Positions 1 through 64,000 of a DNA stretch of 64,000 bases are shown here, in pieces (the first letter of the stretch is position 1; the number at the start of each line of letters is the position of its first letter). The position numbers and the translations under genes are program-made. Origin of the DNA: an uncultured Acidobacteriota bacterium (lineage in GTDB: Bacteria; Acidobacteriota; Thermoanaerobaculia; Multivoradales; JAHEKO01); contig CAVQNG010000025.1 of the NCBI GenBank assembly GCA_963713825.1, positions 416,001 to 480,000 of the forward strand, in the 5' to 3' direction. Below the pieces are notes generated by a model. That model made no database searches, was not told where the DNA came from, and saw nothing but the letters and a program-made list of their open reading frames with translations.

Positions 1-246
1 GTCCGAGGCGTGCGTCAGGAGAATGTCATGCACCTCTTCAGGGGAAAGGTGGCCATCCTGTTGCAGGCGGAGGGCCAGGTACTCAGCGATCGTTATCAAA
101 TCCCAATTCAGCAACTCCGTGGCTTCGTCCTGGCTGATGGCGCTGTCGCGCACAGCCAGTTGCAGGAGGGCGTCTGCCACCGCATCGATCGATGGCGGGG
201 GACAGTGCCTGAGCTCAGCTACGACGAGTTCTTTGGGTTGTTCCAT
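1..246 (-). CDS. Hypothetical protein, 3' end runs off the window (MEQPKELVVAELRHCPPPSIDAVADALL...)
   Basis: Read manually on the minus strand, not in the ORF track: ATG at 246 with GAGG upstream, 5 nt after the stop of the 252-464 ORF, open to the window edge with protein-like composition. Confidence 0.6.
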   Translation of the reverse strand, partial: MEQPKELVVAELRHCPPPSIDAVADALLQLAVRDSAISQDEATELLNWDLITIAEYLALRLQQDGHLSPEEVHDILLTHASD

Positions 247-251
247 GACCT

Positions 252-464
252 TTACCTCAAGCTCGGACGTGGGCTTTGCTGTCGAGGTTCGGCTGTCGAA
301 TCTTCGGTCTTCTCCTTGGCGCTCGGCTGGTATCGACGGACCCAATACCGGTAATACTCCCCGGAGGCGGTAAGGTTCTCGCAAACCTGTGCGCACCGCT
401 CGCAGAGAAACTTGTCGGTCAGGGACCCGCAGTCCGGGCAACGGTGTGGAGAGTTCCGAATCAT
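252..464 (-). CDS. Small CxxC...CxxC zinc-ribbon-like protein
   Basis: CPDC...CERC pairs; GGAG upstream of the ATG; downstream of a sigma54-type promoter. Confidence 0.6.
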   Translation of the reverse strand: MIRNSPHRCPDCGSLTDKFLCERCAQVCENLTASGEYYRYWVRRYQPSAKEKTEDSTAEPRQQSPRPSLR

Positions 465-520
465 CGAGTGCTTGCTCCAACTCTCATTGTGGCGTTTCTC
501 TCAGTTCACTCGACGTATAC

Positions 521-536
521 AGCAGGAAGCGTGCCA
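521..536 (-). promoter_or_regulatory. Sigma54 (-24/-12) promoter
   Basis: Minus strand TGGCACGCTTCCTGCT = GG-N10-GC with a TGGCACG -24 element, in an AT-richer intergenic region pointing at the 464 ORF. Confidence 0.65.
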
Positions 537-690
537 AGGGTAAAGCTCCTTGAAAACACCTATTTCTATACAGTTATGAATCGGCGACCTGTCAATTAAT
601 GGCAACGAAGTGACAGGCGATGATGGATGGATTCAAAATTTTGGAACAAAGAATCGACTGGCACCTTGCCGAAATGCTGGAGGAAGACGA

Positions 691-1437
691 ATGATTCAAC
701 GAGAAACCGCCGGAAATGTGGAGGTGCTGCGGTTGCACCACGGCAAGGTGAATGCTCTGGATACAGAGCTGCTACAAGCCCTCGACGATCATCTTGTGGC
801 TCTGGAAGAGGAGCCCTGGCGAGCTGTTGTCATGACAGGAGAGGGCCGGGCCTTTTCAGCCGGGCTCGACTTGCCGAGAGTTGTCGAAGGTGGTGCCGAG
901 TACGTTACGTCGTTGCTGGAGGTGCTCACTCGACTTCTGCTGAGACTCATCCGTTTTCCGCGGCCAACAGTGGCTGCCATCAATGGGCATGCCATCGCTG
1001 GCGGGTGCATTCTGCCCTGCGCCTGTGACTCTCGCCTCATGGCCGCCGGCAGCGGGCGCATCGGAGTGACCGAGCTGCTGGTCGGGGTACCGTTTCCGAC
1101 TGCCGTTCTGGAACCGTTTCGCGAGGTGGTGGACCCCCGCTATCTGCGACGCCTGGTCTACGAGTCGTCACTGCTCTCGGCTGAAGAGGCTCTCGATGCC
1201 GGCCTCGTGAATGAAGTGCTACCACCCGAGGATCTGATCCCTCGATCTCTGGAGCTGGGGGAAACGTTGGCCCGCATTCGACCGCCGGTCTTCGCGATGA
1301 CGAAGCGTCAGCTGACAACTCCCCTGCTCGAACGGATCGAGCGATTGACCGCACTGCACGAGTCCGCCGCCGAGGATCTCTGGTTCGGCGAAGAGGCTCT
1401 CGACACCATCCGCCGATTCGTCGAGAAGACTCTCTAA
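691..1437 (+). CDS. Enoyl-CoA hydratase/isomerase (crotonase) family protein
   Basis: AFSAGLDL and AAINGHAIAGG motifs; GGAGG SD before ATG at 691. Confidence 0.9.
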   Translation: MIQRETAGNVEVLRLHHGKVNALDTELLQALDDHLVALEEEPWRAVVMTGEGRAFSAGLDLPRVVEGGAEYVTSLLEVLTRLLLRLIRFPRPTVAAINGHAIAGGCILPCACDSRLMAAGSGRIGVTELLVGVPFPTAVLEPFREVVDPRYLRRLVYESSLLSAEEALDAGLVNEVLPPEDLIPRSLELGETLARIRPPVFAMTKRQLTTPLLERIERLTALHESAAEDLWFGEEALDTIRRFVEKTL

Positions 1438-4400
1438 CGAATCGAGTCGGGAGAGACGACCCGGGTCAGCCAGCTCTCCACATACTCACGGTGCAGCGGC
1501 GTGTCGGGGAAGCTCTCCTCGGCCCCATAGGGGTAGGTGCTCATGGCCCTGAACGGCAGCGGCTCCACCTGTTCGCCCGCGCCCGTGTTGCGATCGGCGT
1601 CTTTGTCCCAGCCGTGGCTCTCGAGGAACAGGGTGCGTCGCCATCCGGGCTGCACCGCAGGCAGGTCGGAGGCGTCGAACACCAGGGACATCTCGTCTCC
1701 GGGAGCCATGATCACCGAGCGATCGTCGGAGTCCTGAAGCAGCTCCTGGACATCGCCGTAACGGGTGTAGTTGCCGGGGAACGCCAGCCAGGGCGACTCG
1801 GTGCTCACCCGCTCGTAGTCGAACAGATGAGGGCCGTTCGGCGCCTGTCGGAACATCTCAGAGAAGCCGCGATAGTGCAGATCGGCTGTGGTTGGAGCCA
1901 ATCGAGCCTGGACAACCGGCTCGTGATCCGCGATGGCCGTCGACCAGGCGATTCGGTCCCACGACAGCCATTGAGTACCGACGATGCGAAGACGTTTCGC
2001 TCCCTCTGGCAGCGGAGGAGTGTCGACGACCATGGTTTTGGATTTGCCTGCCGGGAAGCCCATCGATGGCATCAGGACCTGCCAGCCGTCTTCAGTCTCG
2101 ACTTCCAGACGCGGCGGCCAGGTCGCGAGATCCGGGCGTTGGGCGACAGCCAGATTCAGACTCGCATCGGAGGGGAAGATCCAACCATCCAGATGCAGAC
2201 GGATCGCGGTCGAAGGTGCTTCGCCCAGATCGAGAGTGAATTGCCAGGGCTCTGCCGCTACCCCTTGATAGACGCTCTTCACCCAGCCATCCGCGAAGAC
2301 TCCGTCCCGGGTGGCGACTCGGTTCGTCACCTCGACTCCGCTGGCGTCCCAGGCCCGGGCAACCTGCCTGAGATCCCGGGTGGCGAGAACGACCTCGGGC
2401 AGAGCGTGGCCCGGGATGATGCGCAGATTACTGGCCACCTCGAGGTCCTCGGGATGATCGACAACCCAGGCCCGGACGTAGTCGAAGAAAGCCGCTTCCC
2501 ACAGCTCTTCAGTGACCATGAGGCGGTAGGCCCCATCGATGGTCACCGCGCCGTCCACTCGAACCAACTCTTCGGGGTCGGAGCTCGCCCACACGCCAGG
2601 AGCTACCGGTAGCCCGGCGGGTGCGCCCCACAGTAGATCGGTGACGAACCGGACGCGCTCGCCGTCCCACGCATAGAGGAACGGACAGCTGCCTTTGAGC
2701 AGCTGTTCTTCGACGATCCACTGGTTGGCAGGTGGCTGCAGCCGATTCTGTGGCACACCGTTAGTCCAGACGGCGCGCAGGATCTCCACCGTCGGCTGTT
2801 GGCCGAGGCCGAAATGGGTGACGTCGGAGGTCACTTCCTGGTACTGGTAGGCCCGACCGTGGATGACCTCGAGGCTGGCGCCAAAGCCGAAGATGTTGTT
2901 CTTGCTGTTGCCCTTGTCGAGACCGCGCAGCCGCACCATCATGCATTGGTTGTTGCTGCCACCCCGGTTCTCGAGCCGGGTCAGACCCTCGGGACCTCCA
3001 ATCAGAAGGTCCAGATCACAATCCTGATCGAGATCGACCGCCACCAGGGAGGAGGCAGCACTCGGAGTCCCTTCAGCCGAGAGTCTCTCGAAGGTGGGGC
3101 CGGGTCGCTGAGCCGCGATGGCGACGCCGGAAGGGCCGGCCATAGCCAGATCCATCCGGCCATCATTGTCGGCGTCGAAGACCGCAATCGAGCTCCAGTT
3201 CCCTTCTGTTTCAAGTTTCGAGCCGAGGTCCCAGGGTTCGAACCGTCCTCCTTTGTTGTGGAAGACCTGCAGCTGGGCACCACCTGTCACCAGGTCGGTG
3301 AGACCGTCGTTGTCCAGGTCCGAGCTGACGACGATCGTCGCCGCCTTGCCGCCGGCCAGGCCACCTGCAGCCGTGCGATCGACGAACTGGCCCTGGCGAA
3401 GGTTGTCCAGCCAGGTCAAACCGTCGTCATGGGCCAGGATCAGGTCCACGTCCCCGTCCCGATCCAGGTCACTGGCCCTCACATCGTTGATGTTCTCCGG
3501 TCCTCCAGTGGGCAGGCTCTTGCTACCCACTGCCTCCAAGGGTCCGCGAAGAGCGTTTCTGTAGAGCTCGCCACTGGCGCTCTTGCCTCCGAAGAGGGCC
3601 AGGTCCAGGTCGCCTTCGATATCGAAGTCCAGGACCGTACCGGCTGTGGCACCGCTTGCCTGCAACCCGAAATTCTCGGTAGCTGGTGCGAAGCTCCCTT
3701 CAGGCTGGCCCTTGAAGACGTGCACGACCTCGGCGCCAAGGGCAATGAGATCGAGGTGACCGTCGTTGTCGAGATCGGCGACCAGCAGTCGCTGCGCTCC
3801 CGGTGCGGGCAGCCTCGACGCAGCCTGAGCCGGGTCCGCGGCAAGCCAGACTTCTAGAGTGGTGTTGCCCTCCGGGGTGAGAAAGACCCAGTCGCTCTTC
3901 TGGTCGTCATCGAAATCGCCACTCGCCAGGGCTGTCCCGCCTACTGGTGCGGCCGATGCCGCCTGGCCGTGGAAGGTCACCTTCGCGGGCTCGCCCATGC
4001 TCGTGAGAGGAGGCTCGCCTTGAAAGTAGAGGAGCGGCCACCCCTGGATGCCCGGTGCCACCTCGCGGAGGCCTTCTTTGTACATGGCGGTGATCTTCAA
4101 CACGTTCTCGAGCCGCAGAGCGGGCACCCTCGCGGCCTCGAAGTCGTCCGCCTCGAGCGCGGCGAGGATCTGGTCGATCAGAGTCATGGCTGCGGCCGGC
4201 GCCTGCCAGGCCGTCTCCTGAATTCGTAGGAAGATCTTGCTGGCGCCCGCCCGATCACCCGAGGCCAGGGCCCGCTGGCCCGCCTGGAGAAGGAGGACGG
4301 GATTCTCGGGTCGAAGCCGAATGAGGCCTTCCAGGGCCTGAGCGGCCGCGGCCTCAGCGCCTTCACCGGCGTAGGTCGTGGCCTGCCGGTAGAGGGCATA

Positions 4401-4793
4401 TTGAACCGCCACGTTGTTCGGTGCAGCCTGGGCGGCCTTCTGGTACTCGGGCAGCGCCTGGTCCGGTTTGCCTCCCCACTGCAGGATCTCTCCTCGGATG
4501 GTCAGGATGTCCGGATTGCCGGGCGACTTGGCCAAGGCCTCGTCGACTCGGGTCAGTGCCTCGTCGAACTTCTGCTGTCTCATCAATGCGATGGAGAGGT
4601 TGGCGTAACCCAGCGGGTCGTCGGGCAGAATCTGGATCAGCTCCCGAAAGGCCTCTTCGGCCAGGGCAGGCTGCTCGTTCTCCAGCTGGGCATTGCCCAC
4701 ATTGCGGAGCTCTACCGCCTGGTCGGGCACGGATGCTTGAATGGGCAGTGCGACTGCGAGGACGACGACAAGGACAAGCGTCGAGGGTTTCAT
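1434..4793 (-). CDS. Secreted TPR + FG-GAP/VCBS repeat + ASPIC/UnbV-type protein
   Basis: Signal peptide, N-terminal TPRs, repeated DxDxDGxxDL motifs, HFGLG/W.NG ASPIC-like segment, KGSCPFLYAWDG and GWDKDAD C-terminal region. Confidence 0.85.
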   Translation of the reverse strand: MKPSTLVLVVVLAVALPIQASVPDQAVELRNVGNAQLENEQPALAEEAFRELIQILPDDPLGYANLSIALMRQQKFDEALTRVDEALAKSPGNPDILTIRGEILQWGGKPDQALPEYQKAAQAAPNNVAVQYALYRQATTYAGEGAEAAAAQALEGLIRLRPENPVLLLQAGQRALASGDRAGASKIFLRIQETAWQAPAAAMTLIDQILAALEADDFEAARVPALRLENVLKITAMYKEGLREVAPGIQGWPLLYFQGEPPLTSMGEPAKVTFHGQAASAAPVGGTALASGDFDDDQKSDWVFLTPEGNTTLEVWLAADPAQAASRLPAPGAQRLLVADLDNDGHLDLIALGAEVVHVFKGQPEGSFAPATENFGLQASGATAGTVLDFDIEGDLDLALFGGKSASGELYRNALRGPLEAVGSKSLPTGGPENINDVRASDLDRDGDVDLILAHDDGLTWLDNLRQGQFVDRTAAGGLAGGKAATIVVSSDLDNDGLTDLVTGGAQLQVFHNKGGRFEPWDLGSKLETEGNWSSIAVFDADNDGRMDLAMAGPSGVAIAAQRPGPTFERLSAEGTPSAASSLVAVDLDQDCDLDLLIGGPEGLTRLENRGGSNNQCMMVRLRGLDKGNSKNNIFGFGASLEVIHGRAYQYQEVTSDVTHFGLGQQPTVEILRAVWTNGVPQNRLQPPANQWIVEEQLLKGSCPFLYAWDGERVRFVTDLLWGAPAGLPVAPGVWASSDPEELVRVDGAVTIDGAYRLMVTEELWEAAFFDYVRAWVVDHPEDLEVASNLRIIPGHALPEVVLATRDLRQVARAWDASGVEVTNRVATRDGVFADGWVKSVYQGVAAEPWQFTLDLGEAPSTAIRLHLDGWIFPSDASLNLAVAQRPDLATWPPRLEVETEDGWQVLMPSMGFPAGKSKTMVVDTPPLPEGAKRLRIVGTQWLSWDRIAWSTAIADHEPVVQARLAPTTADLHYRGFSEMFRQAPNGPHLFDYERVSTESPWLAFPGNYTRYGDVQELLQDSDDRSVIMAPGDEMSLVFDASDLPAVQPGWRRTLFLESHGWDKDADRNTGAGEQVEPLPFRAMSTYPYGAEESFPDTPLHREYVESWLTRVVSPDSIR

Positions 4794-4809
4794 GGTGACA
4801 ACATTCTAC

Positions 4810-4834
4810 GCCAGCCTCCATGGTGGAGGCTGGC
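4810..4834. repeat. Perfect 11-bp inverted repeat in a divergent intergenic region
   Basis: GCCAGCCTCCA-TGG-TGGAGGCTGGC; no U-tract. Confidence 0.6.
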
Positions 4835-4840
4835 TGGATG

Positions 4841-4974
4841 GGGCTTGAGGTTGATACGTCCGAGCTTTGCCCGGCCGATCTTTGAGGTCTTGAGGGTGGA
4901 TCAGCCCGCGTACAGTGGCTGATCTTTGACGGTTGAAGCGGCCGGCAGGCACGACCAGGCGCCTCAACCCTAAG
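4841..4974. repeat. Dispersed ~46-bp intergenic repeat family (two degenerate direct units plus one inverted unit)
   Basis: CCCGGCCGATCTTTGAGG at 4870 is identical to 39970; the reverse complement of 4939-4974 (CTTAGGGTTGAGGCGCCTGGTCG...CCGGCCG) matches the units at 39948-40050. Confidence 0.6.
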
Positions 4975-5049
4975 GGTCGGTAGGACGGTGGATGTAGAGG
5001 CAGGACTTGCCGCCGTCGAGGTCCTTCTGGATGGTAACCTCCCTTCACC

Positions 5050-5562
5050 ATGGATACGGTAGACGAGCATCGCGAAGCGGCGCCGAAGGTTCTGCGTTTT
5101 TCGGTCATCACGGTCAGTGACAGCCGCACGTTGGAGACAGACATCAGCGGCCAGAGCATCTGTGAATTGGCCATCGCCGCCGGGCATCAGATCCATGGGC
5201 ACGAGATCGTCTCGGATGACAGGTTGGAGATTCGTACTCAACTCCAAGCGGTTCTGGCCGACGAGGGAGTCGATGTTCTGGTGTTAAATGGGGGTACCGG
5301 TTTCTCGCCACGGGACGTGACCAGCGAGGTCGTCGAGCCGCTCCTGGACACGACTCTTTACGGATTCGGTGAGCTCTTTCGGATGCTCTCGTGGCGGCAG
5401 GTAGGAGCGGCGGCCATGCTGAGCCGTGCGGTCGCCGGTCTCATTGGCAAGAGAGCGGTTTTCGTTTTGCCTGGCTCGCCCAAAGCCGTCGAGCTAGCCA
5501 TGGAACAGCTCATCCTGCCCGAAGCGGCTCACCTTCTGAGCCAAGTCGAGAGATCGGATTGA
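5050..5562 (+). CDS. moaB: Molybdenum cofactor biosynthesis protein MoaB/MogA
   Basis: ITVSDSR, GGTGFSPRDVT, GFGELFR, AMLSRA and LPGSPKAV motifs. Confidence 0.9.
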   Translation: MDTVDEHREAAPKVLRFSVITVSDSRTLETDISGQSICELAIAAGHQIHGHEIVSDDRLEIRTQLQAVLADEGVDVLVLNGGTGFSPRDVTSEVVEPLLDTTLYGFGELFRMLSWRQVGAAAMLSRAVAGLIGKRAVFVLPGSPKAVELAMEQLILPEAAHLLSQVERSD

Positions 5563-5570
5563 CCGCCCTC

Positions 5571-8195
5571 ATGCCCGAAGCTCGCCCACGCCTCTACCTC
5601 ATCGATGGCTACTCGAATATCTTTCGGGCCTTCTATGCCATTCGGCACCTCTCCAACTCGAAGGGGGAGCCGACCAACGCCGTCTACGGCTTTGTGCAGA
5701 TGCTGCGCAAGCTGCTGCGCGACGAGCAGCCCGATCTGATCGGTGTGGCGCTGGATGTCTCGCGCCGGACCGTGCGGACCGAGAAGTTCGAGGACTACAA
5801 GGCCAACCGGGCGCCGATGCCCGAGGAGTTGCGAGGCCAGATCCCACAGATTCGCAAGGCCCTCGAGGCGCACCGGATCCCGATCCTCGAGATGGAGAAC
5901 TACGAAGCCGACGACGTGCTGGGCAGCCTGGCAGGCAAAGCCGCGGAGGAGGGCTACGACGTCATCTTGGTGAGTGCCGACAAGGACTTGATGCAGCTCG
6001 TCGACGACCACGTCTTCTTGATGCATACCGGTCGGAACAAGCTCTACGACCCTGCGGGTGTCGAGGAGGACTTCGGTGTGCCACCGGGCCAGGTGGTCGA
6101 GGTCCTGGCTCTCAAAGGGGACTCCGTGGACAACGTCCCCGGCGTACCTGGAATCGGCGAGAAGGGCGCGATCCAGCTGGTCCGAGAGTATGGGACGGTC
6201 GAGAACCTTCTCGAACGAGCCGAGGAGATCAAACGCAAAAGCTATAGGGAAGGGCTGCAGGACAACCACGAGCTGGCTCTGCTCTCGAAGGAGCTGGTGA
6301 CCATCCACACCGATTTAGCGCTCGATTTCGAACCGGAACGACTGCAGCATGAAGAGCCTGACACGGCAGCTCTCAAGGAACTGTTTCGGGAGCTGGAGTT
6401 CTTTTCGCTGGTCGACGAGCTGGAGGTCGGCGGGCCGGCAGAGGACATTCCCGCCGCAACAGCGATTGTCTCAGCCGAGCAATGGAGTCAACACGTCGGT
6501 GGTTGGGTCGGTGAGATCTCGCTGGCGGCTGTCGGCGATCCACCGGTGGGCCTGGCCGCGTCGGCCGAGGAGTCGGAGCCAGTCTTCGCGGACTTCACTC
6601 AGCCGGGAGTCCGTGAGGCAGTGCTCGAGTCTCTGGAAGGTTGGGTCGAGGACGAAGGCCGGCGACTCGTGGGGCACGATCTCAAGGAGGTCCTGCGTCT
6701 TGGCGGCCCTGGCGCGACTGTGAATGCCACCCTCCTCGACACGATGTTGATCTCCTACGTGCTGCGCCCCGCCTCGCGGGCACATGCCCTGGAAGAAGTG
6801 GCTCTCGAGCGCCTCAACCAGAAGATCTCCAGTGCCAAGGAGGTCGGACTGACGGGAGGTTCGCTTCAGTTGGACGATACCGCTCTCCTGGCCTATGCCG
6901 GAGAACAGGTGGTCGTGCCGCAGCGATTGCTGCCCGGGTTGATGAAAGAGCTCGGCGACGGAGATCTCTCCCGCGTCTATCGGGAGATCGACGCTCCCCT
7001 GATCCCTGTCCTGATGAGGATGGAAGAAAACGGAATTCTGTTGGACCGCGACTTTCTCGAGGCGATGTCCAGCCAACTCGGTGGGGAGCTGGACGAGTTG
7101 CGCACAGAGATCTTCAAGGTGGCGGGGGAGGAGTTCAACATCAACTCGCCGCAGCAGCTCGGCGTCATCCTCTTCGAGAAGCTGCAATATCCGGTGATCA
7201 AGAAGACCCGCAAGACCAAGAGCTACGCTACCGGTGCAGACATCCTCCAGCAGCTCGCCCTGCAGGGCTACCCGCTGCCCGAGCTCATCTTGCGCTATCG
7301 GGAGCTCAGCAAGCTCAAGTCCACCTATGTGGATGCCCTTCCGGCCCTTGTCGCTGAAGATGGTCGCGTCCACACGCGCTATGAGCAGGCGGTGGCGGCC
7401 ACGGGTCGACTCTCTTCGGTCAATCCGAACCTGCAGAACATTCCGGTGCGAACCGAGCTGGGCCAGCGTATCCGCAAGGCCTTCGTGGCTTCCGAAGATC
7501 ATCTTCTCTTGGTGGCGGACTACAACCAGATCGAGCTGCGGGTGTTGGCGCATATCGCCGCAGATACGGCACTCATCGAGGCCTTCGCATCGGGCGAGGA
7601 TATTCATCGCGCTACGGCGGCGGCGGTCTTCGGCGTGGCGCCGGAGCTGGTGATGGTCGAGCAGCGACGTGCCGCCAAGACGATCAACTTCGGAATCATC
7701 TACGGCATCAGCGCTTTCGGGCTGGGACGGAACCTGGGGATCCATCCCTCCGAAGCCGACCTCTTCATTCAGGCCTACTTCGAGCGTTATCCGGGTGTGA
7801 GGACCTACATGGACGAGACGCTAGCTAGCGCGGGAGAGTCCGGCAAGGTGGAGACCCTCTATGGCCGGGCTCGTTGGCTGCCGGAGATCCAGGCGACGAA
7901 TCGCAACCGGCGCGAGAACGCTCAGCGCATGGCGATCAACGCCCGCATCCAGGGAACGGCGGCCGATCTGCTGAAGATGGCCATGATCACCCTGGACGAT
8001 GAGCTGCGACGCCAGTACCCGACTTCGAGACTTCTCCTGACGGTGCACGACGAACTGGTTCTGGAAGTGCCGACCGGTGACCTGGACTCGGTAGCCGAGC
8101 TGGTCCGTGAGACCATGGAAGGCGTGGAACAGCTGAAGGTACCCCTGGTCGTGGATGTAGGGAGTGGCCCCACCTGGTTCGACGCCAAAGCCTAG
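5571..8195 (+). CDS. polA: DNA polymerase I
   Basis: 5'-nuclease LIDGYS/YEADD/GDSVDN, ATGRLSS.NPNLQNIP, motif A DYNQIELR, AKTINFG, VHDEL. Confidence 0.98.
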   Translation: MPEARPRLYLIDGYSNIFRAFYAIRHLSNSKGEPTNAVYGFVQMLRKLLRDEQPDLIGVALDVSRRTVRTEKFEDYKANRAPMPEELRGQIPQIRKALEAHRIPILEMENYEADDVLGSLAGKAAEEGYDVILVSADKDLMQLVDDHVFLMHTGRNKLYDPAGVEEDFGVPPGQVVEVLALKGDSVDNVPGVPGIGEKGAIQLVREYGTVENLLERAEEIKRKSYREGLQDNHELALLSKELVTIHTDLALDFEPERLQHEEPDTAALKELFRELEFFSLVDELEVGGPAEDIPAATAIVSAEQWSQHVGGWVGEISLAAVGDPPVGLAASAEESEPVFADFTQPGVREAVLESLEGWVEDEGRRLVGHDLKEVLRLGGPGATVNATLLDTMLISYVLRPASRAHALEEVALERLNQKISSAKEVGLTGGSLQLDDTALLAYAGEQVVVPQRLLPGLMKELGDGDLSRVYREIDAPLIPVLMRMEENGILLDRDFLEAMSSQLGGELDELRTEIFKVAGEEFNINSPQQLGVILFEKLQYPVIKKTRKTKSYATGADILQQLALQGYPLPELILRYRELSKLKSTYVDALPALVAEDGRVHTRYEQAVAATGRLSSVNPNLQNIPVRTELGQRIRKAFVASEDHLLLVADYNQIELRVLAHIAADTALIEAFASGEDIHRATAAAVFGVAPELVMVEQRRAAKTINFGIIYGISAFGLGRNLGIHPSEADLFIQAYFERYPGVRTYMDETLASAGESGKVETLYGRARWLPEIQATNRNRRENAQRMAINARIQGTAADLLKMAMITLDDELRRQYPTSRLLLTVHDELVLEVPTGDLDSVAELVRETMEGVEQLKVPLVVDVGSGPTWFDAKA

Positions 8196-8250
8196 AATTC
8201 ACCTGAACGGACCTGCCTCTGGGCAGGCCAGAGTCTTCGAGGTGAAGCCG

Positions 8251-9009
8251 ATGGAAGAGGAACGTCTCATCGAGTTGTTGGTCGAGCTCCACGAGGGCCT
8301 GCCGCGGCTCGGACCCGGCAACGACGAGTCCACACTGAGGGCTTTGAGCCTTTGCGAGGACTTGCCCTCCAAACCTGAGATCCTGGATGTGGGTTGCGGC
8401 ACCGGAGCGCAGACCCTCGCGCTGGCCGCGAATAGCGACGGCCACTTGACGGCGGTGGATCTGATTCCTGACTTCCTGGCCCAACTCGACAAGAGCGTCG
8501 TTCGCCAAGGACTCGAGGATCGCGTCGAGATCCGAGCAGCGGACATGAACGAGCTGCCCTTTCCGGAGGCCAGCTTCGATCTCGTTTGGAGTGAGGGCGC
8601 GATCTACATCATGGGCTTCGACAACGGCCTCACCGAGTGGCGACCCCTGGTCAAGCCTGGTGGCTACCTCGTCGTTTCCGAGGTGTCGTGGTTCCGACCG
8701 GACCCGCCGCAGGAGGTGTTGGATTTCTGGCAGGAGAACTATCCTGCCATTCGTACCGTTGATGAGAACCTCGCTGCCGCCAGAGATCGAGGATGGTTGC
8801 CGGTGGGGAGCTTCCACCTGCCCAAGGAAGGTTGGGTCCAGGAGTACTACAGGCAGCTCGAGGAACGCCTCGCCGATTTCCGCCAGGCCAAAGCCGACGA
8901 CCCGGACGCCCAGGGGGTTGCCGACCTGACCGAGCTCGAGATGTCCATGTTCTCTCGCTACTCAGACTTCTACGGCTACGAGTTCTACATCCTGCGCCGC
9001 GCCGACTAG
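8251..9009 (+). CDS. Class I SAM-dependent methyltransferase
   Basis: ILDVGCGTG motif I; FDLVWSEGAIY. Confidence 0.9.
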   Translation: MEEERLIELLVELHEGLPRLGPGNDESTLRALSLCEDLPSKPEILDVGCGTGAQTLALAANSDGHLTAVDLIPDFLAQLDKSVVRQGLEDRVEIRAADMNELPFPEASFDLVWSEGAIYIMGFDNGLTEWRPLVKPGGYLVVSEVSWFRPDPPQEVLDFWQENYPAIRTVDENLAAARDRGWLPVGSFHLPKEGWVQEYYRQLEERLADFRQAKADDPDAQGVADLTELEMSMFSRYSDFYGYEFYILRRAD

Positions 9010-9056
9010 CTGGCGTATGGTGGCGCGCAGGACCGAGAAGGGAAGGCACTCGCACA

Positions 9057-10178
9057 ATGAGGCAGTCAATCTGGATCGCGGTGGTGTCGGTCGCCTTCCT
9101 AGTCCTGTTGTCCACGGACGCACCAGGACAATCCGACAGCGATCCAGCCCGACAGGCCGACGTCGCCAAGCATATGGAGAACGGTCGCGAAGCTCTTCGA
9201 CAAGGCAGGTTCGAGAGGGCGACTCGGGCCTTCGAGCAGGCTGACAGATTGGCGGGCGGTAGCTCGGCGCCGGCGCTCCTCGGAATCGCCGCGGCGCAGC
9301 TTCAGATGGCGCGCTTCGACGAGGCTGCTCAAAGTGCGGAGAAGGCTCTTGCTGTGGCCTCGGGAATCCCGGATCAGGCGACGGCTCACAACCTGGTGGG
9401 GACTGCATTTTGGGGGCTCTACAACACAGCCCCGGAGCAGCAGGAGGCCTCTGTATTGCTCCTCGAGAGGGCCGAATCGGCATTCGGCCAGGCCCTTCAG
9501 CTGTCGGCAGGCAACCTGAGTATCGCCTGGTCCAATCTCGCGCTCGTCTTGGAGAAGGAGGGCCGCTTTGCGGATGCCGAGGCCGTGCTGCAGGAATACC
9601 TCGAGCGCGTCCCAGAAAGCCAGTCCGCGAAGGAGCGGTTGGTTCTGCTGCAGGAACAACAGGAGTTCAAGGAGTTCGATCAGCGGTGGATCGATCTGGT
9701 CGGCGAAGGTCAGTTGACCGAAGCGGTGCGTGTGATCGAGCAGTATCTCAGTCGATCTTCCAACTATCCCAGAGCCCGATCTCGAGTTTGCTGGTTGCGG
9801 GTAGCCGGATTCGAGGTCGATGGGATTCCACGTCATGGGTCCGGTCTTGATGCTGCCGCCGTCGAGACAAGAGCGAAGGCGGCCGACCTACCCATCAAGG
9901 TGGAAGGTGATGTCGAACCGCCCGAGTTCCTCGAGGGTCCCGAGCCAAGCTACACGGACGAGGCCCGGACAGCTCAGGTCTTCGGCAAAGTGGTTCTCGA
10001 AGCGGTCATCGACAAGCAGGGGAGTGTCCATTGCGCTGCGATTGTCGCCGATTTGCCCTTCGGCCTCGGCCAGTCAGCTGTCGCCGCTGTCCAGAAGTGG
10101 CGCTTTGAGCCAGCGACTCGGAACGGTCAGCCCGTGAATGTGAAATACACCTTCACAATCGGCTTCAGCCTGGATTGA
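9057..10178 (+). CDS. Signal peptide + TPR + TonB C-terminal domain protein
   Basis: TPR helices then P.YT.EAR..G.V.L.AVID..G.V...AV.AV.KWRFEPA..NGQPV (TonB_C). Confidence 0.85.
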   Translation: MRQSIWIAVVSVAFLVLLSTDAPGQSDSDPARQADVAKHMENGREALRQGRFERATRAFEQADRLAGGSSAPALLGIAAAQLQMARFDEAAQSAEKALAVASGIPDQATAHNLVGTAFWGLYNTAPEQQEASVLLLERAESAFGQALQLSAGNLSIAWSNLALVLEKEGRFADAEAVLQEYLERVPESQSAKERLVLLQEQQEFKEFDQRWIDLVGEGQLTEAVRVIEQYLSRSSNYPRARSRVCWLRVAGFEVDGIPRHGSGLDAAAVETRAKAADLPIKVEGDVEPPEFLEGPEPSYTDEARTAQVFGKVVLEAVIDKQGSVHCAAIVADLPFGLGQSAVAAVQKWRFEPATRNGQPVNVKYTFTIGFSLD

Positions 10179-10211
10179 TCCGTCGGCAAGTGCGGCGAAT
10201 CGAGCTTCGAG

Positions 10212-11627
10212 CTAGTCGGCCAGCGGCAAACCGCTGGGTACTACCATCGGCGTATCCCGGCGGATATCGATGCTGTTGGGATCGGTCAGGGCGTACATGA
10301 ACTCCATCAGCAGCTCGAACTCCTTCTGCGTCAGATGACGCGCCGCGAGCTCGTTGGCTTCGACGATGTCGGCGACCAGCTCTGCATCGTCCAGCACCTG
10401 GAAGTCGATCGCAGCCAGGTCCTCTCGATAGGGCAGGACGACCTGATTGCGGTTGTAGCTCTGCATCGAGGAGACGGTGTCGAGTTGGTGTCGCACCATG
10501 TCGCGGAGGTTGTTGAAGGCCCCGATGTGTCCCCATGGGCCTGTCAAGGCGACGTTGCGAAGCGTGGGAGTCCGAAACTTGAATCGGTCGGCCTCGTCGC
10601 CAGTCACCTGCTCGCGTCCGAAGTCTTCGTGGCCGCTTTCGCCGTCGCCCTTCCCCGGGCCTATCTGGGGCATGCATACAGCGTGAAAGTCGTTGTCAGT
10701 TTGGAAGGAGCCGCTGTGGCAGGCGGCGCATCCGGCTTTGCCATAGAAGAGGTTCATTCCCTTGCGCGCCTTCGCGCTCATGGCTTGCCTGTCGCCTCTC
10801 AGAAAGCGGTCGAAAGGGCTCATGTCCGCTCGCCAGGCCGAAGCCTCGAAGGCACCGATGGCGTTGGCCGCGTGAACGTAAGTGATGTCACCCGCGGAGT
10901 TGATGTCCGCAAAAGCCTCAATGAAGAGGTCGACGTAGGTCTCGTTGGATCTAAGGCGATCCGCCAGACGCTCCCACAGGAGGGGGAGGTCGCCGAGGGC
11001 AGCAGCTTGGGAGATCTCGTTTTCGTCGCCCTGGCCGGCCATCTCTGCCGGCGAGGTGACTGGGAACATGGCCTGGGCGGCCAGAACGTTGTCGAGACCC
11101 TCGGGGAAGTCATCGCCAGCGGGATTCCGGAATCCAGATGGCTGGGAGGGATCGACTTCGAGCCTGCCGTCATGGAACATGCGATGGAACTCTTTGGCGC
11201 CAAGATTGAAGACTGGCGGAGCGTTGCGCGGTACCCGTTCGTGAATGGCGTCCTGGCCCGAACCTGTGTCGCGGGTCATCCCGAGCCCTCGGCCGCCTTC
11301 TCCGACGGGCAGCGACAGGCCATCCCCCGTATCGGTCAGGGAGTGGTGGCAGGTGGCGCAGGAGATGTTGCGGTTGCCGCTGAGGAGCTTGTCGAAGAAC
11401 AGGAGGCGCCCGAGCTCCACTTTCAGAGGATCGGGTCGGCCATTGTCGTAGTAGTCACGATCGGTTATCGGTCTCGGTAACCGGGGTCCCCAGGAGTTGC
11501 CTTCACCCCGCTCGCTGGGAGGCTGTGGCGCCCGGTTCGGCTGCTGTGCCCAGCTTGTCGACGGACTGACGGCGACCAGTAGGCTGAGCAAGATCATATT
11601 TGGCGACAAAGGGCGTAGGCTCGACAT
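10212..11627 (-). CDS. Di-heme cytochrome c peroxidase/MauG-family protein
   Basis: LGRLLFFD.LLS, CATCH and CAACH heme motifs, PRNAP, FRTPTLRNV; signal peptide. Confidence 0.9.
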   Translation of the reverse strand: MSSLRPLSPNMILLSLLVAVSPSTSWAQQPNRAPQPPSERGEGNSWGPRLPRPITDRDYYDNGRPDPLKVELGRLLFFDKLLSGNRNISCATCHHSLTDTGDGLSLPVGEGGRGLGMTRDTGSGQDAIHERVPRNAPPVFNLGAKEFHRMFHDGRLEVDPSQPSGFRNPAGDDFPEGLDNVLAAQAMFPVTSPAEMAGQGDENEISQAAALGDLPLLWERLADRLRSNETYVDLFIEAFADINSAGDITYVHAANAIGAFEASAWRADMSPFDRFLRGDRQAMSAKARKGMNLFYGKAGCAACHSGSFQTDNDFHAVCMPQIGPGKGDGESGHEDFGREQVTGDEADRFKFRTPTLRNVALTGPWGHIGAFNNLRDMVRHQLDTVSSMQSYNRNQVVLPYREDLAAIDFQVLDDAELVADIVEANELAARHLTQKEFELLMEFMYALTDPNSIDIRRDTPMVVPSGLPLAD

Positions 11628-11779
11628 GACTCTCCTCCCAAGATGCCTGTGTCACAAGAGTCCAGCATAGCCACGAAAGCGCGGCATTTCAAATCAGAGT
11701 CTCAGAGTGAAAGGGCGAGAGGCAACACCCTTTTGGGTGGGTATTTTCTGGGAGCCAGGACAGCGAGCTCCGACGATGC

Positions 11780-12418
11780 TCACTTCTCGGTCAACAGTTC
11801 GCGGAGCACGACCCGGTAGGCGGGCCGATACGCGTCCGCGTAGCTCTTCGAGTGGTGGACGGCGGGGTACCCTTTTCTCTTCAGGGCCGCAAAATGGGCC
11901 TCGAGCTCTGAAGGCGAGAAGGGCAGGAGATTCTCTCGTGCCAACTCCACCGCGCGCTCACAGTAGCTTTCGAGGGCGAGGGGGTCTCCCGAAAATTCCT
12001 CTGCGGTTCTCGCGAAGGCGTCGAGCAGAAGGTCCATTTCTCGACCCGATTGAAGGTGCGGTCGGAGGTTGACTCTCACCAGCCGGCCGTCTGGGCTGAG
12101 TGACTCGTACAGGGACTCGTCGGGTGATGCGGCACTGGATCGCTGCAGCATAGCGAGCTCACGGTCCATCCACTGACTCGCAGCTTCGCGGTTGGGAATG
12201 GCGTGCTCACTTCCCATGGCTGCCTGGTGGAGAAGCTTGTAGAGATCGTCCGGCTGCATTTTCGGGTATCGATCGAGGTGAAACTGGAGAACCTGCTCCA
12301 GGTCTCCTTCCTGACCGGCTGAGGGCTGAGTCGCTGAGAAGAACAGGCCGATCAGGGCGAAGGCAACTAGCCAGCGCTGTGTCGCCGAGCCATGACTGCG
12401 GATGGAGCGATTCTTCAC
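11780..12418 (-). CDS. Conserved hypothetical protein with predicted signal peptide
   Basis: YPKMQPDDLYKLLHQ...RVNL...VHHS..Y..AY.PAYRVV pattern; starts 6 nt after the CoA-binding gene in the selB run. Confidence 0.75.
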   Translation of the reverse strand: MKNRSIRSHGSATQRWLVAFALIGLFFSATQPSAGQEGDLEQVLQFHLDRYPKMQPDDLYKLLHQAAMGSEHAIPNREAASQWMDRELAMLQRSSAASPDESLYESLSPDGRLVRVNLRPHLQSGREMDLLLDAFARTAEEFSGDPLALESYCERAVELARENLLPFSPSELEAHFAALKRKGYPAVHHSKSYADAYRPAYRVVLRELLTEK

Positions 12419-12424
12419 GAGCGA

Positions 12425-12802
12425 TCAGGGAAATTCGGCCGGTGACATCCCGATGTCGATGATGGAACAACCTTCGCGAACCTCGATACCGGCTGTTCTC
12501 GCCTCTTCGAGAATCGGGCGGTCTGCCGAGCCCGGGTTGAACCAGACCTCGACACCGCTCATTCCGGCGAGCTCGGTCAGGATCAACCGTGTTCGGGGCG
12601 GGGAAAGGTAGAGACTGATCCTGTCCAGCGGGACCGGGATGGCCTCGAGGGATCGGTAGACAGAGAGGCCTTCGATCTCTTCCTCGTGAGGGTTGATTGG
12701 ATAGACATCCCAGCCGGCGCTCTTGTAGGCGCGAACACACTTGTTGCCGAATTTGCTGCGATCCCTGGAGGCCCCAACGATCGCTATTGCTTTGTCACTC
12801 AT
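12425..12802 (-). CDS. CoA-binding protein (YccU-like)
   Basis: IAIVGAS.DRSKFG, YPINP, VWFNPG motifs; ATGA overlap with the selB stop. Confidence 0.9.
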   Translation of the reverse strand: MSDKAIAIVGASRDRSKFGNKCVRAYKSAGWDVYPINPHEEEIEGLSVYRSLEAIPVPLDRISLYLSPPRTRLILTELAGMSGVEVWFNPGSADRPILEEARTAGIEVREGCSIIDIGMSPAEFP

Positions 12803-14706
12803 CCGGTAGTCCTCACAATCTGGCGAGCGTCGCCGACGCGACGCGTGACGCCCGTTGAGTCGAGATGCTCCAAGATCGGGATGGCCCATTTTCGCGTCAA
12901 GTCGAACCGTTCCTTGAAATCTCCGACGCTGATCGACCCGAGGTCGCTGGACCGCAGCTCTTCGGCAACTTTGGCCAGTGCCTGCGAGGAGATGAAGAGA
13001 CCACCCGGTAGTCGCGCCAGTTTCTTGCTCTGCACCAGATAGTGGATCACGCCATCCAGGATTTGCTGTTTGGCATCCAGTTCCTTGCAGACATCGCTCG
13101 GCGAGGGTGGACGCAAGCCGGCTGCATCGAAGCGCTGCAGAATCGACCTGCTGAGCGCGGATTCGGTGTCAGTCAGGTTGGCGCTGCGGCCAGGAAGGTT
13201 GATCATGTCCCCGTTCACGACGAGGACTTTCTGGGCTTCGAGCCAGCCGAGATAGACGTCATCGAGCTCGGAGCCGCGTCCCGGGAGGATGTGATCAACG
13301 GCCTCGGCCTTAGGCATGCCCTGCGCCAGACGCTGGCGCTGAAAGTAGGACTTGAGAACCCGGCTGGCCCGCTCGACGACCCGACGATAGGCGCTGGGAG
13401 CCAGCCAGCGGGCGCTGTGGCCCGGCCCCGGATCGACCCGCAGTGCCTGCTGATTGGAGACCAGCGCGGCGAGCTCCGGTTCGATGGAGCTCGGCTCCAC
13501 GCCCAGGCGGCGAGCCAGTGCCTCGGTCTCGACTCCGGCCTCTCCCGCCTCCTCGACCCAGAGAGCGAGCGCATCCCGGGTCTCGCCTTCCAGCGCTTGC
13601 AACGCGCCGCCGAGTTGTGCACCCCGGCGGCGGTGCCAGACCGGGTCCAGGATCTGGCCTCCACCCAGAGTCGATTGTGGCGACGGGCGGCGGACGATGA
13701 AGTGGTCACCCCGAATGGCCGTGACCGGGCCCTGGAGGCGGATCTCCACCAGGCCCGTACTGCCGGGCTCGAGCGGGCCACTCAGGGGGCGGAGTCGGCC
13801 GAGCACTTCGCTTGCGTAGAGGTGAAAGCGAATCGGCACAGAGCCGCGAATGGCCTTCGGCGCATCGGGCAGCAGCGTCATCCGACCCGCCAGGCTGGTG
13901 GTCGTCCCGAACTTGCCTGGTGTCACGAGCTGCTCGCCCCGTTCCAGGGCCTCGTGCTTGGTGCCGGTCAGCTGCAGAGCCGTCCGCTCGCCGGCCACTG
14001 CTTGCTCTCGGGTAGAGCCGTGCACCTGAATGCTGCGGACCCGGGTCTTGCTACCTGAAGGCAGTAGGTCCAGGGTGTCGCCGACCCGTGCCCTGCCACT
14101 CACCAGAGTGCCGGTGATGACGAGGCCGAGGCCTTTGAGCAGGAAAGCTCGATCGACGGGGAGCCGGCAGGGCTGTGTCAGGTCGACCTCGGCTTCGTGT
14201 TGCCCCGCCAGCTCGAGAAGGCTGGATCGCAGCTCGGGTAGCCCGGTGCCCGTCACGCTCGAGACGGGGAGGATCTGGGCGCCCGAGAAGGGAGTCTCGG
14301 ACAACAACTCCTCGACCTCCATGGTCGCCAGCTCGACGATATCTTCTGTGACCAGATCGGATTTGGTCAGAGCTACCAGGCAGCCGGGAATGTCGAGCAA
14401 CGAGCAGATGTCGACATGTTCACGGGTCTGGGGCTTGACCCCTTCGTCGGCGGCTACGACGAGGAGCAGGACGCGAATGCCTCCTAGCCCGGCCAGCGCG
14501 TTGTGTACGAAGCGTTCGTGCCCTGGTACATCGATGAAACCAACCTGGAGGTCCTCTTCCCGCAGGTGGGCGAAGCCGAGATCGATGGTGATGCCGCGTT
14601 CCTTCTCTTCGATCCAGCGGTCACAGTCGATGCCCGTCAGGGCCTCGACCAATCGGGTCTTGCCGTGGTCGATATGGCCCGCGGTGCCGACGATGACCCG
14701 CCGCAC
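12799..14706 (-). CDS. selB: Selenocysteine-specific elongation factor SelB
   Basis: GTAGHIDHGKT, EEKERGITIDLGF, DVPGHERF; C-terminal winged helix TRKWAIPILEHLD..G.TRRVGD; GTG start at 14706 inferred. Confidence 0.95.
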   Translation of the reverse strand: MRRVIVGTAGHIDHGKTRLVEALTGIDCDRWIEEKERGITIDLGFAHLREEDLQVGFIDVPGHERFVHNALAGLGGIRVLLLVVAADEGVKPQTREHVDICSLLDIPGCLVALTKSDLVTEDIVELATMEVEELLSETPFSGAQILPVSSVTGTGLPELRSSLLELAGQHEAEVDLTQPCRLPVDRAFLLKGLGLVITGTLVSGRARVGDTLDLLPSGSKTRVRSIQVHGSTREQAVAGERTALQLTGTKHEALERGEQLVTPGKFGTTTSLAGRMTLLPDAPKAIRGSVPIRFHLYASEVLGRLRPLSGPLEPGSTGLVEIRLQGPVTAIRGDHFIVRRPSPQSTLGGGQILDPVWHRRRGAQLGGALQALEGETRDALALWVEEAGEAGVETEALARRLGVEPSSIEPELAALVSNQQALRVDPGPGHSARWLAPSAYRRVVERASRVLKSYFQRQRLAQGMPKAEAVDHILPGRGSELDDVYLGWLEAQKVLVVNGDMINLPGRSANLTDTESALSRSILQRFDAAGLRPPSPSDVCKELDAKQQILDGVIHYLVQSKKLARLPGGLFISSQALAKVAEELRSSDLGSISVGDFKERFDLTRKWAIPILEHLDSTGVTRRVGDARQIVRTTG

Positions 14707-14719
14707 CTCTGCGGCAGCT

Positions 14720-15175
14720 TCAGTCTTGATCGACAAGGGTTTGGCGCGCCAGGCGGTTGATGGTGGAGCCGTCCGCACGGCCACTGTACCGCGCCATCAT
14801 GGCTTTCATGGTCGGTCCGATGCCCTGTGGTCCGCTCAGGCCCTCGCTCTCGACGAAGGAGCGGATGGCAAGTGCGAGCTCTTCTTCGTCGACCGCCGGC
14901 GGTAGGTACTCCTCGAGGATCGCAGCCTCCCGCTCTTCCTTGTCAGCCAGATCCTCACGCCCGCCGGAGCGATACTGCTCGCTCGCCTCGTGCCGTTGCT
15001 TGATGCCCTTGCGGGTCAGGCTCCAGAGGGTCTCTTCATCAACCTCTGCCCCGGTACGGATCCTCTCGTTGTGGATCGCACTGAGGAGCATTCGGAGGGT
15101 AGCGAGGCGTTCCTGTTCACCGGCCTTGAGAGCCGCCTGCACCTGCTTTTCTATTTCCTGCTGCGGTGTCGTCAT
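14720..15175 (-). CDS. GatB/YqeY domain protein
   Basis: ALKAGE..RL.TLRML, KQR.E..EQY..GGR.DLA.KE..E..IL..YLP, GRADG. Confidence 0.9.
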   Translation of the reverse strand: MTTPQQEIEKQVQAALKAGEQERLATLRMLLSAIHNERIRTGAEVDEETLWSLTRKGIKQRHEASEQYRSGGREDLADKEEREAAILEEYLPPAVDEEELALAIRSFVESEGLSGPQGIGPTMKAMMARYSGRADGSTINRLARQTLVDQD

Positions 15176-15204
15176 GGCCGCATTATATGGCGCCGTGAAA
15201 GTGC

Positions 15205-17418
15205 TTACTGCTGGGGAAGAGTGATCGTGAAAATGGTGCCCTGCGGCTCGTTGTCGTCCGCCTGGATGGTGCCGTGGTGGTCGCTGACGATGCGGTGCAC
15301 GATGGACAGTCCAAGGCCCGTACCGCGCCGCTTGGTCGAGAAGTGCGGCAGAAACAACTTGTCCTTGGCTTCAGGCGGGATGCCTTCTCCGGTGTCGGAG
15401 ATGTTGATCTCCAGGCTGCCGTTGCGGCGATGGACGGCTACCGAGACCTCACCCGGGGCGCTGGTAGCGTCGAGCGCGTTGTCGAGCAGGTTGATCAGAG
15501 CGCGCTTGATCTGTTCCGCATCGAATCGCGCCGTCTGGGCATCGTCATCGATGTGCGCCGTGACTTCGACTCCCGGCTTGATCCCACGATAGAGGTTCAG
15601 TGCCTCGTCGATCAGGCTGTCGAGCTCCACTTCGCCGAGTCGGGGCAACGGCATGCGCGCGAACCGGGAGAACTCGTCCACCATCGACTTCATGGTCTCG
15701 ACTTCGCGGGTGATGAGCTCGACACCTTCTTCGAGGGTCTCACCGAGGTCCGGCGCTTTCTGCTGGTGCTTCTTGAGCATGCGCTCGGCGGAGAGCCGAA
15801 TCGGGGTCAGGGGGTTCTTGATCTCGTGCGCAATGCGGCGGGCGGCCTCGCTCCAAGCCGCCATCTGTTGAGCCTTGACCAGCTCGGTCAGCTCTTCGAG
15901 CACCATGACCCGACCGCTGACCATGTCGTGTCGGTCGCGCATCGTCGTGACCTTGGCCTCGAATGTCTTCCATTCGTCGCCCAACATCATCCTGAAGTCC
16001 TGGGTGATGCGCCGCGATTGCCCGGCGTCCATCTCGAAGAGCTCCGCCAGCTTGCCTCGCTCGGGATCGCTCCATGCCTCTCTCACGGGTTTGCCGACAC
16101 AGTCGCTCTCCTCTTGTTGCAGCATCTTGAGGGCGGCGCCGTTGCAGGTCAGCACGGTGCCTTCTTCATCGACCGAGATCACGCCTGCCGCCAGATTCTG
16201 TAGGACCGCACTGATCACGGCTCTTTCCTCGGCCAGGCGTTGATTCGACATCAGCAGTTCCAGGTTGCTCTCCTCCAGCAGCTCCTTGTTGCGATGTAGC
16301 TCCGCTGTCATGCTGTTGAAAGAGTGCACCAATACTCCGAGCTCGTCGTCGGCGTCTACCTCGACCTGGAAGTCCAGATCGCCGTCGGAGATTCTCTTGG
16401 TGGCCTCGGCCAGGGCCTGGATCGGTACGGTGATCTGTCGGGCGAGGTAGAGACCGACCCAGGACGAGGCCAGGAGGATGAGCAGGGTGACCATCAGGAA
16501 GTTCAGTAGGTAGCCGGCTTCGATGCGGCCCTTGCTGACTTCCAGTTGTCGATAGCCCTGGTAGGCCTGGATGAGTTGTCGACTCTTGCTGGCGATGTCG
16601 GCATCGAGCAGCGTGCCGGCGACTGTCAGTGTGCGGTCTTCCAGAGTCTCCTCATCACCCGGTGCTGCCACCGCGGTCAGCAGCAGTCGCTCCTCGCCTC
16701 CACCGACGCTGACCATGCGGCTGGCCTCGGTGTTACGGAGGGCTTCGACCAGAAAACGCTCTCCGGGCTCGGGCAGGTCCTCCAAGCCGGACTGGGGGTT
16801 GAGGAGGGCATGCACGAACTGTGTTCCGTCGTAGACCGCCAGGAAGTCGAGCTCCAAATCCTCCAGCAGCTGGCCCATGCGGCGCTGTACCTGCGGCCGC
16901 CGACGGGGATTGCGGGGGCTCTCTTCCTCGATCTCTCGCAAGGCGCGGGAGGTATCCCTCAGGGCCGTGTGCTCGATCTGGCGAAACAGCTCCTGGGCTA
17001 CCGCGTGTCCCTGTGTGGCCACAGCTTGAATCGCTGGCTCGTCGAACCACTGATTGATCCAACCTTGCAGCATGCGGCTTCCATAGGCGAAGAGCAGCAG
17101 CACCGGGATCAGGGACAAACCGATATAGGTGGCGACCAGCCTGGTCTTGAACTTCGAGCCCAGGATCCGGTTGTGACGCTCCATAACCAGCTTGAACAGG
17201 TTGCGTGCCAGGACGAACAGAACGGCCAGGATGAGGGTGAGATTGATGTACCAGAGGATGAAAAGGAGGACCCTGTTGGTGACCAGCTCCGAGGGCAGGT
17301 CCTGCCCCCGCTGGGTCAGGTAGTAGAGCAGCGAGAGCGCCAGCAACAGGATGGCCAGGCCGCCGATGATCCAGCGGGTGTCCTTTCTGTAGGTTCGAAT
17401 TCGCTCGCGCAGTGACAT
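15205..17418 (-). CDS. NtrY-like membrane sensor histidine kinase (HAMP-PAS-HisKA-HATPase)
   Basis: GSKF.TRL after TM2, HAMP, PAS, AW.E.ARRIAHEIKNPLTPI.LSAER, GTGLGL. Confidence 0.9.
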   Translation of the reverse strand: MSLRERIRTYRKDTRWIIGGLAILLLALSLLYYLTQRGQDLPSELVTNRVLLFILWYINLTLILAVLFVLARNLFKLVMERHNRILGSKFKTRLVATYIGLSLIPVLLLFAYGSRMLQGWINQWFDEPAIQAVATQGHAVAQELFRQIEHTALRDTSRALREIEEESPRNPRRRPQVQRRMGQLLEDLELDFLAVYDGTQFVHALLNPQSGLEDLPEPGERFLVEALRNTEASRMVSVGGGEERLLLTAVAAPGDEETLEDRTLTVAGTLLDADIASKSRQLIQAYQGYRQLEVSKGRIEAGYLLNFLMVTLLILLASSWVGLYLARQITVPIQALAEATKRISDGDLDFQVEVDADDELGVLVHSFNSMTAELHRNKELLEESNLELLMSNQRLAEERAVISAVLQNLAAGVISVDEEGTVLTCNGAALKMLQQEESDCVGKPVREAWSDPERGKLAELFEMDAGQSRRITQDFRMMLGDEWKTFEAKVTTMRDRHDMVSGRVMVLEELTELVKAQQMAAWSEAARRIAHEIKNPLTPIRLSAERMLKKHQQKAPDLGETLEEGVELITREVETMKSMVDEFSRFARMPLPRLGEVELDSLIDEALNLYRGIKPGVEVTAHIDDDAQTARFDAEQIKRALINLLDNALDATSAPGEVSVAVHRRNGSLEINISDTGEGIPPEAKDKLFLPHFSTKRRGTGLGLSIVHRIVSDHHGTIQADDNEPQGTIFTITLPQQ

Positions 17419-17446
17419 GAAGATGGAGTGGAGCTTCTCGGCGTTG

Positions 17447-17998
17447 TCAGGGCTCGGTGGCCGGGGGTCGGAACTTCCTTGTCGTGACCCAGTCGGTCTC
17501 GATCCGCGTCGGGATGAGGAGCATGATGGTTCGAGAACCCAACTTGGCCCGGGCCTTGATCAGGTAGCGCTTGTCGGGGTTGAGGTCAGTCCCTAGAACG
17601 AAGGCCGGAATCGACTCGATTCGCGTCATGGCTCGCTCGAGCTCATCGCGGTCACGGGCGATTCGACTATCGACCAACTTTCCATCCTGCTTGAAGTTGA
17701 TGAGGTACTCGCGGGTCACGGCGTTGTACATGGCCACCACCTGGAGCTCGCTCGTGTCGATTCGGTTGTCGGCCCACCGGAGATGGTCCCGTAGAAGATT
17801 GAACTGATAGGTGAAGCCGGTGGCCAGCCCTGTTTGAATCTGTTCGAAGAGCTCGTCGGTGAACGCACCCACGAGATCGAAGCTCAGCACGACCCGCTGT
17901 TCATCGAGCACCAGGTCCGGCTCGGTGAGGTAGGGCTTATCGGCCGACGAGCCGAAGAACAGGAAGGCAGTCAGAGCCCAGGTCGTGGTCCACAACAT
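17447..17998 (-). CDS. DUF4390-like exported protein
   Basis: Signal peptide, YNAVTREY motif, position directly upstream of the ntrY-like kinase. Confidence 0.7.
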   Translation of the reverse strand: MLWTTTWALTAFLFFGSSADKPYLTEPDLVLDEQRVVLSFDLVGAFTDELFEQIQTGLATGFTYQFNLLRDHLRWADNRIDTSELQVVAMYNAVTREYLINFKQDGKLVDSRIARDRDELERAMTRIESIPAFVLGTDLNPDKRYLIKARAKLGSRTIMLLIPTRIETDWVTTRKFRPPATEP

Positions 17999-18016
17999 CG
18001 ACGCTCAACTCTAGCA

Positions 18017-18043
18017 CTGACTCCAAGGCCACCCTGGAGTCAG
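18017..18043. repeat. Inverted repeat in the divergent DUF4390/smpB promoter region
   Basis: CTGACTCCA...TGGAGTCAG, 9-bp arms. Confidence 0.5.
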
Positions 18044-18130
18044 GCGCGATAGACTGCCGATTCCTCGGAGACGCGGGGCGCGCCGAGAATGCCGCTCCTG
18101 CAACGGGGGCGAGAGGACCTCGAGAACTCA

Positions 18131-18592
18131 ATGGGCAAGCCCAAGTCGAAGTACAAACAGTTCGCCAGCAATCGGAAGGCGCGGCACGACTACGACATCC
18201 TCGAGCGGATGGAGGCCGGCATCTCCCTGCTTGGAACTGAAGTGAAGTCGGTGCGCAATGGCAAGGTGCAGCTCAAGGACTCCTACGTCGAGATCCGCGG
18301 CACCGAAGCGTGGCTGGTCGGCGCCCACATCGGGCCCTACAGCCATGGCAACCGAGAGAACCACGATCCAGAGCGGCCACGCAAGTTGTTGTTGAACCGA
18401 CGGGAGATCGATCGCATCTTCGGTCGGACGACGATCCAGGGTCAGACCTGTATTCCCCTGTCGGTCTATCTCAAAGGCAATCGGATCAAGGTCGAGATCG
18501 CTCTCGCCAAAGGCAAGCGGCTTTACGACAAGCGTCAGGCGGAGAAGGAAAAGCTGTTGGACAGAGAAGCGAGGGAGGCGATGGGGGAGTAG
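18131..18592 (+). CDS. smpB: SsrA-binding protein SmpB
   Basis: NRKARHDY, EAGI.L.GTEVKS.R, NHDP.R.RKLLL, KGK.LYDKR. Confidence 0.97.
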   Translation: MGKPKSKYKQFASNRKARHDYDILERMEAGISLLGTEVKSVRNGKVQLKDSYVEIRGTEAWLVGAHIGPYSHGNRENHDPERPRKLLLNRREIDRIFGRTTIQGQTCIPLSVYLKGNRIKVEIALAKGKRLYDKRQAEKEKLLDREAREAMGE

Positions 18593-18598
18593 GAGAGC

Positions 18599-19093
18599 CT
18601 ACTCCTTGTCCACGGTCACGCTCGTGGTGGAGCGGCGCTTGGCACGCCCACCGGTGTCCTGAATTCTGGCCAGCGCGGTCTGTCCGCCGTATTTCTCGAC
18701 GATGCGGTCGTCGTAGTCGTCGGAGACGTTGGCCACGGCGGCGATGGAACCCAGCAGGTTCTTGCGATCGAGGGTCTTGCCGAACAACGCGTGGGAAAAG
18801 AAGATGTCCCGGCCGACGAGTGAGAAAGCGCCGACGGGAAGCTCGTGGTTGAGCTCGAGGAGGCCTAAAAGCAGCTCTTCTTCGGGCTCGACGCCCTGGG
18901 CGCAGTAGGCGGTCACCAGCACAATCGTCTCTTCGGGCCCGTAGGGCTCGACGGAGACTTCCAGCACGGTGCTGCCATAGCCAACGTAGAAGTGTCCGTT
19001 CTCTGGGTCGAGGTAGGGGTTCTCGAAAAGCTCCAGAAGGTACTTGTGAACTTCTTCGTGTGTGTGCTCGTGATGGGTGTGTTCGAAGTGCAT
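18599..19093 (-). CDS. YbjN/T3SS-chaperone-like protein
   Basis: GST...LL.LN....GAF...A..SDDYDD.I...GG pattern; GGAGG SD. Confidence 0.75.
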   Translation of the reverse strand: MHFEHTHHEHTHEEVHKYLLELFENPYLDPENGHFYVGYGSTVLEVSVEPYGPEETIVLVTAYCAQGVEPEEELLLGLLELNHELPVGAFSLVGRDIFFSHALFGKTLDRKNLLGSIAAVANVSDDYDDRIVEKYGGQTALARIQDTGGRAKRRSTTSVTVDKE

Positions 19094-19179
19094 CTCGTCA
19101 GCCTCCGCGGACCTACTCTAACAGTTATGCCGCGACCCGATCGAGGATTTGTCGACAAACTTCTGGCGAGCTGCCATGG

Positions 19180-19360
19180 CCGGCCAGGTCTGCGCGAGCT
19201 ACCCATCCGGGTGGTTCATCTGCCACCCCGGGGTGAGGTGGCCAACCACCCTTCCGAGCGTTATGGCTCGTCATCAAGGGCCGGTATTGTCGGGCGGTAA
19301 GAGCCCGCTGCCCGGAGTGAGGATGTATGTTCGGAGGGACGTCCTTCACTCCGGGCGGGG
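19180..19360. ncRNA. Candidate structured RNA of unknown family (four consecutive hairpins)
   Basis: Stems 19209-16/19244-51 (inner 19222-27/19237-42), 19255-59/19266-70, 19291-95/19303-07 and 19310-26/19339-56 in a 400-nt intergenic gap with no convincing ORF. Confidence 0.35.
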
Positions 19361-19497
19361 GGAGGGGAGATCGATTGGCTTGACTTAGCGAGATCGAAAC
19401 CCTAGATTGCTGAGGATCATTGCCCTACTGCCTGCAGCCTCGAAGGGGACGAGAAGGGAATCTTCCACGGCGGCCTTTCACCAAGGAGGTTCGTACC

Positions 19498-20853
19498 ATG
19501 ACGTCAAAGAGATTGTTGGTTGTGGGTATGGGAATCGCTGGCCTTTTGCTGGCGTCGATCTCGCCGCTGCAGGCCGCGGGCTTCGGCATCTTCGAGCACG
19601 GTACGAAAGCGATGGGCATGTCGAGTGCCTTCACGGCGCAAGCCGACGACCCCTCGGCGATGTTCTTCAACGCGGCTGGCATTGCGTTCCAGCACGAGCG
19701 TGACTTCATGCTCGGTGTCACCTACATCTTCTCGACCGAGGCCGATTTCCAGGGAGCCGCTCCCTTTCCTGGCCCCAATGTCAGCGAGGAGCAGGAGAAG
19801 CTCTCCGAGTTTCCGCCCCACTTCTACTGGGTGGAACCGATCAACGATCGGATGACCTTCGGTCTGGGCATCAACGCGCCGTTCGGCCTGTCGACGGAGT
19901 GGAAGAATACGGATGACTTCACAGGTCGCTACGTCAGCACCTTTGCTGCCCTCCAGGCAATTGACATCAATCCGACATTCGGCTGGATGGCCACCGACAA
20001 CTTCGGCATCGGCGTCGGGCTGATCGGCCGGTTCTCGGAGGTCGAGCTGCAGAACCGGACGTTCTACAACATCGGAGTCAATCCGAATCCGCCGTGCCTG
20101 GATCCCGACGTGAGTCATCCGCTCTGCGGCCCCGAGATCGCCGCTTCGTCGATCAAGGGTGGGTACGACTACGGGTACGGCTTCAACTTGGGGATTCTGC
20201 ACAAATACAACAACAGTTTCTCCTGGGGTCTGTCCTACCGGAGTGGGATCAGCGTAGAGTACGACGGCGACCTGAACCTGACGCAGATCCTCACGGGCAT
20301 TCCGCCGCTCGATGGTTTGCTGGGGGCGGTTCTCCCCTTTGGCCAGACGCTTGGCGGCAAGACCGAGATCGATTTTCCCGACATCGCAAGCCTGGGCTTC
20401 CACTTCATGGCTTCGCCGGCACTGGGCTTCGAGGTCGACATCAACTGGGCGGGTTGGAGCTCCTTTGACACCTTGGTCATTCAGGTCGACAGTCCGACGC
20501 TTCCCGATGGTACGCCAGCCCTCGGCGACATCGTCCGCCCGCAGAACTGGGACGATTCCTACAATTACCGTCTGGGTGTCCACTGGAACAGTAGCGAGAG
20601 CGCCCAATGGCGTTTTGGCTATGTATACGACGAGACACCACAACCGACGGCGGGAGCCAGCCCATTGCTGCCCGACGCGAATCGGAACGGGTTCACGTTT
20701 GGCTACGGACACCAGGGCAATAGCATGAGCTGGGATCTGGCGGTGATGTACCTACCCTTCGATTCGAAGACCGTCGAGGGTGAGTCCGACAACTACTACT
20801 TCGGTGAATACAACCAGACTGCGTGGCTGGTCGGAGTCTCGGTTGGTTTCTAG
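19498..20853 (+). CDS. FadL/OmpP1-family outer-membrane transporter
   Basis: AAGF.I.E.G..A.G...AF.A.ADDPSA.FFN.AG hatch, APFGL, LPD..R, C-terminal Phe; AAGGAGGT SD. Confidence 0.92.
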   Translation: MTSKRLLVVGMGIAGLLLASISPLQAAGFGIFEHGTKAMGMSSAFTAQADDPSAMFFNAAGIAFQHERDFMLGVTYIFSTEADFQGAAPFPGPNVSEEQEKLSEFPPHFYWVEPINDRMTFGLGINAPFGLSTEWKNTDDFTGRYVSTFAALQAIDINPTFGWMATDNFGIGVGLIGRFSEVELQNRTFYNIGVNPNPPCLDPDVSHPLCGPEIAASSIKGGYDYGYGFNLGILHKYNNSFSWGLSYRSGISVEYDGDLNLTQILTGIPPLDGLLGAVLPFGQTLGGKTEIDFPDIASLGFHFMASPALGFEVDINWAGWSSFDTLVIQVDSPTLPDGTPALGDIVRPQNWDDSYNYRLGVHWNSSESAQWRFGYVYDETPQPTAGASPLLPDANRNGFTFGYGHQGNSMSWDLAVMYLPFDSKTVEGESDNYYFGEYNQTAWLVGVSVGF

Positions 20854-20909
20854 ATAGAGAAACCTCGGTCTCGATCGCAGGCTGGTGGTCGCGACCTGGT
20901 CATTCGAGG

Positions 20910-20941
20910 GTGGGCTGGTAGACTCCAGCCCACTTTTTTTT
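20910..20941 (+). terminator. Rho-independent terminator
   Basis: GTGGGCTGG-TAGACT-CCAGCCCAC followed by T8. Confidence 0.85.
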
Positions 20942-20960
20942 GGTTCGGACTGCCTATTTC

Positions 20961-23804
<2,844 letters not shown>

Positions 23805-23872
23805 GCCGTTGTGTCCTTCACGCATTCCGCTGCGGAAGGCAATGGAAACCCTGTAGAATCAGCGCGATAGCG

Positions 23873-25351
23873 ATGAACGAAGCGCGAGCGACTTTCGCTG
23901 AAAAGCGGCGCATCCTGCAGCTGGAGACCCTCTACGATCTGGCTGTGGCGCTGCACGCGCACCGGCCGGAGCAGGAGCTGGTGGACGAGTTACTGGAGAG
24001 GGTCTGCGCGGTTCTGGACCCCGAGGCGGCGGTGGCTGTAACCCGAGACGAGTACGGTGCGGGTCGCGCCGCGGCGAGTGTCGGTTGGCCCGCCGCTCCA
24101 CCCGAAGCCTCGACGCTGCTTTCTGCGCCTCTCTGGCGGGAGCTCTTGGCAAGCGGGCAGTCGCTGTCACAGCGCGATGGAGAGTTGGTGGCGAGGGACT
24201 ATCACGAGATTCTCGCGACTCCCCTGGTGAATCGAGGGGTCTATCTGGGCTATCTAGCTGTTCTCGACAAGGAACAGCGGGGCGGTGAGCGGGTCGGGTT
24301 CGCCGGTGAGGACCGGCGTTTTCTGGAGTCGGTCGCGGCGCTGGCTGGCGTCGCCCTGGACAGTGCTCGTCAGGTTGCGGATCTGGAGGTCCAGCGGGAG
24401 CGCCTGCAGGAGGAGAACAAGGCGCTGCGAGATCATCTGGCCGATCAGGTGGCGGGTCACAGGATCGTGGCCCATGCACCCCCGATGCGGCGGGTGCTGG
24501 AGCTCGTCGAAAGGGTGGCACCCCGAGGCGTCAGCGTTGTCGTTCGAGGCGAGAGCGGTACCGGCAAGGAGCTCATCGCCAAGCTGCTGCATTTCCACTC
24601 GGCTCGCAGTGGCGCCTTGGTGGCAGTCAACTGCGGAGCGCTGCCCGAGTCTCTCCTCGAAAGTGAGTTGTTCGGTATCGAAGGAGGGGTTGCAACTGGA
24701 GTCGATGCGCGTCGGGGAAAGTTCGAGCTGGCGGATGGTGGCACGCTCTTTTTGGACGAGATCGGAGACATGCAACCAGCGCTTCAAGTCAAGCTGCTGA
24801 GAGCACTCCAGGAGCGTGAGATCGTTAGAGTCGGCGGTCACCAGGCGACTCCCGTCGATGTGCGCCTGATCGCTGCGACCCACCAGGACCTCGAGAGTCT
24901 GGTGGCGGAGAAGCGCTTTCGCGAGGACCTCTACTATCGACTGAAAGGGGTCGAGATTCAGCTTCCTCCCCTGCGAGAGCGCCGTCAGGACATACCGCAT
25001 CTGGTTCGATATTTCGCCGAAGGATTCTGCCAGCGCGAAGAGATCGAGCTGCCTCGATTTCCGGCCGAGACTCTGGCCGAGCTGATGAGCTACCAGTTCC
25101 CAGGCAATGTTCGAGAGTTGCAGAATCTCGTCGAGGCGGCGGTTTCCCTGGCCGAGGGAGTCATCGAGCCGCAACTGGTGCGATCGCTGATGGGTGAGGT
25201 CGGCGGCGCTGATGGACCCGAACCGCTCGACCTGTCGACAGCGGAGCGATTGCACATCTCGAGGGTGCTTCGCCTGGTCGGAGGCAACAAGAGTCGGGCC
25301 GCAACACTCCTCGGCATCGATCGACGAACACTGCAAAGGAAGGGCTACTGA
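23873..25351 (+). CDS. GAF-domain sigma54-dependent transcriptional activator (AAA+, Fis-type HTH)
   Basis: GESGTGKEL, ESELFG, GGTLFLDEIG, FREDLYYRL, FPGNVREL, GGNKSRAA.LLGI.R.TL; the GAFTGA loop reads GVATGV. Confidence 0.92.
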   Translation: MNEARATFAEKRRILQLETLYDLAVALHAHRPEQELVDELLERVCAVLDPEAAVAVTRDEYGAGRAAASVGWPAAPPEASTLLSAPLWRELLASGQSLSQRDGELVARDYHEILATPLVNRGVYLGYLAVLDKEQRGGERVGFAGEDRRFLESVAALAGVALDSARQVADLEVQRERLQEENKALRDHLADQVAGHRIVAHAPPMRRVLELVERVAPRGVSVVVRGESGTGKELIAKLLHFHSARSGALVAVNCGALPESLLESELFGIEGGVATGVDARRGKFELADGGTLFLDEIGDMQPALQVKLLRALQEREIVRVGGHQATPVDVRLIAATHQDLESLVAEKRFREDLYYRLKGVEIQLPPLRERRQDIPHLVRYFAEGFCQREEIELPRFPAETLAELMSYQFPGNVRELQNLVEAAVSLAEGVIEPQLVRSLMGEVGGADGPEPLDLSTAERLHISRVLRLVGGNKSRAATLLGIDRRTLQRKGY

Positions 25352-25359
25352 AGTACGGA

Positions 25360-25501
25360 TGCGGCATAATAGCCCACGCGAGGCAAAATGTCTCAATCGA
25401 AGATGAAAGCAACACCTCTTGCGGTTTCTTCGTGATGAGCATTGAGCAATCCGAGGATGCTTGCGGCATAATGCCGCACTCGCGATGCGCATGATGCCGC
25501 G
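25360..25501. promoter_or_regulatory. Putative upstream activator sites (two pairs, GGCA-N3-TGCC core)
   Basis: Palindrome TGCGGCATAATGCCGCA at 25462-25478; variants at 25360, 25379 (GAGGCAAAATGTCTC) and 25485. Confidence 0.6.
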
Positions 25502-25575
25502 TCATGGATCGAAGCTTCCATGCAAAAGACTGTAAACAGGAGACTTATGGGACTGGTGGTGGTCAATGCCGCAGT

Positions 25576-25591
25576 TGGCAGCGAGTTTGCT
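25576..25591 (+). promoter_or_regulatory. Sigma54 (-24/-12) promoter
   Basis: TGGCAGCGAGTTTGCT = GG-N10-GC with a TTGC -12 box, about 100 bp downstream of the perfect palindrome. Confidence 0.7.
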
Positions 25592-25622
25592 GGTTCAGAT
25601 GTGCGAACCAGGGAGATCACCG

Positions 25623-25778
25623 ATGCTGCAATCGATTCGAAGGGCACTACCCCTACCGCAAGTTCCAGTCCACGCAGTCGTTTGTGGCACCTCGGTGTTG
25701 GCTTTCGGCTGGCTCCTGGCAAACGACAGTATCAAGCCCATTGCAGTCTATTTGCTCCAAATCTACCTGGCCTTTTGA
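25623..25778 (+). CDS. 51-aa small hydrophobic protein
   Basis: GGGAG SD then MLQSIRRALPLPQVPVHAVVCGTSVLAFGWLLANDSIKPIAVYLLQIYLAF; first ORF after the sigma54 promoter. Confidence 0.6.
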   Translation: MLQSIRRALPLPQVPVHAVVCGTSVLAFGWLLANDSIKPIAVYLLQIYLAF

Positions 25779-25819
25779 ATCGGGCCTGGGAGGTAACATG
25801 ATGGAGCTCGGATGGAGGT

Positions 25820-26254
25820 ATGGCCAGTAGCGCCGTTCTAAGGGAGGTCACTCTGACCCTCCCTATGCTGCCGGACATGGAGATTGCGGCCAGCAAGACC
25901 GCAACTGCCTTGGCGGAGTTCATGGAGATGAGCTCCGATAAGATAGACGAAGTCCGGATGGCGGTGGTGGAAGCCTGCATCAACAGTTTCGAGCACAGCC
26001 AGGCGGATGATCGAAAGGTCGAGATCCAGTTCGCCGTGCTAGGGAACGACGAGCCGGAAAGGCTCCAGATTACGATCCGTGACTCCGGTGTCGGTTTCAC
26101 TCCGGAGAGTCTGGTGAAGCCGAGAATCGAGGATAAGCTCAAGGCTGCGAGCAAGCGAGGATGGGGACTAACGATCATCAAGGGACTGATGGACGAGGTC
26201 GACATTCACTCTGGCCCTCGTGGAACGACCGTTGTGATGAGTAAGCTGCGCTGA
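25820..26254 (+). CDS. RsbW/SpoIIAB-type anti-sigma-factor serine kinase
   Basis: AV.EACIN.FEH N-box, IRDSGVGF, RGWGL.IIKGLMDEV. Confidence 0.92.
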   Translation: MASSAVLREVTLTLPMLPDMEIAASKTATALAEFMEMSSDKIDEVRMAVVEACINSFEHSQADDRKVEIQFAVLGNDEPERLQITIRDSGVGFTPESLVKPRIEDKLKAASKRGWGLTIIKGLMDEVDIHSGPRGTTVVMSKLR

Positions 26255-26271
26255 TCTCGGGGAGTGATGAC

Positions 26272-26622
26272 ATGACCGAAATGTTGAAAGTGACCGTCGA
26301 CCGTCGGCATCCGATGGCGGTGATCTATACCGAGGGTTACATCAACAACCAGGGGGGAGAGGAGATCGCCCGCGTGGCGTACGACCTGATCGACGAGGAC
26401 CACAAGGTGCTGTTGCTCAACCTCCAAGGAACCAAGATCGTCAACTCGATCGGCATCTCCATCCTGATCGAGATCATCGAGAAGATGCTGGAGATCGATG
26501 GCAAGCTCGCCTTCTGCAATCTCACGCCGACGATCGAAAAGACTTTTCACATCATGGGGCTAGCCCAGTACGCCAAGATCTTTCCCGACGAGGGAGTAGC
26601 GCTCGGCGAGCTGGCCGGCTAA
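26272..26622 (+). CDS. STAS-domain anti-anti-sigma factor (RsbV/SpoIIAA-like)
   Basis: IVNSIGISIL phospho-acceptor region; F.IMGL; 116 aa. Confidence 0.9.
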   Translation: MTEMLKVTVDRRHPMAVIYTEGYINNQGGEEIARVAYDLIDEDHKVLLLNLQGTKIVNSIGISILIEIIEKMLEIDGKLAFCNLTPTIEKTFHIMGLAQYAKIFPDEGVALGELAG

Positions 26623-26629
26623 GGAGAAG

Positions 26630-28216
26630 ATGAGCCCTCCTTCTGCCCCACTTGCACGAAAGTTGAGCTGGGAGGATGTCCTTGGCGCTGCTGAGCGGCG
26701 TGAAGGGGAGCGTGCCTATCTGGTGCGCCTGCTGCAGATGCTTTGCCAGACTCAGGGCTTCAAGGCGGCAGCGCTCTATTCTCAGAGCAGCGAGTGCTTC
26801 GATCGCCAGGTGGTCTGGGGCTCGGAGGCCTTCCCGGCTTCGATCGAAGGGGGCGGCTCGGCTGGCTTCGAGAGCCTCGAGCTGCCGGAGGGTCGCCTTC
26901 TCTTCGCTCCTGCTGAGGGTGATTGGCGACGTCCAAAGGGACCGGTCGTGCTCGCCCTGGCGTCGGGACTCCGCGCGGCTGTCCTGAGACAACGGCTCAA
27001 GGAGCAGAGCTTCGCCGTCAACTATCGAGGCGTCGAGCTCGAGTCCCTCTACGATGTCGGTTTGGCGATTGCGTCGATGCTCAACCTCGAGCAGCTCGGC
27101 GAAGAGATCCTGTTGCGAGCCGTATCGCTGCTGGATGCCCGGCGGGGTGCCCTGTACCTGCGGAGTGCCGGACGACTGGTGCTCGATCACACCCTCGGCG
27201 GTGATGCCAGGCCCGAACTGCCTCTGGATGATCCTCAAGTGGCTGAGGTCCTGGGACCGGGTCTTGGCAAAGACCAGGACTTGCTGCCTGGTGCCCGATA
27301 TCTGATGGCAGTGCCGGTCGGCGCTGAGCCGAACTCGCGGGGCATTCTGCTCGTCGCCGACAAGGAGAGCCGCAGCGGTGTAGGACCGTTTCCAGACCCT
27401 GATCGGCGGACGCTCGCGCTGTTCGCCAACCAGGCCGCTACCGCGCTCGAGACTGCCTACCTGCATCGCCAGGCGTTGGAGAAGGAACGGCTCGAGAGAG
27501 AGATCGAGCTGGCCGCCGACATCCAGCGCCGTCTTCTCCCGACCACGTTTCCTGTCGTCGAGAATTTCGACCTGGCGGGCTGGAGCAGGCCTGCCCGCCA
27601 CGTGGGCGGTGACTTCTACGATCTGATGCGCACGAGGGAGGGGCGGATCGGAGCGGTTCTGGCTGACGTTTCGGGCAAGGGCCTACCGGCAGCTCTCATG
27701 GTCTCCACGATTCACTCCGCCCTGCGACTGCTGGTCGAGCAGGAAGAAATCGGACCCGAGCTCGTGCGACTTCTGAATCGCCATATTTCTGCTTCCACGG
27801 CGCCCAATAAATTCATTACTCTGCTGCTGGCAGAGCTCGATCCTGCCTCGAGCGAGGTGCGCTTTGTCAACGCGGGCCACAACCCGGGCGTTGTGATCCG
27901 CAGCGATGGCGACGTCAGAGAAATGGGCTCCGGCGGCTTGCCGCTAGGTCTGTTCGCAGAGAGCTCCTACGAGGCCGGCCGACTGCATCTCGAGGCTGGC
28001 GATCTGCTGTGTATCTACAGTGATGGACTTACCGAATGCGAATCACCAACCGATGAGGAGTTCGGTCTTCCGCGACTGGTCGATCTTCTCCGCTCCACGA
28101 CCGATCGATCTCTGTCAGAGGTCATTCGGACCGTTGACTCCGCAGTGACAGACTTTGCCCAAGGGCTCAACCAGGGCGACGACCAGACGCTGGTTCTGAT
28201 CCGTCGCACGGCGTGA
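26630..28216 (+). CDS. GAF + PP2C/SpoIIE phosphatase (RsbU-like)
   Basis: IQRRLLP, VGGDFYD, ADVSGKGLPAAL, NAGHNP, YSDGLTE, DDQTL. Confidence 0.93.
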   Translation: MSPPSAPLARKLSWEDVLGAAERREGERAYLVRLLQMLCQTQGFKAAALYSQSSECFDRQVVWGSEAFPASIEGGGSAGFESLELPEGRLLFAPAEGDWRRPKGPVVLALASGLRAAVLRQRLKEQSFAVNYRGVELESLYDVGLAIASMLNLEQLGEEILLRAVSLLDARRGALYLRSAGRLVLDHTLGGDARPELPLDDPQVAEVLGPGLGKDQDLLPGARYLMAVPVGAEPNSRGILLVADKESRSGVGPFPDPDRRTLALFANQAATALETAYLHRQALEKERLEREIELAADIQRRLLPTTFPVVENFDLAGWSRPARHVGGDFYDLMRTREGRIGAVLADVSGKGLPAALMVSTIHSALRLLVEQEEIGPELVRLLNRHISASTAPNKFITLLLAELDPASSEVRFVNAGHNPGVVIRSDGDVREMGSGGLPLGLFAESSYEAGRLHLEAGDLLCIYSDGLTECESPTDEEFGLPRLVDLLRSTTDRSLSEVIRTVDSAVTDFAQGLNQGDDQTLVLIRRTA

Positions 28217-28268
28217 GCCTGGCTCCAACAGCCGATCTCGTTCCAGGTAGTCCTCAGTCTCTTGTTTG

Positions 28269-29624
28269 TCAAAGCTCCTCGAGCAGGGGCCGAAAGCTCG
28301 AAGTGTCGGCGATCGCCAGCGCCGGAGTCGAAATCCCACCGATGACCCCGTCATGGCTGAGTCTGACCACGGACTCGGACCCGACTCCCAGGAGATTCGA
28401 GAAGGCGCGCAGAAGGCTGTCCTCCCAGATCAGGTCGGGCAGTCCTTCCGCGAGTCTTCCTTCGCTGATGCGCCTCACTCCCCGAGCGTGGGCGCGAATC
28501 TGGACTCGCGACGGCTCGAAGCACTCCACCTGGTCCAACCAACCGATCCACAGGCCACCATCGGCGGCCCTTAGCAGCTCTTCCTCCGATTGGTCTCCGG
28601 GTACCAGATAGAGGTTCATGGCTCGGGCGTCGTTGCCGCCGATCGCATGGGCCGTCGCTTCGAGGCCCAACTGAGCCGCCTGACGTTGATCCAGGGCCGG
28701 CGTCTTCGGCGCTCCTTTCAAAATCAGATCGACCGGTCGCTTGGCGGTTCCTTCCAGATCGAAGGGGAAGGGCAAGCCAGCTGGGTCGGTAGCGTCATCG
28801 CGCAGATTGATGGCTCTATCGAAGACCTGGACGTCGAGATGCTGACGCAGAAAGGAGCTGCCCTGGTAGTAGGAGATGGCGGAGAAGGCCACCCGATTGA
28901 GGATGTCGCACAGCCCAGCCGTGGCCTCCGCGGAGAGCACCACGGGGAGGGGGCCTGAGGCGAGATCGGCTTCGGGTCCGGAGGCATGGCGCTGTTTGGC
29001 CCGGTCGAACACGCCAGCGATCCCGAGACCCTCGAGACTGCGAGCAGCCGACGCTGCCCTGCCGCCGCCCGGTCTTCGACCGATCCTGGCCTCGATGCCA
29101 GAGGCAGTTACTGCGGCTTGCCGACGTACTCCCCGAGTGTTGAAGACGGCAATGCGGGCGGCAGTCCATTCGAGGTCCAGGATGCCCCGCTGCCGGGCCC
29201 AGGGCTCTAGAAGCCGCTCGGCGCGCTGCGCATTCAGCTGCGCGATCTGGGGATCCCAGAGTCCACCGATCTCTGGCAAGGGTGTCTCATCAGCCGGCAC
29301 ATGGAGAAGCCCCGGCAGCGGCTCTCGGCTCCGAGATTGTGCGATGGCGAGTCGGATGCTGTTCTCCAGCTCACCAATCTCGCCGAACCCGGTGCGATGA
29401 CTGCCGACCCTGCGGCGGTCGATGACACGGACCATGATCGTGCGTTCGTGGTTGAGCCGCCCTTCGATCTGGCGATTGCGTTTTCGACTCTTGCCGCGGC
29501 GTTTCTCCAGCCAGACGATCTCGGTTTCGTCAGCCGGGGAGTTGAGCAGCACAGTTTCGATGCGATCGGAGATCGTTTCGAGGCTCAAGAACTCGGACTC
29601 AAGGGTGGAATTGCGAATGGCCAC
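28269..29624 (-). CDS. TldE/PmbA-like metalloprotease-family protein
   Basis: YQG.SFL, PFDLEGT, TAHA, NL...PG and P.L.I motifs; no HExxGH. Confidence 0.8.
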   Translation of the reverse strand: MAIRNSTLESEFLSLETISDRIETVLLNSPADETEIVWLEKRRGKSRKRNRQIEGRLNHERTIMVRVIDRRRVGSHRTGFGEIGELENSIRLAIAQSRSREPLPGLLHVPADETPLPEIGGLWDPQIAQLNAQRAERLLEPWARQRGILDLEWTAARIAVFNTRGVRRQAAVTASGIEARIGRRPGGGRAASAARSLEGLGIAGVFDRAKQRHASGPEADLASGPLPVVLSAEATAGLCDILNRVAFSAISYYQGSSFLRQHLDVQVFDRAINLRDDATDPAGLPFPFDLEGTAKRPVDLILKGAPKTPALDQRQAAQLGLEATAHAIGGNDARAMNLYLVPGDQSEEELLRAADGGLWIGWLDQVECFEPSRVQIRAHARGVRRISEGRLAEGLPDLIWEDSLLRAFSNLLGVGSESVVRLSHDGVIGGISTPALAIADTSSFRPLLEEL

Positions 29625-29645
29625 AGTTCTCCACTAGGAATCGGG

Positions 29646-30977
29646 TTAGAAGGTCGTTTCTTGGCTCTGAGAAGGCCCTGGTAGGGGACTGGCCAGCGTC
29701 GTCTGAGCTCGGTCTGCCGTTCGACACAGGACTCCTCGGAGGCCCGGCTCCAGCAACCTCTCCCGCCGCAGTTGATTGGCCAGCGGTGCCGAGCTTTTCT
29801 TCAAGACGCGAATGTAGTTGTCGGTCGTGCCTTGCCATACTCCCTCTCGACAGGCTTCCCAGAGGACCTCGATGTCGGAATCGAGATGTTGTTTCTCGAA
29901 CTCTCTGGCGCTTTCCCCGGCGATCTCCATCAACCGTTTCATTCTCTGACGCTTGACGGCGTGAGGCACCTGATCCGGTAGCTCGGCCGCTTCGGTGCCT
30001 GGGCGTGCTGAATACGGGAAGGCGTGAATCCTGGCGAACTTCATCCCTTCGATGCATCGAAGGCTTGCCTCGAATTCCTCGTCGGTCTCGCCGGGGAAGC
30101 CGACGATCACGTCAGTCGTCACGGCGATCCCGGGGACCTCTCTCTTGACCTCCCGCACGAGACCCTCGAAATCGGCAGCGTTGTACGGCCGCCGCATGCG
30201 CTCGAGGGTCGATGTGCAGCCGCTCTGCAGAGAGAAGTGGAGGTGTCGGCAGAGGCGAGGGGCCCTGAGTAGGTCGAGGAGCCGCCTGTCGAACTGCCAG
30301 GGTGCGATCGAAGTCAGTCGAAGGCGACTTCGATCCGAAGTCAGAAGCAGTTGCTCGACCAGATCGAACAGGCGTAGGTGTCCCCAGCGATACGAGGAGA
30401 TCTGGACGCCGGTGATGACAATTTCGCCAAAACCACCAGCGCTCAAGTCCTCGACATCCTGCACGATGTCATCGAAGGGACGGCTGCGCTGCTTGCCGCG
30501 GGTCTGCGGAATGATGCAGAAGGCACAGCGCATGCCGCAGCCATCTTCGATCTTGACGAGGGTCCGGCTGTTGCCGAACTCGATGGGCACGAAAGGTAAA
30601 GGCAGCTCAGTGGGCTCGGTCAGGGAAGGCGCAAGATCGGGGAACGTGTCGCGGACGCGTTCCAGCAGTGATTCTTTGTCGCGATTGGCCACAACCAGAT
30701 CGACTCCAGCCAGGGAAGCCGCTTCTTGTGGGTCCGCTTCCACGTAACAGCCGGTCAGGACCGTCTTCAAGGTCGGGTTGACCCGACGGCCGCGCCGCGC
30801 TGTCTTGCGGGAGTCCCGCGCCGCCATGTGGGTAACGGTACAGGTGTTGACAACGTGCAGGTCGGCCTCGGTGAGCTCGCCGGCAATCGAGTAGCCTGCA
30901 GCGCGAAAGCGACGCGCCAAGTGCTCGAGCTCGGCCTGATTGAGCTTGCATCCCAGGTTGCTGAAGAAGACCCTCAT
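29646..30977 (-). CDS. mtaB: tRNA t6A methylthiotransferase (MtaB-like radical SAM)
   Basis: LGCKLNQAE, NTCTVT, TGCY, KIEDGC...CAFCIIP..RG, DVIVGFPGET, FPYS.RPGT, C-terminal TDNY. Confidence 0.88.
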   Translation of the reverse strand: MRVFFSNLGCKLNQAELEHLARRFRAAGYSIAGELTEADLHVVNTCTVTHMAARDSRKTARRGRRVNPTLKTVLTGCYVEADPQEAASLAGVDLVVANRDKESLLERVRDTFPDLAPSLTEPTELPLPFVPIEFGNSRTLVKIEDGCGMRCAFCIIPQTRGKQRSRPFDDIVQDVEDLSAGGFGEIVITGVQISSYRWGHLRLFDLVEQLLLTSDRSRLRLTSIAPWQFDRRLLDLLRAPRLCRHLHFSLQSGCTSTLERMRRPYNAADFEGLVREVKREVPGIAVTTDVIVGFPGETDEEFEASLRCIEGMKFARIHAFPYSARPGTEAAELPDQVPHAVKRQRMKRLMEIAGESAREFEKQHLDSDIEVLWEACREGVWQGTTDNYIRVLKKSSAPLANQLRRERLLEPGLRGVLCRTADRAQTTLASPLPGPSQSQETTF

Positions 30978-31341
30978 CGGCCGCCTATTGTACAGAGTCG
31001 CCAGAGCTCGAGCTTCAAGGTCTGCGGCTGGCTCGGCAATTGCACGTCCGAGGAAGCAGCATGATTTGCCGCAGCCAGGAATCTAGAATTCAGGCTGCGG
31101 CGCGACGATTGAGGAGTGCAGCGCGCATGGCCACTCAGCATGACGTCACCGAACGTGGACACCATCGACCTCGACCTGGGCGCATGCGGCCCCGGAGTAC
31201 CGGTCGAATCAGCGGGCTCAAGAGGCGGTGTGGGCAACCTTCCTCGGGGTATCATGAGAGTTCCTGCCTGGCAGCGGTCTGGCGGGCTGCCAATCGGGTT
31301 TCAGGCAATGTCGGAGGGTGGATGAGGTTGGAGGTCTTACA

Positions 31342-32085
31342 GTGATGTGGCGCAATCTGGGGAACCGGCGTAGAGTGTTGTTGGTGAGCGCTCTCCTGCT
31401 CGCCTCGACTCCGATGAGACTGTGGGCTCAGACCAGCGGCTTTGTCGACCAGAGAAGGTCGATGGTCGAGGAGCAGATCCTCCGGCGCGGGGTCTCTGAG
31501 CGCAAGGTCCTGGGTGCGATGGAAGAGGTGCCTCGCCACGTCTTCGTGCCCGAGCCCCTGAGGGACCAGGCCTACGCCGATGGCCCGCTGTCCATTGGCT
31601 CGGGACAGACCATCTCACAGCCCTACATCGTGGCCCTGATGACCTCGCTGCTCGAGTTGAATGGCGATGAAAGGGTGCTAGAGATTGGCACGGGTTCTGG
31701 ATACCAGGCGGCTGTTCTCTCGCGACTGGTCAAGGATGTCTACACTGTCGAGATCCGCGAAGAGTTGGGTGAGAAGGCCCAGAAGACGCTCGAGGATCTG
31801 GGCTATACGAACGTGCACTTTCGGATCGGTGACGGTTACCAGGGTTGGCCGGAGGCGGCACCCTTCGACGGCATCATGGTGACTGCCGCTCCGGACCGGG
31901 TGCCGGAACCGCTGATCGATCAGCTGAAGGTCGGAGGGAAGTTGGTGATTCCCGTTGGCGACTTCTTTCAGGATCTCTTGGTCGTTACCAAGACTGCCGA
32001 CGGCATCGAACAGCGGGAGATCATTCCCGTACGCTTCGTGCCGATGATCGGTGAAGTCGAAGGCGACAATCCTGGCGACCGCTGA
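31342..32085 (+). CDS. pcm: Protein-L-isoaspartate O-methyltransferase
   Basis: VPRH.FVP, GQTISQPYIVA, VLEIGTGSGYQAA, GDG..GW.E.APFD, VRFVPM. Confidence 0.95.
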   Translation: MMWRNLGNRRRVLLVSALLLASTPMRLWAQTSGFVDQRRSMVEEQILRRGVSERKVLGAMEEVPRHVFVPEPLRDQAYADGPLSIGSGQTISQPYIVALMTSLLELNGDERVLEIGTGSGYQAAVLSRLVKDVYTVEIREELGEKAQKTLEDLGYTNVHFRIGDGYQGWPEAAPFDGIMVTAAPDRVPEPLIDQLKVGGKLVIPVGDFFQDLLVVTKTADGIEQREIIPVRFVPMIGEVEGDNPGDR

Positions 32086-32160
32086 ACCGACTCTTGCAGC
32101 AAACCACCCAGGCCTTGGAACTCCCGAAGCCCTTAAGGCCCTAAGCTCCTGGGCCTTGCG

Positions 32161-33531
32161 CTATCCGCTGATCCGCCGTGGTTCCTCGTCGATGGGCTCC
32201 GGTGCGGTGAGGTCGCGCTTGGTCTGCTCCGAGACCTTCAACTCGGCCAGCCTGCGCCCCATCGGCAGTAGCCTGCGGTCGAAAGTCCCGACAGCTCGGT
32301 TGTAGGCGTCGAGGGCCGACTTGAGTCCCTTGCGGACACCCTCCAGCTCTACTCCCAGCTTCGAGGCCCTGTCGTAGAGCTCGCGAGCAGCGGCGGCTAT
32401 GGCGTCCGCGTTCTCGGCCATGGAGCGTTGCTGCCAGTAGATGGCCACAGTGCGCAAGAGTGCCACGAGAGTGGTCGGAGTGGCGATCAGCACCTTCGAA
32501 CGCAGAGCCTCGACCTGCAGGTCGGGATCCTTGGAGAAGGCCGCACTCAAGAACGGATCGCCAGGCAGGAAAAGGACCACCAGATCGAGGTCGGAGCCGA
32601 TGGCCTCGGCATAGTTGCGTGCGGCCAAGGCTTTGACGTGTCCCTTGAGCGCTTTGACGTGCCGCTCGAGGGCAGCTTCGCGCGCCGCTTCGTCCGTCGA
32701 TTCAGTGGCCTCGAGGTAGTCGGTCAGCGGTGCTTTCGCATCGACGGCGATCTTCCTGCCACCTGGCAGGTTGACGATCATGTCCGGACGGCCACCGTCA
32801 CCGATCGTTGTCTGCTCCTCGAAGTCGCAGTGATCGGTCATGCCGGCCAGCTCGGCGACGTTGCGCAAAGCGATCTCTCCCCAGCGACCGCGAACCTGGG
32901 AGCTCCTGAGCGCCGTAGTCAGCGAGGTGGTCTGGTCCTGCAGGGTCTGGGTGGCCTTCGCCAAAGTCTCTACCTGCTGATCGATTCGGGAGTAGGCCTC
33001 GACCCGGGCCTGCTCGATCAAAAGGGTCTTCTCATCGAGTTTTCCCAGGGTCTCTCGAAGTGGGCTCAAGAGGGTTTCGATCGCCGTCTTGCGTTCCTCC
33101 AATTCGGCGCGGCCCCGCTCCTCGCTCGTCTTGAAGCGCTCCTGCGCCAGATTCAGGAACTGCTTGCTACTGCCGGCCAGCGCCTCGGCCGCCAACGCCT
33201 TGAAGCGGTTCTCGAGCTCGGTCTTGGACTGCTCGCTGAACATCTTGAGCTCGGCGATGAGCTGCTCTGCCTTGACCTCTCGCTCCTGGGCAACGGCCAC
33301 CTGGTTGCCGAGCTCGCTGAGGCCGGAGCGTGCCTCTTCGAGCCGGGCCTCGAGCTCTTCGCGACGGGTCGCCTCGAGCTGTGCTGCAGCTCGAGCCGCC
33401 GATAGCAGACCTGTTGCATCGAGTAGCTCTCTCTGGGATCGACCTGCCTTGACCAGGAAAGCGGCCGCAACTCCAACGATGGCTCCCACAAGGAAGCTCA
33501 GAAGAAGCGGCAGGAGGCTCTCGAAAGTCAT
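32161..33531 (-). CDS. rmuC: DNA recombination protein RmuC
   Basis: N-terminal TM + coiled coil, RG.WGE, RPD.IV.LPG, VDAKAPL, ATPTTL.ALLR. Confidence 0.95.
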   Translation of the reverse strand: MTFESLLPLLLSFLVGAIVGVAAAFLVKAGRSQRELLDATGLLSAARAAAQLEATRREELEARLEEARSGLSELGNQVAVAQEREVKAEQLIAELKMFSEQSKTELENRFKALAAEALAGSSKQFLNLAQERFKTSEERGRAELEERKTAIETLLSPLRETLGKLDEKTLLIEQARVEAYSRIDQQVETLAKATQTLQDQTTSLTTALRSSQVRGRWGEIALRNVAELAGMTDHCDFEEQTTIGDGGRPDMIVNLPGGRKIAVDAKAPLTDYLEATESTDEAAREAALERHVKALKGHVKALAARNYAEAIGSDLDLVVLFLPGDPFLSAAFSKDPDLQVEALRSKVLIATPTTLVALLRTVAIYWQQRSMAENADAIAAAARELYDRASKLGVELEGVRKGLKSALDAYNRAVGTFDRRLLPMGRRLAELKVSEQTKRDLTAPEPIDEEPRRISG

Positions 33532-33700
33532 ACTGCTTTCCGTAACGAAGCGCAGCAAGCAATGGCCAGGCTACAACGTCGGGCTTTGCCATCTTACTAC
33601 CACGGCGCAGGGTGGATTCGGCAGGTCTCTGACTCGCGCTCGGAGCCCGATCGATGAGGCTACAATAGTGTCGCTGGACGCCGATCTTCTCGGAGTGGCT

Positions 33701-34972
33701 GTGGACCGCAATCGATCAACGAATCGTATGGCCTGGGAGTTTCTGGCACTTCTGGGCGTAGTGATCGGCTCAGGGTGCGCGAGCTTCAAGCCAGTTCCAA
33801 TGGATGACGTTGGGTTCCTGGATCGCGCGGAGAGCCAGACCGAGGGCGATTTGACGGTCAGCGTCGTCGTGCTCTCTCAGGATGAGGCGAGGCAAGCTTT
33901 CGATTCCAAGTTGTACAAGAAGAAGATCCAGCCGGTCTGGGTCCAGGTCGAGAACAGGAGCCAGGAGCAGTTCTGGTTTCTGCCACGGGATCTGGACGCC
34001 GAGTATTTCTCACCTCTGGAGGTGGCCTGGAAGAGCCACCGCACGTGGGCGAAGTCGACGAATCGTGAGATCGACCACTATTTCCACGGCAAGCAGATGT
34101 TTCTCTCGGTGCCCGCCGAAAGTGTCGCCTCGGGATTCGTGTTCACGAATCGCAATCGGGGGGCCAAGTGGGTGTCTGTAACGCTAATGAGCAATGACAT
34201 CGTCGAGAACTTCGGATTCCTGCTGCCGGTGCCCGGATTCAAGGCCGATTTCGATCAGGTCGACCCCGACACTCTCCCAGCCGCCGAGGACCTCGTCGAC
34301 CTGGATGAGGAAGGGCTGCAGGGTTGGATCGCAGAGCAGCAGTGCTGTGTGACCAATGCCAAGGGGACCGTGAACGGAGATCCTCTGAACATCGTCGTGG
34401 TTGGAACGGACCTGACAATCTGGCCGGCCTTCATTCGTGCCGGGTGGACCCCCACGGCTTCGATGCGCGGTAGCTCGATTCTCAAGTTGGGGGTCGCCGG
34501 GATCTTCGGAACCGGCTATCGGTACGCTCCGATCAGTCCTCTCTACCTCTTCGGGCGGCCCCAGGACATAGCCCTGCAGAAGGCTCGGGACAATGTTCAC
34601 GAGCGTAACCACCTACGACTCTGGCTGGCGCCGGTGACGTTCGCAGGCAAGCCCGTGATGATTGGTCAGATCAGCCGCGACATCGGCACTCGACTCACCA
34701 CCAAGAGCTCTACCTTCACGACCCACAAGATCGACCCCGACGTCGATGAGACGCGGGCCTACCTGACCCAGGATCTGATGTACTCGCAGGCACTGGAAGC
34801 ATGGGGACATGTGGATGGAGGTACGTCGGCGTCCTTCGACGAGCCGGGAAGGAACCTGACCGGTGATCCCTATTTCACGGATGGAATGCTGGCCGTCTAC
34901 TTCCTGACCGATGCTCCTACATCGGTTCTGGATGTCGAGTATCTGCGCTGGGACACTCCCTCGCCGCGATAG
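33701..34972 (+). CDS. LssY C-terminal domain lipoprotein
   Basis: Lipobox-like GSGC, GDPLN, AP.SPLYLFGRPQD, R.HLRLW, THKIDPDVDE.R, YFTDG; GTG start at 33701 inferred from GGAG. Confidence 0.8.
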   Translation: MDRNRSTNRMAWEFLALLGVVIGSGCASFKPVPMDDVGFLDRAESQTEGDLTVSVVVLSQDEARQAFDSKLYKKKIQPVWVQVENRSQEQFWFLPRDLDAEYFSPLEVAWKSHRTWAKSTNREIDHYFHGKQMFLSVPAESVASGFVFTNRNRGAKWVSVTLMSNDIVENFGFLLPVPGFKADFDQVDPDTLPAAEDLVDLDEEGLQGWIAEQQCCVTNAKGTVNGDPLNIVVVGTDLTIWPAFIRAGWTPTASMRGSSILKLGVAGIFGTGYRYAPISPLYLFGRPQDIALQKARDNVHERNHLRLWLAPVTFAGKPVMIGQISRDIGTRLTTKSSTFTTHKIDPDVDETRAYLTQDLMYSQALEAWGHVDGGTSASFDEPGRNLTGDPYFTDGMLAVYFLTDAPTSVLDVEYLRWDTPSPR

Positions 34973-34994
34973 CAGGCTGCAACCAGGAGAAATG

Positions 34995-36524
34995 ATGGCC
35001 ATCACCCTCACCGGCAAGTCACTGACGATGGAAGACGTCGAAGCGGTAGCCCGCCGGGGCGAACCGGTCGAGCTGCATTCAGAAGCCGTACAGCGCATCA
35101 ACGATTGTCGCGCTTTCATCGAGCAGCGCATCGTCGCCCGCGAGATCATGTATGGCGTCAATACCGGCATCGGCGAGTTCAGCGAGGTCGTACTCGACGA
35201 CGATCAGGTGCGTGAGTTTCAGCGATACCTGGTTTATAACCACGCAGCGGGCATCGGAGATCCAGCCCCGGTCGATCATGTGCGTGCCGCGATGCTGCTA
35301 CGCGCCAACATGCAAGCCAAGGGGCACTCGGCCTGCCGATTGGAGATCACCGAGACTCTGGTGGAGATGCTCAATGGAGGCGTCACTCCGGTGGTCTGTG
35401 AGAAGGGCTCGGTAGGGGCCTGTGGCGACCTGGCGCCGATGAGCCAGATCGCCCTTCTGATGATGGGTGAAGGCGAGGCTTTCTATCGAGGCGAACGGTT
35501 GCCGGGTTCCGAGGCGTTGGAACGAGCCGGAATTCCGATCCCTGGCCTCCAGGCCCGGGACGGGCTTTCGACCATCAACGGCTCCAATCTGCTTACCGCG
35601 ATCGGGGCTCTGGCGCTCTATGATGCCGAGCGTTGGGTCAAGCAAGCCGAAATCGGCGCCGCCCTGTCGCTCGAGGCACTGCGGGCCAATATGAAGCCCT
35701 ATGACCCGCGGCTGCACGAAATGAGGGGCTTCCAAGGTGCCGTGATCACTGCCGCCAATCTGCGCCGGATCATGGATGGCTCCGACCTGCTGACCGGTAA
35801 GGAGAAGGTCAAGGTTCAGGATGCCTACAGCATGCGATCGACGCCTCAGGTCATCGGTGCGGCCCGCGATCAGATGCGCTGGACGCGACAACAGATCGAG
35901 ATCGAGATCAACGGCATCGGAGACAATCCAGTCTTCTTGCCCGAGGACCAGGTGGTGCTGACAGGGGCAAATTTCCAGGGAACCCCGGTCAGTCTGCCGA
36001 TCGACACCCTGGGCGCTGCCATCACCATGGTGTGCGTGCTCTCCGAACGCCGCATGAATCGGCTGACCAATCCGGCCTTGAGCGCCGGCTTGCCACCGTT
36101 CTTGACCAAAGGGGCTGGCATGTTCTCCGGCATGATGCTCAGCCAGTACACCGCCGACATGCAGATTGTCGAGCAGAAGTTGCTCTCTGCCCCCGCCTTC
36201 ATTCAATCGATACCGGCCGCCGCGGATCAGGAGGACTTCGTATCGATGGGTATGAACTCGGCGCTGAAGACGAGGCAGATCCTGGACGTTGCCTGCGGGG
36301 TGTTGGGAATCGAGTTGATGGCCGCGGCGCAGGCGCTCGATTTGCGGGATTTCACTCCCGGACGCGGTTCCCGGGCGGCGCATGCCGCCATTCGGCGCCA
36401 TGTCGACTTCCTGGACGAGGATCGCCCGCTCTATTGCGACCACAACGCGATGATGACCGTGGTCCGCGACCTCGACGTGCTCGAGGCTGTGGAGGCCGAG
36501 GTGGGCGAGCTCGCGACCTACTGA
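34995..36524 (+). CDS. Aromatic amino-acid ammonia-lyase/aminomutase (HutH family) with Ala-Cys-Gly MIO motif
   Basis: YGVNTG.G, HAAGIG, GSVGACGDLAP, QDAYS.R.TPQV.G, DNP, QED.VSMG. Confidence 0.9.
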   Translation: MAITLTGKSLTMEDVEAVARRGEPVELHSEAVQRINDCRAFIEQRIVAREIMYGVNTGIGEFSEVVLDDDQVREFQRYLVYNHAAGIGDPAPVDHVRAAMLLRANMQAKGHSACRLEITETLVEMLNGGVTPVVCEKGSVGACGDLAPMSQIALLMMGEGEAFYRGERLPGSEALERAGIPIPGLQARDGLSTINGSNLLTAIGALALYDAERWVKQAEIGAALSLEALRANMKPYDPRLHEMRGFQGAVITAANLRRIMDGSDLLTGKEKVKVQDAYSMRSTPQVIGAARDQMRWTRQQIEIEINGIGDNPVFLPEDQVVLTGANFQGTPVSLPIDTLGAAITMVCVLSERRMNRLTNPALSAGLPPFLTKGAGMFSGMMLSQYTADMQIVEQKLLSAPAFIQSIPAAADQEDFVSMGMNSALKTRQILDVACGVLGIELMAAAQALDLRDFTPGRGSRAAHAAIRRHVDFLDEDRPLYCDHNAMMTVVRDLDVLEAVEAEVGELATY

Positions 36525-36564
36525 AGCCAGCAGATCCTAGGCTCTGTGCTTTGGGTGGATTGAA

Positions 36565-36640
36565 TGGTGGAGCAGAGGGGACTCGAACCCCCGACCCCCA
36601 CGTTGCGAACGTGGTGCTCTCCCGGCTGAGCTACTGCCCC
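36565..36640 (-). tRNA. tRNA-Ala (CGC)
   Basis: GGGGCAGTAGCTCAGCCGGGAGAGCACCACGTTCGCAACGTGG...GTTCGAGTCCCCTCTGCTCCACCA; 76 nt, G3-U70 pair, encoded CCA. Confidence 0.97.
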
Positions 36641-36733
36641 ACGCCAAAGTCGGCAGCGAATTGTACCTCTGGCGCCAAGGTGCCACAAGCTCCTACCTAC
36701 TCGGCTGGAGCGTTGCCGTTCTGAAGCTCTCAG

Positions 36734-38134
36734 CTACCAGGTCGCTTCGTCACCATTGGTGGGTAGCTGGGCTCGGGGTCTCGGCGAGTCTCCAGACCGC
36801 AGAACGGCGGCGAGCGCCTTGCGCGACTGGTCTTCGCCATGGTTGAGAAAGACCTGCCCTGGGGTGCTGGGTAGGTCCTCGAACCAGCGTACAAGCTCCC
36901 CCTGATCGGCATGCGCCGACAGGCCATGCAACAGCAGGATCTCTGCCTCGACCGGTATCGGTTGACCGTGAATGGAGACGGTCTCGGCGCCGTCTACCAG
37001 AGCTCGTCCGCGGGTGCCTCCTGCCTGGTAGCCGACGAAGACCACAGCGTTCTTGGAGTCAGCCAAGCGATGCTTCAAGTGGTGGACGACGCGGCCCCCG
37101 GTTGCCATACCGCTCGCAGAGACGATCACGGCTGGCTCTGTCCGGTTGTTGAGGGCCTTGGACTGCTCGGAGCTGAGGCATCGCTGGAAACGATCCGGGG
37201 CCAGCGGATCGAGATGCTGTTCCACGAGCTCCTTCAGGTCCTCGTCGTGCTCGGCGGTTGCCTGATCGTAGAGATCGGTGGCCTTGATCGCCATGGGGCT
37301 GTCGAGGAACACCGCGTTCGGATCCAGTTTTCCATCGTCCGCCAGCTGCGACAGGTGATAGAGGACTTCCTGAGTGCGACCCAGGGCAAAAGCGGGGATG
37401 ATCACGGTGCCTCCCCGCTTGAAGACCCGATGGATCACCTCCTTGAATCGCCGTTCGGGATCGGTCTGTTGGTGATGCCGATCGCCGTAGGTAGACTCCA
37501 GAATCAAGGCGGCAGGAGGGGCGAGAGGCGGCTCTGGGTCCTTGATGATGGGTACGTCGTATCGTCCGACGTCGCCGGAAAAGCACCAGCTCCGTCGCTG
37601 TCCGTCGCTGCCTTTAGCCTCGATTTCGAGACTGGCGGCGCCGAGCAGGTGGCCGGCGCGACGGCACCGAACATGAATGCCCGGCAGGATCTCCGTCGCC
37701 TGGTCGAAGGCGAGAGGCTTGAGGAGCTTCAACGTCTGTCGAGCGTCCTTGGCTGTATACAGCGGGCGTGGGTCCGCGTGGCGGCTGTAGCCCTTCTTCG
37801 CTGCGTAGCGGGCTTGCTCCTCTTGCAGATGGCCGGCGTCCTGCAGGATGAGCGACACCAGCCCACGGCTCGGCTTCGAGCAGTAGATCGGACCTTCGAA
37901 CCCCTCCGCGACCAATCGTGGCAGCAGACCCGTGTGATCCAGGTGGGCGTGCGTCAGGAGGACGGCCCCGAGCTCATGCGGTTTGTACCGAAATGTCCTC
38001 CAGTTCGACTGCTCCAGCTCTTCGTTTCCCTGGTACAGGCCGCAGTCCACGAGAACCTGGGTCTCTCCCCATTGCAGATGGGTGCTGCTACCCGTTACCG
38101 AACCGCACGCGCCGCAAAAGGTGACTCGCCCCAT
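36734..38134 (-). CDS. MBL-fold beta-CASP ribonuclease
   Basis: VTGS, VDCG, THAHLDH.G, AGHLLG, FSGD.G, ESTYG, PAFALGRTQE, SGMATGGR, SAHAD, HGE. Confidence 0.93.
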   Translation of the reverse strand: MGRVTFCGACGSVTGSSTHLQWGETQVLVDCGLYQGNEELEQSNWRTFRYKPHELGAVLLTHAHLDHTGLLPRLVAEGFEGPIYCSKPSRGLVSLILQDAGHLQEEQARYAAKKGYSRHADPRPLYTAKDARQTLKLLKPLAFDQATEILPGIHVRCRRAGHLLGAASLEIEAKGSDGQRRSWCFSGDVGRYDVPIIKDPEPPLAPPAALILESTYGDRHHQQTDPERRFKEVIHRVFKRGGTVIIPAFALGRTQEVLYHLSQLADDGKLDPNAVFLDSPMAIKATDLYDQATAEHDEDLKELVEQHLDPLAPDRFQRCLSSEQSKALNNRTEPAVIVSASGMATGGRVVHHLKHRLADSKNAVVFVGYQAGGTRGRALVDGAETVSIHGQPIPVEAEILLLHGLSAHADQGELVRWFEDLPSTPGQVFLNHGEDQSRKALAAVLRSGDSPRPRAQLPTNGDEATW

Positions 38135-38280
38135 GGTCGTAGGCTCCTCTGAGAATTCAAGCTGTGATCGTACCACCGGTGTGGCTGGCCTACTGTGCCG
38201 CGTGAGCTGTTCTGTTGTGGTGCGATGGTGGATGGTGTACCTTTAGAGGAAGTAGGGAAACCCGTATGCAGGAGGAAGAA

Positions 38281-38763
38281 ATGTCGGACAAGTTGAAAGA
38301 TATCGACGCAGCGATCGACAAAGATGCGAAGGCAGCTGAGAAGAGCGCGAATGAGAGCCTCGACAAGGCGCGCCAGAAGTTCTCCGAGGTAGCCAGCGAG
38401 GTCGAGAAGAAGGTCAAGGACATCGGTGGAGGCGCCACTCAGCAAGTCAAGGAGTCGGCGGAGAAGGCCGGAGTCGTAGCCAAGGAAAAGTACGGCGCGG
38501 CGAAGGATGTCGCCAAGGAGAAATACGACGTGGCCAAGGATGTGGCCAAGGAAAAGTACGACGTAGCCAAGGATGTGGCCAAGGAGAAGTACGACGTGGC
38601 CAAAGACAAGGCGCGTTACGGCTACGACAAGGCTCGCAAGGACATGGACCATCTGACGGAGGACGTCAACGAGTACGTCCGGGACAATCCGGGCAAGTCG
38701 GTTTTGATGGCCGCCGGTGTCGGGTTCGTGTTGGGCTTGCTGCTGCGGGGCCGCCGCGACTAA
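38281..38763 (+). CDS. LEA-like repeat protein with C-terminal ElaB/YqjD (DUF883)-type tail anchor
   Basis: 11-aa repeats VAKEKYDVAKD; YVRDNPGKSVLMAAGVGFVLGLLL.RR; GGAGG SD. Confidence 0.85.
   Translation: MSDKLKDIDAAIDKDAKAAEKSANESLDKARQKFSEVASEVEKKVKDIGGGATQQVKESAEKAGVVAKEKYGAAKDVAKEKYDVAKDVAKEKYDVAKDVAKEKYDVAKDKARYGYDKARKDMDHLTEDVNEYVRDNPGKSVLMAAGVGFVLGLLLRGRRD
38476..38607 (+). repeat. 33-bp coding tandem repeat, 4 copies
   Basis: GTNGCCAAGGARAARTAC...AARGAY units starting at 38476, 38509, 38542 and 38575. Confidence 0.85.
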
Positions 38764-38777
38764 TCGAGGGGGAGTTG

Positions 38778-39011
38778 GTGGAAGAACAGATTCCCGGGGC
38801 CGATGAGGTTGTGGACGAGGTCCTGCCGGCAGAGTTGGATTGGCAGAGACTGGTGCGCCGCTATCCGATCGCATCGATTACCATCGCTGCGATCGGCGGC
38901 TATGTCCTGGGCCGCAATCGTGGCGAGGAGATCGTCGAGGCGCTGTCCAATCACGCGGCCGACCTGGTGACTGGGCAGGTCAACGACGTCCTGGGCAGGC
39001 ACATCCTGTAG
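38778..39011 (+). CDS. Small membrane protein
   Basis: W..LVRRYP.....AAIGGYVLG TM segment; GGGGAG SD; follows the DUF883-type gene. Confidence 0.7.
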   Translation: MEEQIPGADEVVDEVLPAELDWQRLVRRYPIASITIAAIGGYVLGRNRGEEIVEALSNHAADLVTGQVNDVLGRHIL

Positions 39012-39056
39012 CGTCGTTCGCCGCCGACCGGCTGGCCGTGAGTTCCCACCGTCGTC

Positions 39057-39941
39057 GTGCGTCAAATCCTTCATATCTCCGACGTCCACTTCGGCCCCCC
39101 TCACCTATCCGAGCTGGCCGCCGGAGTTCTTACCTTCATCGAAGACCGCAAGCCCGACCTGGTGGTCATCTCTGGTGATCTGACTCAGCGCGCCAAGCCC
39201 CACCAGTTTCAGGAGGCGCGGCAGTTCGTCGATCAGATTTCGGTACCGACACTCGTGGTTCCGGGTAACCACGACGTGCCCCTCTATCGATTCTGGGAGC
39301 GCTTCCTGAGCCCCTACGGGGCTTACAGCCGTCACTTTAGCGCGGAGCTCGAGCCCGTCTATCGAGATGAGGAGCTGCTGGTCGTGGGTATCAACACCGC
39401 GCATGGCTGGACCTTCAAGGATGGCAGGATTCGGCTGCGCCGATTACTGGAAGTGGCGCAAGTGCTCGAAGATGCACCGCCCGATCTACTGAAGGTGGTT
39501 GTGGCTCATCATCATCTGATACCACCACCCTGGTTCGGCACCCAACGAGTCCTCACGAACGCCTATGAAGCGATGGATCTGTTTACCTCCCTGGGGGTCG
39601 ACCTGATCCTCTCCGGGCATCTGCATCAGTCGTTCATCGGTAACTCGGAGGAGTTCTATCCCCAGGGCAGACCTCCGGTGGTGATTCTTCATTCGGGCAC
39701 CACGACCTCGAACCGGGGCCGGGCCAGAGAGCGTGACAAGAACACCTGCAACTGGATCCAGGTCGGAGGCGATTTCATGGTGGTGTCGAACTTCCGCTGG
39801 GAGCCGTCACTGCACCGTTTCGCGGAGCACAGCCGCCACTGGTACCCACGGCATTGTCGCTCTCCCTACACGCTGGAAGGCCTGGTCGAGCCGCTTGGTG
39901 GCGAAGCCGAATCGCCCGGGACGACAGCGATCCTGCGCTGA
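39057..39941 (+). CDS. Calcineurin-like metallophosphoesterase (CpdA/Icc-like)
   Basis: HISDVHFG, SGDLTQRA, PGNHD, HH, GHLH. Confidence 0.9.
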   Translation: MRQILHISDVHFGPPHLSELAAGVLTFIEDRKPDLVVISGDLTQRAKPHQFQEARQFVDQISVPTLVVPGNHDVPLYRFWERFLSPYGAYSRHFSAELEPVYRDEELLVVGINTAHGWTFKDGRIRLRRLLEVAQVLEDAPPDLLKVVVAHHHLIPPPWFGTQRVLTNAYEAMDLFTSLGVDLILSGHLHQSFIGNSEEFYPQGRPPVVILHSGTTTSNRGRARERDKNTCNWIQVGGDFMVVSNFRWEPSLHRFAEHSRHWYPRHCRSPYTLEGLVEPLGGEAESPGTTAILR

Positions 39942-39947
39942 CCAGAC

Positions 39948-40050
39948 GTTGAGGCGCCCGGTCGCACCTCCCGGCCGATCTTTGAGGGCTTGGGGTTGAG
40001 GCGTCTGTCGCTAGCTCCAGCCGGTCCTTGAGGGCTTGGAGCTGAGAGGG
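39948..40050. repeat. ~46-47-bp tandem units of the dispersed intergenic repeat
   Basis: GTTGAGGCG...CCGATCTTTGAGGGCTTGG-like units at 39948 and 39995, partial unit at 40041. Confidence 0.65.
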
Positions 40051-40180
40051 TCGATCTGGACCAGGGATCTCCCCCGTCTGCGGCCTCACCCGACCATGCC
40101 CCTCCGACGAGGGAGACCCATGGCCCGATCTACCACCGTCGAGACACATCGAGATTCCGACTACTGACTCACTCCCTACG

Positions 40181-40216
40181 CCCCTAGGCCCCTTCACCCC
40201 TAGGCCCCTACACCCC
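40181..40216. repeat. 16-bp short tandem repeat
   Basis: CCCCTAGGCCCCTTCA / CCCCTAGGCCCCTACA / CCCC. Confidence 0.6.
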
Positions 40217-40413
40217 AGACCTCCACGAAATGATCGTCAATGGATCAGGACCCAGGACCTCAGAACCCCAGGATGGGTCGGAAGACTCCGGACTCGGAGT
40301 GATGGAGAGTCTATGGCCGAATGGTCTCTGATTTGCCATCGCACAACCATCCGAGTGTTCTATGATCCACTGGGCTTCGCAGCGAGGAGGCCAACAACTG
40401 AGGATTGTTACGA

Positions 40414-41337
40414 ATGAGTACTACAGATCTGACAACAACCCCAGCCGCAGTGGATGACTTGAGACTCGCTGATGAGCTGGAGAACTTCCAGGAGATCGCC
40501 GGAGTCCTGAAGCCGTCGTGGGGCGCCATCCCGAAACTCTCCGGCGTCGATATCAGCGCCGTCTCCCTTCCTTTGCAGGGAACTGCGGGCGGTGATCACG
40601 TCATCTTCATCGACTTCAACCGGCGCTACGATCTACCGCAGCGCATCGAGGCGGCTCTGAGGGAAGGTTCTGAGGAAGTCGCGGATCGGTTGCGTGAATG
40701 TCGGCATCGCGCCGGAATCCTGTTGGCCGACGTCTCGGGGCATCGGGTGACGGACGCGTTGATCGCAGCGATGCTGCATCAGGCGTTTCTCGTCGGGGCC
40801 TACTACGAGCTCGATCGCTTCGGCGAGATCACCACCAAGCTGTTCGAGCACATCAATCAGCGATTTTTCGCTACCACGAAGATCAACAAGTACCTGACAA
40901 TGATCTACGGTGAGATCTGGGAGCAGGGACGATTCCGATTCATGTCGGCCGGGCATCCCAGGCCGATGGTGTTCTCTCGAGAGTTCGGGGAATTTGTCGA
41001 CATCAGCGAGGATAGGCTCGTCTCGTATCCTCCGGTCGGCATGTTTCCCTCCGATACCAGCCTGAGCGAACGGGTGGAGGCTGGACGTCTCGAATCCAAA
41101 CAACCCTACACGGTCAACGAGATCGATCTGCTGGCCAACGGCGACATCCTGCTGCTCTATACCGATGGGCTGTCGGAGCACGCCGATGGTGAGTACTTCC
41201 CTGCAGCAATTGAGCAGACCCTTGCCCGAGTCAGGGACCAGAGCGCCGCGATCATCTGCGAGAAGCTGAAGCAGGATGTTCTTGCTTTCGCGCCCGCCAC
41301 GGACGACATCAGCTTCGTGGTGATCAAAAAGACCTGA
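40414..41337 (+). CDS. Stand-alone PP2C/SpoIIE-family phosphatase
   Basis: AGGDH, ADVSGH, SAGHP, YTDGL, DDIS.V.IK. Confidence 0.88.
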   Translation: MSTTDLTTTPAAVDDLRLADELENFQEIAGVLKPSWGAIPKLSGVDISAVSLPLQGTAGGDHVIFIDFNRRYDLPQRIEAALREGSEEVADRLRECRHRAGILLADVSGHRVTDALIAAMLHQAFLVGAYYELDRFGEITTKLFEHINQRFFATTKINKYLTMIYGEIWEQGRFRFMSAGHPRPMVFSREFGEFVDISEDRLVSYPPVGMFPSDTSLSERVEAGRLESKQPYTVNEIDLLANGDILLLYTDGLSEHADGEYFPAAIEQTLARVRDQSAAIICEKLKQDVLAFAPATDDISFVVIKKT

Positions 41338-41356
41338 AACGGGTGGGGCTCATCGC

Positions 41357-41746
41357 CTAGGGGTTGTAGGCGGTGGGGACGAACTCGTCGTCCTCCTGCA
41401 GCAAGCGCTCGAATTTCAGGAAGTCGTAGTAGCCGCACTTCCTGAGGCCCGGATAGTCGCCACAGATGGCGGGACGGGATTCGTAGATCGTGCACATCCG
41501 GGTCTCCTGGTCGAGGAATCTGCAGGCGGTCCCGTAGTGCTCGTCCCTGCGGTGACGGAGAACCCGCTCACCGGGCTCGTGGCCCTTCTTGGTGAACTTT
41601 CTCCTCGCCTCCTTGCGGGAGATTCCGAAGTGCTTGGCCAGGCGGCCGATGTCCTTGTTGTCGATGATGATCCTGGCGTAGGAGCAGCAATAAGCCGGAC
41701 AGAGGTCGCAGTCGTAAAGGAGTTTGAGTGCCTTTTTTTTCGCCAT
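41357..41746 (-). CDS. YkgJ-family cysteine-cluster protein
   Basis: C..CP.YCC, CRFLD, CTIYESRP.IC..YP. Confidence 0.9.
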   Translation of the reverse strand: MAKKKALKLLYDCDLCPAYCCSYARIIIDNKDIGRLAKHFGISRKEARRKFTKKGHEPGERVLRHRRDEHYGTACRFLDQETRMCTIYESRPAICGDYPGLRKCGYYDFLKFERLLQEDDEFVPTAYNP

Positions 41747-41802
41747 GACGGGCGGATTGTACCCGACGCCGAGGAGATTGTGAGATGGAATTCGGGGTCG
41801 AT

Positions 41803-42861
41803 CTAGGTCCGGGTTTTTCGTCGCTGCCGCAAGCGCTCCAGGCGCTGGTCCCGCAGCGCGGCAGCGGCCAGCCGCTGATCGACGATGCGATCGGATTCAT
41901 CGACGATCTCGACTCCAAGCACGGTCTCGGTCAAGTCCTCGAGAGTCACCAGGCCGGAGATACCGCCATGTTCGTCGATGGCCATGGCGATGGGCTCACG
42001 GCGCTCGAGGATCTGTCGCATGGCCGCGGCGACGGTTGCCACCTCCGGGATGAAGGGAATGGGACGCATCAGGCTCTCGAGCGTGGTGTCCTGGTGACAG
42101 CCGTTGGCGGCTCTCTTCAGGATCTCGCGCTGTAACACGTAGCCGACAACGTTGTCCCGGCTGTCACGAAACAGGGGAATGCGGCTTACCGCCTCGGCTT
42201 CCCGATCGGCCAGCAGATCCGCGATGGTTGCGTCGGCGGGAAGCATCACGGCGACAGTTCGGGGCGTCATGACATCTTCGACCCGCACCTCTTCGAAGCG
42301 CAGGAGATTCTCGAAAATTCTCGACTCCCCAGGTGAGATGGCGCCGTGATGTGCGGCGGTGGCGATGGTGGAGGCGAGCTCACCCCGCGACAGCGTCGGT
42401 GCGTGCCCGCGGGTCAGCAGCCGGGTCAAGAGCCGCGAGACTACGAGGACCGGCGTCATTGCCTTGGTCAGAATATGAAGAGACCAGCCGACGAAGCCGG
42501 AGAGGCGGCGCGAGTAGACCGCCCCCAAGGTTTTCGGGATGATCTCGGAGACGACCAGGATGAGGAAGGTCAGAGCGCCCGAGAAGACGCCCATCCAGGC
42601 ACTGCCGAAGACCTTGGCTGCCTGGGCCCCGGCAAGGGTTGCTCCCAAGGTGTTCGCCACCGTGTTCAGGGTCAGGATAGCGCTGATGGCGTCATCGACG
42701 TGAGTCTGTTTCAGGTTCAGGAGTAACCCCGCACCCTGGCTCCCCTCATCTCGCTGGTGGGCGAGATTGACATTGCGGGAGGAGAGTAGAGCAGCCTCCA
42801 GAAGCGAGCAGGCGAACGAGACTCCGACCGCCAGGCCGACATAGAGAACGAGCAGACTCAG
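41803..42861 (-). CDS. CNNM/DUF21 + CBS-pair membrane protein (CorB/TlyC-like), probable CTG start
   Basis: Frame stays open upstream of the ORF-track start to CTG at 42861 (AGGAG SD), adding SLLVLYVGLAVGVSFACSLLEAALLS...AILTLNT; SEIIPKTLG, VMTPR, SRIP, GLVTLED..E..LG.EI.DE.D. Confidence 0.9.
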   Translation of the reverse strand: MSLLVLYVGLAVGVSFACSLLEAALLSSRNVNLAHQRDEGSQGAGLLLNLKQTHVDDAISAILTLNTVANTLGATLAGAQAAKVFGSAWMGVFSGALTFLILVVSEIIPKTLGAVYSRRLSGFVGWSLHILTKAMTPVLVVSRLLTRLLTRGHAPTLSRGELASTIATAAHHGAISPGESRIFENLLRFEEVRVEDVMTPRTVAVMLPADATIADLLADREAEAVSRIPLFRDSRDNVVGYVLQREILKRAANGCHQDTTLESLMRPIPFIPEVATVAAAMRQILERREPIAMAIDEHGGISGLVTLEDLTETVLGVEIVDESDRIVDQRLAAAALRDQRLERLRQRRKTRT

Positions 42862-42920
42862 GACGGTTCTCCTGGAAGGACTGGGTGAAGTCTCGAAGGG
42901 CGTTGCATGGAGTCGATCGG

Positions 42921-45395
42921 TCAGCCGAGCTTGTACAACCGCCCGAGGAGTGACTGCAGAGGGAAGCGCTGCAGTCGACCCGCGGCTGCGGCCTGCTCAT
43001 CGTAGGTCTGGACCTCGTCGGGCTCGATGCCGTCTCCCCACATCAAGATCGGCAGTGGGTCCGCAGCATGCTGTCCGCTCTCGGAGAGAGTGGCGTGGTC
43101 GGAGGCAACGATAATCCGCAGCGGTTGGGGGACATTGTCTACGAGCCAGCTCAATTCTTGATCGATTCTCTCCAGGAACTCCAATTTGAGGTCTGGCCTC
43201 CGATCGTGAGCCGCGATGTCGGCGCCTTTGAAGTGCAACACGACGAGGTCGTTGCGGCCCAGCTCCTTCAGAGCCGCTCGGACTTTGGCTTCGAGGTCGG
43301 TGTCCAGATTCGCCGTCATGCCCTCTTCGGTGACGGTCTTGCCGCCCAACCACTTGGCAATCCCGAGGAGGGTGCGGTCGCCACCCACGAACGCGACTCG
43401 CAGCGGCAGACCCCCGTCCTCCAAGGGCAGAAGGCGATGCAGCCGTCCCGCCCCGCGGGTCAGAATGGCGTTGGCTGGCGCCAGACCTTCGGCCGCTCGC
43501 TGGCGATTGATCGGGTGAGTCGCCAGAATTCGCCGCGCTTCCTGCTCGAAGAGGGCTAGAACTGCAGCCGTGAGAACGGCTTGGTCGTCGTCGGGATCCA
43601 CTGGCTTGGGGACGAGTGGTGGACCGGGAACGGCACCCTCGCCAGGATCACTACCCTGAATTGCCGGCGAAAGCCGCTCGCCACGGAGAACGATCGCCAG
43701 CCTGTGCTCGGTCCCGGCTTTGACTCGGACCTCCACTTCACGGTCGAGACCCGAGGGCAACGGCAGTCGGTCCAGTGCAGCTGCCAATTCGGCAGCCTGC
43801 TCTCGGATCCTTCCCGCCCGTCGGTCGATGACCCGCCCGTTTTCGTCCAGGGTCGCGAAATTGCCCCGCAGGGCAATGTCGCCGTCTTTGATCGACACGC
43901 CGGCTCCGAGAGCCTCGATCGGACCCCGCTTCATGGCTTGTGGTGATTGGCCGAGCAGTGCCAGATTACCCGCTGCGGTGTCGGGTACGACTCCGGGTGC
44001 CACCGGATCGGCAACTCCACACTGTCCTTCTCTCGCCAGGCGGTCGAGAGTCGGAGTTTTCGCAGCCTGCAGCGGGGTTCGACCGCCCAGGGCCCGGACC
44101 GGGCGGTCGGCCAGTCCGTCGATGACCACCAGTAGGGTGGCTTTGGGATGCTGGTGGGGAGTCCAATCCTCCTGACCGAGCTTGGGGAGGCTGCGCTCCA
44201 GGATGCTGGTCACGACTCTCATCGTGGCCTCGACAGGCGGGTCGCCTTCTGAGGTGTCGAGAATGGGTCGATCGTGCTGTTCGGCCTGCAGCAGAATGTA
44301 GTCGTGAATCGTTCGAATGGAGGCGAAGCTCTCGAGATAGCGCTCGGCGAGTCGCCCCCCGGCTCGGCTGCGGGCCAAGAAGCGGGTGCGGTGAGCCTCT
44401 TCGTTCAGCGTCGCCAAGACGAGAGGCACTTGGTAGACGGCGCCCTCGAGGTCGGGGAAGGGCACCATGCCGGGGTGGACGTGAACACCCTCGACGATGA
44501 TGCTCATGTTCTCGACCATGGCCCGCTCGACCACAGCCCGGACGCCGACGCAGACTCGAGTCGCCTGCTCCTCGAAGGTCGCGATGAGGCGTTGGGCGTG
44601 GTCGACTTCCTGCGCGGCGCCCAACCATGCCTCCGCGGAGGTCTGGTCGTAGGGCGGTGCCACCTCGAAGCTGGAGCTGTGGAGGGCCGGCAGAATGGAT
44701 GGAGTGAACACCATTCGCATCACCTGGCGGATCGTGTCGGTGGCGTTGATCCGATAGATCCGTAGGAGTGGTCCGAGCTCGAGAGCCAGGGTCGACTTGC
44801 CGGTGCCGCTGGCCCCTCCGACATAGATCACCAGCGGTCGGGGCAAGCGGTGGATTCTCCGAATGGCTCGATAGCGGAGAGCTGCCTGCTTGCCTTGGAG
44901 GCGCTCCAGGAGATCGCCGACGCGTCTGGCCACCTCGCCACTCTGCAGGACAGAGACGTTTTCGCTCAGGAGCTCGGCCTCGAGCTCCGTGACCAACCGG
45001 TAGGCGCGATCCAGATCGAGTCCGGCGGCATGGATGCTGCGCGCCAGCAGACCCCTGGAGAAGGGTTGCTCCTGGCCGGCGTAGACTACTCTCACTCCCT
45101 CGGTGTCGGGCGCCACCTCGCTGCGCAGTTGGCTGGCGTTGTCGTCGTTACGCTCCACCTGTTCGAGAACGAGATCTCGAAGCTCGCTGGTGCTCACCTC
45201 GTCACGGTCGCCGAGGCGATCACGAATGGCGCGTGCGATGGCATAGGCAGGGTCGAAATCCAGGCCACGCTGGATGAGATCGTGGGTGATCATGCCGCGC
45301 AGGAATCGCTGGCGACTGCCATCGGCAGAGACAACGAGCAGCTGCTTGCGGCCCTTGGAAGAGCTGCGAGGTTTGTCGTCCGGTTCGCTGGCCAT
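42921..45395 (-). CDS. Fusion: 2x ATP-cone + 2-phosphoglycerate-kinase-like P-loop domain + archaeal-type cofactor-independent phosphoglycerate mutase (ApgM)
   Basis: FLRGMI / PFSRGLLARS cones; GGASGTGKST, TDTIRQVMR, LHSSSF, IVEGVH; then IDGLADRP..G.TPL.AA.TP.LD, RGP.EALG, RGNFAT, DRRAGRI, HFK.AD.A.HD, SDHAT, H.ADPLP. Confidence 0.85.
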   Translation of the reverse strand: MASEPDDKPRSSSKGRKQLLVVSADGSRQRFLRGMITHDLIQRGLDFDPAYAIARAIRDRLGDRDEVSTSELRDLVLEQVERNDDNASQLRSEVAPDTEGVRVVYAGQEQPFSRGLLARSIHAAGLDLDRAYRLVTELEAELLSENVSVLQSGEVARRVGDLLERLQGKQAALRYRAIRRIHRLPRPLVIYVGGASGTGKSTLALELGPLLRIYRINATDTIRQVMRMVFTPSILPALHSSSFEVAPPYDQTSAEAWLGAAQEVDHAQRLIATFEEQATRVCVGVRAVVERAMVENMSIIVEGVHVHPGMVPFPDLEGAVYQVPLVLATLNEEAHRTRFLARSRAGGRLAERYLESFASIRTIHDYILLQAEQHDRPILDTSEGDPPVEATMRVVTSILERSLPKLGQEDWTPHQHPKATLLVVIDGLADRPVRALGGRTPLQAAKTPTLDRLAREGQCGVADPVAPGVVPDTAAGNLALLGQSPQAMKRGPIEALGAGVSIKDGDIALRGNFATLDENGRVIDRRAGRIREQAAELAAALDRLPLPSGLDREVEVRVKAGTEHRLAIVLRGERLSPAIQGSDPGEGAVPGPPLVPKPVDPDDDQAVLTAAVLALFEQEARRILATHPINRQRAAEGLAPANAILTRGAGRLHRLLPLEDGGLPLRVAFVGGDRTLLGIAKWLGGKTVTEEGMTANLDTDLEAKVRAALKELGRNDLVVLHFKGADIAAHDRRPDLKLEFLERIDQELSWLVDNVPQPLRIIVASDHATLSESGQHAADPLPILMWGDGIEPDEVQTYDEQAAAAGRLQRFPLQSLLGRLYKLG

Positions 45396-45545
45396 GATGA
45401 TAGGGGATGAGATCGAAGGGCCTCGCCGCCGCTACCCTGACATGGGCCCAGATCGCCGGTGAAGCCACCCAGAGTCTATGGCGATTGCGATCCGGGGCAC
45501 AAGCGAGGGGCCATTTGGCCGTTTCGGCTGGTCGCCTCGGGCGGG

Positions 45546-46055
45546 TTACTCGTCGAGGCCAGGCGTCAGCAGCAGTTTCGGTGAGACGAGCCAATGTAGC
45601 GTTCCGAGACCGGCTCTACACTCTGCCCAATCGTCGATCGGAAAATCGATCCTCGCCATGGCCGCCGTTGGCATTCGGGGTTGGCCTCCTCCCGTCAGCT
45701 CACCGACGAGCTCGGACCAGGTCGGCTCGTGTCCGACCAGGAGGATCCGTGAGAATATCGCCTCCTGGGCCTTGACCACGGAGAGCACGGTGGCAGGGTT
45801 CGATCCGTAGAACTCCTCGCAAAGCGCCATCGGACAGTCCCAACTGCCACTCTGGCTCGCGATTTCTGCGGTCGTGCGTGCCCGGACAGCCGTCGAGGAC
45901 AAGATCAGGTCGGGCTGGAGCTCGAGCTTTGCAAGGAAGCGTCCCATGAGACGGGCCGCGCTGACGCCCCGCTTGGCAAGGGGGCGCTCGTGATCCGATT
46001 CGAAGCTCGTTTTCCAGTCCGATTTGGCGTGCCGCAAGATCAGTAGTTGCTTCAA
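45546..46055 (-). CDS. sixA: SixA-type phosphohistidine phosphatase
   Basis: LRHAKS.W, D..RPL..RG, SSTA.RA..TA, LVGHEP; TTG start at 46055 after GGGAG. Confidence 0.88.
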   Translation of the reverse strand: MKQLLILRHAKSDWKTSFESDHERPLAKRGVSAARLMGRFLAKLELQPDLILSSTAVRARTTAEIASQSGSWDCPMALCEEFYGSNPATVLSVVKAQEAIFSRILLVGHEPTWSELVGELTGGGQPRMPTAAMARIDFPIDDWAECRAGLGTLHWLVSPKLLLTPGLDE

Positions 46056-46222
46056 GTGACGTACTCCCTTGTTCCGATCCGTCTGTTCTTGCACTCTATC
46101 CCAAGGCGGCGGCGAGCCCTGGCCTACCGACCGACCCTGCTGCCGCAAGGTTGGTAGAATCAACAGCTTGCCTCGATCGACGGACTCACTCGACGCAACG
46201 CCTGAAGGGATCTGAGCTGACG

Positions 46223-48376
46223 ATGACGGTGACGGAAGACAAGAAATCGGCCTCGAACAAGACTGCTGCCAAGGCGGTCAACCTCAATCACCGGATCTAC
46301 TACTTCAACCGCGAGTTGAGCTGGCTCCAATTCAATGATCGGGTGCTCGAGGAGGCGCTCGATGAGCGTCACCCCCTTCTCGAAAGGGTCAAGTTCCTCT
46401 CGATCTTCTCGAGCAACCTGGACGAGTTCTTCATGATCCGGGTCTCTGGCCTGCGACGTCAGCTGGCCGGAGGAGCCCTGAAGGCGCCGCCGGACGGTAT
46501 GTCACCTGGCGAGCAGTTGAAGGCGATTCGAAGCCGCCTCGATCCCGCCCTCGAAGAGGCCGCAGACTGTTGGAAAGACGAACTGCTCCCCCAACTGAAG
46601 GACGCCGGTGTCAACGTGCTTGCCTACGAAGAGCTCAAGAGCAAGCAGCGGAAGCTCTTGCGTAAGCACTTCAAGAGAGAGATCTTCCCGGTCCTGACCC
46701 CGCTGGCATTCGATCCAGGGCATCCGTTCCCGCATATTTCCAACCTGAGCGTCAACCTGGCGGCAGTCATCGACGATCCGGGTAGGGGAGAGAAGTTCGC
46801 CCGGGTCAAGGTGCCTCATATGTTCCCGCGGTTTGTCCGCGTTCCCAGCGAGGAGAAAGCCGGGCGTGACGAGGAACGGGGACTGGAAGGATCCGAATCG
46901 ATGAACTTCGTCTGGCTCGAGGAGGTCATCGCTGCCAATCTGGACACTCTCTTCCCGGGTCTGAACGTCGAAGCCGCCTACCCCTTCCGGGTGACCAGGG
47001 ATGCCGATGTGGAGATCGAGGAAGACGAAGCCTCGGACCTGCTGTCGGCCATGGAGGTCGTGGTGGGGCAGCGTCAGTTCGGCTCGGCGGTGCGGCTCGA
47101 GGTCGACGCTCGAATGCCGGCTCGTGTGAGGGATATTCTGGTCGACAACCTGGGGCTGTCGCGTTATCAAGTCTTTGCCGTGAACGGTCCTCTGGGTCAG
47201 TCGGATCTCATGGAGCTGACCAAGCTCGATCTACCCGCTTTGAAAGACGCTCCGTTTACACCGAGTGAACCCAAGGCGCTCAAAGGTGAGGAGAGTGTCT
47301 TCTCCGTTCTCAAACGGCGCAATCTGCTGCTCTATCACCCCTACGACAGCTTCCGTCCGGTGGTCGACTTTGTCCGCGAAGCGGCCAAGGACCCGGAAGT
47401 CCTGGCCATCAAGCAAACGCTGTATCGGGTCGGACCCAACTCGCCAATTGTGGAAGCGCTGCGGCATGCCAGGGAAAACGGCAAGCAGGTTTCAGTGCTC
47501 GTGGAGCTGAAGGCCCGCTTCGATGAAGAGAACAACATCGTCTGGGCGCGGTCCTTGGAAGAGGCCGGGGTGCATGTCGTCTACGGTGTGATGGGCCTCA
47601 AGACCCACGCCAAGATGTGCCTGGTGGTTCGGCGGGAGCCGGACGGGGTCAAACGCTACGTCCATCTGGGCACCGGCAACTACAACCCGGTCACGGCGCG
47701 CATCTACACAGACCAGGGATATCTGACTGCCGATGCCGACATAACGGCCGATGTTTCGGAGCTCTTCAATGCCCTGACGGGGTACTCCAGAGAGGATCAT
47801 TACCGCAAGCTGCTGGTGGCGCCCGGCAAGATGCGAGAACAGATCCTGGAGAGGATTCAGCGCGAGATCGACTGCCACCGAAAGGATGGCAACGGTCACC
47901 TGGCGTTCAAGATGAACTCCCTGGTCGACAAGGCCTGCATTCGGGCTCTGTACGAAGCGTCGATCGCCGGTGTCAAGGTGGATCTCCAGATCCGCGGCAT
48001 CTGTTGCCTACGCCCTGGGGTGGAGAGGATCAGCGAGAACATCACAGTCACCTCGATTGTCGGGCGATTTCTGGAACACAGCCGCATCTACTACTTCCGC
48101 AACGGCGGGCAGGAAGAGATCCTGCTAGGCAGTGCCGATCTGATGCCGCGGAATCTCGGCGGCAGGGTCGAAACCCTGTTCCCGGTCGAGGACGAGAGAT
48201 TGAAGCGAGCTCTGCGGGACGAGATCCTCGATCTCCATCTGCACGACAATGTGCAGTCCAGTCAGCTGATGAGCGATGGTGGGTACGTGCGCCTGAGTCC
48301 TGGCGAGGGCGACCCGGTCATCGACTCTCAGAGCCTGCTTCTGAAGCAGGCGGGCTCCTGGCACCTGGACGAGTAG
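46223..48376 (+). CDS. ppk1: Polyphosphate kinase 1
   Basis: NRELSWL.FN.RVL, SNLDEFFM.RV, HPYDSF, ELKARFDE, KTHAK, TGNYN, GRFLEHSR, GSADLM.RNL. Confidence 0.98.
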   Translation: MTVTEDKKSASNKTAAKAVNLNHRIYYFNRELSWLQFNDRVLEEALDERHPLLERVKFLSIFSSNLDEFFMIRVSGLRRQLAGGALKAPPDGMSPGEQLKAIRSRLDPALEEAADCWKDELLPQLKDAGVNVLAYEELKSKQRKLLRKHFKREIFPVLTPLAFDPGHPFPHISNLSVNLAAVIDDPGRGEKFARVKVPHMFPRFVRVPSEEKAGRDEERGLEGSESMNFVWLEEVIAANLDTLFPGLNVEAAYPFRVTRDADVEIEEDEASDLLSAMEVVVGQRQFGSAVRLEVDARMPARVRDILVDNLGLSRYQVFAVNGPLGQSDLMELTKLDLPALKDAPFTPSEPKALKGEESVFSVLKRRNLLLYHPYDSFRPVVDFVREAAKDPEVLAIKQTLYRVGPNSPIVEALRHARENGKQVSVLVELKARFDEENNIVWARSLEEAGVHVVYGVMGLKTHAKMCLVVRREPDGVKRYVHLGTGNYNPVTARIYTDQGYLTADADITADVSELFNALTGYSREDHYRKLLVAPGKMREQILERIQREIDCHRKDGNGHLAFKMNSLVDKACIRALYEASIAGVKVDLQIRGICCLRPGVERISENITVTSIVGRFLEHSRIYYFRNGGQEEILLGSADLMPRNLGGRVETLFPVEDERLKRALRDEILDLHLHDNVQSSQLMSDGGYVRLSPGEGDPVIDSQSLLLKQAGSWHLDE

Positions 48377-48411
48377 GGTCCGTCAGACCGTCGTCGAGTT
48401 GAGTTGACTCC

Positions 48412-49212
48412 TCAACCCTTGCCCTTGTCGCTCTTCTTCGAGCCCTTCTTCTTGTTGTTGTCGTTTTTTTCGTTTGCGGCAGCCCGTTGGGCCTCGGGCT
48501 CTTGCAGATTCGCTTCCAGAGCGGCGATCAGGGTCTCCTGGGTCTTGACCCTGGCCCACAGCTTGTCGTTGCCCTCGATGATGGTCCAGGGTGCGGAGAG
48601 GGTGCTGGTCTTCCTAAGCATGTCGATCAGGGCCTCTTCGTAGAGGCCCCACTTGCGTCGGTTTCGCCAGTCTTCTTCTGTGAGCTTCCACTGCTTGTGG
48701 GGTGTCTTGCGGCGAGCCTCGAAACGGCTGAGCTGCTCCTCGGCACTGATCTCGAACCACAGTTTGACGAGGATCATGCCGTGATCGGTGAGCTGGCGCT
48801 CGAAGTGGTTGATCTCTCGATAGGCTCGCTTCCACTCGTCTTCGGTGGCGAAACCTTCGACCCTCTCGACGAGAACACGTCCATACCAGGAGCGGTCGAA
48901 GATCACGATCTGCTTGTCGTCTGGGGATTTCAGGCGACGCCAGAAGCGCCAAAGGTAATGATGGGTCTTGTCCTCTCCATCCGGCGCTGCGATCGAGTAG
49001 ACCTCGTAGCCACGAGGGTCGATCTTTTCGGTCGCTCGCCGGATGGAACCCCCCTTTCCCGCCGCGTCCCACCCTTCCACGACGACGATCAGCGACCGCT
49101 TTTGCTGGTACAGCCTGAATGCCAACTCGCGGAGCTTGAGTTGACAGTCCAGCTTGCGCTGCCTGTACTCCTCGTGGTCCAATCGCTTACTCAGATCGAC
49201 TGTGGGGAGCAT
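48412..49212 (-). CDS. ppk2: Polyphosphate kinase 2 family protein (C-terminal-half-like), Lys-rich tail
   Basis: EGWDAAGKGG, HYLWRFW, FDRSWYGRVLVERVEG, WKLTEEDWRNR. Confidence 0.92.
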   Translation of the reverse strand: MLPTVDLSKRLDHEEYRQRKLDCQLKLRELAFRLYQQKRSLIVVVEGWDAAGKGGSIRRATEKIDPRGYEVYSIAAPDGEDKTHHYLWRFWRRLKSPDDKQIVIFDRSWYGRVLVERVEGFATEDEWKRAYREINHFERQLTDHGMILVKLWFEISAEEQLSRFEARRKTPHKQWKLTEEDWRNRRKWGLYEEALIDMLRKTSTLSAPWTIIEGNDKLWARVKTQETLIAALEANLQEPEAQRAAANEKNDNNKKKGSKKSDKGKG

Positions 49213-49976
49213 CAGTAGTCTTCCTCATCGTCGTCGATCTCGTCGAAGCCGGGTACTTCGCAACCGTGGCGTTCCAGCCCCTCTTCCATGGCTTCGATGA
49301 TGGCCTGAAGGACCCGCACGCGTGTCCACCGGTGATCTGTTGCTGCGACCAGGGTCCATGGCCCCCATTCGGTCTCGGTTCTTTCGAGCATCTCCTCGAC
49401 CGCCAGCCGGTAGTCACCATAGCGCTCGTTCTGGGCCCAGTCCTCGGGCTCCACCTGCCAGCTGGTTCTGGGATCCGATTCCAAGTCCTTCAAACGGCTA
49501 GCCTGCTCCTTCTCGTCGATATGGAGAAAGAGCTTGGCCAGAAGATAGCGATCGTCGACCAGCGCCTGCTCGTAAGCCGTGATGTCGTTGTAGGCCTGCG
49601 TCAACTGCACCGGTTCGATCATGCCATCGACTCGCTCCTCCAGGACTCGGCCGTACCAGCTGTGGTCGAAGATGGCGATCTCGCCCCAGTTGGGCAGTTT
49701 GGCCCAGAAGCGCCACATCCAGGGTAGAAGGCTTTCGAAGGTGCGGGGCTCACGAATGGCGTGGAGACTGAAACCCCTCGGTTCCAGTCGCTGGGTGATC
49801 TTGCTGATGACCGAGCCCTTTCCAGACGCATCCCAGCCTTCCAGGACGACGAGCGTCGCCAACTTCTCCTTCCAGCAGGCGCGCTGCAATTGGTGAAGCC
49901 GGCGTTGGAGCTCTGGAAGCTGCTCCTTGTAGTCGGTCTTCGATAGCTCTCGGCTGAGATTTAGGGCTTCCAGCAT
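49212..49976 (-). CDS. ppk2: Polyphosphate kinase 2 family protein (N-terminal-half-like)
   Basis: EGWDASGKG, PWMWRFW..LP..G.I.IFDHSWY; TGATG overlap with the next PPK2. Confidence 0.9.
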   Translation of the reverse strand: MLEALNLSRELSKTDYKEQLPELQRRLHQLQRACWKEKLATLVVLEGWDASGKGSVISKITQRLEPRGFSLHAIREPRTFESLLPWMWRFWAKLPNWGEIAIFDHSWYGRVLEERVDGMIEPVQLTQAYNDITAYEQALVDDRYLLAKLFLHIDEKEQASRLKDLESDPRTSWQVEPEDWAQNERYGDYRLAVEEMLERTETEWGPWTLVAATDHRWTRVRVLQAIIEAMEEGLERHGCEVPGFDEIDDDEEDY

Positions 49977-50026
49977 TTCGGTTCAGCGACCGGTTCGTGA
50001 ACTGTTCAGCGTTCGGTTGGATTGTC

Positions 50027-50773
50027 TCATAGAGAGAGGCGACTGACGATCTCCGACCAGAGGGCTTCGTAGGCCCGGGTAGGCTCCGCTGATGGGGCGA
50101 AGGAGGGCAGAGGTGCACGACGCAATCCCATCTGCTCGACCAGGCTGGAGTACGGAATGGCTGTTTCGAGCATGTCCGGATGATGCTCGGTGGGTGAGGC
50201 GCAGATGCGTTTGTGGAGGGACTTGCGCCGGTCCACCATGCACAGGAACGGATAGAGTCGTGGCCGCGTGGCGCCCCTGTCGCGCAGATGCTGATCGAGT
50301 TGATCGAGCGTCCGCAATGAGAGCGTTGTCGGAATCGTTGGAGACAAGAGAACGTCTGCCGCGACGAAGATGCTCTCGGAGACCAGGGAGATGCTCGGAG
50401 CGCAATCGAGGAAGAGGTAGTCGTACTGCAACGAGAGGGGAAGCAGCAGGCTTGCCATCTGCCTGGTCGGCTTCTTGCTCTGCACCAGGTCCAGGTCCAT
50501 GTTGCGATAGGTGAAGTCGGCCGGCAAGATGTCGAGGCCCTCGAAATCCGTGCCCCGAATCGTCGCATCGAGGGGCCGCTTGCCTTTCAGGAGCTTCTTC
50601 GCACCGCCTTTTACTTTGGCTCGGACCCTGAAGTAGAAGGTGGCTGCAGCCTGGGGATCCAGGTCCCAAATCAACGTGCGGGCGCCGCCCCTGGCCGCCA
50701 GGTATGCCAGGTTGACCGCCGTCGCCGTCTTCCCGACCCCACCTTTGATGTTGTACGTGGCGAAGACCCTCAC
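50027..50773 (-). CDS. Orphan ParA/Soj-family ATPase
   Basis: Deviant Walker A KGGVGKT, DLDPQ, LDCAP; GTGA overlap with the CHAD gene stop; no parB adjacent. Confidence 0.92.
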   Translation of the reverse strand: MRVFATYNIKGGVGKTATAVNLAYLAARGGARTLIWDLDPQAAATFYFRVRAKVKGGAKKLLKGKRPLDATIRGTDFEGLDILPADFTYRNMDLDLVQSKKPTRQMASLLLPLSLQYDYLFLDCAPSISLVSESIFVAADVLLSPTIPTTLSLRTLDQLDQHLRDRGATRPRLYPFLCMVDRRKSLHKRICASPTEHHPDMLETAIPYSSLVEQMGLRRAPLPSFAPSAEPTRAYEALWSEIVSRLSL

Positions 50774-52347
50774 GCGGCCACCGTCTTCGTTGGCTTGAAG
50801 AGCGCCCGGAAACGGACCCGGTTCTTCTTGGAGGCGAACTTCGCGAACTCCTGCTGGAAGCGCTGTCGCTCCACCGCCTGCCGTGTCTCCAACCTGTCGA
50901 CCAGACGGCCCAATGCCATCAGGGTCTCCTCCGTGGCCAGGCCTTCCTGGAACATGTCGTGGGCAAAGCGCTGCAAACTGTCCTGTTGGACCTCCAGGTC
51001 GTTGAAGTCTCCCAGGTTGTCCTGCAGGCGCTTGAGCGCTTTGATGAGGGCCCCGATTTCGCGCTCGTCATAGAGGCTGCGGAAGAACTCGAGCAGATAA
51101 CGCAGCTTCTTGCAGTCGATTCGCAACCTGTGGAGCAGCTCTGGTGGGGCGTCGCTGCCGTTGACGCGACCCTGTTTGAGGACTTTGCGATAGGTCTTCC
51201 AGATGCGGGACGAGGCCGCACGCAAGATCGGCTCCTGCGCCAGGGGAGGAGCATCGGTCTCTGGAAGAGTCTCGTCCAGGAACGACTCCCAGTCTTGAAT
51301 CAATCGGGTGAACCGTTCTGAGTCCAGTTGCTCCACCAGCCTCGTATGCTCGAGGCGCTGGTGCCGGTTGAGGTACTCGTGCAGGGGTTCCAGGTGAGGT
51401 CCCAGGTGTTCGGGCAGGCTGTCGCGATACTCGGGCATCTTCAGGAGATAGACGTCGAGGTCACGATTGGTGCCGGTCGCCTGTCCGAGCCATGCGAACT
51501 CGCGCCTGAAGTGCTCGACGATGGGTGGCGGATAGACGTCCTTGATCTGAGTCAGGGCGGCTCGGGTACGACGAACGCCGACGCGGAAATCGTGCAAGAA
51601 CTCGGTGTCGAGGTCCTGTCGGAGGCCCGCCTCGTTGTTCTGGATCGCACTCAGCAGCGTCTTGTGAATCCGTTTCGAGGCTTCATCGCTGCGCATCTCG
51701 GGGGAGAGTCGGACCTCGAATCTCGAGGGGCCGGCGGTCGGATCCTCTCCCAGCAGATCCAGGGCCGTCATGAGCTGATCCGTCGGCGCCAGGGGAAGTT
51801 GTTGCTCGCGCTCCAGGTAAGCCAGGAGAGCCTTGAACTCCTTGGCGTACCCTCGTACCGGCTCTGCCGTCAGGACAGCGGGAAGCTCCAACGGCAGAGC
51901 TGTCGATTCCGGGCTGTTGACCGAGCCTTGGCTGAAATGAAGTCGCGCCACGGTCTTCTGGTTGCCGTCGAGGACGTGTAGCGTTTCTCCTCGGCTCGCA
52001 ATTTCCAAACGTGGCAACAAGCGCCGCATCTCCACCACAGATTCGAGCTCTGTCCTGAAGGGGCCTGGAGGGAGATCCCAAGCAAAACTGGGGCTGCTGT
52101 CGAGGCGGAGCCGAAAACGGGCTGGACCGTCCAAGGCGCTCCAGCGCAAGATCGTGGCTCGTGCATCCTTGGTGGAGAGGAGGCTTCCCCCATCTTTGAA
52201 GAGGCGCCAGTCAAAAGTGTCCAAGTAGGTGCCGCGAGTGTCTCGGTGAGTCTCGAGCCTTCCAGGGAACTGCTCTGCCGACGATTGGAGAACCGCCCGA
52301 CCTTGGCTCGGAGACTCGACTTGAAAGCTGATCGGGATCGGGTTCAT
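50770..52347 (-). CDS. CHAD-domain protein with N-terminal CYTH-like region
   Basis: YLDTFDWRL; D.EFLHDFRV.VRR.R, RDLDV, LHRLRI.CKKLRYLLEFF, LK.LQD.LG.FND. Confidence 0.9.
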   Translation of the reverse strand: MNPIPISFQVESPSQGRAVLQSSAEQFPGRLETHRDTRGTYLDTFDWRLFKDGGSLLSTKDARATILRWSALDGPARFRLRLDSSPSFAWDLPPGPFRTELESVVEMRRLLPRLEIASRGETLHVLDGNQKTVARLHFSQGSVNSPESTALPLELPAVLTAEPVRGYAKEFKALLAYLEREQQLPLAPTDQLMTALDLLGEDPTAGPSRFEVRLSPEMRSDEASKRIHKTLLSAIQNNEAGLRQDLDTEFLHDFRVGVRRTRAALTQIKDVYPPPIVEHFRREFAWLGQATGTNRDLDVYLLKMPEYRDSLPEHLGPHLEPLHEYLNRHQRLEHTRLVEQLDSERFTRLIQDWESFLDETLPETDAPPLAQEPILRAASSRIWKTYRKVLKQGRVNGSDAPPELLHRLRIDCKKLRYLLEFFRSLYDEREIGALIKALKRLQDNLGDFNDLEVQQDSLQRFAHDMFQEGLATEETLMALGRLVDRLETRQAVERQRFQQEFAKFASKKNRVRFRALFKPTKTVAA

Positions 52348-52363
52348 GACTCGGTACCGAAGG

Positions 52364-52741
52364 TCACTTGTGCTTCTTGCCTTTCCTCTTCTTCTTGCCT
52401 TTCCTCTTCTTCTTGTTCGTTCCCTTGCTTTTTCTCTGGTCCTTCTTCTTCTTGCCGTCAGACTTCTTATTACTCTTCTTGCCGCCCTTTTTCTTTTTCG
52501 CCTTCTTGTCCTTCTTTTTCGACTTGCTGGTCGATTCAGTGACCTCGGGCGAAGGCTGCCGCGATCGAAGGATGGCTTGGCCGATCGCCGCCGCTCTCGC
52601 CGTACCGAAACCAGGGAGGGAGGCCAGCTCTTGGGGTGAGAGTGCGGCCAACGCTTCCACGGTCTCGATACCGTTGCCGGCCAGAACCTGGGCGGTGTGC
52701 GGACCGATTCCGGGTATGTCGGTGACTTTGGCTTGACCCAT
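52364..52741 (-). CDS. Helix-hairpin-helix protein with poly-lysine C-terminal tail
   Basis: IPGIGP and LPGFG HhH motifs; about 31 Lys in the last 53 residues; GGAGG SD. Confidence 0.85.
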   Translation of the reverse strand: MGQAKVTDIPGIGPHTAQVLAGNGIETVEALAALSPQELASLPGFGTARAAAIGQAILRSRQPSPEVTESTSKSKKKDKKAKKKKGGKKSNKKSDGKKKKDQRKSKGTNKKKRKGKKKRKGKKHK

Positions 52742-52892
52742 AGCTCTTCCTCCAGTCCCTCCCCTGTTCGACAGAGGAGTTTACAACGGCAGATTCAAAG
52801 GGGGCGAAGAATGCCCTCGTTGCCTCTAGCCTAGTAGCCCAAGGTTCCGGCTGCAGCGAGATTTCTCTCACGGCCGAGGCGCGAGCCTCAGT

Positions 52893-53678
52893 CTAGCCGT
52901 ACCGGCCTTCGATGTAGTCGGCTGTCTCCTGATGCGCCGGCGTCACGAAGAGCTCTTCCGTGGGCGTGTGCTCGATCACCTTGCCCAACAGCATGAAAAT
53001 GCACTCCTCGCTTGCTCGACGAGCCTGGGCCATGTTGTGCGTGACGATGAGGATGGTGTATTCGCCACGCAGCTCCCAGATGAGCTCTTCCACTGCCTCC
53101 GTCCCCGTCGGGTCGAGAGCCGAGCAGGGCTCGTCCATCAGCAGTACGGCTGGTTTGACGGGCAGGAGTCTTGCGATGCAGAGCTTCTGCTGCTCTTCGA
53201 GAGAAAGCTCGATGGCGGGTCGATCCAACCGGTCCTTGACCGTTTCCCAGAGCAGGACCTCCCGGAGCGCCTTCTCGACGATCTCGTCCCGTTCACTAGT
53301 CGAGATCTTCTGGCTTCCCTTGGCGAGACGGTAGCCGAAGATCACGTTCTGCCGGATCGATAGGGGCAGAGGGTTCGGCCTCTGGAACACCATGCCGATG
53401 TGTTGGCGGACCTGACCGAGATCTACCTCGGGTCCGTAGATGTCGTGGCCGAGGACCAGGATGCTGCCCGTCGTCCTCACATACCCCAGGCGTTCGTTGA
53501 TTCGGTTGACGCTGCGCAAGAAAGTCGTCTTGCCACAGCCCGAGGGTCCGATCATCGAAGTGATGATGCCTTGCTTGATCTCGAGATCGATGTCGTACAG
53601 CGCCTGGAAGGTGCCGTACCAGAGGTTCAGCTTCTCGGTCTCGATGGCGAGTGCCTCTGTGGGCGGCCCGTTATCCAA
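52893..53678 (-). CDS. pstB: Phosphate ABC transporter ATPase PstB, copy with degenerate signature
   Basis: GPSGCGKTT, GMVFQRPNP, LSLEEQQKL, MDEPCSALDP, VTHNMAQA, YIEGRYG; TTG start inferred from GGAGGG. Confidence 0.9.
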   Translation of the reverse strand: MDNGPPTEALAIETEKLNLWYGTFQALYDIDLEIKQGIITSMIGPSGCGKTTFLRSVNRINERLGYVRTTGSILVLGHDIYGPEVDLGQVRQHIGMVFQRPNPLPLSIRQNVIFGYRLAKGSQKISTSERDEIVEKALREVLLWETVKDRLDRPAIELSLEEQQKLCIARLLPVKPAVLLMDEPCSALDPTGTEAVEELIWELRGEYTILIVTHNMAQARRASEECIFMLLGKVIEHTPTEELFVTPAHQETADYIEGRYG

Positions 53679-54459
53679 AACGGCCCTCCACATAGGCCTG
53701 AGTGCGTTCGTCGCTCGCCTTGCGGGTGAATAGATCTTCGGTGTCGGCCACTTCGACCAGCTCACCCATGAGAAAGAACGCCGTTCGATCAGCCAACCGG
53801 CGCGCCTGCTGCACCAGGTTGGTGACCAGGACGATGGTTACCTCCTCTTTGAGGACCTTGAGGACGTCTTCGATGCGCATGGTCGTAACCGGGTCGATGG
53901 CGATGGAGAACTCATCCAGCAGCAGCAGGTCCGGATCCTGGGACAGCGCTCGAGCGATGGTCAAGCGCTGCTGTTGGCCGCCCGAAAGCAGGCTGCCGAG
54001 GGAGTTGAGCCGGTCCTTGACCTCGTCCCAGAGAGCCGCTCGCTGGAGGCACCGCTCGACGATCTCGTCGAGCACGGCTTTCTTCTTGACTCCGCTCAGG
54101 CGTGGCGCCAGGGAGACGTTGTCGTAGATGGTCATCGGGAGGCCGACGGGAAGAGGGAAAACGACACCGATGTGACGGCGCAAGGCGTAGACATTGCGCC
54201 ACTTGTCGACGTCACGGCCATCGAAGCGTATGGTCCCATCGACTCTCATTCCGGGCGTGAAGAGATCCATCCGATTCAGGGCTCGCAAGAAGGAGGTCTT
54301 GCCGCTGTTGGCCGGTCCGATGATGCCGAAGATCTCGTTCTCTCGGATATCCAGGCTCACGTCCTCAAGGGCGATCTTCTGCCCGTAGCGGATGGTCAGA
54401 TTCCTGACTTCCACTTTGGGCCTAGCGTCACCCGGCTGGGAGGCGGTCTGTCCTACCAC
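53671..54459 (-). CDS. pstB: Phosphate ABC transporter ATPase PstB, copy lacking Q-loop Gln and H-loop His
   Basis: GPANSGKTS, GVVFPLP, LSGGQQQRL, LDEFSIAIDP, VTNLVQQA, YVEGRFG. Confidence 0.9.
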   Translation of the reverse strand: MVGQTASQPGDARPKVEVRNLTIRYGQKIALEDVSLDIRENEIFGIIGPANSGKTSFLRALNRMDLFTPGMRVDGTIRFDGRDVDKWRNVYALRRHIGVVFPLPVGLPMTIYDNVSLAPRLSGVKKKAVLDEIVERCLQRAALWDEVKDRLNSLGSLLSGGQQQRLTIARALSQDPDLLLLDEFSIAIDPVTTMRIEDVLKVLKEEVTIVLVTNLVQQARRLADRTAFFLMGELVEVADTEDLFTRKASDERTQAYVEGRFG

Positions 54460-55322
54460 TTCTTCTTACCTCGGAGATACATGCGAAAGCCGATCGACAC
54501 GGCGTTCATGGCGAGGACCATGCCGATGAGCACGAGGGCGACACCGAAAGGCATCGCCTCCGGGACGCCCGGAACCTGCGTCGAGATCACGAACAGGTGA
54601 AGCGACATGGCCATGGTCTGATCGAACACGCTCTGCGGCAGGAATGGAAGGAAGAACGCCGCACCGGTGAACATGATGGGCGCTGTCTCGCCTGCGGTCC
54701 TCGAGACTTCGAGGATGACGCCGGTGAGGATACCGCTGATCGAATTGGGCAGCACGACGTGGCGAATGGTCTGCCATCGGCTGGCGCCCATGTTCCAGCA
54801 GGCTTCCCGGAAGGCATGCGGTACCGCCTGTAGCGATTCACGCGTCGCCACGATGACGACGGGCAGGGTCATGATGGCCAGGGTCAGGCTGGCGGCGAGG
54901 ATGCTCGTGCCGAAACGGAAGAACAGGACGAAGGCACCAACCCCGAAGAGCGCGTGAACAATGGAGGGAACCCCCGCCAGGTTGATGATCGCCAGGTTGA
55001 TCATCCGGGTCAGCCAGTTGTCCGGAGCGTACTCGCTGAGATAGAGGGCCGCGGCGACCCCGACGGGAACCGACGCCAGCAGTGCTACCGCAACCAGCCA
55101 GATGGTTCCCACGAGAGCTGGAAAGATCCCTCCCGCCGTCATCCCGTCCTTGGGCTCGGTGAAGAGAAAGTCGACGGAGATGATGGGTCCACCTTTGTAG
55201 ACCAGCACGCCAAGGATCACCAGGACCGGCAGGATGAGCAAGACCGTCATCAGGAGGAACAGCAGGCCCCACAGGCGCTCCACCTTGTGATTGCGGATGT
55301 TGAGCTCGGTGGCCTCGAACAC
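54453..55322 (-). CDS. pstA: Phosphate ABC transporter permease PstA
   Basis: GGIFPALVGT, YLSEYA, NLAGVPSIV, SRTAGETAP. Confidence 0.95.
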   Translation of the reverse strand: MFEATELNIRNHKVERLWGLLFLLMTVLLILPVLVILGVLVYKGGPIISVDFLFTEPKDGMTAGGIFPALVGTIWLVAVALLASVPVGVAAALYLSEYAPDNWLTRMINLAIINLAGVPSIVHALFGVGAFVLFFRFGTSILAASLTLAIMTLPVVIVATRESLQAVPHAFREACWNMGASRWQTIRHVVLPNSISGILTGVILEVSRTAGETAPIMFTGAAFFLPFLPQSVFDQTMAMSLHLFVISTQVPGVPEAMPFGVALVLIGMVLAMNAVSIGFRMYLRGKKKW

Positions 55323-55333
55323 GACGTCAAGCC

Positions 55334-56248
55334 CTATTTCTTGCGGATCCCGCGGACAACCAGATCGGCTGTCAGATTGATGATGAAGGTGATGAGAAAC
55401 AGGAAGATTCCCAGCGTGAAGAGGGCTCGGTAGTGGTCCGATCCCACGGCCGTCTCACCGAGCTCGGCTGCGATGGTGGCGGTCAGCGCCCTGACCGAGT
55501 CGAAGATACTGGTGGGTAGATTGATCGAGTGGCCGCTGGCCATCAGGACTGCCATCGTTTCGCCGAAGCCCCTACCCACGCCCAGCAGCACCGCGGCGAC
55601 GAGACCATTCTTGGCGGCTGGAATCACTACCCTGAGGATGACCTGCCAGCGTGTCGCACCCATGGCCTCTGCGGCTTCCCGATAGGTGTCGGGTACGGCC
55701 TTGAGCGAGTCCTCGGCAATCGTGGTCATGATCGGGGCAGCCATCAGTCCGAGAATGAACCCGGCATTGAGCACGTTCAAGCCCACCGGCACGTTGAAGA
55801 GCTTGATGATCAGGGGATTCATGATGCTCAGTCCGATGAAACCCCAGACCACGGACGGGATGGCGGCCAGCAGCTCCACCAGCACCTTGAGGACTTCTCT
55901 GGTCTTGCCGGTGGCGAACTCTCCGATGTAGATCGCCGCGCCAAGAGAAAAGGGTACCGCCACCAACATCGCCAGTCCGGTAACGCTGGCTGTGCCCGCA
56001 ATCAGCGCTAGCGCACCGTAGGTCGGATTGTGCTCAGAGGTGGGTCGCCAGCGTGGCGAAGTGAAGAATTCGGCAATATCGAATCGGCCGAGGAGAAAGG
56101 GAAGGCCCTCCTTCGTGATAAAGACGAAGATGCCGATGATGAAGATGATGGCCGACACTCCGCCGACGAAGACAAGAACCTGCACTGCCTTGTCGATGTA
56201 CCAAGCAAGGTCACGACGGTCGAGGTCGGCACCAGGAGGATGGCTCAG
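55334..56248 (-). CDS. pstC: Phosphate ABC transporter permease PstC, probable CTG start
   Basis: ELLAAIPSVV.G, GR.FGETMAV.M..G; CTG at 56248 overlaps the phoU stop (CTGA), with GGAGGG 6 nt upstream. Confidence 0.93.
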   Translation of the reverse strand: MSHPPGADLDRRDLAWYIDKAVQVLVFVGGVSAIIFIIGIFVFITKEGLPFLLGRFDIAEFFTSPRWRPTSEHNPTYGALALIAGTASVTGLAMLVAVPFSLGAAIYIGEFATGKTREVLKVLVELLAAIPSVVWGFIGLSIMNPLIIKLFNVPVGLNVLNAGFILGLMAAPIMTTIAEDSLKAVPDTYREAAEAMGATRWQVILRVVIPAAKNGLVAAVLLGVGRGFGETMAVLMASGHSINLPTSIFDSVRALTATIAAELGETAVGSDHYRALFTLGIFLFLITFIINLTADLVVRGIRKK

Positions 56249-57336
56249 GTCGCGCCCTCCCCGCGAAGCGTCTCCATGAGCTCACGAATCGAGTGCTTGA
56301 GATTCTGGAATGCCTCTTCCATCAGCGCCGCGGATCGTTCGGCGTCGAGATCGCTGGGAATGGGATCGATATCCCACTCGAGAAGTACTGTGCGAAACGG
56401 GGTCTCTTCAATTCGGGAGCCGGAGCCTTTGCCTACAGCGACGATGACGTGAAAATCGGCCAACTGGTCCACGGTGTGGTCCAGTCTCTTCGGAGAGAGT
56501 GAGTCTCCATCCAGGCCCCGGGCGTCCATGAACACCTCGGTGGCGGGCAGCAGACGATCTGCCGGGGCCCAGCCGGCGCTCTGATAGACACCGCCGTCGG
56601 GAAAAGCCTTGCGAGCGAATGCTTCTGCCAGCTGGCTCAAGGCATCATTACGTTCGTCGAAGAAGAGGATCCGGTATACCTTCTCACTCTTGGTCTCGCC
56701 GGCAACAGCGAAGAGGGTGTCCTCACAGATGTTCTTGGACTGATCGGCCACTCGGCCGATGCGGTTGAAGATCACCAGCGTAGCGAAGAGATCCCGGATG
56801 GGTCTGGCGCCCGCTTCACCTTCCTGGAGCAGATCTCGGAAGACCTTCTGGTAGGTGCTCTCGATCTGGCTCGCCATTCCCTTGGTGCCTCTGGCAAGCT
56901 CTGGGTTCTGCGTGTTGAACGACTCCATGGCCTGGCGAAACATGCGCTGAGCCTGGTCGGCGATCAACTGGACGTCGCTGGCAACCGAGCCACTGGGGAC
57001 CGTTGACAACTGAATCGCTTCCCGGGCTATGGCTACCGCGTAGTCTCCGATTCTCTCGAGCTCGACGTCCAAACGCAGCACTGAAGAGACGAACCGTAGG
57101 TGCCCCGCACTCGGCAGGTGGCGGGCTATGAAGCCATAGCAGAGCTTGTCGATCGTCCGAATTTCTCGATTGATGGGCTTGTCGCCCATGACAACCTGAT
57201 TCGCCAGAGCTCGATCGAGCTTCAGGGCCGATCGCACGGCTCTCTCGAGGGCCGTTTCGACCTGTTCGCCAACCTCTTCGATGCGCTCGCGAATCGCAGC
57301 GAGGTCCTCTTCCAGACGTTTCTCGTAGTGGGTCAT
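56245..57336 (-). CDS. phoU: PhoU fused to a degenerate LMW-PTP/ArsC-like domain
   Basis: D..IN, LERIGDYA, R.ADQSKNICE; then RILFFDERNDALSQLAEAFA...SAG..PA...PK.L...W.ID. Confidence 0.85.
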   Translation of the reverse strand: MTHYEKRLEEDLAAIRERIEEVGEQVETALERAVRSALKLDRALANQVVMGDKPINREIRTIDKLCYGFIARHLPSAGHLRFVSSVLRLDVELERIGDYAVAIAREAIQLSTVPSGSVASDVQLIADQAQRMFRQAMESFNTQNPELARGTKGMASQIESTYQKVFRDLLQEGEAGARPIRDLFATLVIFNRIGRVADQSKNICEDTLFAVAGETKSEKVYRILFFDERNDALSQLAEAFARKAFPDGGVYQSAGWAPADRLLPATEVFMDARGLDGDSLSPKRLDHTVDQLADFHVIVAVGKGSGSRIEETPFRTVLLEWDIDPIPSDLDAERSAALMEEAFQNLKHSIRELMETLRGEGAT

Positions 57337-57366
57337 GGCCTTGCGACCCCTTTCTTCTCAGCGACC

Positions 57367-58251
57367 TCAGCCGCAGGTGACAGTCCGAACTGGAGCGTAT
57401 CCCTTTTCCTGAATGATGCACTGGCCCTCGTCACTCAGGATCCAGTCGAGGTATTCCTTGATGGCTCCCTCGGGTTGCCCCGAGGTGTACATGAAGAGCG
57501 GGCGGGCGATGGGATACGTGCGATCGATGGCGGTCGCGACAGAGGGTGCGATGCAATCACTGCCCTCCTCCGCAGCGACACAGGGCATCTTCACCTCGTG
57601 GGTCGCATAGGCCAGGCCACTGTAGCCGATTGCGCAAGGTGTGTTCAGGACCAGATCTACGACGTCCTTGGACCCGTGCATGTCTCGAGAGCCCATCTTG
57701 TAGTCGCGCCCCCTGCCGAGCACGGCTTCCTTGAAGTACACGTAAGTCCCGGAGTTGTTCTGACGACTGACGCGGACGATCTCGTTGCTGTCGCATCCGG
57801 GAATCTCGACCCCGATCTGATCCCAGGACTCGACGGGTCCTTCCTCACCGTAGATGTCGGCCAGCTGGGCCAGCGTGAAGCTCTCGACCGGATTGTCGGT
57901 GTGCAGGAAGACGGCCAGGGCGTCATAGCCAACCGTCCACTCCACTGGCTCGATACCGTTGGCCCGAGCCATCTCGAACTCCTTGTCCTTCATCTTCCGG
58001 CTGGCATTGGCAATGTCCACCGTGCCGTTGATCATGGACGAGATCCCGGTTCCGGAACCGCCGCCCGTCACCGCGACCGCCACGTTCGGGTTGACCTCCT
58101 TGTACTCCTCGGCCCAGGCCTGGGCCACGTTGACGAGGGTGTCGGAGCCCTTGTTCTGGATCACGCCTCGTCCGCCTCTGCTTCCATCCTGGCTCCTGGG
58201 GCCGCATGCGGCCAGTGCTAGCAAGACGACCAAAGTCCAGTACTTGTTCAT
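57367..58251 (-). CDS. pstS: Phosphate-binding lipoprotein PstS
   Basis: Lipobox LAAC, KGSDT, GGGSGTG, NASR, SRQNNSGTY, YPIARPL; AAGGAG SD. Confidence 0.93.
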   Translation of the reverse strand: MNKYWTLVVLLALAACGPRSQDGSRGGRGVIQNKGSDTLVNVAQAWAEEYKEVNPNVAVAVTGGGSGTGISSMINGTVDIANASRKMKDKEFEMARANGIEPVEWTVGYDALAVFLHTDNPVESFTLAQLADIYGEEGPVESWDQIGVEIPGCDSNEIVRVSRQNNSGTYVYFKEAVLGRGRDYKMGSRDMHGSKDVVDLVLNTPCAIGYSGLAYATHEVKMPCVAAEEGSDCIAPSVATAIDRTYPIARPLFMYTSGQPEGAIKEYLDWILSDEGQCIIQEKGYAPVRTVTCG

Positions 58252-58378
58252 GATCAGCTCTCCTTGATTGTGTCTCGATATGGGTGTGGAACTCTCGATG
58301 GGTTTGAATCGGTTCGAGACACCGGCCGCAGTTCTGGTCTCGACCGAAGCCGGGTCCATCGGAACTCTAGACGAAGCC

Positions 58379-58397
58379 TGTGACATTCGTGTGACAG
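58379..58397 (-). promoter_or_regulatory. PHO box (PhoB-type 11-bp direct repeat)
   Basis: Minus strand CTGTCACACGA-ATGTCACA: TGTCACA repeated at an 11-bp period, about 130 bp upstream of pstS. Confidence 0.8.
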
Positions 58398-58445
58398 GTT
58401 TCCATATCGAAATTCAGCTTCGCCTTCACCTCCAGTCAGAGTTGG

Positions 58446-59357
58446 TCAGTTGTCACACTCGAGTCGTCGGGAGGTGGCGTAGCCTACCTCTTCGAGGATG
58501 CATTGACCCGCGTCGCTCAAGACCCAGTCCAAGTAGGTCGCCACCGCTCCGGTCGGTCGGCCCTTGGTCACCATCATGAGAGGACGGGACAACGGGTAGG
58601 TGCCGTCTTCGGCGCTCTCCATCGAAGGGGTCACGCACGACCCGGCCTCTTCGATGGCAAAACAAGGCATTCTGACTTCGGTCGGTGGAACATAGGCCAG
58701 GGCGGTGTAGCCGAGTGCGCATGGAGTCTTGGCGACTGCTTCAACCACCTCACGTGACCCTTGCAGGTCGCGCGAGCCGAGCTTGTATTCCCGTGCAGGG
58801 CCGAGAATCTCTGTGCGGAGGAACTCGTAGGTTCCGGAGCTACTCTGGCGGCTGATGCGGACAATCTCATCGCTGGGGCAGCCGGGCACCGTCACTCCGA
58901 GTTGACTCCAAGTGTCGATGGGCCCTTCCTCGCCGAGGATCTCGGCTAACCGTTGGGCCGTCAGCGAGTCGACAGGGTTGTCCGGGTGAACGATGAACGC
59001 GGGTGCGTCGAACCCGACAATCGTCTCGACCGGAGTGAATCCAGAGGTCTCCGCCGCGTCGAACTCGCTTGGCTTGAGACGCCGCGTCGCGTTGGCAATG
59101 TCGACGGTTCCGTTGGTCAGTCCCGCAATCCCGTGTCCAGAACCGCCTCCAGATACGGAGACGCCCGGATGCGATTCCGCTGCAGAAAACCGCTCTGCCC
59201 ACACCAGAGCAACGATCACCATCGAGTCCGAGCCGGCGTTCCGGATCGTCGCCCGCTGGTCCAGAGGATTCACCGGTTGCCGACTGCACCCAGCGAGCGA
59301 ACCGAGTAGCAGTCCCTGACACAAGACCAGCGATGCGAAGCAGCGAGCCTTCCCCAT
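58446..59357 (-). CDS. pstS: Second PstS-family binding lipoprotein
   Basis: LAGC lipobox, AGSDSM, GGGSGHG, NATR, SRQSSSGTY, YPLSRPL; clear paralog of 57367-58251. Confidence 0.88.
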   Translation of the reverse strand: MGKARCFASLVLCQGLLLGSLAGCSRQPVNPLDQRATIRNAGSDSMVIVALVWAERFSAAESHPGVSVSGGGSGHGIAGLTNGTVDIANATRRLKPSEFDAAETSGFTPVETIVGFDAPAFIVHPDNPVDSLTAQRLAEILGEEGPIDTWSQLGVTVPGCPSDEIVRISRQSSSGTYEFLRTEILGPAREYKLGSRDLQGSREVVEAVAKTPCALGYTALAYVPPTEVRMPCFAIEEAGSCVTPSMESAEDGTYPLSRPLMMVTKGRPTGAVATYLDWVLSDAGQCILEEVGYATSRRLECDN

Positions 59358-59522
59358 GTATCCCTCCAGTGATCACCCGGTCCTCCCGTCGCGGATCAGG
59401 CGTCGTTGGTACTAGAATCCGACTGCACCAGAGCCTTCGACCGGGCATCCTGGGTCTCGAGGAATTCATGTTACTGCCGATGACGCCAATCTGCCACCCG
59501 TTGGGTCCAGGAGGCTTGCACA

Positions 59523-60668
59523 GTGCGAGACGCCGCAGCCACCAGTAGGGGTGTGGCAGCCGATGCCGCCCATCTCGAACGCTCCTCCCTGGCGCTTCGA
59601 CTGATTCTGCTGGGCGCCCTGCTGTTCGGGTTCTTTGTGGGCCTGGACATGATGGGCCTGTCGTTCAAGCTCTTTGGAAAGGGCTTTGCCGAGGGCTTGA
59701 TCGAGAGAACCTCCAACCCATTCGTCGGCCTCTTCGTCGGGATACTCGCCACGACCCTTGTCCAAAGCTCTTCCACAACCACGTCCATGATCGTGGCCCT
59801 GGTGGCTGCGGGGGCTCTGACCATCGAAGGTGCCATCCCGATGGTGATGGGTGCGAACATCGGCACATCGGTGACCAACACGTTGGTCTCGTTGGCTCAC
59901 GTGACGCGTCGCGAGGAGTTCCAAAGAGCTTTTGCCGGCGCCACCGTGCACGATTTCTTCAACTGGTTGGCGGTCTTGATCCTGTTGCCTCTCGAATTGG
60001 CGACAGGGTATCTGGCTCGCTCTGCGGCTTTCTTCGAGACCGTGCTGGAGGGAGCTGGGGGATTTAGACTGTTCGACCCCTTGAAAGCGGCGGTCAGGCC
60101 CGTCTCTTCGGGGCTGGCAGAGTTGTTCGGCAATTCCGGAATCTTGGTTCTCATCGTCGGAGTCGGTCTACTGATCGCCAGCTTGAAGTTCCTGGTGGAT
60201 CTCCTCAAGGTACTGATGACCGGGCGGGCCGAGGCAACGCTTCACCGCACCCTATTCCGCTCCGCAATGGCGGCCGCAACAGCTGGTTTGGTGGTAACCG
60301 TCATGGTCCAAAGCAGCTCGATTACGACGTCGCTGATGGTGCCGCTGGTCGGCGCCGGGGTCGTGACACTCGAGCAGGTCTTCCCGTTTACCATCGGTGC
60401 CAATGTCGGCACCACCGTGACGGCCATGTTGGCCGCCCTGTCGACGGGCAGCCCCGCTGCCGTCAGTGTCGCGCTGTCGCATTTGATCTTCAATCTCAGC
60501 GCCGCGGTGTTGATTTATGTGCCCAAGCCGATCCGCGCCATTCCGCTGACCCTGGCGAAAGCGCTGGGCAAGATGGCGGCCAGAAACCGACTCTTGGCAG
60601 CCGCCTACATCCTGGTCTTCTTCTTCGGGCTGCCGATCTTGCTACTGTTGTTGACAGGAGCCCTTTGA
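59523..60668 (+). CDS. Na+/Pi cotransporter (NptA/SLC34 family)
   Basis: Two QSSS repeats, GANIGTSVTN and GANVGTT, ATVHDFFN. Confidence 0.93.
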   Translation: MRDAAATSRGVAADAAHLERSSLALRLILLGALLFGFFVGLDMMGLSFKLFGKGFAEGLIERTSNPFVGLFVGILATTLVQSSSTTTSMIVALVAAGALTIEGAIPMVMGANIGTSVTNTLVSLAHVTRREEFQRAFAGATVHDFFNWLAVLILLPLELATGYLARSAAFFETVLEGAGGFRLFDPLKAAVRPVSSGLAELFGNSGILVLIVGVGLLIASLKFLVDLLKVLMTGRAEATLHRTLFRSAMAAATAGLVVTVMVQSSSITTSLMVPLVGAGVVTLEQVFPFTIGANVGTTVTAMLAALSTGSPAAVSVALSHLIFNLSAAVLIYVPKPIRAIPLTLAKALGKMAARNRLLAAAYILVFFFGLPILLLLLTGAL

Positions 60669-60697
60669 CTCGAGAGAGCTTTCGTAGGAGAACTTCC

Positions 60698-61351
60698 ATG
60701 TTTCAACGACTCTTTGGTGCCGACTCGAAATCCAAGCTGGTGGAAGCTGCGTTCGAGGATGTGACGACGATGTTTCGGCAGTCCGCCAAGATGCTGGATC
60801 TCTCGGTGGGGGCCCTATTGAACAACGAGGCGCTGGAGGTCGACCTCGAAGATATGGACGATGTGGTGGACGAAGGGGAGCGCATGGTCCGGCGGACTAT
60901 TCTCCAGCATCTCAGCGTCAATCCCCGACAGGACCTCGTCGCCAGCCTGATTCTGGTGAGCACCGTTCAGGATGCCGAGAGGATTGGAGACTTCGCCCGC
61001 GGTCTTGGAGAGCTGGTCCAGCTCGCCGGGAGCCCTCGCGAAGGACAGTTCGCTGACGAGCTTCGGGCTCTGGCCGATCGGCTCCGTCCGATGTTCGATG
61101 TCTGCGAGCAGGCCTTCAGTGACGACGACGTGAAGAAGGCCCGCCGGGTTGTGGAGACCCATATCGAACTCAAGCAGGCGTTCAAAGACTACACGGCGAA
61201 GGTCGCCAAGAGTGAGCTCACTGCCGACATGGCAATCGTCTATGCAAGTGCGGCGCGCATCTTGAGACGGATCAGCGCTCACCTGAGCAATATCGCTTCC
61301 ACCGTGGTTCAACCCTACGATCGCATCCGTCATGGCGATGAGGATGTGTGA
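60698..61351 (+). CDS. Stand-alone PhoU-domain protein
   Basis: D..VD..ER.VRR, DAERIGD, RRI.AHL.NIA; AGGAG SD. Confidence 0.85.
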   Translation: MFQRLFGADSKSKLVEAAFEDVTTMFRQSAKMLDLSVGALLNNEALEVDLEDMDDVVDEGERMVRRTILQHLSVNPRQDLVASLILVSTVQDAERIGDFARGLGELVQLAGSPREGQFADELRALADRLRPMFDVCEQAFSDDDVKKARRVVETHIELKQAFKDYTAKVAKSELTADMAIVYASAARILRRISAHLSNIASTVVQPYDRIRHGDEDV

Positions 61352-62607
61352 GCCTCCTCGTCGCCCCAACAATCCGCTCCGAGCAACTGTCGAACGGACT
61401 TCAGGTCTGTCTCGTCGAGCGTAGGCAAGCTCCAGTAGTCGCTACTGCCCTGTGCTATAGGGCAGGCACTCTCGACGAACCCCCTGGGCGGGAGGGTGTA
61501 GCTCATTTCCTCGAGCACATGATGTTTCGCGGCTCGAGTGAGTTTGGCGAGGGTGAGATCGACCGCTTGACCCAGGCTCTGGGCGGCTCGAACAATGCCG
61601 ACACCTCTCACGATTGCACGACCTACTACTTTTCCTTTGCGAAGGATCGGTGGACTATCGCGCTGGAGATCGAGGCGGATCGAATGGCTGGACTACTCCT
61701 CGAGCCCGCGGTGGTCGAAGCCGAACGAGCGATCATCCTCGAAGAAGTGAAGATGCACCAGGATGACCCGTGGGATGCGCTCGAAGAGCAGGTCATGGCG
61801 GCTCTCTACGGCCACCATGCGTATGGCAGACCCGTTCTGGGTACTGTCGATTCCCTCGAGCGTGTCGATCGATTGGCGTTGGCCGAATTTCAATCGAGGT
61901 GCTATCGACCCGAGAACGCAGTGTTGGCCATTGCTGGGGATGTCGGGCCGGAAGCCTTCGACGAGGTCGAACGGTTCTTCGCCGGGGCGTCTGGCGGTGA
62001 GAGGCTGAGACCCCGGTCGCTGGGAGAGATGGGACCGAGCAGCGCCCAGCGTGTCGAGCGACGCCAAGGTGAGGTAGCGCGTGTGCTCTGTGCGGTTCGA
62101 GCTCCGGCCCTCGGAGAGCCAGAGTATCCCGCGATGAGGCTGATGGCTGCGATGCTAGGGGCCGGTCGTGCCAGTCGGTTGAATCGATGTCTGGTCGAAG
62201 AAGCACGCTCTTGTGCCTTCGTGTCCGTTGAAATGACCGAGACATTGGTGGCCGGAGCTTTGTTCATCGCGGCGGAGGTCATTCCAGGTTGGCGTCCACC
62301 GAAAGTGGAACGAATGCTAATGAGTGAGCTCGAGCGGTTTGCCAGGGGATCTTTCGAGGCGGGAGAGTTGGCCCGGGCCAAAAGTCTCCTGATCGCCGAT
62401 TGGGTGTTCGGACACGAACAGGCTCAGGAGATGGCGCTGACCATTGCCAACGCCGGAGCTTTGATGGACCCCGAGCTGCCAGCTCGCCACCTCGAGAAGA
62501 TACAACGCTGCAGTCTGCATGAGGTACAGGATGCCGCGGCGCAGTATCTGGGCGCTGCCACCCCAAAGGTCGTCGGTTGGTCGTTGCCCGCCAACAGTCG
62601 GAGTTGA
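61348..62607 (+). CDS. M16 (insulinase-family) zinc peptidase, catalytic subunit
   Basis: G.AHFLEHMMF.G (HxxEH), NA.TS.D.T.Y, Y.P.NA.L.I.GD. Confidence 0.9.
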   Translation: MSLLVAPTIRSEQLSNGLQVCLVERRQAPVVATALCYRAGTLDEPPGREGVAHFLEHMMFRGSSEFGEGEIDRLTQALGGSNNADTSHDCTTYYFSFAKDRWTIALEIEADRMAGLLLEPAVVEAERAIILEEVKMHQDDPWDALEEQVMAALYGHHAYGRPVLGTVDSLERVDRLALAEFQSRCYRPENAVLAIAGDVGPEAFDEVERFFAGASGGERLRPRSLGEMGPSSAQRVERRQGEVARVLCAVRAPALGEPEYPAMRLMAAMLGAGRASRLNRCLVEEARSCAFVSVEMTETLVAGALFIAAEVIPGWRPPKVERMLMSELERFARGSFEAGELARAKSLLIADWVFGHEQAQEMALTIANAGALMDPELPARHLEKIQRCSLHEVQDAAAQYLGAATPKVVGWSLPANSRS

Positions 62608-62615
62608 GAGTCGAT

Positions 62616-63827
62616 ATGCCTGCATCCTCCATCCGAGTTCGCTCGTTGTGTGACTCCAAGGTGGTCTCGGTTCAGGTCAGGTTGACAGGCGGGTCGCGGA
62701 CCGAACAGGTTCCTGGCCAGGCTTCGATCACGGGGAGGATGCTGGCAGAGGGTACCGAGCGGCGCGACTGGCGCCAGATCGCGGAGCAGGCCGAGGACCT
62801 AGGAATGTCGGTCACGGCGTTCGGAGGCCTGGAGACGATCGGTGTGGCGATCGAAGCCCTGGCCCAAGACTGGGAACGGGCTGTCGAGTGGGCTGCGGAG
62901 CTGGTCTTGGAGCCGTCTTTCCCGCAGGATCGGTTCGAGTGGCTGGTTCAGCAGACCTCAGCCGAACTGCGCTCGCTGGGGGATCAGCCGGATGTGAGGA
63001 CGGGTTGGGAGTTCTTGAACCAGCTCTACCACCCTCACCCGAGATCGCGTCCAGTTCAAGGAACCCTCGAGGGACTTGCGTCGCTGGAGAAGGGAGCCTG
63101 CGCGGGATTCTGGCGAGAGAGCTTGTCGAGCTGTCGACTCGTAACGATTTGTGGAGGATTCGAGGACGAAGATCAAGTGATCGGGCGCGCGGAGTCACTG
63201 TTCGGTCAGCCGCCACCAGGAAGCTCGGAGCAGCTGGTCGCTGCTCCCCGAGGCGGTGGTAGGGCCCATAGGAAGGTGTCGATCGCAGGCGCGGATCAGG
63301 CACATCTCTATGCCGGACATCTGACGATCCCGAGGACCGATCCCGATCTGCCTGCAATGCAAGTGCTGAGCGTCATTCTCGGCTCTGGTTCCGTTCTATC
63401 CGGCCGACTCCCTCAGCGGCTCAGGGAGCGCGAAGGGCTGGCCTATGTCGCCAGTGCCAGTGCCGCTGCGGGCGCTGGTCTGGATCCGGGTCGGTTCGTC
63501 GTCTATCTGGGTACGGCTGTCGAAAGCCTGGAGCGGGCCGAGAGCTACATGCGGGAGGAGATCGACTTGTTGATCTCCCATGGAGTCACGGAGAGGGAAG
63601 TGGAAGAAGCCAAGTCCTATCTGATCGGGCGCGAGCCGTTCCGCCGAGAAACTGCTCGCCAGTGGGCCGAGCTATTGGCTGAGGCGGAGCTGTACGGTGA
63701 GCCGGTCGATCGCCCCGAGTGGTGCACGAATCGGTGGCGCCAGGTAAGCCGGGAGGAAGTCGAGGCTGCAGCGCGAAGACACCTGCGCCCAGCAGAGATC
63801 AAGGTGACGGTTGGAATGCCCTCTTGA
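62616..63827 (+). CDS. M16 peptidase, non-catalytic partner subunit
   Basis: No HxxEH; ILG.G...RL...LRE..GLAY motif. Confidence 0.85.
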   Translation: MPASSIRVRSLCDSKVVSVQVRLTGGSRTEQVPGQASITGRMLAEGTERRDWRQIAEQAEDLGMSVTAFGGLETIGVAIEALAQDWERAVEWAAELVLEPSFPQDRFEWLVQQTSAELRSLGDQPDVRTGWEFLNQLYHPHPRSRPVQGTLEGLASLEKGACAGFWRESLSSCRLVTICGGFEDEDQVIGRAESLFGQPPPGSSEQLVAAPRGGGRAHRKVSIAGADQAHLYAGHLTIPRTDPDLPAMQVLSVILGSGSVLSGRLPQRLREREGLAYVASASAAAGAGLDPGRFVVYLGTAVESLERAESYMREEIDLLISHGVTEREVEEAKSYLIGREPFRRETARQWAELLAEAELYGEPVDRPEWCTNRWRQVSREEVEAAARRHLRPAEIKVTVGMPS

Positions 63828-63870
63828 TCGCTCACCCGCCCTTGCTTGCGCCTGCCTCGGAGCCGCCCGT

Positions 63871-64000
63871 CTAAAGTAGTTGGCTCGCCAGATTGGCGAG
63901 CTCGGAGCGTTCGCCCTTCTCGAGGTTGACGTGGGCGTACAGCGGATTGTCAGTGATGCGGTCGATCAGGTAGGAGAGTCCGTTGCTCTGGGTGTCGAGA
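63871..64000 (-). CDS. phoH: PhoH-family ATPase, C-terminal fragment (5' part outside the window)
   Basis: Manual translation [42 protein letters not shown], matching the NGL...H..L.KGERS.LA C-terminus of PhoH-like proteins. Confidence 0.75.

Follow-up and report, generated by a model that had tools for sequence, protein, structure and literature searches.

The window, a 64,000-nucleotide stretch of DNA from an uncultured Acidobacteriota bacterium, encodes a CYTH-like+CHAD protein and, directly behind it, a ParA-type ATPase. The near-constant position of the ParA gene behind the CHAD gene in several phyla, together with the predicted binding of the two proteins, makes this pair a strong candidate for a machinery that places polyphosphate (polyP) granules. 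ParA-driven positioning or segregation of polyP granules, in which the CHAD protein would serve as the adaptor, is the function that we consider probable, with moderate confidence. With regard to an earlier interpretation of this DNA (hereafter the sequence-only reading), the CHAD-ParA core is supported, whereas the five genes are not the conserved unit and the predicted contact lies outside the CHAD domain. We found no description of a CHAD-ParA system of this type in the literature, and a paper of August 2026 refers to polyP positioning as "yet-to-be-discovered".

The locus and the conservation of the CHAD-ParA pair

The sequence-only reading had described five co-directional, packed genes between pst and ppk1, and an ORF check of the window confirmed their start and end positions, gaps and overlaps, with all five ORFs on the minus strand (Table 1). 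The junctions comprise a gap of 16 nt (HhH/CHAD), a GTGA overlap (CHAD/ParA), a gap of 50 nt (ParA/PPK2a) and a TGATG overlap (PPK2a/PPK2b). The cluster is bounded by the convergent ppk1 and by a pstS-phoU-pstCAB cluster, which was recognised in a profile search by matches to PBP_like_2, PhoU, BPD_transp_1 (two) and ABC_tran (two). Upstream of pstB, this cluster comprises a second ABC ATPase gene, pstA, pstC, the PhoU-domain gene and pstS, reaching position 58386. RNA support for the system is weak, consisting of short metatranscriptome contigs only, for which DNA carry-over is possible.

Table 1 Features of the locus, with positions in the window
Feature	Position	Strand	Description
HhH+poly-Lys gene	52364-52741	minus	125 aa; Pfam HHH_5 51.5 bits (cut-off 27)
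CYTH-like+CHAD gene	50770-52347	minus	525 aa; Pfam CHAD 210 bits (cut-off 25.6)
CYTH-like N-domain	51733-52347	minus	residues 1-205 of the 525-aa protein
CHAD domain	50809-51723	minus	residues 209-513 of the 525-aa protein
ParA gene	50027-50773	minus	248 aa, GTG start; AAA_31 105 bits (cut-off 27), CbiA 48 bits
PPK2 'a'	49212-49976	minus	254 aa; Pfam PPK2 221 bits
PPK2 'b'	48412-49212	minus	266 aa; Pfam PPK2 284 bits
ppk1	46151-48376	plus, convergent with the cluster	four PPK1 Pfam domains; NF003921 1009 bits (cut-off 701)
Phosphate-uptake genes pstS, PhoU-domain gene, pstC, pstA, ABC ATPase, pstB	52893-58386	minus	
pstB	52893-53765	minus	TIGR00972 PstB 315 bits, under the cut-off of 343

Linkage was assessed in the 80 best of the 162 genome loci that encode ParA relatives (52-93% identity). 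In 79/80 of these, the ParA gene is immediately preceded by a coding sequence homologous to CHAD, and the remaining locus begins at the edge of its contig, so that CHAD-first adjacency is observed in 79/79 of the loci that can be judged. The two genes share an identical 4-nt stop/start overlap in 64/80. The loci belong to the Actinomycetota (67), Pseudomonadota (6), Acidobacteriota (5) and Myxococcota (1), with one unassigned (Eremiobacteraeota according to its title). As shown by the 79/80 adjacencies and the 64/80 overlaps, this arrangement is far beyond chance. Fusions are also observed: L079 exhibits a single 795-aa ORF with both CHAD and ParA, and the best 120 'longer' homologues include 19 fusions of Pfam CHAD with ParA and 19 of ParA with CYTH (7 checked). 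One ParA-CYTH fusion still has a CHAD gene that overlaps its start by 4 nt. The general caveat that synteny alone does not equal function would allow an adjacency devoid of functional meaning, between neighbours unrelated in function. This is contradicted by the counts obtained across phyla, by the repeated fusions and by the complex score described below, and we give it almost no credence.

In a second sample, comprising 301 Acidobacteriota genomes, ParA was found in 17 (threshold E<=1e-50), with the CHAD gene adjacent in 14/17 and elsewhere than beside it in 3/17. A CHAD gene is present somewhere in 17/17 of these ParA-bearing genomes, versus 181/301 overall. As the system is patchy (17/301 genomes), it cannot be the general mechanism.

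The conserved unit is the CHAD+ParA pair only, not five genes. The HhH-polyK gene lies upstream of CHAD in 5/5 Thermoanaerobaculia loci and nowhere else among the best 80, where the PPK2 pair is likewise found beside CHAD-ParA in 5 Thermoanaerobaculia loci only; the five-gene operon of the sequence-only reading is therefore not supported as the conserved unit. The HhH-polyK protein matches HhH_5 (PF14520) at residues 6-53, followed by a Lys-rich tail of about 60 residues, and its homologues form 18 clusters, with lengths of 109-127 aa and with K+R making up 39-65% of the tail. Judged from its sequence and distribution, it is a lineage-specific accessory; more speculatively, it may bridge DNA and polyP. 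Both PPK2 proteins are single-domain; PPK2 'a' exhibits DHSWY where DRSWY is expected, and PPK2 'b' has a Lys-rich C-terminal tail. Against TIGR03708 (two-domain PAP, cut-off 548), they score 258 and 362 bits, respectively, each matching the second half of the model only, and together they may function as a split PAP. The ppk1 gene is located at most about 5 kb from the cassette in five Acidobacteriota genomes, PPK2 and PPK1 are adjacent to it at the Myxococcota locus, and a pst operon adjoins it at a gammaproteobacterial locus. The synteny folD-ppk-parA-CHAD is given for Acidithiobacillus in section 3.3 of PMC10892726. The genes ppk1, ppk2 or pst are neighbours of the cassette in several separate lineages, and in the 67/80 best loci that belong to the Actinomycetota no ppk or pst gene was found within 8 kb.

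The ParA-type ATPase

The intact KGGVGKT (residues 10-16) and the DRRK patch (residues 181-184) noted in the sequence-only reading are both present, and the Arg of 'DGR' in Thermus thermophilus Soj is the aligned counterpart of R183. The protein exhibits the hallmarks of a deviant Walker A ATPase, namely xKGGxxGK[ST] with the signature Lys, the Walker A' Asp pair D37/D39 and the Walker B D123. Among 24 orthologues, K10-G-G-V-G-K15-T, D37, D39, D123, D181 and K55-G56-G57 are invariant, and R183 and K184 are nearly so. By profile, the nearest solved structures are chromosomal ParA/Soj (8ray, 4e-34; 1wcv, 7e-27), not MinD or BcsQ. ParA stays under every NCBIfam equivalog cut-off (ParA_partition NF041546, 63 vs 180 bits; MinD TIGR01968, 27 vs 213 bits), and past its last helix there is no C-terminal extension able to serve as a membrane-targeting sequence.

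Identity among the clade members is 52-93%, while ParA shares at most 33% identity with the five paralogues encoded elsewhere in the genome, from which its clade is split with an SH-aLRT of 99. On the basis of these comparisons and of gene order, ParA falls into a separate clade that is associated with CHAD and CYTH genes. A lack of conserved linkage to CHAD or ppk genes, which the sequence-only reading had named as a refuting outcome, was not observed. The JGI names of the ParA relatives include 'BcsQ'.

The absence of parB from the cluster was also correctly stated: no ParB_N gene is found there, and the two present in the genome lie at other loci, each adjoining another ParA paralogue that is only 29-30% identical to the cluster ParA. 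The cassette might nevertheless serve the DNA partition of a chromosome, chromid or plasmid, with CHAD or the granule as an anchor and with small DNA-binding proteins (HhH-polyK, or an RHH/ParG-like protein in Paracoccus) as centromere binders. This would fit Paracoccus replicons in which CHAD-ParA is preceded by a 62-aa protein with weak matches to RHH_1 (E 0.0035) and ParG (E 0.047). However, ParB and parS are absent, the small upstream gene is missing in most loci, the upstream gene is often divergent, and the small proteins are lineage-specific. Most loci are also on Mb-size chromosomal contigs, and a ParA relative at E<=1e-30 occurs in only 8/72,556 plasmid records, which makes DNA partition highly improbable.

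The ParA family exhibits the extra invariant basic residues K55, R90 and R219. The binding of ParA proteins to DNA is electrostatic and directed at backbone phosphates, and ParA could conceivably use polyP instead of DNA as a polyanionic matrix, on which it would pattern or oscillate at the granule surface. We consider this very unlikely, as polyP binding is already supplied by the CHAD protein, and DNA binding or the predicted interface with the partner, of which R219 is part, would account for the basic residues as well.

The CYTH-like+CHAD protein and its predicted complex with ParA

The 525-aa gene is the sole CHAD gene in the genome. The AF2 model of its product (pLDDT 91.7, pTM 0.86) comprises a CYTH-like N-domain and a CHAD domain, and Foldseek matched it to 6qva, YgiF 5a60 (full-length; E 1e-10) and TTM proteins. 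As the first 205 residues form a separate CYTH-like domain, the description of the protein as 'CHAD' had to be corrected. The N-domain adopts a tunnel-shaped beta-barrel fold, for which Foldseek retrieved TTM/CYTH structures (E 1e-4 to 1e-3); residues 1-209 gave no match to Pfam CYTH PF01928 even at E<=1. ExExK, the N-terminal catalytic motif of CYTH / triphosphate tunnel metalloenzymes, is absent from the window protein and from a 24-sequence alignment. The N-domain residues D43, T44, K131, R135, G166 and Y167 are invariant, and homologues of the N-domain number 1364 representatives at E<=1e-3, mostly of 515-545 aa.

The CHAD domain exceeds the cut-off of Pfam PF05235, consists of two four-helix bundles and is similar to the Chlorobaculum tepidum CHAD with polyP (6qva; TM 0.93, rmsd 1.8, 36% identity). 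According to the accessible text of PMC6537752, CHAD domains bind polyP and not nucleic acids and are found at granules, and mutagenesis of six polyP-contact residues in the C. tepidum CHAD weakened polyP binding. All six are conserved here: H253, R256, R260, R296, R438 and K441 of CtCHAD correspond in the alignment to H252, R255, R259, R295, K436 and K439, the first four of which are invariant in the family alignment. We propose that the 525-aa protein is both the polyP-granule adaptor and the partner of ParA.

Modelling of ParA with the 525-aa protein yielded ipSAE values of 0.83, 0.83 and 0.81 in three runs, compared with 0.00 for the best of three controls. The mark used for ipSAE is reached by 58/80 solved complexes and 2/110 mismatched pairs, a calibration that holds only roughly for the present model, in which ParA is a monomer and the alignments are custom. 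The partner exhibits a pLDDT of at least 84, and the contacts agree 100% across the three runs. The predicted ParA-binding surface consists of residues 78-81, 94, 96, 124, 129-132 and 164-167 of the CYTH-like domain, and the interface includes the invariant K131, G166 and Y167 of the partner and D76, D81 and R219 of ParA. ParA is therefore predicted to dock on the CYTH-like N-domain, not on the CHAD domain. The proposal of the sequence-only reading that this protein is the ParA partner and cargo adaptor passed each of the computational checks suggested there and is supported by the linkage, the fusions and the model, but the predicted site is the CYTH-like domain that it had missed. ParB, McdB and MinE use a short basic N-terminal peptide, whereas the contact predicted here involves a folded domain, and no Lys or Arg with an activating role was identified.

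A contact with a folded, enzyme-like domain would also fit a ParA that acts as an ATP-dependent switch or assembly factor on the granule, which would control the number, size or coat of granules or recruit PPK/CYTH enzymes, with neither a nucleoid track nor transport. Relatives of the ParA/MinD type, BcsQ and FlhG among them, are in many cases localisation or assembly switches and not motors, and 'BcsQ' is among the names of the relatives. In variant loci, moreover, a canonical CYTH with ExExK is fused to or adjoins ParA, together with a NUDIX gene, which suggests a link with polyP chemistry. In contrast, the nearest solved relatives are of the ParA/Soj type, the Arg at the Soj position is conserved and the CYTH-like domain is devoid of ExExK, and we find a granule switch unlikely. 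For granule positioning, the same canonical CYTH/NUDIX genes, fused or linked in some lineages, are a hint of a coupling to polyP turnover.

Proposed mechanism and comparison with known systems

The core of the proposed system would be a two-gene cassette, comprising the CYTH-like+CHAD protein and a translationally coupled, dedicated ParA-type ATPase. The CHAD domain would coat the polyP granules, as polyP binding is established for its relatives and the residues in contact with polyP are retained here, and the CYTH-like domain, anchored at the granule in this way, would bind ParA as modelled. ATP-bound ParA dimers would be located on the nucleoid, as suggested by the Soj-like fold and by conservation of the Arg at the site where Soj binds DNA. 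ATP hydrolysis triggered by the partner at the granule would create a local zone of ParA depletion, and the granules would then separate, become evenly spaced and be inherited, by analogy with McdAB and carboxysomes. In this organism, the cassette is embedded in a phosphate/polyP supercluster (pst genes, two PPK2, ppk1) and has gained HhH-polyK. Granule positioning, ATPase activation, ParA-DNA binding and the tether role of HhH-polyK remain inferences. The broader claim that CHAD-ParA is a widespread two-protein organelle-positioning system for polyP granules, with an inorganic polymer as cargo and a degenerate CYTH as a new kind of partner, could equally well prove right or wrong. If true, this would be the first ParA/MinD system with an inorganic polymer condensate as cargo, and a catalytically degenerate CYTH (triphosphate-tunnel) domain would replace the basic peptide as a new type of ParA partner.

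The two-gene logic resembles that of McdA-McdB, with an orphan ParA-type ATPase devoid of ParB/parS and a neighbour-encoded marker of a non-DNA, membrane-less cargo. In contrast to McdA, however, the cluster ParA retains the signature Lys in KGGVGKT and is nearer to Soj/ParA (profile E 4e-34, 7e-27) than to McdA (6e-13). Its partner, a folded CYTH-like+CHAD protein, bears no likeness to McdB, and the proposed cargo is an inorganic polymer. In both systems, an evenly spaced cargo associated with the nucleoid would be expected, and according to passages of PMC13556221, polyP spacing in Synechococcus elongatus is independent of McdAB. With ParABS/Soj-Spo0J, the cassette shares the ATPase fold and motifs, the Arg aligned with TtSoj 'DGR' and a translationally coupled partner gene, whereas it has no ParB_N gene or centromere in the cluster and exhibits the order partner, then ParA.

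Escherichia coli YgiF and the Ralstonia eutropha TTM-CHAD phosin have the CYTH/TTM + CHAD two-domain architecture in common with the 525-aa protein, whose N-domain differs by the lack of a Pfam CYTH match and of ExExK. The CHAD domain also differs from that of YgiF in that it is 'long' and contains a pore, as in C. tepidum, and we know of no ParA partner described for YgiF. CHAD proteins are found at polyP granules according to the excerpts of PMC6537752 and PMC9239181.

HhH-polyK is reminiscent of AlgP from Pseudomonas aeruginosa in joining a small folded domain to an extended polycationic tail and in being encoded with polyP genes. The tail of AlgP consists of KPAA repeats. The two proteins are not related in sequence, HhH-polyK exhibiting an HhH_5 N-domain and a Lys/Gly/Ser-rich tail, and AlgP works without a dedicated ATPase. 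In the portions of PMC9239181 and PMC11894788 that are accessible, AlgP is a histone H1-like, Lys-rich protein that helps to space polyP granules. Finally, PpfA-TlpT likewise has an orphan ParA, which in that system partitions a protein/condensate cargo (cytoplasmic chemoreceptor clusters) through nonspecific DNA binding, with a different cargo and a different adaptor. PpfA-TlpT was cited by Henry and Crosson as a model for polyP in the accessible section of PMC3806658.

The gene cluster between pst and ppk1

All five co-directional genes of the proposed cluster are found on the minus strand, and their spacing reads as the sequence-only reading had described it: a 16-nt gap, a GTGA overlap between the CHAD and ParA genes, then 50 nt between ParA and PPK2a, and finally one base shared by the two PPK2 genes (TGATG). 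Profile matches place the cluster, as claimed, between a pst operon and ppk1. The genes upstream, all on the minus strand as well, are pstS, a PhoU-domain gene, pstC, pstA and two ABC ATPase genes in a row, the last of which matches PstB; downstream lies a convergent ppk1. The PhoU-domain gene sits between pstS and pstC and not at the end of the pst cluster.

Genes of the cluster and selected neighbours, with window positions
Gene	Length (aa)	Position	Strand	Domain matches and remarks
PhoU-domain gene	363	56245-57336	-	
ABC ATPase		53671-54459	-	
ABC ATPase		52893-53765	-	
HhH-polyK	125	52364-52741	-	Pfam HHH_5, 51.5 bits; then a Lys-rich tail of ~60 residues
CHAD protein	525	50770-52347	-	Pfam CHAD, 210 bits, residues 230-459
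ParA	248	50027-50773	-	Pfam AAA_31, 105 bits; CbiA, 48 bits
PPK2a	254	49212-49976	-	Pfam PPK2, 221 bits
PPK2b	266	48412-49212	-	Pfam PPK2, 284 bits
ORF just past ppk1	824	42921-45395	-	Phosphoglycerate-mutase-like and metalloenzyme domains plus a weak ATP-cone match, an unusual mix

A scan of positions 48200-53100 returned no promoter-like and no terminator-like sites, versus 0.6 and 4.5 in shuffled sequences, a result that is uninformative for an acidobacterium. Short metatranscriptome contigs are identical to the window on PPK2b, PPK2a and ParA, and one further contig, with three differing bases, spans the HhH/CHAD junction, which gives a weak hint that the cluster is expressed. These contigs come from three metatranscriptome runs in which 5-10% of the sampled words were present; the cover is partial, so gaps are uninformative.

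Conservation of the CHAD-ParA pair

With regard to gene linkage, one genome per species was scanned, and the best 80 of 162 relatives of the ParA (52-93% identity) were kept. A CHAD-homologous coding sequence lies directly upstream of ParA on the same strand in 79/80 of these loci; the remaining sequence begins 16 nt before ParA, so that its upstream gene cannot be judged. The exact 4-nt CHAD/ParA overlap recurs in 64 of the 80. The CHAD frame is split into two or three pieces in seven loci, and as these are mostly MAGs, the splits may represent sequencing indels or pseudogenes. The loci belong to Actinomycetota (67), Pseudomonadota (6), Acidobacteriota (5) and Myxococcota (1), with one unassigned (record titled Eremiobacteraeota). 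A metagenome scan returned three loci.

In a second, separate sample of 301 Acidobacteriota genomes, ParA was found in 17 (E<=1e-50), with an adjacent CHAD gene in 14 of them according to coordinates and Pfam. In the other three (G093, G256 and G065, the last with a ParA of only 44% identity), the CHAD gene is located elsewhere in the genome. CHAD occurs in 181/301 genomes, and ParA therefore accompanies a minority of CHAD genes; ParA in a genome lacking any CHAD gene was encountered in none of the 301. The unlinked ParAs of G093 (64% identity) and G256 (58%) differ in their surroundings: one has an OmpA-like gene and an unassigned 353-aa ORF as neighbours, the other an M50 peptidase and a hybrid histidine kinase. 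One CHAD-adjacent ParA orthologue (G015 C5:6101-6823) carries one in-frame TAG and may be a pseudogene or reflect a sequencing error.

No further gene is widely shared in a Pfam tally of 110 neighbours (at most three on each side) at 20 of 21 dereplicated loci, based on GC3-filtered gene calls; one locus was left out, the pair having been missed there by gene calling. The highest counts were PfkB (5), MFS (4), TetR (4), PPK2 (3), PPK1 (2), PhoU (2) and CYTH (2). The conserved unit is the CHAD and ParA pair: of the five-gene module initially proposed, this pair is conserved, but HhH-polyK is not and no third gene is widely shared.

Outside the window's genus, three more acidobacterial genomes (G110, G100 and G165) have ppk1 at ~5 kb or less from the pair. 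At the Myxococcota locus a two-domain PPK2 and a PPK1 precede the pair, and at a gammaproteobacterial locus the pair is followed by a pst operon. Neither ppk nor pst was found within 8 kb at the 67 loci from Actinomycetota. In Acidithiobacillus, folD, ppk, parA and CHAD are kept together, according to section 3.3 of a published analysis in which parA is given no function (PMC10892726).

The ParA itself belongs to a distinct family. More than 120 protein clusters are 62-99% identical to it in a protein search. The window's own genome holds seven other ParA-like matches, five of them near full-length, the best with 33% identity; its two ParB_N genes each adjoin another ParA. A quick maximum-likelihood tree with 55 rows sets the 50 members of the family apart from the five own-genome paralogues (SH-aLRT 99), and the fused and unlinked forms fall inside the family. 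A lack of conserved linkage to CHAD or ppk genes, which the sequence-only reading had named as refuting it, was not observed. The closest own-genome paralogue (G000 C3:1397353-1398102) is also a ParA with no ParB_N gene nearby. A Marinobacter ParA encoded on pMAQU02 (40% identity, no CHAD linkage) was considered as a member and is probably outside the clade.

Across 24 orthologues drawn from five phyla, K10, K15, D37, D39 and D123 of ParA do not vary. The best solved relatives by profile are chromosomal ParA/Soj proteins (8ray, 4e-34; 1wcv, 7e-27), and McdA scores 6e-13. R183 aligns with the arginine of the 'DGR' motif in T. thermophilus Soj, a position that binds DNA in Soj.

The CHAD partner and a possible role in granule placement

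The AlphaFold2 model of the CHAD protein, hereafter the partner, shows two domains (pLDDT 91.7, pTM 0.86, alignment of 24 sequences). Residues 209-513 match the polyphosphate-bound CHAD of C. tepidum (6qva; E 6e-18, TM 0.93, 36% identity). Mutation of H253, R256, R260, R296, R438 and K441 in that protein weakened polyphosphate binding, and CHAD domains are described in the study as binding polyphosphate but not nucleic acids (PMC6537752). These six residues align with H252, R255, R259, R295, K436 and K439 of the partner. The residue numbers used in the study (His253 and others) differ by ~204 from the chain numbering in 6qv7/6qva and 3e0s; because of this offset, the C. tepidum parent protein is suggested to be ~520 aa long with an N-domain, an architecture like that of the partner.

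Residues 1-205 of the partner, the N-domain, form a beta-barrel with structural matches to full-length YgiF (5a60, E 1e-10) and to triphosphate-tunnel proteins (E 1e-4 to 1e-3). As Pfam CYTH gives no match on this domain even at E<=1 and the ExExK motif is absent from it, the domain is CYTH-like and, judging from its sequence, probably non-catalytic. Its representatives number 1364 with a limit of E<=1e-3 and 483 with the stricter E<=1e-10, and most are 515-545 aa in length.

The sequence-only reading had proposed that ParA acts through the CHAD protein. When ParA was modelled with the full-length partner, using a separate alignment for each, a contact was predicted with ipSAE values of 0.83, 0.83 and 0.81, versus 0.00 for the best of three controls; it falls on the CYTH-like N-domain. 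The ipSAE mark is attained by 58/80 solved complexes and 2/110 mismatched pairs, counts that are approximate here since our own alignments were used. Contacts agreed fully (100%) across the three runs, and the partner pLDDT in the complex was at least 84. The predicted interface comprises ParA residues 28-30, 48-51, 72-74, 76, 78-79, 81, 118, 219 and 247 and N-domain residues 78-81, 94, 96, 124, 129-132 and 164-167, and includes the invariant residues G30, D76, D81 and R219 of ParA and K131, G166 and Y167 of the partner. Since no ParA-CYTH complex is known to us to have been solved, memorisation is an unlikely source of the score. The prediction supports binding of ParA to the partner N-domain.

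The linkage, the fusions described below, the folds and the conserved polyphosphate-contact residues are established here. On balance, we lean towards a reading in which ParA drives the positioning or segregation of polyphosphate granules: the CYTH-like and CHAD protein would sit on the granule as adaptor and bind ParA, and ParA would bind the nucleoid, hydrolyse ATP under stimulation by its partner and transport the granule. Nucleoid binding, ATPase stimulation and transport are the inferred steps. The main rival is that ParA serves as an ATP-dependent switch on the granule itself and transports nothing; we consider it rather unlikely. The positioning reading would make the pair act like McdAB, which positions carboxysomes, and like ParABS, which partitions DNA, but the pair is a member of neither system.

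Placement and inheritance of bacterial polyphosphate granules are an open question in the field. A ParA-like mechanism binding polyphosphate and nonspecific DNA was proposed by Henry and Crosson (2013; PMC3806658). No such ParA system for polyphosphate is named in the accessible parts of a 2025 review (PMC11894788). The ParA/MinD family was reviewed in 2024, likewise with no such system named and with neither 'polyphosphate' nor 'CHAD' in the text searched (PMC11407121). In S. elongatus, the spacing of polyphosphate does not depend on McdAB, as shown in an mBio article of August 2026 whose authors describe the positioning mechanism as "yet-to-be-discovered" and put forward CHAD proteins as candidates (PMC13556221). 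The statement that no system of this type had been characterised agrees with our search of main texts outside subscription journals, which turned up no ParA described as dedicated to polyphosphate granules.

The CHAD-ParA cassette offers a concrete, testable gene pair for granule placement, and the complex model supplies a residue-level interface open to mutation. Cultured carriers include Paracoccus marcusii, P. aestuarii, Prauserella oleivorans and Saccharomonospora, and also Acidithiobacillus according to the analysis cited for its gene order (PMC10892726). If the reading is true, a function would be assigned to the large 'CYTH and CHAD domain' class, and ParA biology would gain a new type of partner.

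Accessory genes, fusions and variant loci

HhH-polyK had been taken as part of the system. The gene is present in the operon and precedes the CHAD gene in 5/5 Thermoanaerobaculia loci, but it is found nowhere else among the best 80 loci and is outside the core unit. The 18 clusters of its family are 109-127 aa long, and Lys+Arg make up 39-65% of their tails. By analogy with AlgP, the Lys-rich protein of P. aeruginosa, a role as a DNA-polyphosphate bridge is plausible.

Of the two-domain polyphosphate:AMP phosphotransferase (PAP) model, PPK2a and PPK2b each cover just the second half, scoring 258 and 362 bits, both under the cut-off of 548. PPK2a exhibits DHSWY where PPK2b has DRSWY. The two may form a split, heteromeric PAP. 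The Myxococcota locus has a 762-aa PPK2 ORF in place of two single-domain genes.

CHAD and ParA are also found fused, as in a single 795-aa ORF (L079) whose residues 49-523 are CHAD and 542-788 ParA. Longer homologues number 280; the best 120 of these include 19 with Pfam CHAD and ParA, and 19 with ParA and CYTH. Ten longer homologues were inspected. Seven belong to these two groups: CHAD comes first and ParA second in P0126, P0127, P0132 and P0144, and ParA first and CYTH second in P0121, P0122 and P0124. Some fusions may be assembly errors, yet they recur in many clusters. A long open frame in G110, considered as a fusion, resolves into two frames.

In the ParA-CYTH fusion P0121, a 591-aa CHAD gene still overlaps the start by 4 nt. 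In P0121-P0125, P0128, P0129 and others, and at L097 414-2048, the ParA C-terminus leads through a long linker into a canonical CYTH, with an ELEIK motif in P0124. The ParA-CYTH fusions group together in a supported subclade, next to a sister group (P0161, P0185, P0191) of ParA forms with an unassigned C-terminal extension of 190-270 aa. The C-terminal CYTH part of the fusions has no ORF match in the 80 loci. In another group (P0174, P0183, P0194, P0198, P0200, P0203, P0208, P0215-P0217, P0236), a clade ParA of 48-50% identity is fused to a C-terminal region that matches SBP_bac_3 weakly (E 7e-6 in P0174).

The Paracoccus operon is annotated, in order, as hypothetical protein (62 aa), CHAD, AAA ATPase, CYTH and NUDIX, and spans L111 4299-7651 on a P. 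aestuarii replicon and L113 3288-6653 on a P. marcusii replicon. Its AAA ATPase is 42-43% identical to the window's ParA. Homologues of the 62-aa protein were found in no other loci. It has a basic N-tail and weak matches to RHH_1 (E 0.0035) and ParG (E 0.047), and would represent a second small protein of DNA-binding type preceding CHAD-ParA, unrelated to HhH-polyK.
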